Shown in pieces: positions 1-40,874 of a stretch of 40,874 nucleotides of DNA (within the stretch, counting starts at the first letter, position 1; each line of letters opens with the position of its first letter). Location of the stretch: positions 1 to 40,874 of IMG/VR virus record IMGVR_UViG_3300024187_000014. One strand, written 5' to 3'. Position numbers and translations under genes: made by a program. The notes beneath the pieces were generated by a model that saw only the letters and a program-made list of their open reading frames with translations, was not told the DNA's origin and did no database searches. The DNA is from a virus. Its lineage: Duplodnaviria; Caudoviricetes.

Positions 1-139
1 TCTGAGAAACTTGAAAAAAAAAATCCCTTGACACGTACCCGGCACCGGGTTAAGATACCCTCAGTGATCGAAACAACTTAACTGAGGTAACGGCCCATGA
101 ACAAGCTCTGTAGCCTACTGGTGTACGACATTCCCGAAG
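1..139. repeat. Terminal direct repeat / circular overlap with 40735..40874
   Basis: 1..139 is identical to 40735..40874 except for one homopolymer (A10 here, A11 at the end). Confidence 0.95.
28..56 (+). promoter_or_regulatory. Sigma70-like early promoter
   Basis: TTGACA (28-33), 17-bp spacer, TAAGAT (51-56), with an upstream A-tract. Confidence 0.7.
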
Positions 140-744
140 ATAGCGGGATCAAGAATCCGTCAAGCTTCCTCCGGCGCCGCGCAGTGCGAATCAATCTGAG
201 CTGCTGGGTAATCCCGAATGATCGAGTCCCGTGGACACGGCTAAATTCGATGCTGAAAAAGGGCGCAAGCTGGCACGTAGTCAAGTTCGATGAGGCTGAA
301 GCAGAGAAACTAGCGTTGCTCGCAATCTCCGCGATCACGAACGAGATACGGCAGGTGATCCGCGCCGCGCAGGAGTCGGAATCGAAAGCGGAGAACAACA
401 CTAGTACCCCGGAGGGTAAGCGGGCATACTGGGCGCGGGTCCGATCCAGCCTGTACCGTGCAAAGCTCGCCCTACAGGATGCCAGGGAAGCAGCTAAGGC
501 GTTCGGACTCGATTCAATTGACATAAACGGCGCTACCCAGCTGATTTACCGTATGCAGGTCGATTCCCGACGTAAAGCGCTTGCCCACGTACGGGCCGCG
601 GAGGTACTGGAGCAAAACGGATACATGCACGGTAAGGCAATGGCGTCCGCGTTACGGGCCGACGAACCCGACGCGAACCTAATCGCCGCGGATATGCTGG
701 ACGATAACGGCGAGTGTGAACTTAGCGAATCCCTCAGGAGCTAG
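97..744 (+). CDS. Hypothetical protein; N-terminal Cas2/PaaX-like motif, C-terminal TIGR02996-like motif
   Basis: ATG with GAGG RBS inside the 13-bp motif. Contains LLVYDIPE...RINLSCWVIP and a C-terminal ADEPDANLIAADMLDDNG. Confidence 0.7.
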   Translation: MNKLCSLLVYDIPEDSGIKNPSSFLRRRAVRINLSCWVIPNDRVPWTRLNSMLKKGASWHVVKFDEAEAEKLALLAISAITNEIRQVIRAAQESESKAENNTSTPEGKRAYWARVRSSLYRAKLALQDAREAAKAFGLDSIDINGATQLIYRMQVDSRRKALAHVRAAEVLEQNGYMHGKAMASALRADEPDANLIAADMLDDNGECELSESLRS

Positions 745-748
745 TACC

Positions 749-1075
749 GTGCAAATTCCAATTCGAGACATACTATCAGGCGAGTTACGGGGTACAGTCC
801 AGCTACCGGAAGGATATCACCGGGTACTGCGCGGTATGTCCCGGTTAGGTGATATGCACCTTAACGAGCGAAAATTTGTCGCGGGTGAAACTGAATGGCT
901 GCCCGTACCTGAAGAAAATATCGGGGATAAGGTGGGAGGGTACTTTGAAGCCTACACGCTATTAATACGACCGGGGCCGCAGCCGGACAAAGAATGCCCG
1001 ATATGCAGAGTGCGCGCCGTTAAACCCGGTTTTCGGTTCTGCTGGTCTTGTTGTTATGACGTAATCAAGGCTTAG
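749..1075 (+). CDS. Hypothetical protein with C-terminal zinc ribbon
   Basis: AGGAG RBS before GTG at 749; CPIC...CWSC. Confidence 0.65.
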   Translation: MQIPIRDILSGELRGTVQLPEGYHRVLRGMSRLGDMHLNERKFVAGETEWLPVPEENIGDKVGGYFEAYTLLIRPGPQPDKECPICRVRAVKPGFRFCWSCCYDVIKA

Positions 1076-1077
1076 TA

Positions 1078-3213
1078 ATGAACTTCACAATCCGCAAACC
1101 GCAATCGGCTGAAACCATCTCCGTACCCACGTTCGCACAAGCGCTGCGAACGGGTACGGGTCAAATTATCGCGTGGGAGGATATTCATGAGTGCTGCTGT
1201 CTGGACGTTGACGATATCACCGGAGTATCCGTCAGCGATTTACTTTTCGTCATTCGACCTACCCCTAGCGTTGTTTGGGTGTCCCGTAGCGGGAAGGGTT
1301 TACATGCAATCTATAGCGAAGGTACTATGTACCATGCTGACGAAATGGCAGCTCTCGCCGTGCTTTTTCTCAAAAGTCGTTACCCCCAACTACACCGTTT
1401 CGAGCTGCTGAAACATACGTTCCAACCGCCCGGACAGTACACGGAGCTACCTCCAACCGTTGATACGGGGGAACTCGATAAACTGCTAGGCGGAGGGGAT
1501 AACGACCCTGATGCCGCGGCACACTGGTTAGAGTCTCACGGAATGGAAATCGGAAAGAGGTATTCTCATGCGCAATGCCCGATCAATCCTACGAACGATG
1601 CGAAACGTGATCCCGTTATCGTGTATGATCGCGGGGTTTATTGCCACGTCTGCAATTCCGAGCGTGGATATGGCTGGTTTAGTTTCACTCGCCTATCTCG
1701 TTCTGTTAGGTACTCTGACTTTGGTTCAATGGTGAGTCATAAAACCCACTGGGAACACGCCAAATATGTGATGCGCGCGTTAACTGAGTTAACCGACAGG
1801 TTGAATGAACGCATTTACTCTGCGGCACTTGTGTACAAGCACGGGGTAGAGGTACGCACGGAACCCGTCTTTTTTCCGCAACGAAACCTCATGCGCCTAG
1901 GTCGTTGGTGGGGTACTGAAACGGGGGAGTTGTACAATAACAAGATTGACGGACTCCTACAGGGTTTGCCCGTTACACGGTTCCTAGATGAGAAAAAGAA
2001 ATCGAGGATTCGCCCTGATATCCTGGCGCGGCTCAAGCAGACGGTAGACCTGTCCGATATCGGATATCCGTCCGTAGACGTAGTTCGTGGATGCAAGATA
2101 TTTGACCATTGGATGCGCAGCTCTCACCATGCCTATTCTATCGTCCTACAATCGCCGCTACTGAGTAAAAGAGAAAACGAACCCTACCGGCCTCAATACA
2201 TCCCGGAAGAGAAACGGGATATTGATTTCGCTTGGCACTGTCTTGAGGAACCTTTCCCCGGATTGAACCGCCAAGCTATCGAGGTACTAATAGCAGCTAA
2301 GGGGATTGCGGAGGGTCGAATCGGGCTCCCGCCATTCTTCTATTTCTCCGGTCAGTCCGGCGCCGCGAAGTCTGCGAGTGCCCTAATCGCTGCTGCAATT
2401 TGTGGGGACCAGAACACAAGCGTTGTCTGGACGAATTCCGTGGAGCGCGTCCGCCAAGGAATCATGGACGGGAAAGCACGCGGTGGATACGTGACACTGA
2501 ACGAGATTCTAAAGCAAGCCGCGAAGGCGGGCGCCACATTCCAAAATGCGATGGACGACATATTGAACCTTACACCTGATTCCGTATCTCATCAGATGTA
2601 CGTCGGGCCGATGCCGTTAGGCTCCCTCCCTGTAATGGTATGGACTGATACGGAGGTTCCAAACGAGATACGCGATAGCGTACAGCTATCGCGCCGATTG
2701 ATCCATGTTCACTTTGATCGAAAAGTAGAGTGGGAAAAAACGATTTATGAATCTGGTGTACACCAAATCGAACGGCTCCGCGTGGCATCAATTGACTATG
2801 CCGATGCGTGCAATGTTATTCTATCAGATATCATCGACAGGTTTTTCCAATATCCTCAAGATATGCGAGCTATCGCCCGACAGCTTGGATTCAAGCTCTT
2901 ATCAGAGGAGACAGGAGTATATAATCGTACCTCACTTATGGATTTCTACAATGCTGTCATTAACGCGCCCCCGCTGGACGCGCAGCTATCTCGGATGTAT
3001 GACGGTCCCGGTTGGAAGTGTATCGACCTAATGAACTCTCAAAACCCCTTAACTCAGGTATGGGAGATTGTACGCGATGCCGACAATCCGAAATTTTCTC
3101 GCCGTTGCTCCGAAGCTAACTGGCCCGAAATGCTAGGGGTTGATCCGCCCGTAGAATTCGAGATACAATCCCACGGCTCAAAACTTGTAGTTCGTTTTCG
3201 TGTACCTAGTTAA
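1078..3213 (+). CDS. Putative AEP-type primase fused to a P-loop helicase
   Basis: CLDVD and SRSGKGLHAIY (AEP motifs I/II), Cys/His zinc-binding cluster (CPINP...CHVC), Walker A-like GQSGAAKS in the C-terminal half. Confidence 0.75.
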   Translation: MNFTIRKPQSAETISVPTFAQALRTGTGQIIAWEDIHECCCLDVDDITGVSVSDLLFVIRPTPSVVWVSRSGKGLHAIYSEGTMYHADEMAALAVLFLKSRYPQLHRFELLKHTFQPPGQYTELPPTVDTGELDKLLGGGDNDPDAAAHWLESHGMEIGKRYSHAQCPINPTNDAKRDPVIVYDRGVYCHVCNSERGYGWFSFTRLSRSVRYSDFGSMVSHKTHWEHAKYVMRALTELTDRLNERIYSAALVYKHGVEVRTEPVFFPQRNLMRLGRWWGTETGELYNNKIDGLLQGLPVTRFLDEKKKSRIRPDILARLKQTVDLSDIGYPSVDVVRGCKIFDHWMRSSHHAYSIVLQSPLLSKRENEPYRPQYIPEEKRDIDFAWHCLEEPFPGLNRQAIEVLIAAKGIAEGRIGLPPFFYFSGQSGAAKSASALIAAAICGDQNTSVVWTNSVERVRQGIMDGKARGGYVTLNEILKQAAKAGATFQNAMDDILNLTPDSVSHQMYVGPMPLGSLPVMVWTDTEVPNEIRDSVQLSRRLIHVHFDRKVEWEKTIYESGVHQIERLRVASIDYADACNVILSDIIDRFFQYPQDMRAIARQLGFKLLSEETGVYNRTSLMDFYNAVINAPPLDAQLSRMYDGPGWKCIDLMNSQNPLTQVWEIVRDADNPKFSRRCSEANWPEMLGVDPPVEFEIQSHGSKLVVRFRVPS

Positions 3214-3224
3214 CTGAGGTAACT

Positions 3225-3500
3225 ATGATTAGTCTACGTGAAACTCCTTGGACAAATCCAAGTAGCGACAATCAGAGATTACATGCGATCTTACACATCC
3301 ACAAAGCTGCGGGGAAGTTATCTGCCATTCTTGAAAATGAGGGGCACGGCGGAGATAGACCGGGGGAGCCTACGATTGCGGACGAATGGAAGTATCTCGC
3401 CGATCTAGTTATCTGTGCTATCAGAATGCCGCAGCAAGACGGTATCGATTTAGAGAGCGCCGTACTCGCCCGCCAACAGCAAAGGAACCCGCACGTATGA
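3225..3500 (+). CDS. MazG-like all-alpha nucleotide pyrophosphohydrolase
   Basis: LADLVICAIRM...GIDLESAV pattern typical of MazG-like proteins. Confidence 0.55.
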   Translation: MISLRETPWTNPSSDNQRLHAILHIHKAAGKLSAILENEGHGGDRPGEPTIADEWKYLADLVICAIRMPQQDGIDLESAVLARQQQRNPHV

Positions 3501-3829
3501 ACGCGCCCTTGAGCATACTGATACCGGGAGTACCGGACGAAAAAGATTGCGGAATCCGCTTTACATTGGATTCACAATATGGTATAATAGTGATATTCGC
3601 CGACGAGCTGCGGCCGAACGCACACAAAGATACGACTACTGAGCGGTTCATGCACCTCTTGATCCAGACTCAAGTAGTCATGCTGAAGCACTTCGGCAAG
3701 GATCGATACGAAATTGCCGGCCCACCGTGGGCGGTTGATGAGCTGATGCGCCGGGCAAGAGAAACCCTGTACCTGAATCAAGCGCCCGTAGCTCCACCCG
3801 TATCGAAAGGTAGAGGTATCGGAACGTGA
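3497..3829 (+). CDS. Hypothetical protein
   Basis: ATGA overlap with the upstream stop; GTGA overlap with the downstream gene. Confidence 0.6.
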   Translation: MNAPLSILIPGVPDEKDCGIRFTLDSQYGIIVIFADELRPNAHKDTTTERFMHLLIQTQVVMLKHFGKDRYEIAGPPWAVDELMRRARETLYLNQAPVAPPVSKGRGIGT

Positions 3830-4323
3830 TAGTATCTCCGTTAGTAGACCGCGGAAAGATCACCACTAACCCAGAGTGGTATACACCGGCCCGATACATT
3901 GAAGCCGCACGTACATTAATGGGGTCAATCGACCTTGACCCCGCGAGTTGTGAACTTGCGAATCGAACTGTAAAAGCTGCTAAGTTCTTTGACTTAGCTT
4001 CCGACGGTTTGAAACAACAATGGTGCGGTAACATCTTCCTTAACCCGCCGTATGGCGGGCGCGCCCCTGACTGGATAAGTAAGCTCCGGTGTGAGATAGC
4101 TTGCAAGCGCGTATCTCAAGCTATACTACTCGTTAACTGTCATATCTCTTGTTCGTGGTTCCACGCTTTATGGTTAAATCCTATATGCTTTGTCAATCAC
4201 CGTATACCCTTTTACGGGAATCCTAACAACCCGTCTGCGGAAAGTGTATTTGTATACTTCGGCAAAAATCAAAACGATTTCCTTGACATTTTCTCCGCGT
4301 TCGGTAAAGTAGTATTGCCATGA
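3826..4323 (+). CDS. Phage N6-adenine DNA methyltransferase (phage Dam family)
   Basis: EWYTP, DLDPAS and FLNPPY motifs. Confidence 0.85.
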   Translation: MIVSPLVDRGKITTNPEWYTPARYIEAARTLMGSIDLDPASCELANRTVKAAKFFDLASDGLKQQWCGNIFLNPPYGGRAPDWISKLRCEIACKRVSQAILLVNCHISCSWFHALWLNPICFVNHRIPFYGNPNNPSAESVFVYFGKNQNDFLDIFSAFGKVVLP

Positions 4324-6314
4324 AGAAAGATTCCCTATGTTTCATCGACCTAGAAACACAATCCGCGGTCGGAATACGCAACGTACTCGAATACGTGAAT
4401 CACCCGTCTACGCGCATCCTTTGCGCGGTCGGACGGGTTAACTCAGGTAATGTAGTATGGATTCCCCCGGATCGAGCGCCGCAAGGTTACAGCTATCAAA
4501 CGAACGCGGACCCGAATACTACGGTATGCTACAGTGAACTCCCCCCGTTTGATCCCTCCCTTACGTGGGTGGCACACAATGCTTACGGCTTCGATTCTCT
4601 GTTGTGGAATCGGCTTTTTCCTGATTATGCCCCTAGTCGTTGGCTGGATACTATTCCGTTGTGTCGAACCGCACGACTACCCGCGGCTCTCGAAAAAGTC
4701 TCGCAACTCCTATTTGGAGAGGGTAAGAAAGAATTCGGAAAGCAAGTAATCGAAGCGCTCAGTATCGCAAAGTACGTTAACGGGAAGTGCCGGTACAATA
4801 TCGGGACTCCTGCGCTGTGGGACAAACTGATACAGTACAATATTCAGGATGTGCTACTACTCGAAAGAGTATGGGACAAAGTTTCCGCCTACTTCCACGA
4901 ATGGGAACTACTTGAAGCAGACCGCGAGATTAATACCCGCGGTATTGCATTCGATAAAGACTTGCTCCGCGAAATCCTTCGCGCGTGGAACGAGATTCAA
5001 GGCGATGCGTTCGATGAGGTATCGGAGCTAACGGACGGGCAACTATCCGGTACTGACCTACGCTCCCACCAAAAGGTAAACAAGTGGCTAGAATCGAGAG
5101 GTATCCATCTTGCAACGCTGAACAAGTTCCATCTTGAGGAAGAATTAGCGGAGTACCCCGATATCGATCCGGTAGTTATCGAGGTACTCAAGGCACGACA
5201 AACCGTAACCCGCGGGAGCAAAGGCAAGATCGAACGACTACTTGAGATTGCCGCGGTTACCGATAATCGACTTCGTAATACGCTGGTATTCCACGGAAGT
5301 CATACCGGGCGCTGGTCAGGTCGCGGGGTACAACCGCAGAACCTTGCACGGCCGATTGACCCGGATAAGTTAACTCAGGTAATCGAGTATTACGAATCGA
5401 ATCACAAACTCCCCGACGACGTAGACGGGGATAGGCTAACGGAACTCACGCGCCCGGTGTTTTGCGCTGAACCGGGTAAGACGTTGTACATCGCCGATTA
5501 CTCCGCAGTAGAGGCGCGAACTATCGCGTGGCTTGCGGGCGATGAAAACCTACTCTCCGCATTCCGCCGCGAAGATGAGGGTATCGGGTATGGCGTCTAC
5601 TGTGAAATGGCATCTAAGCTGTTCGGACATGAGGTAACGCGGAAGGATAAGGCAAAACGACAAGTAGGTAAGGTAGTAGTCTTAGGCGCGAACTACGGCA
5701 TGAGCGGGCCGAAGTTAGAGGTATACTGTAAGCTCGCAAAGCCTAAGGTAGACCTGAAGGCGCTAGGACTCGACCCGATAGAAACCGTCAAGGCGTACCG
5801 CAAGCAAATCCCGGGGATTGTGAAATTCTGGTATCAATTGGAGAGAGATTGTATAGACGTTGTGAAGGATCGACAATTCCGACAGTGGCGCAATCTCCGC
5901 TTTTACATGCGGGATAACTACCTTGCGATACAGCTACCCTCCGGGCGCGAGCTGTTGTACCGCAATCCCACTGTTGAGGATATCGTACCCGCGTTCGTCC
6001 AGATTTACAACTTAGCGCCGTTTAAGAAACCGACAATCCTCTACGACCATCCTCACGGATACCGCAAATCCCTGTACGGCGCCTTACTCGCAGAGAATGT
6101 CACGCAAGCTACGGACAGGGATATCTTAGCGTATCACTTGCGGCAATGTGATCGAAACTACTTCCCGGTTGTGCAACACGTTCACGACTCTATTGTAATC
6201 GAGGATTACCCCGGAAAGTTAACTCAGGTAACGGAGCTATTGAAAGTCCTACCGTCGTGGGCCGCAGGTCTACCTTACCGCGTTGAAGTTCACGAATCCC
6301 GGAGAATGTTATAA
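4320..6314 (+). CDS. DNA polymerase family A with 3'-5' exonuclease
   Basis: Exo motifs DLET and AHNAYGFD; TGRWS; motif A ADYSAVEAR; motif B RQVGKVVVLGANYG; motif C VHDS. Confidence 0.93.
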   Translation: MKKDSLCFIDLETQSAVGIRNVLEYVNHPSTRILCAVGRVNSGNVVWIPPDRAPQGYSYQTNADPNTTVCYSELPPFDPSLTWVAHNAYGFDSLLWNRLFPDYAPSRWLDTIPLCRTARLPAALEKVSQLLFGEGKKEFGKQVIEALSIAKYVNGKCRYNIGTPALWDKLIQYNIQDVLLLERVWDKVSAYFHEWELLEADREINTRGIAFDKDLLREILRAWNEIQGDAFDEVSELTDGQLSGTDLRSHQKVNKWLESRGIHLATLNKFHLEEELAEYPDIDPVVIEVLKARQTVTRGSKGKIERLLEIAAVTDNRLRNTLVFHGSHTGRWSGRGVQPQNLARPIDPDKLTQVIEYYESNHKLPDDVDGDRLTELTRPVFCAEPGKTLYIADYSAVEARTIAWLAGDENLLSAFRREDEGIGYGVYCEMASKLFGHEVTRKDKAKRQVGKVVVLGANYGMSGPKLEVYCKLAKPKVDLKALGLDPIETVKAYRKQIPGIVKFWYQLERDCIDVVKDRQFRQWRNLRFYMRDNYLAIQLPSGRELLYRNPTVEDIVPAFVQIYNLAPFKKPTILYDHPHGYRKSLYGALLAENVTQATDRDILAYHLRQCDRNYFPVVQHVHDSIVIEDYPGKLTQVTELLKVLPSWAAGLPYRVEVHESRRML

Positions 6315-6316
6315 CC

Positions 6317-7084
6317 ATGTTTAAATATTTCGGGAGTAAGTCGTATCTACTGAAACAACTGTACGCGTACTTTCCCCGTAGCTACTCGGTTTTTGTGGAT
6401 GCTTTAGCTGGTAGCGGTAAGGTACTTCTTAACTCTCCCCGAATTGCATTAACTGAGGTAATCAATGAACTTAACTCTGATATCGTTACTACGTTTCGCA
6501 TAGTTCAAACTAGAGGCGCAGAGCTACGTAGACACCTATGCCAAATCGAATTCGGTAAAGAGACATTCTTATCCGCGTTTGAATGTGATAGTGCCGACGA
6601 AATGAAAACAGCCATTCGCACTGTAGTTAAATACGGTCAGAGTCGGAATGGCGGAGGAACCCCAGATTTTAGCTATTCTGTGAAGGGGTTGCGTACCCTC
6701 GATTATCAGCGTCAATGGTGTGCAACTATACGCAAGCTCGCAGGGTATTCTTTCAGACTTCGCGGCGTGATTATCGAATGCGGAGATTGGAGCAATACAT
6801 TGCGGTATGACTCTCCCGATACGTTTTACTATTTCGATCCACCGTATCTTAGCTCTACCCGCGTATTTAGAGAGTACGTACACGAATTTACGAATGAGCA
6901 GCATATCGAGATGTGCAAGCGGCTTACCTCAGTTAAGGGTAAAGTGATGTTAAGCGGGTACGGAAACCCGATCTATCGCCACTACCTCAGAGGGTGGCGG
7001 GAGGTACTACTCGACTCCTACAATCGAAGTAGTCACGCGAAAAAGCTCAAGAAATCGGACGAACGAATATGGATGAACTACTAG
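6317..7084 (+). CDS. D12-class (Dam-like) N6-adenine DNA methyltransferase
   Basis: KYFGSK, DALAGSG, INELN, FDPPY, VMLSGY and EXIWMNY motifs. Confidence 0.9.
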   Translation: MFKYFGSKSYLLKQLYAYFPRSYSVFVDALAGSGKVLLNSPRIALTEVINELNSDIVTTFRIVQTRGAELRRHLCQIEFGKETFLSAFECDSADEMKTAIRTVVKYGQSRNGGGTPDFSYSVKGLRTLDYQRQWCATIRKLAGYSFRLRGVIIECGDWSNTLRYDSPDTFYYFDPPYLSSTRVFREYVHEFTNEQHIEMCKRLTSVKGKVMLSGYGNPIYRHYLRGWREVLLDSYNRSSHAKKLKKSDERIWMNY

Positions 7085-7518
7085 CCCCGCTTGAGCTTCC
7101 CAAACCGGCCGCGAGTCTTGAATCTCCCGCGCCCGGAAGTCCCGTTACGAACTAGACGGTAGGGCCAATGGTAAAATTCGCGCCAGACTGTTTTGCCCTT
7201 CGATTTGTTATCGCGGAGTCTACGGGCTTTATCGGGAGAGATACCCGCATACTCACAGATTGCCCCCGACTTGAACATGATATGCAGTAGTAGCTTCGAT
7301 GCCAGATACCGGAATGCTACCACCCATGAGCTTTGAGGGGTATATGTCCACGGTATCTGATCGATGCGCGTAGCACCGGCATACCTACCTTGTTCGCGCT
7401 GCTGCGGAGTGATGGTAGGTAATCGCGAACCAGGTGCCCGCGGCACCTGTACAACCGGCATCCGTGCCGCGGGCTGAATCGGGCTACGGGTTCCCGTTAT
7501 CGTCGGTATTCGGGGCAT
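7081..7518 (-). CDS. KTSC-domain protein
   Basis: SSWV...Y...L.IMFKSG...EY.G...L...SKGK..W pattern. Confidence 0.7.
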   Translation of the reverse strand: MPRIPTITGTRSPIQPAARMPVVQVPRAPGSRLPTITPQQREQGRYAGATRIDQIPWTYTPQSSWVVAFRYLASKLLLHIMFKSGAICEYAGISPDKARRLRDNKSKGKTVWREFYHWPYRLVRNGTSGRGRFKTRGRFGKLKRG

Positions 7519-8317
7519 TGCTCACCGGTTGTGGGAAATTCGATCCTTGATCGGAGAAAGAGCGACAGGCGTAAATACCGCCGATATCGTTTGTGTACGC
7601 AGATTCATGAATCAGAGCGTTACCGTTTTGTCCCCAGCTCTCACCCCACGAATTGCGGAACTTAAACCATACGCCATCGGTATCGAGATCGAACCCGTAG
7701 ACACAGAATGCATGACCGCCGGCCAGACCTTTTTTCTGTTTCGGGAGCCGGCCCGTAGTCTTATCCGGGTTATAGGAGTTGTACCACAGCGCGCCAGTAT
7801 CGAGTACAAACCCGTCCATAAGCGCGGAAACCATCGACGCGATTAAATCCACACCCTCCGGGCATACGTAGCATTCGAGGAATCGATATTTCCCCGCTTC
7901 CGCAGCTGAGTTTGCGCCCCACTGGTTTTTTCGCCATGCAAGGTCAGGGGTAGTCGAGGAAAGGCAAGTGCCGTGATTCACCATCCACGCCATTGCATCC
8001 TCAAGCATCGACCCTTGATCTTGCTGCCCGTTGATACACCCGTACAGGTATCCGGGAGACAGCTTAAGGTACGTCAATCCCTGTACTGCGCGGCACGTCT
8101 CCGCGACTTCGACCGTGGCGAACGCATTACACGCGCCGATACCATTCTGATCCTTGACGGGCGGGAGCCATTCGACCAAATCGACGGGTTCCCATTGATC
8201 TTTCGGGATAATCGGCACCTTATCTGGCACGTACTGCCAGCGGTACGTGCGCGGCACGTTGTCAATCCGGCGATTCCCCATGAACCGCTCTACCCCGTCC
8301 ACAATAATCGAATCCAT
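7484..8317 (-). CDS. Papain-like (C1A) cysteine peptidase
   Basis: DQNGIGAC (Gln/Cys), GGHA (His) and RNSWGESWG (Asn) catalytic motifs. Confidence 0.92.
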   Translation of the reverse strand: MDSIIVDGVERFMGNRRIDNVPRTYRWQYVPDKVPIIPKDQWEPVDLVEWLPPVKDQNGIGACNAFATVEVAETCRAVQGLTYLKLSPGYLYGCINGQQDQGSMLEDAMAWMVNHGTCLSSTTPDLAWRKNQWGANSAAEAGKYRFLECYVCPEGVDLIASMVSALMDGFVLDTGALWYNSYNPDKTTGRLPKQKKGLAGGHAFCVYGFDLDTDGVWFKFRNSWGESWGQNGNALIHESAYTNDIGGIYACRSFSDQGSNFPQPVSNAPNTDDNGNP

Positions 8318-8357
8318 AAGGACTTACGCCTTTCTTGGAAAAATTCCGAAAAACCCC

Positions 8358-8385
8358 TTGACAACGTGCCGATACGGGGTATACT
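8358..8385 (+). promoter_or_regulatory. Sigma70-like promoter with a 13-bp motif over its start region
   Basis: TTGACA (8358-8363), 16-bp spacer, TATACT (8380-8385); motif at 8385-8397. Confidence 0.7.
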
Positions 8386-8421
8386 TACCTCAGTTAACGA
8401 ATTGAAATCGAGGTTGAAATC

Positions 8422-8706
8422 ATGGCAACGCAAAAGTTCGGAACGCTGGGACAGATACACGTACGCCGCGGGGATACAGTTCAAATCGAGGAGCTTATCT
8501 CCGGGGATCGATACATCGGCGTAGTCCACGGATGGAAGCCCGCTACCCTCACAATCACCGGAGTCGTCCGGGTATTCGATGGGCGCCGCACGCGGTTTTA
8601 CCACGCGGGCGCCCCGGTCAAAGCTACGGTACTCGGTCGCGCCAAGTACCATACCCAGCACTACGGCGCTACGTCGGAAACCTTTACCCACCCGTCCTAT
8701 TCTTGA
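8422..8706 (+). CDS. Hypothetical protein, antisense insertion within the late region
   Basis: Has its own promoter and a GAGG-TTGAAATC-ATG leader; fills the gap between minus-strand genes. Confidence 0.7.
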   Translation: MATQKFGTLGQIHVRRGDTVQIEELISGDRYIGVVHGWKPATLTITGVVRVFDGRRTRFYHAGAPVKATVLGRAKYHTQHYGATSETFTHPSYS

Positions 8707-9137
8707 GACCGTGGCATCCTCGCATACGTCGCAGTAATGGGCACGTTGTAGCACGTTTGCCCGTTACACACCTGCCGATACCCCGTAACAACGGTTACGG
8801 GGTTCGTGTACTGCGCTTCCGCAGGCTGCGGGAAATCTGAGGCAACGATTTGCACGTTTGGATTCCACGCAACCGGAGCGCGTTGCGGGAAAACTGCCGC
8901 GACAATTCGACGGAGTGGCCCCGTACTTCTACGCGCCACAAATCGACCCCGCAAGCCGAGAGCTGCGCCGCCAGAACACCCCGTGGCCGGCGCCGATTGC
9001 AGCGTACCACCGCTACAACCCGCTGCCGGCGCGGAGTATCGAACCGTTGACCCCGTACATCCTACAGTAGCTTGCGGGTTGCCTGCGGGAGTGACAGTAG
9101 AACCCGAAAGGCTGAGCATTAACACAACTGAATACAT
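8697..9137 (-). CDS. Secreted/membrane protein with planctomycete-like N-terminus and GC(S/T)G repeats
   Basis: MYSVVLMLSLSG signal-like start; GCTG/GCSG repeated three times; VCNGQTCY; RBS lies in the motif at 9144. Confidence 0.7.
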   Translation of the reverse strand: MYSVVLMLSLSGSTVTPAGNPQATVGCTGSTVRYSAPAAGCSGGTLQSAPATGCSGGAALGLRGRFVARRSTGPLRRIVAAVFPQRAPVAWNPNVQIVASDFPQPAEAQYTNPVTVVTGYRQVCNGQTCYNVPITATYARMPRSQE

Positions 9138-9170
9138 CTTCGATTACCTCAGTTAAGTGTAAATCCGTTC

Positions 9171-9617
9171 TTACTTGTGGTGCTTCGGTAGGGTCGCGTG
9201 GGGGTGTGCCGGGGTGTGGGGCTTTGGCGCCTTATGCTCCGGCTCCTCTTTATCCTCCGGTTCGGGTTTCGCTTCCTTTTTCTTAACCGCAGCTTTCATT
9301 ACCGGAGGCTCCGCGCCTAGGTGGAACATCTTCAGAATGTCAGCAATGATCCCTGAAATCGTACCCCAATTATCGAGAATCCACTGGAGCAGACCTTGCA
9401 CCCCGCCCGCGGCGACTTTCTCATCCGCGGAGCCGGAATCATCGATAGCCGTAGCCAGGACTTCATCCTCTTGCGCAGCTGTCGTCATCGCGTTTGCAAT
9501 CTTGCCTTCAGTAAAGATCAAGAGCAACGGGTGGTGTAGAATCGGGCTATCCGGCTCTTTCTCCGTGATAGCTTGGCGCACGATCTTATGATTGTGCAGG
9601 CGATTAAATAGGTGCAT
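9171..9617 (-). CDS. Hypothetical protein
   Basis: GGAG RBS; amphipathic helix GLLQWILDNW; charged/His-rich tail. Confidence 0.7.
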   Translation of the reverse strand: MHLFNRLHNHKIVRQAITEKEPDSPILHHPLLLIFTEGKIANAMTTAAQEDEVLATAIDDSGSADEKVAAGGVQGLLQWILDNWGTISGIIADILKMFHLGAEPPVMKAAVKKKEAKPEPEDKEEPEHKAPKPHTPAHPHATLPKHHK

Positions 9618-9620
9618 TTC

Positions 9621-10256
9621 TTATCCTCCGAACTTCGTTAGCAGATCGATCAAACCCTTTGCGTCAGTCGGGGCGCCTTGATACAAGGTAAGCCCCCTAG
9701 AATCGACAATAAACATCGTCGGAAACGTCTTAGCTTTCGCAAACCATACAAGCAAGTCCGTAGGTGTCTTACCCGTCGCCGTGTCAATAACGTCCTTATC
9801 AACGTCGCGCCAAGTGTGCCCCTTCGACTTGATACGTGCCTGTAACTCTTTATTGCTCAATAGCGCCCCACGTTCTGCTCTAGCGTCCCCGGATTCGTAC
9901 ACAATGAGGATATGTAGCGGCTGTGTGATTGCCGCGGGAGTCGGTGTAGGTGCCGGGTTCGGACCCGGTATAGGCGCATCTTTACCCGGCGGACCTTGCG
10001 GACCTGGAATACCTTGCGGACCTTGCGGACCCGGAGGGCCGGGCGGACCTTGGCGCCCGATACCGTATCCGGTTCCCAGCTCCCGTTTCTTAAGCGCGTC
10101 CTCGAATGCCTTGATAACCGCTACTGCCTTATCGTACTCTGCAAAGCTAGGCTCCGCGGGTGGCGGAATCGGTTTCGGATCGTCCGCGCGGAGTACGAAC
10201 AAACCACCGACTAGCAACAGCGCGAACGGGATCGAAACTAGGATACTTCGTCTCAT
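9621..10256 (-). CDS. Exported protein with collagen-like Gly-X-Y repeats and a possible thioredoxin-like C-terminal domain
   Basis: Signal peptide; GRQGPPGPPGPQGPQGIPGPQGPPGKD; C-terminal FPTMFIVDSRG. Confidence 0.7.
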   Translation of the reverse strand: MRRSILVSIPFALLLVGGLFVLRADDPKPIPPPAEPSFAEYDKAVAVIKAFEDALKKRELGTGYGIGRQGPPGPPGPQGPQGIPGPQGPPGKDAPIPGPNPAPTPTPAAITQPLHILIVYESGDARAERGALLSNKELQARIKSKGHTWRDVDKDVIDTATGKTPTDLLVWFAKAKTFPTMFIVDSRGLTLYQGAPTDAKGLIDLLTKFGG

Positions 10257-10265
10257 TAATTGCCC

Positions 10266-10508
10266 CTATTGCTTACGTTTCGTTTCCGGTAGCTGAAGGT
10301 GTGAACCTCCGTAAGATGCAACCGCCGCAATGAACGCTCCACATACTGCCCATAGGATCGTCCGTACCCCGATATCGTTTGTTCCCGCGAGAATCGGCAG
10401 CATGGCACCACAGAATGCCGCAACAAACTGAATTGCGGTTTGCAAGAGCTGCTGCCAGCTCAGTGTCGGGGTATTATCGCCACTCGGCAACGGTTTTTCG
10501 TCCGCCAT
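10266..10508 (-). CDS. Small two-TM membrane protein (holin candidate)
   Basis: Two hydrophobic helices and a basic C-terminus; RBS lies in the motif at 10512. Confidence 0.6.
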   Translation of the reverse strand: MADEKPLPSGDNTPTLSWQQLLQTAIQFVAAFCGAMLPILAGTNDIGVRTILWAVCGAFIAAVASYGGSHLQLPETKRKQ

Positions 10509-10553
10509 TGATTACCTCAGTTAACTACCTAACGAAATACACCACTAACACGA

Positions 10554-10766
10554 TTAGCGCACAATTCTTTCCTGTACGACTACCGGGCGCGCATCAGAGA
10601 ACGGATTACCCCAAATGCCGAGCCCGCACAACGCAAGCAATACCCACAACAGAAACGAGAACCCGTAATATCGGCGTCCCGCGGACCCCGCGGCGAAACC
10701 AAAGTACCCACCGAAGAGTAGGGCGAAAATCATCAGTAGCCAAAACAAAATTCCAATAAATGACAT
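10554..10766 (-). CDS. Small two-TM membrane protein
   Basis: Two strongly hydrophobic segments. Confidence 0.65.
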   Translation of the reverse strand: MSFIGILFWLLMIFALLFGGYFGFAAGSAGRRYYGFSFLLWVLLALCGLGIWGNPFSDARPVVVQERIVR

Positions 10767-10769
10767 TGC

Positions 10770-11033
10770 CTACCTCGATTCCCTAGCATCCGCTCCGACT
10801 CCCCCGACGCGCTGGTGATTTGTGCGCGAGAAGTAGAAGCCAATTACAAGGAAGAACGCATTACTAAGTACCGTTGCTTCGATCTTAGTTGCCGCAGTAT
10901 AGATACACGCCAGTGTAATCGTAACTGCGATGATAGCTTGCGTTGTCTCCCAAATTACGTTGATCCGCCGTTGTCCCGCGGTTTTCCTATCTTCCTCCCG
11001 CGTGGTATCTGGCTTAACTGACTCAGTGTCCAC
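10770..11033 (-). CDS. Small two-TM membrane protein
   Basis: GQRRINVIWETTQAIIA...FFLVIGFYF; GTG start 6 nt after the motif at 11040. Confidence 0.65.
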   Translation of the reverse strand: MDTESVKPDTTREEDRKTAGQRRINVIWETTQAIIAVTITLACIYTAATKIEATVLSNAFFLVIGFYFSRTNHQRVGGVGADARESR

Positions 11034-11048
11034 ATGCAATTACCTGAG

Positions 11049-11183
11049 TTAAGCGGCACAATCGACAATCGCGTATTCAAAGGGTACGGAACCGGGTTGC
11101 GTGGGTATCACGCAATGCTGCCCCGTCGGGCAATTGTCCTCTGTGACGATCCACTGAAACCCGTTCCATTGAACCACGCACAT
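11049..11183 (-). CDS. 44-aa Cys-rich peptide (absent from the ORF track)
   Basis: MCVVQWNGFQWIVTEDNCPTGQHCVIPTQPGSVPFEYAIVDCAA; TGATG coupling, GGAG RBS, and stop codon inside the motif. Confidence 0.65.
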   Translation of the reverse strand: MCVVQWNGFQWIVTEDNCPTGQHCVIPTQPGSVPFEYAIVDCAA

Positions 11184-11641
11184 CAATTCATCTCCAATCG
11201 CATTTGAGCCAAGTTAGCTGGCGCGTCGGGATGATTGAACGAGATTGCCACGTCGAAAGCATGCAAGGCAGGTGCGTAATCTTTTTTACGCCAGTGCCAG
11301 ATTGCAAGCCAAAAATGCGCTTCGGCCTTAGCTTCGACCGTGCCAAGTATCAGGAGCTTTTTCCAATCTTCCTTGAATTCGGGAGCGTCACCTAACAGTA
11401 CGTCGCACTGAACTACACCCGTAAGCGCTGGCATCTTATCGGTATCGAGTTCCGCCGATTTACGAAAAGCGTCCCGCGCCGCCGTTAGCTTCCCTTGTCC
11501 CTGCGCAATCAATGCTCTACCTTCAAGATACTTTGCGTTCATTCTCGATTCTCTATGTGTTAACCGTCCTATGGCGAACGATGTTAGCAGTGATGTAACC
11601 AGTACCCCCGACCACAGCATAAATCGGGCTTGATACTTCAT
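11183..11641 (-). CDS. Membrane-anchored TPR-like protein
   Basis: N-terminal TM; TPR-like A..A...A/P patterns (AHFWLA...YAPALHAFDVAISFNHPDA). Confidence 0.65.
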   Translation of the reverse strand: MKYQARFMLWSGVLVTSLLTSFAIGRLTHRESRMNAKYLEGRALIAQGQGKLTAARDAFRKSAELDTDKMPALTGVVQCDVLLGDAPEFKEDWKKLLILGTVEAKAEAHFWLAIWHWRKKDYAPALHAFDVAISFNHPDAPANLAQMRLEMN

Positions 11642-11865
11642 CGGTGCCCCTTTAGCTCCGCTAATTCGCGCCGGGTTTCCTCAAGCTCTTTCTCTTTATA
11701 TTCTAACTCTTTTTTAAGTAACGCAATCTCCAAGCTGTTCCTTGTCTCCGCCAGCTTAACCCGCGCGTTGACGGTTAACTGCCATATGTTCCCGATTAGG
11801 GAGATTACCGAAGCTACTACTACTGTCCACGTTAAAGCATCGGCCGTACCTTCGCCGAAAATCAT
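11638..11865 (-). CDS. Single-TM coiled-coil protein
   Basis: Hydrophobic N-terminus followed by a heptad K/E-rich tail. Confidence 0.65.
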   Translation of the reverse strand: MIFGEGTADALTWTVVVASVISLIGNIWQLTVNARVKLAETRNSLEIALLKKELEYKEKELEETRRELAELKGHR

Positions 11866-11873
11866 CGTACCCC

Positions 11874-13154
11874 CTAGCTTGGCACCGGGAGTAACCCCTC
11901 CACTAGCTCAGCGTGCGTGAATCGACGTATTTCCGTATATCGATCATGCACGCCACTTGACAAATACCAATTACCTGAGTTAAGGACCGCGCCACAAGTG
12001 AAAATCACATCCGCGTAGTTATCGAGGTTAGTTTGTGCGTCCGCGGATATCAAAGGTGATTTCAATATGCGAGTAGGGCGGAACGGAGGTTGCGCCTCGA
12101 ATGTGTAAAGCCACGTTCGGTAACACTGTTTCCGATTCTGGCCTAACACTCTGTCATGGAAAAACACCCAATACTCCGACCCTACTCGCACTGGCGGAGT
12201 GCTACCACGCATATCCCCACCAGTCCATCCATTGTACCATATTCCCGTATCAAAGTCAAGAGACGCGGAATTTTTTTCTATTTTTAGTACACGGTGCGGG
12301 TTGATCGAATACACCGCGTACAAGTTACCGTCATGGGAGAAAAAGCTCCAATTCTTTTCCCATAGGTTCCGATTCTTGTAATACGGATAAAATACCTCTG
12401 CGACTTCTAACTTGTCATTCAAACGAGCATATAACTGTGAGGTATGCCGTATTCGCGTACCGCCTACCACGCCGATAAACGCGACGTACAAGTCTCCGTT
12501 ATGCCAGAATAGCCGCGCATCTTCATGCCCGAAACTGGCCTCAGTATGTTCAAGGTTCAGCGGGCCGTAGGTTTTTCCTAATGTGAACTTACTAGTTACC
12601 TCAGTTAAGTATATTCGACTCCCCGCCCAGCCGTTGCGCCACGCGAGCAAGTATTCGTCGCCGTATTGCGTTAGCCCGGCGTTGAACCTCTTGCCGGTGA
12701 CGTTAGGCGCCAAGTTGTAATGATCGAAGTGCAACGGGAAATCAACTTCATAGCTTGCACACTCCGCGCAACGTTGAACGTGCAACGGGGGTAAATCGAG
12801 CTGACGGGCGCAATGTGTCTTACCGTCCGCGAGCGCTGTCTCATGGTTACAATGCCGAATGTGCCGGGTTTCTTCCTCGCGCGGGCACCATTGAACTATC
12901 GGACCCTCCCACGCGCACGGACGCTGCCGATAGTTAACGGGCAAGCTAATACGACGCCGTAGGGGGTTAACTGAGGTAACTACCCCCGCCCGTGCTTCCG
13001 CTAGATGCCGCTCCCGGTAAATACAGGAGTTACAGAATTGCGCATCAACTCCCACGGATCGAATATCCATGCGTGGGGATTCGCACATACGGCGCCCCGG
13101 ATGTTCGCGAATCGTAGGACCAGCTTTCGGGCAATCGGGAAATTCTGTTATCAT
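11874..13154 (-). CDS. Cys-rich N-terminus fused to a beta-propeller glycoside hydrolase-like domain (GH130/GH43 clan-like)
   Basis: FNAGL, EDARLF, EKNWSFF, RGSTPPV, VIFTCG and GVHD motifs; ATGA coupling at 13154. Confidence 0.65.
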   Translation of the reverse strand: MITEFPDCPKAGPTIREHPGRRMCESPRMDIRSVGVDAQFCNSCIYRERHLAEARAGVVTSVNPLRRRISLPVNYRQRPCAWEGPIVQWCPREEETRHIRHCNHETALADGKTHCARQLDLPPLHVQRCAECASYEVDFPLHFDHYNLAPNVTGKRFNAGLTQYGDEYLLAWRNGWAGSRIYLTEVTSKFTLGKTYGPLNLEHTEASFGHEDARLFWHNGDLYVAFIGVVGGTRIRHTSQLYARLNDKLEVAEVFYPYYKNRNLWEKNWSFFSHDGNLYAVYSINPHRVLKIEKNSASLDFDTGIWYNGWTGGDMRGSTPPVRVGSEYWVFFHDRVLGQNRKQCYRTWLYTFEAQPPFRPTRILKSPLISADAQTNLDNYADVIFTCGAVLNSGNWYLSSGVHDRYTEIRRFTHAELVEGLLPVPS

Positions 13155-14731
13155 ACCGCAGTTACCACTACGGGATCGGGCCACCCCGTACAAGCGGGGT
13201 TTGTCGTACCGAACAAATCCATAGAATTAGAACCGAACACGTTCCACGCGGAAAGTAGCCGTCGATACTGCGCGCCGCCGATATCGAGGATCATGTAAGG
13301 GTCAACGCAAGTCAGGGAGAATGTAGTCGGGTTCAATCCGGGGCAACCTAAATTCGATCCTGAAACGTCCTTTTGCCACGTATTGCTACCGGGCGCCGTA
13401 TGGTCAAGTACCCAAGTAGCATCATAATTAAGGCAGTTAAGACACGTTCCCGTAATCCCGGTAAGTGTAAACTGATATTGTGCGGGTACAGCGTCCCAAT
13501 GTCCGCATATCGAGCCGCTCCCGGATGTACTCCCGCCCGTGCAACCGCATTCCAGTAACGATACCTCATTACAATTGCCGGTGTACGTGTAAAATCGAAC
13601 CCCGCCACCAGAACAACATTCCGCAGTGTATACCCCCGCTTTTTTCTCCGGTACGTGAATATACGACGGTACGCAATCGAGCGCGCCAGACCCGCCTACG
13701 TGCGAATCTAGCATCATCTTATTAAAGTGCGCCGCGACTCGATTACCTGAGTTAAGCCCGCAACCGTTACCTGCGGCTACTATCACATCCTCGATTACAA
13801 CCCAGCCGCAAGCTACATCGTCCCAGCGCTGCGCAGTGCCGTAGTACCACGTTAAATTATCGGGTTCAAGGCTGAACGAATCCCCGCCGCTTCCGGAGGG
13901 GCACAACTTCCCGATTCGATCCCCGACTAAAATTGTCCGTGTCGGATATCCCATATCGTGGCAGTACAAGGGCGGGTTATCGCCGCACGATGGGGAACCG
14001 GGCGGGAGAATAACCGCTTGAAGGAATGCCGGCGCCGTGCCAATTCGATCCGCACGATACCTCATTCCCGTTTCGAGGCGCCTACCGATTTTCTCTATTA
14101 CCCACACACAGCTACCATCGACCCATTGTTCGCATAGAGGATCGAAAGTTTGAAGAATCCCGTAATGATAAATCGGCTTGCAAGGGTCACAGCTGCCCGA
14201 ACCAGAACAGTTACTACCGGATATCTCTTGATCCGTGACGTATCCGACGATACACACAAACGCATTCGCGGACGCGGGGTCGATGTCAGCATACCACCAG
14301 CTCCCTTCCCTGTCATCCTGCCGGTATATTTCTACTCTCGTTCCAACGGGTATTTGAGTATTATTCAACGTGCGGAGGTTTCGATACCCCATTTCAACCG
14401 CGATAAGTTCGCCGGACCCGCTAACGCTATCGTTCGCCGCGGCCGTGTCGCGGAGTATACCGCTAACCCTATCGTGCTCCACAACCCGCCATGAGTGATT
14501 GTAGAAATACCCGATAGGATTAGTCCCGGCGCCACCAGTGTATCGGTCGAAAATCAGTTCACGAATTACCTCAGTTACCTGTACCAGCTTCCGCGGGTAT
14601 TTCTCTTGAGAGACGGAGTGTCCCCACGCGCCACTCTGTAGACGTAGCTCCGGCGATACGTCAATCTGCCTCGATTGACGCTCCAGTGCCTCGATACGGG
14701 CTATCAGTTCTCTTTCCGTCCGTCCTACCAT
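13151..14731 (-). CDS. Cys/Gly-rich putative minor tail protein
   Basis: Position after the tail genes; many Cys and SGSG repeats. Confidence 0.6.
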   Translation of the reverse strand: MVGRTERELIARIEALERQSRQIDVSPELRLQSGAWGHSVSQEKYPRKLVQVTEVIRELIFDRYTGGAGTNPIGYFYNHSWRVVEHDRVSGILRDTAAANDSVSGSGELIAVEMGYRNLRTLNNTQIPVGTRVEIYRQDDREGSWWYADIDPASANAFVCIVGYVTDQEISGSNCSGSGSCDPCKPIYHYGILQTFDPLCEQWVDGSCVWVIEKIGRRLETGMRYRADRIGTAPAFLQAVILPPGSPSCGDNPPLYCHDMGYPTRTILVGDRIGKLCPSGSGGDSFSLEPDNLTWYYGTAQRWDDVACGWVVIEDVIVAAGNGCGLNSGNRVAAHFNKMMLDSHVGGSGALDCVPSYIHVPEKKAGVYTAECCSGGGVRFYTYTGNCNEVSLLECGCTGGSTSGSGSICGHWDAVPAQYQFTLTGITGTCLNCLNYDATWVLDHTAPGSNTWQKDVSGSNLGCPGLNPTTFSLTCVDPYMILDIGGAQYRRLLSAWNVFGSNSMDLFGTTNPACTGWPDPVVVTAV

Positions 14732-16032
14732 GTTTCCGCGTACTGGAACAGCCAAGAGAAATCGAACGACGAAAACAGCTGCGGGTTCGATGCAATCGCA
14801 GGGTTATTAGGGTTCATGGGCGCCTCGTTACCCGGAGGGCGCGTAGCATTCAAGTAATATTGCTGGCCCTTCGGCGCAAAGATGTTATGCCCGAAATGTG
14901 TTGCGCCAGTGTTACCCGGTACAGGATCGAAGTAGATAAACTTCATCACTACATCGTAGAGCCATGGGAAAAACATCGCCCGCGAGTTACCGCTGAAAAG
15001 ATATTGCCCATATTTGGCGCCGTACGGCTTCGATTTTAGCTCCGGCATTTCGCGGAGGAGTAGCGTCTCTTTTCGGCAATGGAGAAATTCTTGAGAGTTA
15101 ACTTTCCCTAACGCTCGGAGAAACATACGGGGTAAACCGTGAGCGTCTAAAATGAAGTCCGCGGGTACGTCGCGCCATTCGACGTACAAAACCCCCTTCG
15201 TCTCGTTCAGCTTGTGAGGTACGGGGAATGCCTGCCCTAAATACGTCACGTTTTGCGGGTTCGGGTTCGGGTTTTCGACAAACTGGAGCTGCCCACCCTC
15301 AAGCGTTAAAACGTCAAGGTACGGGTTAAATCGAATGATAGCGTTACGTGACCACTCCGCCCATACGTCGGCGTTCGCGCCGGCCGCTACTTGTCCATCC
15401 GGGAAATCCGGCAGTACATCAGGTGGGTAATATCCGCGAATGTGCGCGGGTACTGCAAGCGTCGATTGTGTTATCTCACTATCTTTCAGTACCGGGTATT
15501 CTACAGGTTCAAAGTCTACGGCGATTTCATAATACGGTTGCCGAAAGTAATTCGGGGATTCCGGGCGATAAGTCGAGTTAGTCGGCGCGGGCTTCAGCTT
15601 GCTATTGTAGCTCCCGCCGGATAGTGAAACCTCCCCACCCCCACCCCCACGAATCGAGGCAGTACGCGCGTAGTAGGCGTAACAGTCCTCATACTTGCTA
15701 TTGTCGGTACTGTATACCTGCCCGCGGTACGGGAACATGATCGGCTTATTACGTCGGAGTCGGTACGTATTCACTCCGGTTTTCGATATATCAACTCCAA
15801 CTACAGGTAGGATAAGCTGCAACGCCTGATGTAAGTTATCGAGCGTGATTTTATTGTTCGTCCCAGCATCCTCTGTGTACCCCATTTCCAGTTTCGTCGG
15901 GTCACAGCTCCCGTTAGTATCCGTACGCGCCTGAAACGACATGGTAGCAAAAGCGCGATCAACCCCCGCCGTCCACGTAAATTGCGGGTCGAACATTTCC
16001 ATTAACTGATTAACTGAGGTAATCGACCCCAT
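14725..16032 (-). CDS. Putative minor tail / distal tail protein
   Basis: Directly downstream of the tape-measure candidate; TAATG coupling. Confidence 0.55.
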   Translation of the reverse strand: MGSITSVNQLMEMFDPQFTWTAGVDRAFATMSFQARTDTNGSCDPTKLEMGYTEDAGTNNKITLDNLHQALQLILPVVGVDISKTGVNTYRLRRNKPIMFPYRGQVYSTDNSKYEDCYAYYARTASIRGGGGGEVSLSGGSYNSKLKPAPTNSTYRPESPNYFRQPYYEIAVDFEPVEYPVLKDSEITQSTLAVPAHIRGYYPPDVLPDFPDGQVAAGANADVWAEWSRNAIIRFNPYLDVLTLEGGQLQFVENPNPNPQNVTYLGQAFPVPHKLNETKGVLYVEWRDVPADFILDAHGLPRMFLRALGKVNSQEFLHCRKETLLLREMPELKSKPYGAKYGQYLFSGNSRAMFFPWLYDVVMKFIYFDPVPGNTGATHFGHNIFAPKGQQYYLNATRPPGNEAPMNPNNPAIASNPQLFSSFDFSWLFQYAETW

Positions 16033-17063
16033 TAGTTATTGCGCCTCTGATTAGAGGAGTGTTCATCCTGTATACGCTTGATTTGTTCGTTCATGTCCCC
16101 CATGAACTTAGTAAACTTGTCGAGATTAGATGTATTCTCCGCAATCTTGTTAATGTCGCGGGCCATACCTTTTTCGCGCTGGTCCTTATCGAACGCGGAG
16201 CTAATACCCTGCCCCATCGAAAAAGCGGACTCCCGTATTTTCTTTTCGTAGCTCTCTAAATCCATGTATGAGGCCGTGTACGTACCGGCACCTACGCTGC
16301 TACGCCGTGGAGTGTGCGCGGCGCGGTCTAGTACGTCGTTCGTGCGCTGTACTATGTCGCCCCACTGCGCAATAGTAGTGCCGATTGCCATTGCGGGGTC
16401 ACGGAAAATAAGCATGTTCTGAATTAGTCTGCGGACGGCTTCAATAGTGAATACGGTAGCACGGCCGAGACTTTGTACAACGTCTCGTAACGTGCCTACC
16501 CCTCCCGTAGTTTCGTCCAAACTGCTCGTTACATCGAATAAACTTCCTACTAGGTCCGCAGTAGAATCGACTACCGCGATAATGATAGTTTGCGCGTCAT
16601 CAAATACCGGCTTGAGGGAGTTAAACCCCGCTTCTATACGTTCAAACAACGTATAGAATCGAGGGGCAACCGTTGCAAGTGTGTCACCTACAAACCGCGC
16701 TGACGAATTGAAGATACGGAACACGGGTACTAACGTATTGCCGATTACCCCGCTAATGTCGTTCAGCGTGTTCTTATAGATGATTGCGCTAGGCGCATTA
16801 AATGAGCTAGGGAGGGAGGAGATAAGATCGAAAATAGATTTGATACCGCCAAGCGCCGCACCAATACCGGCGCCCGCGGGTCCGCCAAGTAACCCGCCCG
16901 CTATTGCGCCCCCTCCGACATTCGAGGCAAGATTAGCCCCGCCCCCGCTACCATGATTTCCGCTTGCCGCGGCAATCGTAGTAGTGAGCTTCATTAGCTC
17001 GCGTTCAAGCGTTCCCGTCGATGCGCCCGGAAACGTCTGTAACGGTCCTACCGTTGTCGGCAC
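16032..17063 (-). CDS. Putative short tape measure protein
   Basis: Follows tail tube and chaperone; Gly-zipper GGAIAGGLLGGPAGAGIGAALGG; amphipathic helices. Confidence 0.6.
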   Translation of the reverse strand: MPTTVGPLQTFPGASTGTLERELMKLTTTIAAASGNHGSGGGANLASNVGGGAIAGGLLGGPAGAGIGAALGGIKSIFDLISSLPSSFNAPSAIIYKNTLNDISGVIGNTLVPVFRIFNSSARFVGDTLATVAPRFYTLFERIEAGFNSLKPVFDDAQTIIIAVVDSTADLVGSLFDVTSSLDETTGGVGTLRDVVQSLGRATVFTIEAVRRLIQNMLIFRDPAMAIGTTIAQWGDIVQRTNDVLDRAAHTPRRSSVGAGTYTASYMDLESYEKKIRESAFSMGQGISSAFDKDQREKGMARDINKIAENTSNLDKFTKFMGDMNEQIKRIQDEHSSNQRRNN

Positions 17064-17737
17064 TACTTCACTAGCTCATGTTGACGGAGGAGGTTATCAA
17101 TCTTCGCCGACTCTTCCGCGCTGTACGGCTGGCGCTTCTCTTTCGCTTCCGCGTCCGGGTCCGTACGGCGCCTCGATTCATCGACTAACGCAATCTTTTG
17201 TTTATCCGTTAGCCAAGACACTTCCTCAATGCTCATACCTAACCCACCTTGATCCTCCGGGAGCGCGAATCGACCGTACACCCGCTCAAGCAATATCGAT
17301 TTATCCTTAGGCGTTACCTGAGTTAATTCGACTGACGATTCAACGTCAATGAGAGTCACGATAGCCGTTAGCTCCCGGCGCTTCTCGCGGCCCATAGCCT
17401 CGATATCGGAGGTTCGTAGCTCCGGGTGATTCTCCACTAGCAGCATTAGGACAAACCGATTGCGCCCCTCCGGAGTGCCCATAGCTTCTACGTACCTATC
17501 CGCGCCAAATCGAAATACACCGTTTTTAACATTGCGGATAAACCGCTCTTTCATTTCCAAGCGCTCGGCGCTTGTGATATATTCGTTAGTCTCGATTTCC
17601 TCAATTTCGCTTTGCTTGAGCCACGTTTCAAACCATGAGCGTTGCCTATCCGACATAAAGGAAAAGAGGTAATCTTTTCCCCGCCAGTTAAGCGTATACT
17701 TGAATCCGAAATTGCCTAGCGCTTGTGAGTAGTCCAT
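17063..17737 (-). CDS. Putative tail assembly chaperone
   Basis: Synteny between tail tube and tape measure; charged helical sequence; GMSIEEVSWLT motif. Confidence 0.55.
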   Translation of the reverse strand: MDYSQALGNFGFKYTLNWRGKDYLFSFMSDRQRSWFETWLKQSEIEEIETNEYITSAERLEMKERFIRNVKNGVFRFGADRYVEAMGTPEGRNRFVLMLLVENHPELRTSDIEAMGREKRRELTAIVTLIDVESSVELTQVTPKDKSILLERVYGRFALPEDQGGLGMSIEEVSWLTDKQKIALVDESRRRTDPDAEAKEKRQPYSAEESAKIDNLLRQHELVK

Positions 17738-17741
17738 AGGT

Positions 17742-18161
17742 TTACGTCGCCGGATAACGTGTCAGCGAACCTTGCAAATCGGCCGTAAATGCAAAGTCCG
17801 CACCTTCGATCATAGAATGGCCGATTTCTTCACTGGTAATCTTAAAACTTCCTAGATACCCGTCCGTCGTCCCGTTAATGCCCATGTAAATCGAAAGAGT
17901 AGCGCCGTACACGATTCCGTAGGCGCCGCCCGTAGAGGTAGCGTGGGGCGGGTTTGCAGTATCCCAACCGCCCTCGAACTTCCCGTATGTCGGGGTGACG
18001 TTAACCGCGGACATAGGATAAAGACAATAGTTATCGAGACGTTTCTTGTTCTCAGGTAGGAACAAGCGCCATCGAATCAAACTGAGGCAAACGCCGGAAA
18101 CTCCGCCAACTAGGAGCTTGCCGACGTATGATTCTACGAATACCGGAGTGGCGACAGCCAT
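17742..18161 (-). CDS. Putative tail tube protein
   Basis: 139 aa, beta-rich, C-terminal FAFTADLQGSL; synteny. Confidence 0.6.
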   Translation of the reverse strand: MAVATPVFVESYVGKLLVGGVSGVCLSLIRWRLFLPENKKRLDNYCLYPMSAVNVTPTYGKFEGGWDTANPPHATSTGGAYGIVYGATLSIYMGINGTTDGYLGSFKITSEEIGHSMIEGADFAFTADLQGSLTRYPAT

Positions 18162-18176
18162 TAGTAGTTACCTCAG

Positions 18177-18650
18177 TTAATATCCTTGCGGCGAATTTAC
18201 AATTGTGTGATACCACATTTCGTAGACCCACTCATACTCCACATTCTCGCCGCGTTTTACCTTATTACGGAACAAGCGCCGGTCATTCTCTAGCCAGCGA
18301 CTACCACCCGATACTTCCCCGCTCCGCAGCGTATATACCCGGCCCTCGAATTGCCCCGTAGGTGATGCCAGTAAGCCAATGATTGAATCGAGGGAATCGA
18401 GGGAGTTTGCATAGATCGTAAAGAGGAAAATGTACTCCCTCTTTAACGTCCGTACCCCTGATGCCGAATATCCCCGCGTATCGTGAATCGAGCCGTCAGG
18501 TAAGGAATACACAATCCGCGGCTTGGCGGTTCCCGGTGTATCGATTTCAAATTCAAACCCGCCCGTAGTCGCGGCAACTAACGCATTATCCGATGCAAAA
18601 GCGTCATCCTTAATTGCCCGGATAATCGAGTAGATGGGTTGACCTGGCAT
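18177..18650 (-). CDS. Putative tail terminator / completion protein
   Basis: Synteny; KPRIVY...FTIYA pattern. Confidence 0.55.
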   Translation of the reverse strand: MPGQPIYSIIRAIKDDAFASDNALVAATTGGFEFEIDTPGTAKPRIVYSLPDGSIHDTRGYSASGVRTLKREYIFLFTIYANSLDSLDSIIGLLASPTGQFEGRVYTLRSGEVSGGSRWLENDRRLFRNKVKRGENVEYEWVYEMWYHTIVNSPQGY

Positions 18651-19028
18651 TTAACCCGTCTCCCGCGATTCCTGGCACGTAATAACGTAGTACGGCTCAA
18701 TCATGCTATTCGGCGGGAATACTTCCTCAAATGCTAAAACCCGCGCGTACTTGTTCAGCGTTTGCCCGCCCATTGTGTTAATCTTGACTACCGCTTTCAT
18801 GTTCGGCGTTACCTGAGACATGAAAACCATAATCTCCCAAACTACTAATTCTCCCTCTTGCTGATTCTCCATATCGACCGCAGCATTCGATATTCCTACG
18901 TGCGCATCGCAACTTGTCCCCGTTCCAAGGCTCGCAATATCGAGCTTAGGTGCCCCCTGTATGTCGTCCGTGTACGACGGAGCTAGATACAGTACAACGG
19001 TATCCGCCATCATTCGAGCGTCAAGCAT
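18651..19028 (-). CDS. Putative head closure (stopper) protein
   Basis: Synteny; size; C-terminal YYVITCQE. Confidence 0.55.
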   Translation of the reverse strand: MLDARMMADTVVLYLAPSYTDDIQGAPKLDIASLGTGTSCDAHVGISNAAVDMENQQEGELVVWEIMVFMSQVTPNMKAVVKINTMGGQTLNKYARVLAFEEVFPPNSMIEPYYVITCQESRETG

Positions 19029-19735
19029 TATACGACACTTAAGCCAAGTCCTTTATACGTTCGGAGAATCGACTGCGCCTGTAGCTCCCGGTTCAGAATC
19101 TCCGACAGCGCATAATTGTAAAACTTGGTCCCCTCTGAGGTAGGTGCCCACCCCGCATTTTTTGCAGTAAGCTCAAGCGCCCGCGTTAGCACCATCGTCG
19201 CCATTACAAGATCGGCGGGAAAAGCGTTATCGGGGAACCCGCAGACATATGTTAGCTTGATCGTACCTTGTGCGGGTTCAAGGGTCCGTGTTAGTCGATC
19301 CCCTCGAATTACGCTCCTACCGCCACCTTGCCCGTTGAGCAAGTAAATGATTCCACCGCGGGCATAATTAACTGAGTTAACTACGTCGAAAGAATCCCAC
19401 TTGATCGTATAATCATCCCCTGATACTTGCAATGATTCCGCGGGAAAGGCGTTAGTAGCTTGCCCGAAAAGCGCGTTAGCATCGTAATACAGCGACGATA
19501 CAGTATATAAAGGTCGTTGTCGCGTTACAATGTAGTCGACGCCTTTCGGGCTTGCGTACTCCGTCAAAGGGTTCGCCGGTCGTACAAACCTTTGTTGACA
19601 GTAACTTTGAATAAACGCCGTAACACTTTGGATATACGTTGCATACACCGTATCCAGACTGGTTCCCGACACCCGTATAAAACTCTTATACGATGTTACA
19701 TCGGTAAACATATCTGGCGAACGGGATACGCTCAA
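19028..19735 (-). CDS. Head-tail connector/adaptor (gp6-like)
   Basis: FIQSYCQQRF, IKLTYVCGF, PADL and QSILRTYK motifs. Confidence 0.75.
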   Translation of the reverse strand: MSVSRSPDMFTDVTSYKSFIRVSGTSLDTVYATYIQSVTAFIQSYCQQRFVRPANPLTEYASPKGVDYIVTRQRPLYTVSSLYYDANALFGQATNAFPAESLQVSGDDYTIKWDSFDVVNSVNYARGGIIYLLNGQGGGRSVIRGDRLTRTLEPAQGTIKLTYVCGFPDNAFPADLVMATMVLTRALELTAKNAGWAPTSEGTKFYNYALSEILNRELQAQSILRTYKGLGLSVV

Positions 19736-19736
19736 G

Positions 19737-20234
19737 TTAATCCAGCATGGTTAGTTGGCGCGTCGGATAAGCCTCGTGATCAAGGTCACTAGCGAGAACC
19801 AGCGCGGCCAGAATGTCATTAGCGGACGGATCAGCGACGGTAAAACCAAAGTGGTTAAAGCCGTTGTTGAAGTCCATATGCGTTGCCATGAATTCGAGCC
19901 AAACCAGTTCGTTAGCCTGATTCGCCAGATTGAAGGTATTGGTAGAGGCTACTGCAACTTCGGTCGGGATATCGACTCCCGCCGTTTGTGCTCCGGTGTA
20001 CTTCCAGTACCTATCGAAGTTAAGCGCCTTCGACCCAGCGCCCGCGTTCGACGTTGCTTGCAGCAGTGTGAAGGCAGGAGTAGCAGAAGCCCACGCACCT
20101 TTGATAAGGTAAATCGTGAAGCGCCGGGCATTCTTCGCATTGATCCACAGCGAAGTCATTCCGACGCCCGTCAGATTGATCGAAGCGCCTACCCAAAGTG
20201 CATGGGTGCGTTCGGCCAGCAAAGCATTAACCAT
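19737..20234 (-). CDS. Putative capsid-associated (decoration-like) protein
   Basis: Immediately after the capsid gene; TLLQATSNAGAGSKAL motif. Confidence 0.6.
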   Translation of the reverse strand: MVNALLAERTHALWVGASINLTGVGMTSLWINAKNARRFTIYLIKGAWASATPAFTLLQATSNAGAGSKALNFDRYWKYTGAQTAGVDIPTEVAVASTNTFNLANQANELVWLEFMATHMDFNNGFNHFGFTVADPSANDILAALVLASDLDHEAYPTRQLTMLD

Positions 20235-20273
20235 GTTAGTAGTTACCTCAGTTAAGCGTTTCCGTTACCTCAG

Positions 20274-21512
20274 TTAACGCGCGGCCACAGTTACGATATT
20301 CGACACAGTGTTAGAGCTGCCGTATTTCAACGTCAGCTTCGAGTTCCACCAGCTCTTACCGTCGATACGGATTTCAAACCGGAAGGCGTGCAACCCTTGA
20401 TCGAAGTAAACGTGCATCGAGGAGAAGCTACGAATGTCGCCCTTCGTTGCGTAAAGCAACGTAGTAGGATCGACAAACGCGATATCCCCGGCCGTGCCAA
20501 GGTCCGGCTGGAACTCAGTTTCGATAACCGGGCGCCCGAGAAGAGTCGGGTACGGGGCGCCGTCTACCGTATGCTGCGGGAGGAAAATCGGAATCGTTCC
20601 AACCGTCATTTTGAACAGTTGCGGCCATGCGTTGTTGCAGACGAACCAAACGCCATTCTTGCGGCAACCGTGCCACATACCAGACCACATCTTAAAGACG
20701 TTATCCGTGAGGATCGTACTTGCGGCTTGTCCCGTTTCCGCGGCAATCGATTTGAGGGAGGGGGAGTTAAGGAAACCTTGCGGCTTGCCTACTCCGTCGC
20801 CGTTAACCACGGAATCGCCGATACGGAATCGAAACTCCTGCGCGACGATATCCGAAAGGAAGGTTTCCAGTACCGGAAAATCTTCCAGCATTTCCGTTGT
20901 AACCTTCGTAAAGACGTACAACGTCTCCAATTTCAGGTTAACATTCTTTTCTTTCGGCTTGCTCGCGGTAAGCGCGCTCGGCGGACCCTCTTGGCGCCAG
21001 TACGACGTAACACCACCGAAGCGGCTCCCGTCAGCGCGGGAGGTTTCATCAATCGCAGGAATCGAGAGCGTGTTACTAGTCAGCTGGTTAAACAGCCGGA
21101 CCCGCGAAAGCATTTCATCTTCATAAACGCGCAGTAGGATTTCATTCGCAAACTGCGGGGGCACCATTACCCCGCCATCGCTCATAATCGATTCATTCAT
21201 TGCCGCGGGGAACGCCTTACCCTCATACTGCTTGAGGGTTTTTTCGCGGTAATCGACATACGCCTTATCGTATGTCTTGAGCGCTTCCGACATTGACTTA
21301 CCAGTGTACAGCGCGTGAACATCCCGGAGGAAGTGCCCGCTACTACGATACGGCGCCACCTTGGCGGCGCGCTCGCGCTTGAGTTGCTTCCGGTGATAGT
21401 CAAGCACGCTACTTGCGGTAGCGTCCGGACGGCGCGGGGACTTCATTTCTTCCAAACCGCGCCGGTTACGCTTCTGCGCAAGTCGAATCTTTTCCAAAGC
21501 GGACGAAGCCAT
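20274..21512 (-). CDS. Major capsid protein, HK97 fold
   Basis: DGGVMVPPQF, NGDGVGKPQGF, TLLGRPVIETE, GDIAFVD and FRFEIRIDG motifs. Confidence 0.95.
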   Translation of the reverse strand: MASSALEKIRLAQKRNRRGLEEMKSPRRPDATASSVLDYHRKQLKRERAAKVAPYRSSGHFLRDVHALYTGKSMSEALKTYDKAYVDYREKTLKQYEGKAFPAAMNESIMSDGGVMVPPQFANEILLRVYEDEMLSRVRLFNQLTSNTLSIPAIDETSRADGSRFGGVTSYWRQEGPPSALTASKPKEKNVNLKLETLYVFTKVTTEMLEDFPVLETFLSDIVAQEFRFRIGDSVVNGDGVGKPQGFLNSPSLKSIAAETGQAASTILTDNVFKMWSGMWHGCRKNGVWFVCNNAWPQLFKMTVGTIPIFLPQHTVDGAPYPTLLGRPVIETEFQPDLGTAGDIAFVDPTTLLYATKGDIRSFSSMHVYFDQGLHAFRFEIRIDGKSWWNSKLTLKYGSSNTVSNIVTVAAR

Positions 21513-21532
21513 AGGGACTTACCTCAGTTAAG

Positions 21533-22570
21533 TTAACGGACAGTTTTCTTGCGGTTAGCCTTCAGCGAATCGATTTCTTTCTGTTGGGATTCCAATTCCT
21601 TATGAACGAGCTTGAATTCCCGCTCAAGCTCTTTCAGGCGCTTAACATTCTCAACCGGGATATCATGGGCCGCGCCTTCATCCGCTTTCAATTCTTCCTC
21701 ATCGGGGTACGTCTTACCGTGAACTTCGCGGGTATCTTCCGCAAGTTCCTTGTGGTGTTCTACCATCGCCTTCATATGCTCATGCGCCGGCGTATTAGGT
21801 TCCAGTCCCTTACACATTTTCTCACATTCAACGGACATCGCTAGATTCATCGAATGGTAGGTATCAAGCGCTTTCGCGCCGGGCGGACTTTCGTGAGTCT
21901 CTTCCTCATCGTCCGCGTCTTTTGGATCGTCTACGGATTTCGTTTTTGTCTCCACTTTCTTCTCCGTATCGGAGGTTTCTGTTTTCTTTTCCTCCGTCTT
22001 AGCTTCCTCTTTAATCTTCAAGCTTTTTCCGATAAGCATTGTAACTTTCTCCGCGGGTAAATAGCGGCGCATTGCCTGTATAATCTTCGGGCTAACCTCG
22101 ATAGGATGCTTAATCGACTTCATAACCCACTCGACCAAACCATCAGGGTTTTCCGGGAGTAGGCATAAGGACACTTCTACAATTTCCGCGGACTCAATTA
22201 CCCCGTCACGGTTCGCGCGCCATAACCCGCCCAGCGAAACCCCGCGACAAATACCATTGTATGCCATGTCGAATACGGACATGGCGTCCCAGTTACTTTG
22301 ATCGAAACTGATAATGCCGTCAACGACGTTAGTACCTGAGTCATACGCCATAGTGTACGACTTAGTTTCCCGATTCTCCGTTAGACCAATGGGGAGCGTT
22401 CTATCATGCGTGAACAATGCAATGGGAATTTTTTGATGATTCGCAAGTTGAATCGACCCGGGCGCAAACTTCTCGCCTTCACGGTCGATTGTATTACAAT
22501 CGACCTTGAACCCGACTTGGCACCGGATAACGTCTAAGTTATCAACGGGAAGCGTCAAAGTTTCATTCAC
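21533..22570 (-). CDS. HK97-family prohead protease with charged scaffold-like C-terminus
   Basis: IDREGE, ALFTHD..LPIG, RGVSLG and EVSLCLLPENP motifs. Confidence 0.85.
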   Translation of the reverse strand: MNETLTLPVDNLDVIRCQVGFKVDCNTIDREGEKFAPGSIQLANHQKIPIALFTHDRTLPIGLTENRETKSYTMAYDSGTNVVDGIISFDQSNWDAMSVFDMAYNGICRGVSLGGLWRANRDGVIESAEIVEVSLCLLPENPDGLVEWVMKSIKHPIEVSPKIIQAMRRYLPAEKVTMLIGKSLKIKEEAKTEEKKTETSDTEKKVETKTKSVDDPKDADDEEETHESPPGAKALDTYHSMNLAMSVECEKMCKGLEPNTPAHEHMKAMVEHHKELAEDTREVHGKTYPDEEELKADEGAAHDIPVENVKRLKELEREFKLVHKELESQQKEIDSLKANRKKTVR

Positions 22571-22582
22571 GAATTAACTCAG

Positions 22583-22792
22583 TTAACTATATTCGCGACC
22601 GTCGCCAAACCATTGCGCAAGTCGATTTAAGATATGCCAGCGGAATTCAAAATCGATGAGTCCAACGTCAATTTGCCCGCGGGAGATTTTCCACCCCTGC
22701 GGGAGTCGAGTTACCTTAGCGCCGTTAGGTACGCGGAGCGTAGTTCCGTCGTTAAACAGAATCTCTTTCCGCGTTACGCCTATCAGGAGCAT
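22583..22792 (-). CDS. Small hypothetical protein
   Basis: ATG downstream of an internal promoter; stop codon lies in the motif at 22574. Confidence 0.55.
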   Translation of the reverse strand: MLLIGVTRKEILFNDGTTLRVPNGAKVTRLPQGWKISRGQIDVGLIDFEFRWHILNRLAQWFGDGREYS

Positions 22793-22811
22793 TAGTATAA
22801 CTCATTTATAC

Positions 22812-22840
22812 ATTGTATCACATTGTATTACAAAAGTCAA
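22812..22840 (-). promoter_or_regulatory. Internal leftward promoter upstream of protease/capsid
   Basis: Minus strand TTGACT (22840-22835), 17-bp spacer, TACAAT (22817-22812), with TG extension. Confidence 0.65.
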
Positions 22841-22866
22841 TAGTGATTTTCATAAATTAATAAAAA

Positions 22867-24231
22867 TTAGCTTGACAAATGTTTTCCGTTACTCCCCGCT
22901 CCCGCCCGCGTACCTACGTCCGCGGGGTTTGAACTCCCGGAACTCGACTCCGTTTGTGCCCCTTGCTGTTTCGCGGCGTTAGCTTGCTCTTGCATTTTTT
23001 GCTCGCGTGCCGCGGGGATTTCGTCCCCGCCCGGTTTTTCGGGATATCCCATAACGGCCCGAATCTCGTTATCCGTGAAGGCACCGATTTCCTTCATCGT
23101 CTTAGCGGTATCTTTCTTTTGGTCTGGATCGTCTACCCGGTGAGCGCGGTACATGAACTCTTCCGGTACATCATCGAAATAGTCCGCGAATACTTGCTTA
23201 TCCGACATTGCGAGGCGCCATAGAATCGGCTGTATCCTTAACTCAGTTAACTGTAACATCGCGGCGTAAAATTCCGCGTGGGAACTCGCTTCCATGATGC
23301 CCGCAGCAACCGGCGGAACCTTGTACCCGCCATAGATAGCATCACGGATTTGCGACCAGCCGTTAACGTGGTCTAAGTCATTCGAGGTAAGCGCCCACGG
23401 TTCCATAACTAAGCCGCGCGGAACATACAAGTGTTCGCCCGCATTCTCTGACCCGCTCTGCACGCTTCGTAGCTCTTTCTTGAATCTGTCACGATCCTCC
23501 GGCGATAGCTCCGCGTCTGCTGTTTCCGTAATCTTGCTTCCGGGGCGCATTCCCTTCGCCATGAGGTTATACCGGGAATTATCAATCTGGTCCGCTAGAT
23601 CGATCCACCCTGCCATAGCGCTAGTAGGACTCCAGCCGTCGCCTAGGTGCATAGGCGCAGGGAGCCTAACTACTTGACACTCCTCATACGGGATCATTTC
23701 CGCGAGAATCGAAAACAGCTTAACGGGGTATTCTGACCACGTTACCCCCTGCATCGCGGTAAGCGTCACGCGGAAACCGTCGCGCGTAGGCGCCAACATG
23801 CCAGTAGGGATCGAATACCGCTCCGCGATACCGCTTGATTTGTTCTCTACTACCCACGTTACGCTGATACCCGTTAGCATGAGATTCAAAACGCGCATTT
23901 CGTTAAACAGCGCTAACGATTGGTCCGGGTTCGGGCTGTGAACCGCTTCGTACATCGCATGATCTTTAGTAATCAGCTCCGCCGGCTCTACCGTAGCCTG
24001 AACAATTTGATCTAAGATAGTCGAGATAGCGCAGTATACGTGCCCCTTATACTGCTTCGATTCCTGAAAGTGGTCCGAACTCCAATAGCCGACAAACTTA
24101 CCCGCAAGCGCCTGTTGCAACAGTACGATATTAGACGAACTGTCCGCAACTTTGTTCGCAAGCTCTTTAACTTGCTCCCGAAGTTCTGCGCGTCCCGTAA
24201 CTCTATCGATCCATTGCCCTAATTTACTCAT
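22867..24231 (-). CDS. Portal protein (HK97-like)
   Basis: VYCAISTI, GWSP, GSENAG, YKVPP, IQPIL and FTDNEIRAVMGYPEKPGGD motifs; ATG 4 nt after the motif at 24236. Confidence 0.9.
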   Translation of the reverse strand: MSKLGQWIDRVTGRAELREQVKELANKVADSSSNIVLLQQALAGKFVGYWSSDHFQESKQYKGHVYCAISTILDQIVQATVEPAELITKDHAMYEAVHSPNPDQSLALFNEMRVLNLMLTGISVTWVVENKSSGIAERYSIPTGMLAPTRDGFRVTLTAMQGVTWSEYPVKLFSILAEMIPYEECQVVRLPAPMHLGDGWSPTSAMAGWIDLADQIDNSRYNLMAKGMRPGSKITETADAELSPEDRDRFKKELRSVQSGSENAGEHLYVPRGLVMEPWALTSNDLDHVNGWSQIRDAIYGGYKVPPVAAGIMEASSHAEFYAAMLQLTELRIQPILWRLAMSDKQVFADYFDDVPEEFMYRAHRVDDPDQKKDTAKTMKEIGAFTDNEIRAVMGYPEKPGGDEIPAAREQKMQEQANAAKQQGAQTESSSGSSNPADVGTRAGAGSNGKHLSS

Positions 24232-24244
24232 GACGTTACCTGAG

Positions 24245-24502
24245 TTAACCCAAACGCTCTGCACCTTCTAAAGCCTCGTGAAATCTATCGTACCACTCTG
24301 CTACAGGGAAAGTCTTAGCATACAAAAAGGCTATTAGCTCTCCTGTACCAAACCCTCCCCTGCATTCTCCGGCAATCAGCGCTTGTTGCTCTCCAAATAA
24401 CTTTTTGTAAACTTCGTACGCGGCTAACGTAACCTTAGTAGAGATTCGCCCGCCTCTACGGTCCCCTGTTTGCACCGGGTGGGTATCGATTGTATCCGGC
24501 AT
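24245..24502 (-). CDS. Hypothetical protein
   Basis: Bounded by 13-bp motifs at both ends (RBS and stop codon); RGGFGTGEL. Confidence 0.65.
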   Translation of the reverse strand: MPDTIDTHPVQTGDRRGGRISTKVTLAAYEVYKKLFGEQQALIAGECRGGFGTGELIAFLYAKTFPVAEWYDRFHEALEGAERLG

Positions 24503-24509
24503 AGTTACC

Positions 24510-24857
24510 TCAGTTAACTCGTTTCCACCCCGCCGAACCCTCAAGCTTCTCTGTAAGCTCTAATCTTGCATTCCGCGCCGCCTGCATTTTGCGGAGTAAC
24601 TCCTCCGCAGTTTCCTCTGACCAGTCCTCATGTACTTCTACACTCACGGCGCCCGTCTCATACGTCGCCTGATACCAACGTCCATTAAGTCGCATCACTA
24701 GGAACGTCGCAACGTCCTTATCGGGGGTCTTGACACGCTTAACGTGATTAGTCCCGTACTCTTTTTCCAAGCGCTTGTACGCAAGCTCTACCGCACCCTC
24801 TTTCGACATAGCTTTAGTTAATTCATCAGTAGCGATATCGTGGAAAAAGAGTTTCAT
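24510..24857 (-). CDS. Hypothetical protein
   Basis: TAATG coupling to TerL. Confidence 0.65.
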   Translation of the reverse strand: MKLFFHDIATDELTKAMSKEGAVELAYKRLEKEYGTNHVKRVKTPDKDVATFLVMRLNGRWYQATYETGAVSVEVHEDWSEETAEELLRKMQAARNARLELTEKLEGSAGWKRVN

Positions 24858-26287
24858 TAAATTAACTCGAAAGAGCCTCCGGTAGTTACCGCGAGACGCT
24901 CCAGCGCAACACAAGCAATCGCGTAGGCGTCCGCAACGTCGTCCAACAGACCCTCCGGGGCGCGTAGCGTACTGCGCTCAATGCTCATCAGCTGATAAAG
25001 CGCGGTAGAGGATCGAATTTTCGTTTTCTCATCCTTCAAATGTTCCGCCATACTGGCGTACATTTCAGCTTTACCCCGTGAGTCGGACAAGTGCCCGACA
25101 TTCTTATCGCGCCTTGAATGTAGGAGCCGTGCCTTACGGTTTTTCAAATCGAGGATAACCGCGTGCCCGTGGTTGTTGCGCTCAACCATGAGTCCGGCGT
25201 TATTGTAATAGCGGCTAAGCGCATGGAGGAAGTCTGCAAACACGGCAATTTCAATTTTGGCGTGTACCTCCGCAACCTGATTGCCTTCAGTATCGAGGAC
25301 AACAGCCGCGCTATCATCGCTCGTTTCCTTTCCTTCGGCAACGTCAACACCGATAACATATCGAGTGCCCGCTTTCGGCAGCTCCCATACCTTCAATCCC
25401 GGCAACTCAGGCGGGATATCGATTAACTGAGTTAACTCCTCGTACGCTTTTTGGCACCACGCGGGCGATAGGCGCTTGTTAAGTTCATGCGGGGCTAAGG
25501 CCTCGATATCGGTATTCGGGTACTGCTCATGTACGAAGTCAAGGGAGCCAGTGTTAGTTAGAGAGTCCTTTACTTGATCCTCATACCACTGTTGCGTCCT
25601 ACCGGGATGAGCACGCCAATCACAGAATATCGGAAAATACTTATTTTCCCCATCACGCGCTCCGCGGTAAATCCGCTTAAACATCGACTCAGGTAAGTCC
25701 TTGTTAGCTCGCGATATCAAAAGCAATTGCCCGCCGTTATCTACCGTAGGCTTAACCCGCCGTAACAGCGTGCCAAGGTCCGCAACTAGGTCCGCTTCAT
25801 CGACCATGACAATCGAAGCTGTGTAGGAATCTCCCGCCGTAGTCGGTAAAGCGCGAACCCGACTACCGTTCCCAAAAACGAGCGTATGCGCGTTGCCCTT
25901 GCAACCAAGGCGCATCCACGGCGGGAGATTCCTTTCCATACCTACCAATCGCGTTAATAACTCTTGAGCCTCAGTATCGCGGAGAGAATACAGCAAACAA
26001 AGCGAGTTAGGGTAAAAAATACTCTGCTTGAGTATCTTCGCTTCGCCTAACCAGCTCCAGCCGATTTGCCGCGCCTTTAACGCGACTACTAACTGCTCTG
26101 TATCAAACGCTTCCGCTACCGGAACCTGCGCGGGCCATAGATCGAACGGAACCCAATCTGTTTCTTCTCCGCTTTCATCCTTAGACAAAATCTTGATGTA
26201 GTTACAACAGAGATACGCTAGGGATCGAAGACACCTAGCATTCTCCGCGATTCTCTGAGCCAGCGTTACCTCAGTTAACTGGTTCAA
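24857..26287 (-). CDS. Terminase large subunit
   Basis: LKARQIGWS (Walker A), VMVDEA (Walker B), IGVDVAEG...DDS, VERNNHG and DDVADA (RNase H nuclease); start uncertain. Confidence 0.93.
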   Translation of the reverse strand: MNQLTEVTLAQRIAENARCLRSLAYLCCNYIKILSKDESGEETDWVPFDLWPAQVPVAEAFDTEQLVVALKARQIGWSWLGEAKILKQSIFYPNSLCLLYSLRDTEAQELLTRLVGMERNLPPWMRLGCKGNAHTLVFGNGSRVRALPTTAGDSYTASIVMVDEADLVADLGTLLRRVKPTVDNGGQLLLISRANKDLPESMFKRIYRGARDGENKYFPIFCDWRAHPGRTQQWYEDQVKDSLTNTGSLDFVHEQYPNTDIEALAPHELNKRLSPAWCQKAYEELTQLIDIPPELPGLKVWELPKAGTRYVIGVDVAEGKETSDDSAAVVLDTEGNQVAEVHAKIEIAVFADFLHALSRYYNNAGLMVERNNHGHAVILDLKNRKARLLHSRRDKNVGHLSDSRGKAEMYASMAEHLKDEKTKIRSSTALYQLMSIERSTLRAPEGLLDDVADAYAIACVALERLAVTTGGSFELI

Positions 26288-28573
26288 TCAGATTCCCCAC
26301 TTCGTTCGCAACGCCGCAATCTTCGCATCAAGAAACGTCGCGTCCTTCACGTCCGAGTAGATGAGCAGCTCCAGCAGGTGCCCGTTGTGCGGGTTTCCGC
26401 CGTTGTACTTCAAGTCCCCGATGGTGCCGCATTTAGCTGTCCCTGTCACGCTCCCGCTCAGCGTCAACGTCGAGCCGTTCAACCGCAACTCGCTTGATGC
26501 CCCGTTGTTCGTGCTGGCCGTAACGAATGCCCCGGTTAACGTGTTGGCCGCGCCGCCATTTCGCTCCGTGCCACCGTACTTGACATAGAACACATTGTCC
26601 GAAAACCAGACCGGGGCTTCAAACGCAACAACGGAAGAACTTTCGCTCCCGAACGGCGAGGTGAAGATGCCCGTCGCGGCCCGCTTGAAAACGGCAATGT
26701 AAGTGAGGCCCGAAACGTCTGCGGGCAGGTGCATTCTGTCGTCGCTGCCATCGAAGAGAATTCCCGGCAGCGAGTTTTGCACGCCCGTCTTGAACAACGG
26801 CCGCGAGCCTGATACGGACATGCTCACGTGGGCACCGTTGCCGCTCTTGTCCTGCCACCAGTAAGCGGCCTGATTGTTTGTCGCCTGCGTCGTGTTGGCC
26901 GCGTCGGTCGTCACCACGTCGTCGGCCGCGTAGTGACCCAGGATGCCGACTTCCTCCACAACCGGGATCGTGAACGGCGCGAGGTCTGCCGCCTGTCCGT
27001 TGGCGTCCGTCGCGCGGATCACGATGGTCGACGGTGTGTTGACAACCTGCGTCGGCGTGCCCGCGACAGCACCGCTGCTGGCGTTCAGCGTGATCCCGGT
27101 GGGCAGCGTCCCTTGAAAGACGCTGTAGGTGTATGGAGCCGTGCCGCCGCTGGCGCTCACCGTGAACCCGGTGTAGGCCGTGTTGACCACCGTCGCTGTC
27201 GTAACCGGCGTGGCGCTGATCGTGGGCAAGTCGGCGAGTACGGGCGAGAACGATGCTCGCGTGACATAGCCGCTGTCGCCCCAGGCGTACATATTCAACG
27301 TGCCGATTTCCGTGGCCGCAACGTTGCTGAACTCGCACCAGATCGCGCGAAGACTCGCCACGGCGTTCTGCACGGCTTCCATCTGGCCAAGCGGGTAGGT
27401 CGCCCCACTCGCCTGCCAGAGCGTGCGCGTCGTGACGCTCGTCCCGTCACTGGCCCGGTCTGCGTAGTAAATATCGCCGCCATCGACTTCACTCAGTGCG
27501 TTCGTCTCGGTCCAGGTACAACGCACCACACCGCCCGCGAGCGGGATAATCCCAAGGCTGGGGTTTTTCGTGCTGGTGCCGAGATTCACAACGGAGCCGA
27601 GGACGCCGCTAATGTAAGACTGGTACTTGATCGTGTACGAAGAGCCGTCCACAGAGTCGCACCAGATGAAATGCCGGTTGCTGCCACCGGAGTCATAACA
27701 CCAGTCCGGCCCCCAATTGACCGTGAAGTTCCCGCTGTTGTCGATCAGCAGGAAGTTGCTAACGTTACCGCTAGTGATGCCTGTCGACGCCGCCACGCTG
27801 AAGCTGTTGTCAATGTTGTGGATCGTGTCGTCGGCGGTTTCGTAGTACCAGTAGTACACGCCGCGGCGGTAGGTGTCGCCGGTGTCCGCCTTCGTCGTGA
27901 CGAAGTGGATCTTTGTCCCGACGAGCTGGCACCGCATGTTGTACCAGCGGAACCCCACGCCAAACGAGCAGATGCCCGCGACAGCGCCCCAAGTTATCCG
28001 GCCTCCAGGATTGAAGGTTCCGATGATCAGTTCGCAGGCGTTAATGGCGCTGGCGTCGCGGTAAAAAACATAGACTTGGTTGCCGACCACGACGGGGTGC
28101 GGGTACGATCCGCCTATACCACCGAACGTGGCTTGCCGCGACCAGTGACTTTCGTCGTTGGGAGCAGTGGATACCGAGTGCTGAATTACGTCGTTGTGCG
28201 AGCCGCCGATCACATGGTCATAGCCGTTTGTGTCGGTGAAGCGCGCCGGGTTGCCGTGGTCGTCGTTTTGCAACCACCCCGAACCAGCTTGGTAAATACC
28301 CTCCCATTGATTAGTCGCGTGGTTGAACGAAGTAACGCATGGAAACCGCGCCCCGCCGCTGGACGCCTCAAAGGCCATCTGAGTCTTGTTGCGCGTCGAA
28401 TTGGCGACGGCATGGGGAAATACGAAGTTGTTATACCACGGGTAGGTGCAGCCGTTCTGGGCGAAGGGCGCGGCGGTGACGGAGAAGGGGTTTCGACTAG
28501 ACGCCGATACCCGACCGCTTGCAGAAACGCGCCCGCTTTTAGCAACTCGATTAACTGAGGTAACGCGACCCAT
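26288..28573 (-). CDS. Putative receptor-binding protein: BNR-repeat propeller + putative Ig (He_PIG) + LamG/ConA-like domain
   Basis: DDHGNP, SYPHPV, ASGGTAPYTYSV..GTLPTGITLNASSGAVAGTP, WQDKSGNG.H and FDGSDD motifs. Confidence 0.75.
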   Translation of the reverse strand: MGRVTSVNRVAKSGRVSASGRVSASSRNPFSVTAAPFAQNGCTYPWYNNFVFPHAVANSTRNKTQMAFEASSGGARFPCVTSFNHATNQWEGIYQAGSGWLQNDDHGNPARFTDTNGYDHVIGGSHNDVIQHSVSTAPNDESHWSRQATFGGIGGSYPHPVVVGNQVYVFYRDASAINACELIIGTFNPGGRITWGAVAGICSFGVGFRWYNMRCQLVGTKIHFVTTKADTGDTYRRGVYYWYYETADDTIHNIDNSFSVAASTGITSGNVSNFLLIDNSGNFTVNWGPDWCYDSGGSNRHFIWCDSVDGSSYTIKYQSYISGVLGSVVNLGTSTKNPSLGIIPLAGGVVRCTWTETNALSEVDGGDIYYADRASDGTSVTTRTLWQASGATYPLGQMEAVQNAVASLRAIWCEFSNVAATEIGTLNMYAWGDSGYVTRASFSPVLADLPTISATPVTTATVVNTAYTGFTVSASGGTAPYTYSVFQGTLPTGITLNASSGAVAGTPTQVVNTPSTIVIRATDANGQAADLAPFTIPVVEEVGILGHYAADDVVTTDAANTTQATNNQAAYWWQDKSGNGAHVSMSVSGSRPLFKTGVQNSLPGILFDGSDDRMHLPADVSGLTYIAVFKRAATGIFTSPFGSESSSVVAFEAPVWFSDNVFYVKYGGTERNGGAANTLTGAFVTASTNNGASSELRLNGSTLTLSGSVTGTAKCGTIGDLKYNGGNPHNGHLLELLIYSDVKDATFLDAKIAALRTKWGI

Positions 28574-28965
28574 TATGAAATCACCGCCCCCGCCGCAAGA
28601 GGGCGATATACTACAGCGACTCTCAGAGTACCCGCGTTACCAGTGCCGACAAAAATACCTTGAATCTTTTTCGCGTTAGGTAGCACAATCGGGCCGGAGA
28701 ACGCTGTTAGGTTAGTTCCAGTCACACCTAACAAAGCTAGGATTGTCGCCGCAAGTAAAGTATCGAGTGTACCGTTATTTGTCTTAACCGCGACACTTGT
28801 CAAACCACCAGCAGCCGCGGACAAAAAGAACGCAATACGTTCTATTAGAATATCCCCGCCCGACACAGTTCCGATATCGACCGTACCCGTACCCGTAAGA
28901 CTCAAAGTCAAGTATGCGACTTGAACCTTATCAGTATCCGGCACTCCACCGCTAGAAGTAGGCAC
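28573..28965 (-). CDS. Hypothetical beta-rich virion-like protein
   Basis: GTG start after the motif at 28971; C-terminal GTLRVAVVYRPL. Confidence 0.6.
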   Translation of the reverse strand: MPTSSGGVPDTDKVQVAYLTLSLTGTGTVDIGTVSGGDILIERIAFFLSAAAGGLTSVAVKTNNGTLDTLLAATILALLGVTGTNLTAFSGPIVLPNAKKIQGIFVGTGNAGTLRVAVVYRPLAAGAVIS

Positions 28966-28983
28966 CCTAGTTACCTCAGTTAA

Positions 28984-29907
28984 CTATACGTAACTTCCGT
29001 TAACGCAATGATCCGTAGTAGTCGCGGCCGTGTAAGTCGCCGCGGTAGTCGAGATACCAACAGCAATACCCGTAGCGAGGTTCTTTCCGCACGATCCAAA
29101 AAAATCCTCACCTAACTCTAACGTACCCGGCACCGTTGCACTACCGGCCGGAATCGGAAAGGACCAAATCGGCACGTCAGGGTTTGCCGGCGCGGTTGCT
29201 TTGTTATGTATCTGTAGATATCGAACCGCCGCATTGATATTCGATACGTAAACCGACATTAGATTGCCGGCTGACCCCTTAACCGCAATCGCTACAGAGG
29301 TTAGAAACGTGCCAAAGGGTGACGCGGAGTAAGTTGCAGATGCTACCGGCTTTTTAGCTGTGGCAATGACAGCGTTAGTGTTATCTTCAGCTGCCGGCGC
29401 AAACTGCTCCGTGACGTGCGCCCCGTCTACAGAATTTCCCGGTAGCCTGTCCCACGTCGCACCGTCCCATACCATTCCAAACGCTGCTACCGACGTAGTA
29501 GTGGGATTCGCAGTATTGTCCGCTAGTGCAGCTGCGGGCGGAAACTCAGTATCGACGGTAACTGTAGCTCCGCCACTAATGCCTACATTGCACGCGCCTA
29601 CTGTAGCTACCGGCCCCGTACCTGAGGTAGCTACAGTACGCTTGAGCTTGAATTGAGAAAACCCAGCACAATTAGCCGTCCATTGTCCGTTAGCTGTAGC
29701 ACTGGTTACAGTAGCTCCGCCCGCAATAGGAGTCGCCGGGATAAGATCGAAATTAGTCCCGTCTACGGACGCGGAAAAAGTAACAGTACCCGCCCACGTT
29801 CCCGTAAGCTGTACTGCTACCCCTCCGCCCCCGTCTACGGGCATTATCAATTCGTCGTTAGCAGCTGCTAACGTCGCCTGCTTTGTTCGTAGCGTCGATT
29901 GGATCAT
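28984..29907 (-). CDS. Ala/Thr-rich putative virion protein (two beta-sandwich-like domains)
   Basis: GTWAGTVTFSASVDGTNF and VKGSAGNL...YLQIHN motifs. Confidence 0.6.
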   Translation of the reverse strand: MIQSTLRTKQATLAAANDELIMPVDGGGGVAVQLTGTWAGTVTFSASVDGTNFDLIPATPIAGGATVTSATANGQWTANCAGFSQFKLKRTVATSGTGPVATVGACNVGISGGATVTVDTEFPPAAALADNTANPTTTSVAAFGMVWDGATWDRLPGNSVDGAHVTEQFAPAAEDNTNAVIATAKKPVASATYSASPFGTFLTSVAIAVKGSAGNLMSVYVSNINAAVRYLQIHNKATAPANPDVPIWSFPIPAGSATVPGTLELGEDFFGSCGKNLATGIAVGISTTAATYTAATTTDHCVNGSYV

Positions 29908-29955
29908 TAGTAGTTACCTCAGTTAACGGTATACACCCGTACAGTAACTACTAGA

Positions 29956-30882
29956 TCAAGAGTCACTCGCGGGGTCGAGTGCCCCGCTAGTATTTACAAC
30001 GTGGTTCGCATAGTTATTCGACGCATAGCAAGAGGCACACGCCACGCTACCCGCGATTGCCGTTTTAGCGGACGCAACACGATTACCGTATACGTGCCCC
30101 GTAGTACCCGCTAGAAGCGAAATCGGAATCGCACCCGTAGAGTTAAGGGTAATCAGAGTATTATTCCCGATTTCCACATCAAGCGATGCCGTGGTTCCGC
30201 CGACAATAACTCCGTTAGCGGGGTTCGACGTAGCAAACCCCTTTAGCTTGATATAGTTATTCAGAATCTTAGCGCGGTCTGCACCGACGAGCTTAATCCA
30301 TTCTTGAAGTGATGCCGCAGCTTGACCTGAAATAATGTGTCGGCAATTCTGAATTACAAGATCGTCCGCAAGTGCGGACGTTAGCACAAACTGCAACGGG
30401 GCGCATGACGTAGTTTCCTCAACGTCCACTCCGTCAAGCTCGCATCCCGCAGCTGTGATATTGAAAATCGAAACCACCGCGTCAACGTCGCAGGTAATGC
30501 GGAGATTAGAGAATCGAACCCGCGCCGCACTAACGGCGATTGTCGTACCCGCAGTATGCAGCGTAATCAGAGGGCGCCGTTTACCTGTACCTAACCCGCG
30601 AACCTGTACCCCAGCCTTACTTGCGGCAATTGCCGCGGCACCAGAAATCGACTCACTATGATCTTGACAAACTAGAATGATATCGTCGTTGTCCGCAGTA
30701 CATTGCGTAATAGCGTAGTTGATCGTAGCGAAAGGGTTTTCAGGCGACCCACCGTAATTCGGACTATCAACCCCGTTAACGGATCGAACATAGAACACAG
30801 TGCCGATAGGCTCGTTAAACCGATAAGAGCCGGTATCAAGTCGAGTATTACCGCCGACTTGGGGCCAATTGCGTTTTGCCAT
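29956..30882 (-). CDS. Pectin-lyase-like beta-helix protein (putative virion/adhesion)
   Basis: FYV...GSPENPFATINYAI...DIILV N-terminus; repeated I.NN stacks. Confidence 0.65.
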   Translation of the reverse strand: MAKRNWPQVGGNTRLDTGSYRFNEPIGTVFYVRSVNGVDSPNYGGSPENPFATINYAITQCTADNDDIILVCQDHSESISGAAAIAASKAGVQVRGLGTGKRRPLITLHTAGTTIAVSAARVRFSNLRITCDVDAVVSIFNITAAGCELDGVDVEETTSCAPLQFVLTSALADDLVIQNCRHIISGQAAASLQEWIKLVGADRAKILNNYIKLKGFATSNPANGVIVGGTTASLDVEIGNNTLITLNSTGAIPISLLAGTTGHVYGNRVASAKTAIAGSVACASCYASNNYANHVVNTSGALDPASDS

Positions 30883-30930
30883 TTGTCGTTACCTCAATTA
30901 ACTATTGTTCAAGTCCCCGAAATCTCAATT

Positions 30931-31347
30931 TCAAGTTGCAGCCAGCAAAAGTTTCGCCGCTTCAATAGCCTGCGCTTGCACGCAGGCCGGCGCCGCGGAA
31001 GTCTGATCCACAAATCGAGACTTTTCCATGCGCTCAAGCAAATACACACATGCTTTCCAGTCTTTAGAAGCATGAAGCCGGATAGTCTCTAGCAATCGGC
31101 GGCGCCCCGTAACGCGCGCCTTAGAAATCTTAAGGTAGAAGTCAACGTATACATCGTAGTCGTTCGATACCTTGTCGCCATGGGTCCGGCTCTTGCCGAT
31201 CTTGTACCAGCGCTTAAACGTGTTTACGCTAACTCCCTCATGCTTGCAAGCATCAGAGATACCGAGTCCATCCTCCAGCAGCTCCGCGAAAATCGAAACA
31301 TAAACGCGGGCAAGTTCGGGCATGCGTCGCGGGAGTTTAGTTCTCAT
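30931..31347 (-). CDS. Putative terminase small subunit (HTH)
   Basis: ACKHEGVSVNTFKRW and KDWKACVYLLER motifs. Confidence 0.7.
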   Translation of the reverse strand: MRTKLPRRMPELARVYVSIFAELLEDGLGISDACKHEGVSVNTFKRWYKIGKSRTHGDKVSNDYDVYVDFYLKISKARVTGRRRLLETIRLHASKDWKACVYLLERMEKSRFVDQTSAAPACVQAQAIEAAKLLLAAT

Positions 31348-31556
31348 ACCGTCACCTTCATTGCTTTGCGTAGCTGCCTAATCCGTTCCCGTGTAGTTTT
31401 GAGAACTTTCGCTATGTGAGAATCGCGCCACCCGGATCGAATCAACCGTTCTACGTGTTCGTGATCTAAACGCCGGCGCCGTTTACCGCTACACCGTTGA
31501 CACTGTTTAGCGGTACTACACTTTGGACCGGGACACGTAGGGCACTGATCTAGCAC
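31344..31556 (-). CDS. Zinc-ribbon + HTH protein
   Basis: CPTC...CQRC; IAKVLKTTRERIRQL resembles a sigma region-4 HTH. Confidence 0.65.
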   Translation of the reverse strand: MLDQCPTCPGPKCSTAKQCQRCSGKRRRRLDHEHVERLIRSGWRDSHIAKVLKTTRERIRQLRKAMKVTV

Positions 31557-31616
31557 GGAAGTCGCGTTACCTGAGTTAACAGTCCGGGAGAAATGGCAAT
31601 TTCAAAGTGTACTATC

Positions 31617-31644
31617 ATTGTATCAGAAAATAATCTAATGTCAA
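31617..31644 (-). promoter_or_regulatory. Leftward promoter for the late arm
   Basis: Minus strand TTGACA, 16-bp spacer, TG-A-TACAAT. Confidence 0.6.
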
Positions 31645-31670
31645 TAGATCAAATATTATTTTCTAAAAAT

Positions 31671-31949
31671 TTAGCTTGACAAATCGGGGTCGACCATTAC
31701 CGGCATTCCCATGAAGTACCCGACGCAATTCTCCCCGAATGCCACTTTACGAAACTCCTCATCCTGCGCATCACTGTCCGTTAGCTCTATCAGTTCCCGC
31801 CGCAGTTTCGCAGTAACGGGGTAGTCTCGCGCGGACATTGCATTACATTCATCACATTCAAGTAAATGTCTGAATATGGCGGCACGCTCCGCGCGACTAA
31901 CATCCTTAGCGGGTATCGGTGCCAGTTTTCGGAACTCCTCACAAGTCAC
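31671..31949 (-). CDS. zf-HC2 (ZAS anti-sigma-like) protein
   Basis: MTCEEFRKL...RHLLECDEC fits C...HxxxCxxC. Confidence 0.65.
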   Translation of the reverse strand: MTCEEFRKLAPIPAKDVSRAERAAIFRHLLECDECNAMSARDYPVTAKLRRELIELTDSDAQDEEFRKVAFGENCVGYFMGMPVMVDPDLSS

Positions 31950-32134
31950 GATGGTATACCCCCAATACGCGGTATCACAATCTGCGGTACGTTATCAGGC
32001 TTCTCTATCGACTGTCGTATCAGGTCCGCTTTCGCCAGCTCCAGTAACCCGATAAGTTGCGCCTTATCTGGGAAGTTAGATTGAATCCCCACGCCCTTCG
32101 TCTTAGGATCATACTGTAGCAGAAACTTGAACAT
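31946..32134 (-). CDS. Small hypothetical protein
   Basis: GGAGG RBS; ATGA coupling to the next gene. Confidence 0.65.
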   Translation of the reverse strand: MFKFLLQYDPKTKGVGIQSNFPDKAQLIGLLELAKADLIRQSIEKPDNVPQIVIPRIGGIPS

Positions 32135-32529
32135 TGCGCCCTCCAGGGTTAATTACCTCAGTTAACATAATACCATACGTGTCAATAGATATTTTCAAAA
32201 ATTATTTTTCTCGCCTCTTGACAAAGGTTTATTTTTTGTTCTAATGAATGAAACCCCGGAGAAAATATGCAAACTTCTATTGACACGATTCCTCAACAAA
32301 CGTATCATGTAGTTATAACGTATCCGCTAGGGTAGTATATCTTTATAGAGAGAGAGAGAGATTAGAGTATATACCATAGGGTCGAACTCGTTGTAATGAC
32401 ATGAAACAGTACCTAGTTATTCAGTACAAAAGGTTAGTTTGACAAAGATGGGTAGGATAGTTCGATTACCGGGGGAGCGATAATCCTTACTAAGTTGATA
32501 AGGATAGTAAACATTAACTGAGGTATATC
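32135..32529. promoter_or_regulatory. Divergent AT-rich control region between the late and early arms
   Basis: Non-coding; TTGACA-17-TATCAT at 32280-32308; further TTGACA at 32218 and 32439, and TGTCAA at 32180; (AG)n tract near 32347-32361; motifs at 32153 and 32514. Confidence 0.75.
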
Positions 32530-32922
32530 GTGCGGAAGGTCATGTGTCAAGCTGGTTGCGGCAAGATCATTAACGAATACTCCGGGGGTCGACCGAAAAA
32601 ATACTGTGGAGCGGAGTGCCGGCGCCGCGCTCAGTTAGACCAGAAACGGGAGCAGTTCCCGGAGACTGACGGTAAGTGCCAGAATCCCGAATGTGCGAAC
32701 AGTGTTACCGACTGGCTAGGGTTTGGGGCGCCCCCGCGGTATTGTTCCCTGTCGTGCCGAAATCGGGCTAACTACTTGCGTCAGCGTGCCCGACAGCAAG
32801 CTAAGCCCCGGCCGAAGTGTCGGCGCTGCCTCTGCGGAGTACCCGACCTTGACAGCTTATGCCCAACGTGCTACATTGACACGCGCGATACCTTAACTCT
32901 GATGGAAGGCGCCGGTATATGA
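32530..32922 (+). CDS. Multi zinc-finger protein
   Basis: Two C..C-(n)-YC(G/S)..CR units plus a third CxxC pair. Confidence 0.7.
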   Translation: MRKVMCQAGCGKIINEYSGGRPKKYCGAECRRRAQLDQKREQFPETDGKCQNPECANSVTDWLGFGAPPRYCSLSCRNRANYLRQRARQQAKPRPKCRRCLCGVPDLDSLCPTCYIDTRDTLTLMEGAGI

Positions 32923-33131
32923 AAAAGTGCAAATGTCGAACCTGCGGCGGGCTGTACGACGACATGACATTCAAAGCTCTGTACAAGGGTTATTGTTCTA
33001 ACCACTGTATGAATACGATGGTAAGCAGGATACGGCGGGAGTGCCCCGACTATCGAGGGGTAGACTTAGGGGAAATACTGGTGGATACAGGAGAAATTGG
33101 ACACGTACCCGCACCGGAGAACGTCGTATGA
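32919..33131 (+). CDS. Zinc-finger protein
   Basis: CRTC...YCSNHC; ATGA coupling. Confidence 0.65.
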   Translation: MKKCKCRTCGGLYDDMTFKALYKGYCSNHCMNTMVSRIRRECPDYRGVDLGEILVDTGEIGHVPAPENVV

Positions 33132-33265
33132 TAAAGTGCAAACGATGTAATACAAAGTTTTACCGCGTATTATCGGGTAGAATCCCGTTATACTGTTCGG
33201 CTGAGTGCCGTATGCAAGCCGTGCACCTTCGGAGAAAAATAAAAAATTCAAGAGGTGCCACTTGA
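33128..33265 (+). CDS. Small zinc-finger protein (45 aa)
   Basis: CKRC...YCSAECR; GGAG RBS; ATGA coupling. Confidence 0.6.
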   Translation: MIKCKRCNTKFYRVLSGRIPLYCSAECRMQAVHLRRKIKNSRGAT

Positions 33266-33474
33266 CATTGCTAGGAAACTTGATCCGCCAAATACGTTGC
33301 CGTTACGGGTTAACTCAGGTAGCTTTCGCGGTAAAACTAGGTATAACGCTGGCGCATCTAGGTAATATCGAGAATAACAAAGTTATACCTAGTGTAAGAT
33401 TATTGCAACGAATTGAGGAAGTTTATGACGTGAACTTCCAAATAATTCTCAGAAAAAATAAAACTTTGACTTGA
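33262..33474 (+). CDS. Xre-family HTH transcriptional regulator
   Basis: IRQIR...GLTQ..FA.KLGIT..HL.NIENN...PS; GAGG RBS before TTG at 33262. Confidence 0.85.
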   Translation: MTLLGNLIRQIRCRYGLTQVAFAVKLGITLAHLGNIENNKVIPSVRLLQRIEEVYDVNFQIILRKNKTLT

Positions 33475-33509
33475 CAAGCATGGTACAATATTAACTGAGG
33501 TAAATTGAA

Positions 33510-35066
33510 ATGAATCTCTACGACTATCAAGAGCAAGCTGTACTCCACGCGCTCAACTCGCGCGAGCAGTACACACTGATCGCATCCCCGACCGGAACGG
33601 GGAAAAGTTACATGATTCTTGAGGAGCAAAAGCGGAGGGAATCCGCGTGGGTCATTACGCCGCGAATCGAGATTATCCGGGATATGCTCAAGAAACTCGG
33701 ATACAATGCAGACCTGTACACAGAGCAACAAATTATCGATGCCAGTTGGCGTATGTGTATCACTACGCCAATGCGCCTACGCAACCTCATGCTGAAGGGC
33801 GAATTCCGCGAACCGCTGAAACACCTAATTTGGGACGAAGTACACCACCATTCCGCGGACTCTTACCAGCTCTTAGACCTAATGGCAGGGGTACGTAGTA
33901 CCGGGTACACTGCAACCCCGTTCCGCGGTACTCCGAAACAAACTGCGGAATTCCGGGACAAGTGGGGCGAACCGTATTGGGCTATCACGCTGCACAATGC
34001 GGTATCGCAAGGTGTACTAGCGATACCTGAGGTAACGATTAAACCCCTCATTGACGACGATATCGTTAAGGTAGTCAATGGCGAGTTTCAAATCGAATCC
34101 CTAGACGACGCTATCCGAACGCGCCTTGATGATGTAGTGGAGTTGCTAGAGGGGTACTACGATATAGGGCATCCTGAGTGTACAGAGCAAATCGGAGAGG
34201 TAGTGTTACGGGGGCAGGGTATCGACAAACCTACAATGATTTCCGTACCCAGCTCAAAATGCGCCTACGAGCTGGCGGAAGCTATGGGTAAGGTGTCACT
34301 ACCCGCGCGAGTAGTGAATCAAGCAACCAGTTTCGCGGATCGAAAAGCCGCTTTCGCATCCTGTATCAAGGGCCAGAGTTTTCTGATTCAGATTGACGTA
34401 GTGTCAGAGGGTGTAGACTTACCGCAACTCCGCCGTTTAGTCGATTTGCGCCCTACGCTTTCCCCCGTAAAGTGGCTTCAGCAAGTCGGGCGCATTACGC
34501 GACCCGGCCCGATTACTCCTGAGTACGTTTGCACGAATCGTAATTTGCTCCGCCATTGCTACTTGCTTGAAGGCATGATACCGATAGGCAAGGTACTTGA
34601 GGCACAGGAAGCATTCCCCAAGACGGCGCGTACGCTCGCCATGCGTACATTAGGACTTGAGGCGCTAGGTCGATTCAAGCCTACGACCGTCAAGCTATCC
34701 AACGGCCTAGATTGTGTTTTTTATTCTCTGTCGTCTCTTGACAACGGGAGGAAGATTGATTATACTCTAATACTACATCCTATGATTTCGACCCCCCTAG
34801 TGGCGAAGCGGGAAATGAGTCGAGAACAGTGGGACGCGATCATACAGGGTACTCTGAAGCGCGGCGCGAACTGGCGTGAACAGTCTACCCCGTTAACTGA
34901 GGTAACGGGATTTCAATCTGTAACGGCGAAAAGTATCTCGGAGAAACAACGGGCATGGTGGGAGCGTTCCGCGGAGAGATTCGGGCTTGATTCGTCGCAG
35001 AAAATCGACGCGAAACAGTTCCAGATTCTCCCGGTACTCTCGGACCTTGGAAAGAGGATACTGTGA
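33510..35066 (+). CDS. Superfamily 2 (DEAH/ResIII-like) helicase
   Basis: LYDYQ, SPTGTGKS, DEVHH, TATP, EGVDLP and QQVGRITR motifs. Confidence 0.93.
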   Translation: MNLYDYQEQAVLHALNSREQYTLIASPTGTGKSYMILEEQKRRESAWVITPRIEIIRDMLKKLGYNADLYTEQQIIDASWRMCITTPMRLRNLMLKGEFREPLKHLIWDEVHHHSADSYQLLDLMAGVRSTGYTATPFRGTPKQTAEFRDKWGEPYWAITLHNAVSQGVLAIPEVTIKPLIDDDIVKVVNGEFQIESLDDAIRTRLDDVVELLEGYYDIGHPECTEQIGEVVLRGQGIDKPTMISVPSSKCAYELAEAMGKVSLPARVVNQATSFADRKAAFASCIKGQSFLIQIDVVSEGVDLPQLRRLVDLRPTLSPVKWLQQVGRITRPGPITPEYVCTNRNLLRHCYLLEGMIPIGKVLEAQEAFPKTARTLAMRTLGLEALGRFKPTTVKLSNGLDCVFYSLSSLDNGRKIDYTLILHPMISTPLVAKREMSREQWDAIIQGTLKRGANWREQSTPLTEVTGFQSVTAKSISEKQRAWWERSAERFGLDSSQKIDAKQFQILPVLSDLGKRIL

Positions 35067-35260
35067 ACAACATACCACCAAGTGAAATGAACGATAGTGA
35101 CATTGTACGTGCAGCTAAGATGCGCGCAGCTTCAGAAATCCTACGGGCGCCTATGCCTACAGGCGAAACGCTGCAACATGGCTTACGCCGCCTAGCTATC
35201 GAATACCTGTACTATCAGCTAGGCGGTAGGTCTAACTTTACTTCCCAACCTAGGAGTTGA
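35063..35260 (+). CDS. Hypothetical protein
   Basis: GTGA coupling; GAGG RBS. Confidence 0.6.
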   Translation: MNNIPPSEMNDSDIVRAAKMRAASEILRAPMPTGETLQHGLRRLAIEYLYYQLGGRSNFTSQPRS

Positions 35261-35261
35261 A

Positions 35262-35570
35262 ATGCAAAACGGAATCGATATGACCGCGATGACAAATGCC
35301 GCTACGCTTGTCGGCATAGAAACATTAGGCCGCGCGATCACAGAGCGATTCAAGTCGGACCCGTCTGCGCCCGGTATTAATCTATCGTACCTGCCTAACG
35401 GGCAATGGTACGGATCGATCCTCCGATACACCGAACGACTAGGGCAAGGAAAAGTTGTCCTACTCAAGTGCAAGCGTGCCACTCTTGAGGAAGTTATCAC
35501 GGAGCTTGAATACGCTTGGCGCGATTACGTAACCCTTAACCCCTTAACTGAGGTAACTAACAATGGCTAA
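35262..35570 (+). CDS. Hypothetical protein
   Basis: GGAG-TTGAA-ATG leader. Confidence 0.65.
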   Translation: MQNGIDMTAMTNAATLVGIETLGRAITERFKSDPSAPGINLSYLPNGQWYGSILRYTERLGQGKVVLLKCKRATLEEVITELEYAWRDYVTLNPLTEVTNNG

Positions 35571-36246
35571 GTCAGAAGTCCCCAGCGTGGCACAACCCGA
35601 AGAAAACCTCGAATACGAGAAGGCTTTCCTTGAGCGCGAAGGAATCGACGAACTCACGAATGAAATCGAGGACGAAGAAAGGAAGATGGAATCGGAAATC
35701 AAGCGCCGTTCCAAAGGTAAGACGCCTGAGTACGAAGCTGTAATTCGGCGCACATTGGAGAGCTACCACAAGCACAAGACGGCGCCGAAACGCGCCGCGG
35801 TACAGGACCTAATGAAAGAGCGCGACGCGAAGCTCGATACTCTGGTACATAAAGTCAAATGGGTTACGACGAATGGCGCCCGTCAAGCTGCGACTACTCA
35901 CGCGAGCGAGTATGCGGAGTATAGCCCCGACGTTGATATGCAACGTGCCTACGCTCGCGCGGCTCTTGAACCCCTGAAGCAGTATTACGAGAAGCTGGGG
36001 TTTAAGGCGCGCGTTGTCGGGCGCGAAGATGAAAAAGGATATCATTACGGTCTAGTGGTGAACTGCCACCATTGGGTGCCCGATGCCGTGGAACGACTCC
36101 GTACAGCGTCCCCCGATAACGTCGGCGATATCAAGGCAGTTATCAAGCTTGATTCTGGGGTTGATATCCGCCTACTGTTCCCCTCTGTCACGGATGAGGA
36201 GCTTGGATCGATCACAGGCAGTTTAGTAGGAGCGAGTACAACATGA
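35563..36246 (+). CDS. Hypothetical acidic/coiled-coil protein
   Basis: RBS lies in the motif at 35544. Confidence 0.7.
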   Translation: MAKSEVPSVAQPEENLEYEKAFLEREGIDELTNEIEDEERKMESEIKRRSKGKTPEYEAVIRRTLESYHKHKTAPKRAAVQDLMKERDAKLDTLVHKVKWVTTNGARQAATTHASEYAEYSPDVDMQRAYARAALEPLKQYYEKLGFKARVVGREDEKGYHYGLVVNCHHWVPDAVERLRTASPDNVGDIKAVIKLDSGVDIRLLFPSVTDEELGSITGSLVGASTT

Positions 36247-36632
36247 TTTTTGATATTCACAAAGCACTTGAACTGCGAAGTAAGTTAGATCAAGCTAAGC
36301 AGAAGTTTGCGTCAACAAGATGTAGCGACGCTAAAGGTACGATAGCGTTAACTGAGGTAATCGAGGAGCTAGTTACACTCTTACTCGCTCCGCAAACTGT
36401 ATTCGTGCAGGAGCAAGTGAGAAATGAATTCGGGCCGGAGATAACGAAGCTTGATAATGAGATAGAACGTCCGCCGGTTAAGTTATGGTATGATTTACCG
36501 CAAGAATTACGAATGGCACTGTTAGCATTCGCCGAACGCTGGGCGCTTATACGGATTAAGGGTGAAAAAGATACGGAGCCTCCGCACGACATAGCAAAGC
36601 TATTAGGGCAGTGCGGAGTACGGCATGAATAA
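36243..36632 (+). CDS. Hypothetical protein
   Basis: ATGA coupling; in operon. Confidence 0.65.
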   Translation: MIFDIHKALELRSKLDQAKQKFASTRCSDAKGTIALTEVIEELVTLLLAPQTVFVQEQVRNEFGPEITKLDNEIERPPVKLWYDLPQELRMALLAFAERWALIRIKGEKDTEPPHDIAKLLGQCGVRHE

Positions 36633-37425
36633 ACCCGATTTGTCAAAATTCGGAACCGCGGCAGCGCCACTACGGGCTAGCTCGATTCCGATGCTTTTGG
36701 CGTGCCCCTGGCGCGCTGTGATGGTATTCATGCGAGAATATCCCGACTTTGCAGGAATCGCGGCGGATACCGGGTCCGCGGTGCATAAAGCGATTGAAGT
36801 CTATCACCGGGATAGGAAATCGTTCGATGAGTGCCTAGCTGAAGCGCTGAATGAGGTTAACTCAGGTAAGTATCCACGGAGGGACGCGGACGATACGCGC
36901 TTGCACTTTCGAGGATACTACGATGACCCCCGAAACCGAACAGCTAAAATCATCAAAAGCGAGGAGCCGGTCGAATTTACGGTTAAAGAGGAAGAAACGG
37001 AAGTAACATTCCAAGGAACTTTTGACCAAATTCGACTTGACAGCGGGCAGAATATCCTGTATGATATCAAGACAGGGAAAAGCCTTGAAGCGTGGAACCT
37101 ACTTCAAGAGCGTACCTTGCAGCTTGCGTGCTACTGGATCGGTGCGCGGGAGAAAGGAATCGACGTTGACAAGGTAGGTATCATCTATACCTATGGATAT
37201 CGGAAGCGTGGGTACGACGGGGTAAGTGGCGTTTTCCTCTTGCACCCGATGAGGTACGCCGATTGCCATACACTTATAAAGGGGGTGATTCGACAAGTGA
37301 AGGCGATTCGCGCGGGGCAGATTAACGTATACCCCGGCGCTCAATGTAGTTTTTGTCCGGCAAGTAGTGTGTCTACCTGCCTACCACTCTTGAAAGAACG
37401 TGTTGAACTAGGAATAAGGAAATAA
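36625..37425 (+). CDS. PD-(D/E)XK nuclease, RecB/Cas4-like
   Basis: CP...GSAVH, GTFD, YDIKTG, QLACY, C-terminal CSFCP....C. Confidence 0.85.
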   Translation: MNKPDLSKFGTAAAPLRASSIPMLLACPWRAVMVFMREYPDFAGIAADTGSAVHKAIEVYHRDRKSFDECLAEALNEVNSGKYPRRDADDTRLHFRGYYDDPRNRTAKIIKSEEPVEFTVKEEETEVTFQGTFDQIRLDSGQNILYDIKTGKSLEAWNLLQERTLQLACYWIGAREKGIDVDKVGIIYTYGYRKRGYDGVSGVFLLHPMRYADCHTLIKGVIRQVKAIRAGQINVYPGAQCSFCPASSVSTCLPLLKERVELGIRK

Positions 37426-37427
37426 CA

Positions 37428-38204
37428 ATGGTCGCAAAAGCTGAAGCCCCGAAGCCCGTCGAATCCTCCGCACTGGTGCCGATCAACGTGAACGGAGAAA
37501 CCGCCGTCGCGGGGTTTCAACACGTTCAGACAACGCGCGGCAATTACGTCTCATTCCCCAAAGCGGGAAAAACGCTGTGGGACGACTTGCGCGCGAAGTG
37601 GCGGAACTTTGAAGAATATGAGCCGGTACTGGTCCGGCAAACTCCCGCAGGGAATGAATTCGAGCGCATCGCAACGGACATGACATTCCGCGCATACTGG
37701 CTTGGCGGGTATCACTGTTGGGCAAACTTCGATATCAACTCCGGTGCCGTACTCGCGGCTTCCCGAACCGCGGCCGAATCTCCGCTGATCGAAAACGTGG
37801 AGGGAGTCTTAATCGTCGTTACCCCGGAGGGACTCATGCCCGCCAAGTGCAGTTTCCGCAAGGCGCTCGCCAGCGCGGGGGTTTCGATGGATCAGGCGGG
37901 TACGCAAAAGGTTCAATCCCCCGACTGGCTCAAGGATAACCCGCACCATGCGAAGGTTCCGCCACAGTACCGATTCAAGGCGGATATTCGTGTAAGCGTC
38001 AAACCGTCGCGCAATCCGCGAGCTATGGGTATGCCGTACCCCCTAGCGAATACCCGAATTGTTCCCACGACCACGGAGGAAATTCAGAAGTTGCAGGACG
38101 CAATGCGCGCAACGCTCTTTCAGGACGCTCTGAAAGCTTGCGTTATCGGGTATCGGGAGCGGGTCCGTGAAATCGAAACTCGATTTCCGGAAGCTGCCAA
38201 ATAA
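37428..38204 (+). CDS. Hypothetical protein (possible SSB/recombination partner of the nuclease)
   Basis: Position directly after the exonuclease; function inferred from synteny only. Confidence 0.6.
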   Translation: MVAKAEAPKPVESSALVPINVNGETAVAGFQHVQTTRGNYVSFPKAGKTLWDDLRAKWRNFEEYEPVLVRQTPAGNEFERIATDMTFRAYWLGGYHCWANFDINSGAVLAASRTAAESPLIENVEGVLIVVTPEGLMPAKCSFRKALASAGVSMDQAGTQKVQSPDWLKDNPHHAKVPPQYRFKADIRVSVKPSRNPRAMGMPYPLANTRIVPTTTEEIQKLQDAMRATLFQDALKACVIGYRERVREIETRFPEAAK

Positions 38205-38208
38205 GTAA

Positions 38209-38252
38209 CACGTACCCGCGGAGTCGTCAAAGCCCGACTCCGCGGGTACGTG
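38209..38252. repeat. Perfect 18-bp inverted repeat, loop TCAAAGCC
   Basis: CACGTACCCGCGGAGTCG / CGACTCCGCGGGTACGTG. Confidence 0.9.
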
Positions 38253-38296
38253 CTACCTCAGTTAACCTTAACCTTAACCTTTACCTTGGACTTGAA

Positions 38297-38542
38297 ATGC
38301 CCCGCAAAATCCAGCGCAAAAAATGCCTTGCCCCTTCATGCAAGCGGCTTTTCGGAGGCGCGAAAAACGGAGGCGGCCGCGGGTTATGTAAACAGTGTCA
38401 TTGGCACGCATGTAAATTAGTACGATTGAACCGGACCACATGGAAGGAACTGGAACAATTAGGATTAGCGGAGCCGGTATACAAATGCCCGTTTGAACTT
38501 GAAGTAATAAAAGCACGAAAGCGATTGCGACGCAAGCCATAA
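38297..38542 (+). CDS. Small basic Cys-containing protein
   Basis: C....C...RGLCKQC; TTGAA-ATG leader. Confidence 0.6.
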   Translation: MPRKIQRKKCLAPSCKRLFGGAKNGGGRGLCKQCHWHACKLVRLNRTTWKELEQLGLAEPVYKCPFELEVIKARKRLRRKP

Positions 38543-38695
38543 CTCGTTATCTGGCTTGAAGATACATCTGTACACTGTGGAAAAACTCAAGTGTCCAACG
38601 GGTAAGTACACCACCCTCGCGGCGACTGTAAATCGCCGCGGAACGTCGAAAACCTGTCGGCACTTGGGAATTTTGTCAAAACTCCGAAAAATCCC

Positions 38696-38724
38696 TTGAC
38701 AAGCGAATCGAGCCGGGGTATATT
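38696..38724 (+). promoter_or_regulatory. Sigma70-like promoter of the ParB operon
   Basis: TTGACA (38696-38701), 17-bp spacer, TATATT (38719-38724). Confidence 0.7.
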
Positions 38725-38755
38725 ACCTCTGTACGGTTAACTGAGGTAACGAGAA

Positions 38756-38839
38756 ATGCTAATCGTAAACGCAATCGTCGCCCTGATCCTCGTAAGTCTA
38801 GCCGTCCGGTCGATTCTCCAAGCTGCGAAAGGGAAGTGA
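38756..38839 (+). CDS. 27-aa single-TM peptide (absent from the ORF track)
   Basis: MLIVNAIVALILVSLAVRSILQAAKGK; RBS lies in the motif at 38737. Confidence 0.6.
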   Translation: MLIVNAIVALILVSLAVRSILQAAKGK

Positions 38840-38842
38840 CGT

Positions 38843-39127
38843 ATGACAACGGAAATCCAGAACCTGTACAGTGAATTCGTCAACGGGGTACAGTCCGGGC
38901 GACACCGCATCCCGGCGGAGAAAGCTGCAAAGCTGCTGGCGGAGCTGGCGACTACCTCTGTCTCTGTCGTACTGATGGTTAACGTGTTCGGTGCCGCCCA
39001 CGAAATCACCCTCGATACCGCCGCAATCGAGGAAATCGCGGATTCACTAAAGCACGGTCAAGGCTACGTCAACGTGACCGGCGTCTACGGTAACAGTGGG
39101 CTTTCGATGGTAAAGATCGAAGTATGA
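38843..39127 (+). CDS. Hypothetical protein
   Basis: Follows the peptide by 3 nt; codon usage similar to the ParB gene. Confidence 0.65.
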   Translation: MTTEIQNLYSEFVNGVQSGRHRIPAEKAAKLLAELATTSVSVVLMVNVFGAAHEITLDTAAIEEIADSLKHGQGYVNVTGVYGNSGLSMVKIEV

Positions 39128-39199
39128 ACTTACCCGCGAGTATTTACCCGGTAACTCGCGAGTATTTACACACCCCACCGGGCAAGAGGTATCTGTATC

Positions 39200-40198
39200 A
39201 TGGCTAAGAGCAAAAAGGAAAACAACGTGGCCACGGCGACGACTGAGCAACGCGAGCAAATCATGCTGAACCCCTCCGAGATTCAGCGTACCGCGAATCT
39301 CGGCCGGTTCCGCGAGTCCCCGACAGAGGGGCGCGTCAAGAAGCTGGCAGAGTCGATTCAGGAACACGGGCAGCTCGCACCCGTCGGCGTCCGCAAGACT
39401 GACGGGGGTTATGAGCTGGTGTATGGGTGGACGCGTGTCGCGGCCTGCGAACTGCTGAACCGCGAAGTTCGCGCCGAAGTCCTCGATATCGCGGAGAATA
39501 ACAAGCTCGAAAAGTCCATCGCCGAGAATCTCCGCCGCAACGAAATGTCACCGATGGACAAGGTAGCCGCAATGCACCGGCTCCACAACTTCGGCAAGAG
39601 CAAGCGCGAAATCGCTCAGATGTTTAACTGTGCCGCGCCATGGGTTACGGAAGCGATGAAGATTAACGACCTGCCCGACACGATCAAGGAAGCCGTGGAC
39701 GAAGGGCGCTGCGGTATGCGGGCCGCGGTCGCGCTGACGAAGCTTAAGGACGACGATGAGCGCATGGCGGTTTTCGTCGGCGCCCTGTCCACCGAACCTG
39801 ACCCGGAGGATAACAAGCGTACCCTCGAAATCTATGACGCGAACAAAATCCACAAGGAAGTTGAGAAGCGCACCGGAGTCGCGACCGCTCCGAAAGCTGC
39901 CGACGGAGAACCGTCCGCCGAAACGTCGGACGGTTCTCCGTCCGCGGAATCTGAGGCGGGGACGGAAACCACAGAAGGCGCGGGCAAGCTGGGACTGACG
40001 AAACCGCGGGCGGAGGAACTACGGGACGTGATTCTGCGGGCTATCGGATCGACTCCCGGCCCGAACATTACCCCCGCGTTCCGCGAATTCCTGAAAGCGG
40101 AAATCGACATGTTGGAAGGTCGAATCAACGCGGAGGAATTCGAGCAAGCTTTCGCCAAGTTCGGCGGGTTCCAAACCGGCGACTTGCATAAGGACTAG
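39200..40198 (+). CDS. ParB/Spo0J/KorB-family DNA-binding protein
   Basis: LAESIQEHGQLAPVGV, YELVYGWTR (box II variant), ENLRR, HTH (SKREIAQMFNCAAPWV), and LP..IKEAVDEG. Confidence 0.88.
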   Translation: MAKSKKENNVATATTEQREQIMLNPSEIQRTANLGRFRESPTEGRVKKLAESIQEHGQLAPVGVRKTDGGYELVYGWTRVAACELLNREVRAEVLDIAENNKLEKSIAENLRRNEMSPMDKVAAMHRLHNFGKSKREIAQMFNCAAPWVTEAMKINDLPDTIKEAVDEGRCGMRAAVALTKLKDDDERMAVFVGALSTEPDPEDNKRTLEIYDANKIHKEVEKRTGVATAPKAADGEPSAETSDGSPSAESEAGTETTEGAGKLGLTKPRAEELRDVILRAIGSTPGPNITPAFREFLKAEIDMLEGRINAEEFEQAFAKFGGFQTGDLHKD

Positions 40199-40206
40199 CT
40201 AACCCC

Positions 40207-40258
40207 GTCCCGTATACCCTGTCCGTCCACAAAGCCGGACGGACAGGGTATACGGGAC
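40207..40258. repeat. Perfect 22-bp inverted repeat, loop ACAAAGCC
   Basis: GTCCCGTATACCCTGTCCGTCC / GGACGGACAGGGTATACGGGAC. Confidence 0.9.
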
Positions 40259-40294
40259 AAACTTAACTGAGGTAGCCTAACCCTAGGTGAAATC

Positions 40295-40498
40295 ATGCCA
40301 ATCAAGCTTTATGACGGGCCCGATTACTTGTTTCAGGATGCGTGCGGACTCGCTGATATTCCCGCAACGCGCCGCCAATACAAAAAGTGGTTACGCAAGC
40401 AAGGTACTGCGTACAAGTTCAAGGCGCGAGCTCTAGCTGAGCTGAACAAAGACTTACCGCCGGTTAACGTGAATCCGCAACCCGCGGCCCCGAAGTAG
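40295..40498 (+). CDS. Small hypothetical protein
   Basis: AGGTGAAATC-ATG leader; TRRQYKKW..KQG.AY. Confidence 0.65.
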   Translation: MPIKLYDGPDYLFQDACGLADIPATRRQYKKWLRKQGTAYKFKARALAELNKDLPPVNVNPQPAAPK

Positions 40499-40512
40499 TG
40501 TATGTATATTCT

Positions 40513-40537
40513 AACCTACGTCATAGTGACGTAGGTT
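40513..40537. repeat. Perfect 11-bp inverted repeat
   Basis: AACCTACGTCA-TAG-TGACGTAGGTT, followed by the motif at 40541. Confidence 0.8.
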
Positions 40538-40584
40538 GGATTACCTCAGTTAACTGCCCCCACCCCTATCTTGGAGTTGAAATC

Positions 40585-40788
40585 GTGAAATTTTACTTAC
40601 TGCTAGTTTCGATTAAGGGCGGCTGGAAAGTTCATTCGGTCCACTTGACGCGGGAACAAGCGGAGGAATGGCGGAAGTGCAAGGAACATGACGGGGAAGA
40701 TACCGCCATTGCGGAAGCTCTCGCGGAAATTTTTTCTGAGAAACTTGAAAAAAAAAAATCCCTTGACACGTACCCGGCACCGGGTTAA
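40585..40788 (+). CDS. Small hypothetical protein
   Basis: GGAG-TTGAAATC-GTG leader; its 3' end runs through the poly-A and promoter of the terminal repeat. Confidence 0.55.
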   Translation: MKFYLLLVSIKGGWKVHSVHLTREQAEEWRKCKEHDGEDTAIAEALAEIFSEKLEKKKSLDTYPAPG

Positions 40789-40874
40789 GATACCCTCAGT
40801 GATCGAAACAACTTAACTGAGGTAACGGCCCATGAACAAGCTCTGTAGCCTACTGGTGTACGACATTCCCGAAG
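40735..40874. repeat. Terminal direct repeat / circular overlap with 1..139
   Basis: Same sequence as 1..139 with one extra A. Confidence 0.95.

Follow-up and report, generated by a model that had tools for sequence, protein, structure and literature searches.

The 40,874-nt stretch analysed here (the window) is the whole of one record of an uncultured Caudoviricetes phage from IMG/VR (IMGVR_UViG_3300024187_000014), and among its genes is one for a 332-residue protein in which the first-pass annotation had read a ParB N-domain, an ENLxR motif, an HTH and a C-terminal domain (Table 1). All four were borne out. Pfam ParB_N matches residues 38–111 (E 1.4e-7) and is followed by HTH_ParB at residues 115–192 (E 5e-7), both above cut-off, while the TIGR00180 profile gives 90.8 bits against a cut-off of 58.45. 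Among solved structures, Thermus Spo0J is nearest in sequence (E 1.9e-17), and the best Foldseek matches are ParB, Spo0J, Noc and KorB (E 7e-11 to 1.5e-7). The product is confirmed as a member of the ParB/Spo0J/KorB superfamily, with its NBD and HTH.

In the AlphaFold model, these two domains are followed by a low-confidence linker and a helical C-terminal domain. Pfam ParB_C has no match in the protein, so this domain is of another type; it is predicted to dimerise after the flexible linker, its homodimer model scoring 0.56 compared with 0.02 for the best control (among 30 solved pairs, 20 attain the mark set for this score, and among 23 single chains, one does), with contact agreement of at least 71% and pLDDT of at least 71. 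As read from the sequence, the N-terminus is charged and polar and – unlike Noc, which carries an N-terminal membrane helix – has no obvious helix of this kind.

Residues R36, G76, R79, E109 and N110 – the last two belonging to the ENLRR motif at residues 109–113 – align with R54, G92, R95, E126 and N127 of M. xanthus ParB, all five of which are phosphate-binding. Across 25 subfamily sequences, G76, R79 and N110 are invariant, as are the equivalents of KorB R117 and N146, and R36, E109 and R113 are nearly so. The catalytic Gln (Mx Q52) and Glu (Mx E93) are replaced in the alignment by L34 and W77. Box II does read GWTR, as had been pointed out, but its presentation as a departure from the usual spelling needs qualifying, with GxxR still satisfied and the CTP-binding arginine intact. 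The notion that GWTR abolishes CTP binding is ruled out by the intact R79, and that of a hydrolysis-dead protein was likewise rejected, since KorB, which lacks the Box II Glu, still turns over 60–90 CTP per dimer per hour (PMC11790492, PMC13768133). CTP use by the phage protein would not be guaranteed, because some orphan ParB folds bind ATP or GTP (PMC12704722).

The residues with which ParB and Noc read the bases of parS and NBS are G170, K171, S172, R173, N178 and R204 (PMC7383237), and their phage equivalents, as mapped through alignments, would be N143, C144, A145, A146, E151 and V177. By the same kind of mapping, here to three ParBs, parS-reading R173, G201 and R204 become A146, R174 and V177, and the Noc specificity positions Q-K-K-R read A-A-D-R. 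The recognition helix appears poor in base-reading residues, which would count against ParB as the reader of the sites described below.

The phage genome is circular, of ~40.7 kb; the ends of the record overlap by 139–140 nt, with one homopolymer difference. A CheckV completeness of 44% was rejected, since the ends overlap and the genome has genes for head, tail, packaging and replication. The genome encodes a DNA polymerase, a helicase and a primase-like gene, a set that would be typical of lytic replication. The earlier observation that neither ParA nor integrase could be recognised was upheld: the ParA families AAA_31 and CbiA and the tyrosine integrase family PF00589, each found in 14 of 14 control genomes, have no match in the phage record, none of 57 ORFs searched against PHROGs is named integrase or ParA, and the KGGxGK[TS] motif occurs in no ORF of the genome. 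Nor is a KorA named by Pfam, PHROGs or NCBIfam among the scanned ORFs. The ParA-binding motif (L/F/I)G(K/R)G(L/F/I), as defined in PMC12704722, is absent from the first 60 residues of all 25 subfamily proteins. Judged by its sequence, the phage ParB seems to depart from a canonical ParABS partner in its cognate ParA, ParA-binding motif, catalytic Gln/Glu and parS-reading residues.

Distributed over this genome are 49 copies of the near-palindrome TTA[AC]CT[CG]AG[GT]TAA, 41 of them exact and 8 with one mismatch, against expectations of 0 and 0.3 from 20 order-3 Markov simulations; copies with two mismatches (3, for a background of 3.25) are not in excess. The mean gap is 831 bp, in agreement with the one site per ~0.8 kb first estimated, and the gaps are more uniform than chance would give (CV 0.54 vs 0.97; none of 5000 random sets as even). 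Gene junctions hold 26 of the sites, and the other 23 lie deep in genes, where they occupy the gaps between junction sites – with the latter fixed, the spacing produced by the deep sites is more even than in any of 10000 random placements. This gap-filling by deep intragenic sites supports selection for coverage. Site orientation follows transcription (37 forward and 6 reverse; 15:3 for deep and 22:3 for junction sites), which a symmetric clamp would not need and which would count against the clamp reading developed below. The central base is G at 20 of 26 junction sites but at 9 of 23 deep ones (p=0.01), and at junctions this G places GAGG a few bases before ATG. Of ~60 gene starts, 19 have a site, and at 4 of 11 sigma-70-like promoters a site lies within 40 nt after the -10.

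Table 1. Features of the window, with the evidence for each.
Feature	Position	Strand	Basis
Xre/HTH_3 protein, rival candidate reader	33205..33474	+	Pfam HTH_3, E 1.8e-13
Sigma-70-like promoter TTGACA-17-TATATT, upstream of parB operon	38696..38724	+	sequence
ParA-less ParB/KorB-like gene, 332 aa	39200..40198	+	ORF list, Pfam, TIGR00180, Spo0J match, AlphaFold model
Nucleotide-binding motifs L34-G35-R36 (Q-P-R equivalent), Box I GQLAP, Box II GWTR, ENLRR	39299..39538	+	alignments
Box II G76-W77-T78-R79-V-A-A: GxxRxxA kept, Trp replaces catalytic Glu	39425..39445	+	alignment
ParB-type HTH DNA-binding domain, aa 115-192	39542..39775	+	Pfam
Low-confidence linker, aa 230-268, pLDDT<50	39887..40003	+	AlphaFold model
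Helical C-terminal domain, aa 271-329, subfamily-specific, predicted homodimer	40010..40186	+	AlphaFold + homodimer model
Site, exact; repeated at 40813 in end overlap	78..90		motif scan
Site, exact, intragenic	1780..1792		motif scan
Site, 1 mismatch, intragenic	3049..3061		motif scan
Site, exact, junction	3210..3222		motif scan
Site, exact, intragenic	4438..4450		motif scan
Site, exact, intragenic	5370..5382		motif scan
Site, exact, intragenic	6219..6231		motif scan
Site, exact, intragenic	6449..6461		motif scan
Site, exact, intragenic	6924..6936		motif scan
Site, exact, intragenic	8385..8397		motif scan
Site, exact, junction	9144..9156		motif scan
Site, exact, junction	10512..10524		motif scan
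Site, exact, junction	11040..11052		motif scan
Site, exact, intragenic	11971..11983		motif scan
Site, exact, intragenic	12596..12608		motif scan
Site, exact, intragenic	12967..12979		motif scan
Site, exact, intragenic	13743..13755		motif scan
Site, 1 mismatch, intragenic	14566..14578		motif scan
Site, exact, junction	16010..16022		motif scan
Site, exact, intragenic	17314..17326		motif scan
Site, exact, junction	18168..18180		motif scan
Site, exact, intragenic	19368..19380		motif scan
Site, exact, junction	20243..20255		motif scan
Site, exact, junction	20265..20277		motif scan
Site, exact, junction	21519..21531		motif scan
Site, exact, junction	22574..22586		motif scan
Site, exact, intragenic	23238..23250		motif scan
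Site, exact, junction	24236..24248		motif scan
Site, exact, junction	24505..24517		motif scan
Site, exact, intragenic	25423..25435		motif scan
Site, exact, junction	26266..26278		motif scan
Site, exact, junction	28551..28563		motif scan
Site, exact, junction	28971..28983		motif scan
Site, exact, junction	29914..29926		motif scan
Site, 1 mismatch, junction	30889..30901		motif scan
Site, exact, junction	31567..31579		motif scan
Site, exact, junction	32153..32165		motif scan
Site, 1 mismatch, junction	32514..32526		motif scan
Site, 1 mismatch, intragenic	33310..33322		motif scan
Site, exact, junction	33491..33503		motif scan
Site, 1 mismatch, intragenic	34023..34035		motif scan
Site, exact, intragenic	34893..34905		motif scan
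Site, exact, junction	35544..35556		motif scan
Site, exact, intragenic	36348..36360		motif scan
Site, exact, intragenic	36857..36869		motif scan
Site, 1 mismatch, junction, immediately 3' of a hairpin	38253..38265		motif scan
Site, exact, 13 nt after parB operon -10; ribosome-binding position for 21-codon ORF	38737..38749		motif scan
Site, 1 mismatch, beyond parB and its downstream hairpin	40263..40275		motif scan
Site, exact	40541..40553		motif scan

The promoter of the parB operon and the sites at 38737 (exact) and 40263 (one mismatch) are where the first-pass annotation had put them, but they do not support autoregulation. Autoregulation from these flanking sites was rejected: one site per 0.83 kb puts one near any gene, parB included, so that a nearby site is weak evidence for it. 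In G007, a record with a same-branch ParB (see below), no site lies within 1 kb of parB.

Only two other records with DNA, G001 and G007, encode a ParB that falls in the phage's own 23-row branch (SH-aLRT 96 in a quick tree), and these proteins match the C-terminal profile of the phage subfamily at 48 and 28 bits. Of the 20 remaining proteins in the branch, P0023 comes from a 42.9-kb contig and P0034 from one of 73 kb. Both genomes carry a lattice of their own 15-bp palindrome – 25 copies in G001 (CV 0.53, p<0.0002) and 24 in G007 (CV 0.66, p=0.023) – in a spelling almost exclusive to each and with no clear orientation bias. At a BLASTP E of 1e-3 or below, ParB alone is common to the phage and G007, and ParB and a C1 peptidase alone to the phage and G001; phmmer adds only two weak shared matches (E 0.008–0.02). 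HTH_3 has no match in G007, where ParB is the sole above-cut-off HTH match among 55 ORFs scanned in Pfam, and only a sub-cut-off match in G001. The G001 and G007 ParBs are 44% identical, and of 25 sites compared between the two genomes, 8 have a partner no more than 60 bp away (1.8 expected, p=0.0006); the two are relatives, and the same-branch support amounts to two independent lineages, the phage included. The initial nomination of ParB as prime candidate reader gains from this comparison: both same-branch records have a lattice, ParB is the only strong match common to all, and one record has no Xre/HTH_3 match.

Further afield, a second viral ParB clade (G015, G021 and G025) bears a lattice of its own, in which one site lies at the start of parB, and in the cultured Thermus phage MN1 an orphan ParB is accompanied by 17 palindromes at even spacing (CV 0.39; none of 5000 random sets as even). 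A general rule that a ParA-less phage ParB comes with a lattice does not hold: no palindrome lattice is seen in 18 of the 23 viral records that encode a related ParB without ParA, G004 and G027 from the next-wider ParB branch among them, as is also the case for the cultured phages Bowser and phiAH14a, and a uniform 12–20-kb test found a lattice at 3 of 28 ParB loci (one of the three doubtful) vs 0 of 36 others (p=0.08). Repeats in G005 (a ~60-bp element), G014 (TTGACA-like) and G023 (SD-like) were rejected as lattices. A parA+parB element (the Yong-DA record) has four dispersed palindromes.

Close relatives of the phage were sought in several ways. A single-protein locus search confirmed 0 of 44 pattern matches, and a 15-mer pattern scan of 42 viral loci gave no second lattice beyond the phage's own contig, nor did one appear among the matches listed for at least 122 metagenome loci. 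One 398-bp AT-rich piece with three close motif copies was among the pattern matches listed. The nearest other ParB shares about 30% identity (E 1.5e-24); against cultured phages, tblastn gave only partial matches (25–34%) with the phage ParB and nothing with that of G001. Both ParB and lattice are missing from a terminase relative (45% identity; a provirus, 71% complete). A scan of bacterial genomes returned four matches, none of them ParB, and the subfamily profile matched none of 401 genomes of the candidate host phylum at E<=1e-38, in a scan run without a positive control. Among the sequencing runs listed for the phage is one DNA run, which may be its source, and no RNA run, a result that counts neither way.

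Taken together, the comparisons suggest that ParB is probably the reader of the 13-bp sites. The HTH domains of a ParB dimer would engage a site, and the dimer would close into a clamp – likely with CTP, like KorB – and slide away from the loading site, all steps that draw on ParB, KorB and Noc biochemistry; clamps loaded at the 49 sites could in this way cover the entire 40.7-kb genome, an explanation that we consider, as a whole, fairly likely. The purpose that we favour would be a protein coat on replicating phage DNA, with selection acting on coverage rather than on the regulation of individual promoters; such a coat would organise or shield the DNA and, like KorB, may damp host RNA polymerase. 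It is plausible, if short of probable, that the main function selected in the lattice is coverage. A bolder and rather doubtful extension is that several unrelated lytic lineages have made a ParA-free ParB CTP clamp into viral chromatin, with a private palindrome every 0.8–5 kb, even inside genes and on their own genome only, whose lineage-specific spelling would tell self from host or co-infecting DNA. MN1 would be a cultured case, and a clamp without both canonical catalytic residues may stay closed for longer. In the open-access literature, supplements excluded, we found no paper establishing a phage ParB–palindrome lattice.

Other readers must be weighed against ParB. A shared but undetected reader in the phage, G001 and G007 is possible, because many ORFs in all three have no family. 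The sites may instead recruit a host nucleoid or division protein whose binding site the phage hoards, as phages are known to carry sites for host factors; but the G001 and G007 spellings differ at conserved positions, related spellings accompany related ParBs, and no second record with this lattice is found among the 42 viral and at least 122 metagenome pattern matches listed, the phage's own contig and the 398-bp piece aside. In the candidate host phylum, the motif is at background (14 of 401 genomes with 1–3 copies, the reversed control being similar), a weak test given that the host guess comes from one capsid match labelled Gemmataceae, and we regard this alternative as quite unlikely. 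Somewhat better placed, though still improbable, is a role of the sites as operators, or as stoperator-like elements, of the Xre protein or another small phage regulator, with ParB a bystander: the HTH_3 match of the Xre protein is clear, the orientation of the sites recalls Cluster A stoperators (PMC4351075), sites follow several promoters closely, and most ParB-bearing viral records have no lattice. Yet G007 has a lattice with no HTH_3 match and G004 a strong HTH_3 match with no lattice, the sites of G001 and G007 show no clear orientation bias, no regulator is common to the phage and either of them at E<=1e-3, and the proximity of sites to promoters is what their placement at gene starts alone predicts.

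An ordinary parS array, which ParB would read to partition a plasmid-like prophage together with a ParA or SMC from the host, would account for the canonical NBD+HTH layout and the TIGR00180 score, has a parallel in the dispersed palindromes of the Yong-DA element, and fits the lack of an integrase, since a temperate form would then be extrachromosomal. Against it stand the missing ParA-binding motif, a density of 49 sites in 40 kb compared with 12 OB in about 60 kb for KorB, and replication genes typical of a lytic phage, which make it very unlikely. Hardly credible, finally, is a translation signal – stop codon, Shine-Dalgarno and spacer, like Cluster K start-associated sequences – with incidental palindromy: the central G of junction sites and the GAGG near ATG speak for it, but the 23 deep sites fill gaps, many with a central C that abolishes GAGG, and the palindromes of G001, G007 and MN1 have no SD core. 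Shine-Dalgarno use looks like a second job, acquired at junctions.

ParB clamps have known roles in segregation (ParABS), in nucleoid occlusion (Noc) and in the silencing of plasmid genes (KorB). Of these, KorB of the IncP plasmid RK2 resembles the phage protein in its ParB N-terminal domain, HTH, flexible linker and C-terminal dimer domain (here predicted), in a residue other than Glu at the Box II catalytic position (GARRYR, compared with GWTRVA in the phage) and in having scattered 13-bp palindromes centred on G or C (OB, TTTAGC[GC]GCTAAA; PMC11790492, PMC13768133); the two motifs agree at 7 of 13 positions and differ at 6. KorB, however, works on a plasmid, with the ParA IncC and the clamp-lockers KorA/TrbA, whereas the tailed phage has no ParA match, no recognised KorA and a roughly sixfold site density; the KorB Pfam profile PF08535 stays below cut-off (17.2 vs 22.3). 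Bacillus Noc is likewise a ParA-independent ParB paralogue with many scattered palindromes (PMC8429893, PMC4331003, PMC7383237) and has an Arg at position 201, as R174 would be in the phage ParB, but its NBS is of 16 bp, unlike the odd-centred 13-bp phage site, and the score against the Noc profile TIGR04285 is far below cut-off (72.7 vs 315). Orphan ParBs of mobile elements share the canonical layout, the lack of a ParA-binding motif, a divergent Box II and residence on a phage, although cognate DNA sites are not described in the available parts of PMC12704722. Cluster A stoperators and Cluster K start-associated sequences are also many, short and transcription-oriented or tied to gene starts, but asymmetric, and stoperators belong to temperate repressor systems (PMC4351075); the phage sites are near-palindromic and evenly spaced, and the lattices of G001 and G007 unoriented.

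Cluster O mycobacteriophages carry a 17-bp repeat, present as more than 30 odd-centred palindromes per genome, a third of them inside genes, and have neither integrase nor parAB, as here; their ParB-like gp90 was one of three candidate binders for the authors, whose paper identifies no binder (PMC4351075). It aligns with the phage subfamily across NBD and HTH (hhalign 96.8%), but is 502 residues long, has another C-terminus and lies outside the phage ParB branch, and Corndog lacks even spacing (29 sites over the 44.8 kb examined, CV 1.06).

If true, a dense, even lattice on a ParA-less phage would be a further use of ParB clamps, would give one class of orphan phage ParBs a function, and would provide the Cluster O repeat, left unexplained in the 2015 paper, with a possible explanation. 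Natural protein–site pairs in varied spellings would also become available for specificity studies and DNA labelling. The same pairing in Thermus phage MN1, which is cultured and has a genetically tractable host, makes the idea directly testable.

The window couples a gene with ParB domains, and without the usual partners, to a lattice of 13-bp near-palindromes whose gaps are filled and which recurs in other phages under other spellings; this pairing of ParB gene and site lattice is a real feature of the genome. A stretch of 139-140 nt is present at both ends of the single virus record of 40,874 bases, apart from one homopolymer difference; the genome is therefore circularly permuted and ~40.73 kb long. 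Genes recognised with PHROGs and Pfam are those for a terminase, portal, major capsid, head-tail adaptor and tail fibre, for DNA polymerase A, a helicase, an exonuclease and two methyltransferases, and for an Xre protein and ParB. The first-pass annotation had recognised no ParA or integrase, as borne out here: AAA_31, CbiA and tyrosine integrase profiles had no match in the window and matched all 14 control genomes. The one pointer to a host is the Gemmataceae label on a single homologue of the capsid; in the phylum to which this host would belong (401 genomes) the 13-bp motif stands at background, in what is a weak test.

The motif TTA[AC]CT[CG]AG[GT]TAA occurs in 41 exact and 8 one-mismatch copies (0 and 0.3 in 20 Markov simulations), with two-mismatch copies at background level. 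The site per ~0.8 kb estimated at first pass agrees with the measured mean gap of 831 bp, and the spacing is even (CV 0.54 vs 0.97), as in none of 5000 random sets. Junctions hold 26 sites and 23 lie deep in genes. When the junction sites were fixed and the deep ones placed randomly, the CV was 0.885 and 0.54 was reached in none of 10,000 trials; deep sites also lie 599 bp from their neighbours vs 413 bp by chance (p=0.004). Because the deep sites even out the spacing and keep away from neighbours, their placement points to selection for coverage. Sites follow the direction of transcription (deep 15:3, junction 22:3), and a central G, which at junctions yields a Shine-Dalgarno core ahead of the next ATG, is found at 20/26 junction and 9/23 deep sites (p=0.01). 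Since the sites of two related phages, G001 and G007, show no clear orientation bias, that of the window probably stems from Shine-Dalgarno use and codon limits.

Features of the window and of the compared phages
Feature	Location	Properties	Sites
Primase-helicase-like ORF, 711 aa	window 1078-3213	by resemblance	
Adenine methyltransferase genes	window 3826-4323 and 6317-7084	on either side of DNA polymerase	
Inverted repeat, 33 nt (85%)	window 32153-32185 and 33471-33503	close to transcription divergence point	each copy runs on from a site as far as a TTGACA hexamer
Long near-perfect hairpin after 258-aa gene	window 38209-38252	perfect arms 16 bp	13-bp site within 5 nt behind
Short direct and inverted repeat	window 39130-39172	CGCGAGTATTTAC twice, directly ahead of parB	
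parB, 332 aa	window 39200-40198		
Long near-perfect hairpin after parB	window 40207-40258	perfect arms 20 bp	13-bp site within 5 nt behind
Smaller hairpin	window 40513-40537		ahead of 40541 site
Palindrome ACCGAAA[AT]TTTCGGT	G001 (62 kb, complete)	25 copies	evenly spaced
Palindrome TCCA[AG]AA[AT]TT[CT]TGGA	G007 (56 kb)	24 copies	evenly spaced
Palindrome ACTCACCC[AT]GGGTGAGT	phage MN1	17 copies	from 3 to 73206
Orphan ParB gene, unannotated	MN1, L375:22939-24159	GYRR box	one just upstream of operon

None of the three hairpins has a T-tract on the + strand. The repeat ahead of parB is possibly a second operator or an RNA structure.

The ParB product scores over cut-off for ParB_N and HTH_ParB (Pfam) and for TIGR00180, with the Noc, RepB and PRTRC models far under theirs; Spo0J, ParB, Noc and KorB are its solved relatives by sequence and fold. 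The structure model (mean pLDDT 79.5, from a 25-row alignment) lays out a nucleotide-binding domain (NBD), an HTH, a disordered linker (aa 230-268) and a helical domain (aa 271-329). This last domain is predicted to dimerise: as a homodimer it scored 0.56, against 0.02 for the best of three controls (the mark applied is met by 20/30 solved pairs and 1/23 single chains), with contact agreement of at least 71% and pLDDT of at least 71.

In an alignment with M. xanthus, B. subtilis and Thermus ParB, residues R36, G76, R79, E109 and N110 fall on M. xanthus R54, G92, R95, E126 and N127, described as phosphate-binding (10.1101/2021.05.05.442810), and L34 and W77 replace the catalytic Q52 and E93. 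Losing either residue in M. xanthus is described as slowing release and as extending the spread region, 33 kb otherwise, to 125-175 kb (10.1101/2021.05.05.442810); because KorB, with Ala at the Glu position, is reported to hydrolyse CTP nonetheless (PMC11790492), slow hydrolysis by the window's ParB is only a possibility. The GWTR Box II read at first pass is present and is a trait of the subfamily – 25 proteins, of which a C-terminal-domain profile built from 15 matches added 10 out of 170 others screened – with an aromatic residue right after the Box II Gly in 21 of the 24 readable members. The first 60 aa of all 25 are free of a ParA-binding motif.

No close relative of the window was found in the sequence collections searched. 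Profile and pattern searches gathered viral records with related ParA-less ParBs, 24 of which were examined whole or nearly so: 23 with such a ParB and one terminase relative without (G006, G011, G016, G017 and G024, represented by flanks only, are left out of the count). Five of the 23 carry a palindrome lattice. Among the viral records examined, only G001 and G007 have ParBs with a strong C-terminal profile match, and a quick tree of 69 rows joins them to the window's ParB in one 23-row branch (SH-aLRT 96) holding no lattice-less viral ParB. ParB is the one protein common to the window and G007; with G001 the window has a peptidase in common as well. G001 and G007 are themselves kin, with 8/25 sites within 60 bp of a partner site (1.8 expected, p=0.0006) and 13 within 150 bp (p=0.002), so the same-branch support is two independent lineages, window included. 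Besides its palindrome, G001 has 17 copies of a non-palindromic motif, CCTTCCCCAG(A/G/C) (L179-L182), at times as inverted pairs or adjoining the palindrome.

The G001 spelling is found once in G007 and that of G007 never in G001; positions kept while all spellings change are as predicted by co-evolution with one phage-encoded reader. Against this, 18 of the 23 ParB-bearing records lack a lattice, among them G004 and G027, whose ParBs lie immediately beyond the branch. When de-duplicated loci of 12-20 kb were all tested in the same way, a lattice turned up in 3/28 with ParB (L231, one of the three, is doubtful) vs 0/36 without (p=0.08); the test did not pick up the imperfect-dyad clade. The ParB-lattice link is therefore clade-specific; 21 unrelated viral control loci have no lattice. 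The Xre protein, a rival candidate reader, is present in the window, but in G007 HTH_3 found no match and ParB is the only HTH over cut-off among 55 ORFs scanned. On an inferred mapping of the contact residues listed in PMC7383237, those for parS and the Noc site are not kept in the window's ParB (N143, C144, A145, A146, E151, V177; R174 at position 201), which fits a different site; the recognition helix nevertheless appears to have few residues for reading bases, a reason not to accept ParB as reader too readily. The two sites flanking parB are real, but uninformative at such density. On balance, we consider ParB the probable reader.

By analogy with KorB, Noc and ParB, it would bind the 13-bp sites, CTP would drive clamp closure, and the closed clamp would slide away along the DNA. 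KorB repression is described as acting from 1.5 kb away (PMC11790492), a reach that, with a site per 0.8 kb, would take in all phage DNA. As to purpose, coverage of replicating phage DNA is placed, as a tentative best guess, over partition or promoter-specific control. A site lies within 40 nt after the -10 at 4/11 sigma-70-like promoters, near what gene-start placement predicts.

In its working the system is most alike to KorB and its operator OB (TTTAGC[GC]GCTAAA, 12 sites per ~60 kb; PMC13768133), yet it falls outside ParABS, KorB and Noc. The published phage precedent is that of Cluster O mycobacteriophages, described as carrying 34 palindromes and lacking both integrase and parAB, with the ParB-like gp90 named as one of three candidate binders (PMC4351075); gp90 can be aligned with the subfamily across NBD and HTH. 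On mobile elements, orphan ParBs are said to be frequent and for the most part uncharacterised (PMC12704722). The open-access article texts searched include none establishing a phage ParB-palindrome lattice.

In a second ParB clade, G015, G021 and G025 carry an imperfect palindrome in 17, 11 and 11 copies (evenness p=0.005, 0.03 and 0.13). It reads AGTT[GT]TTGAAAA[GC]T (loci L278 and L289), with one copy at the parB start, and the ParBs of this clade have an acidic C-terminus. Five named records were compared. Thermus phage MN1 (LC754405; L375, L379) combines an orphan ParB with 17 even 17-bp palindromes (CV 0.39, 0/5000) and, as a cultured phage of T. thermophilus HB8, is an experimental model at hand. 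In Corndog, the 44.8 kb examined contain 29 sites at uneven distances, and no lattice is seen in Bowser or in the first 50 kb of phiAH14a. The fifth, deposited as Aphanizomenon phage Yong-DA (ON073792, L376), has four dispersed 16-bp palindromes and looks plasmid-like, with annotated polysaccharide genes, a replication protein and parA/parB, and no virion genes. Two ParB-like proteins lie a few kb apart in G009, G011, G020, G024 and G026, with no lattice where examined. In G005 (L196-L203), a 153-kb phage of 64% GC, a ~60-bp intergenic-looking element, a hairpin followed by an AT-rich core, occurs in eleven copies, one directly upstream of a parB-like gene.
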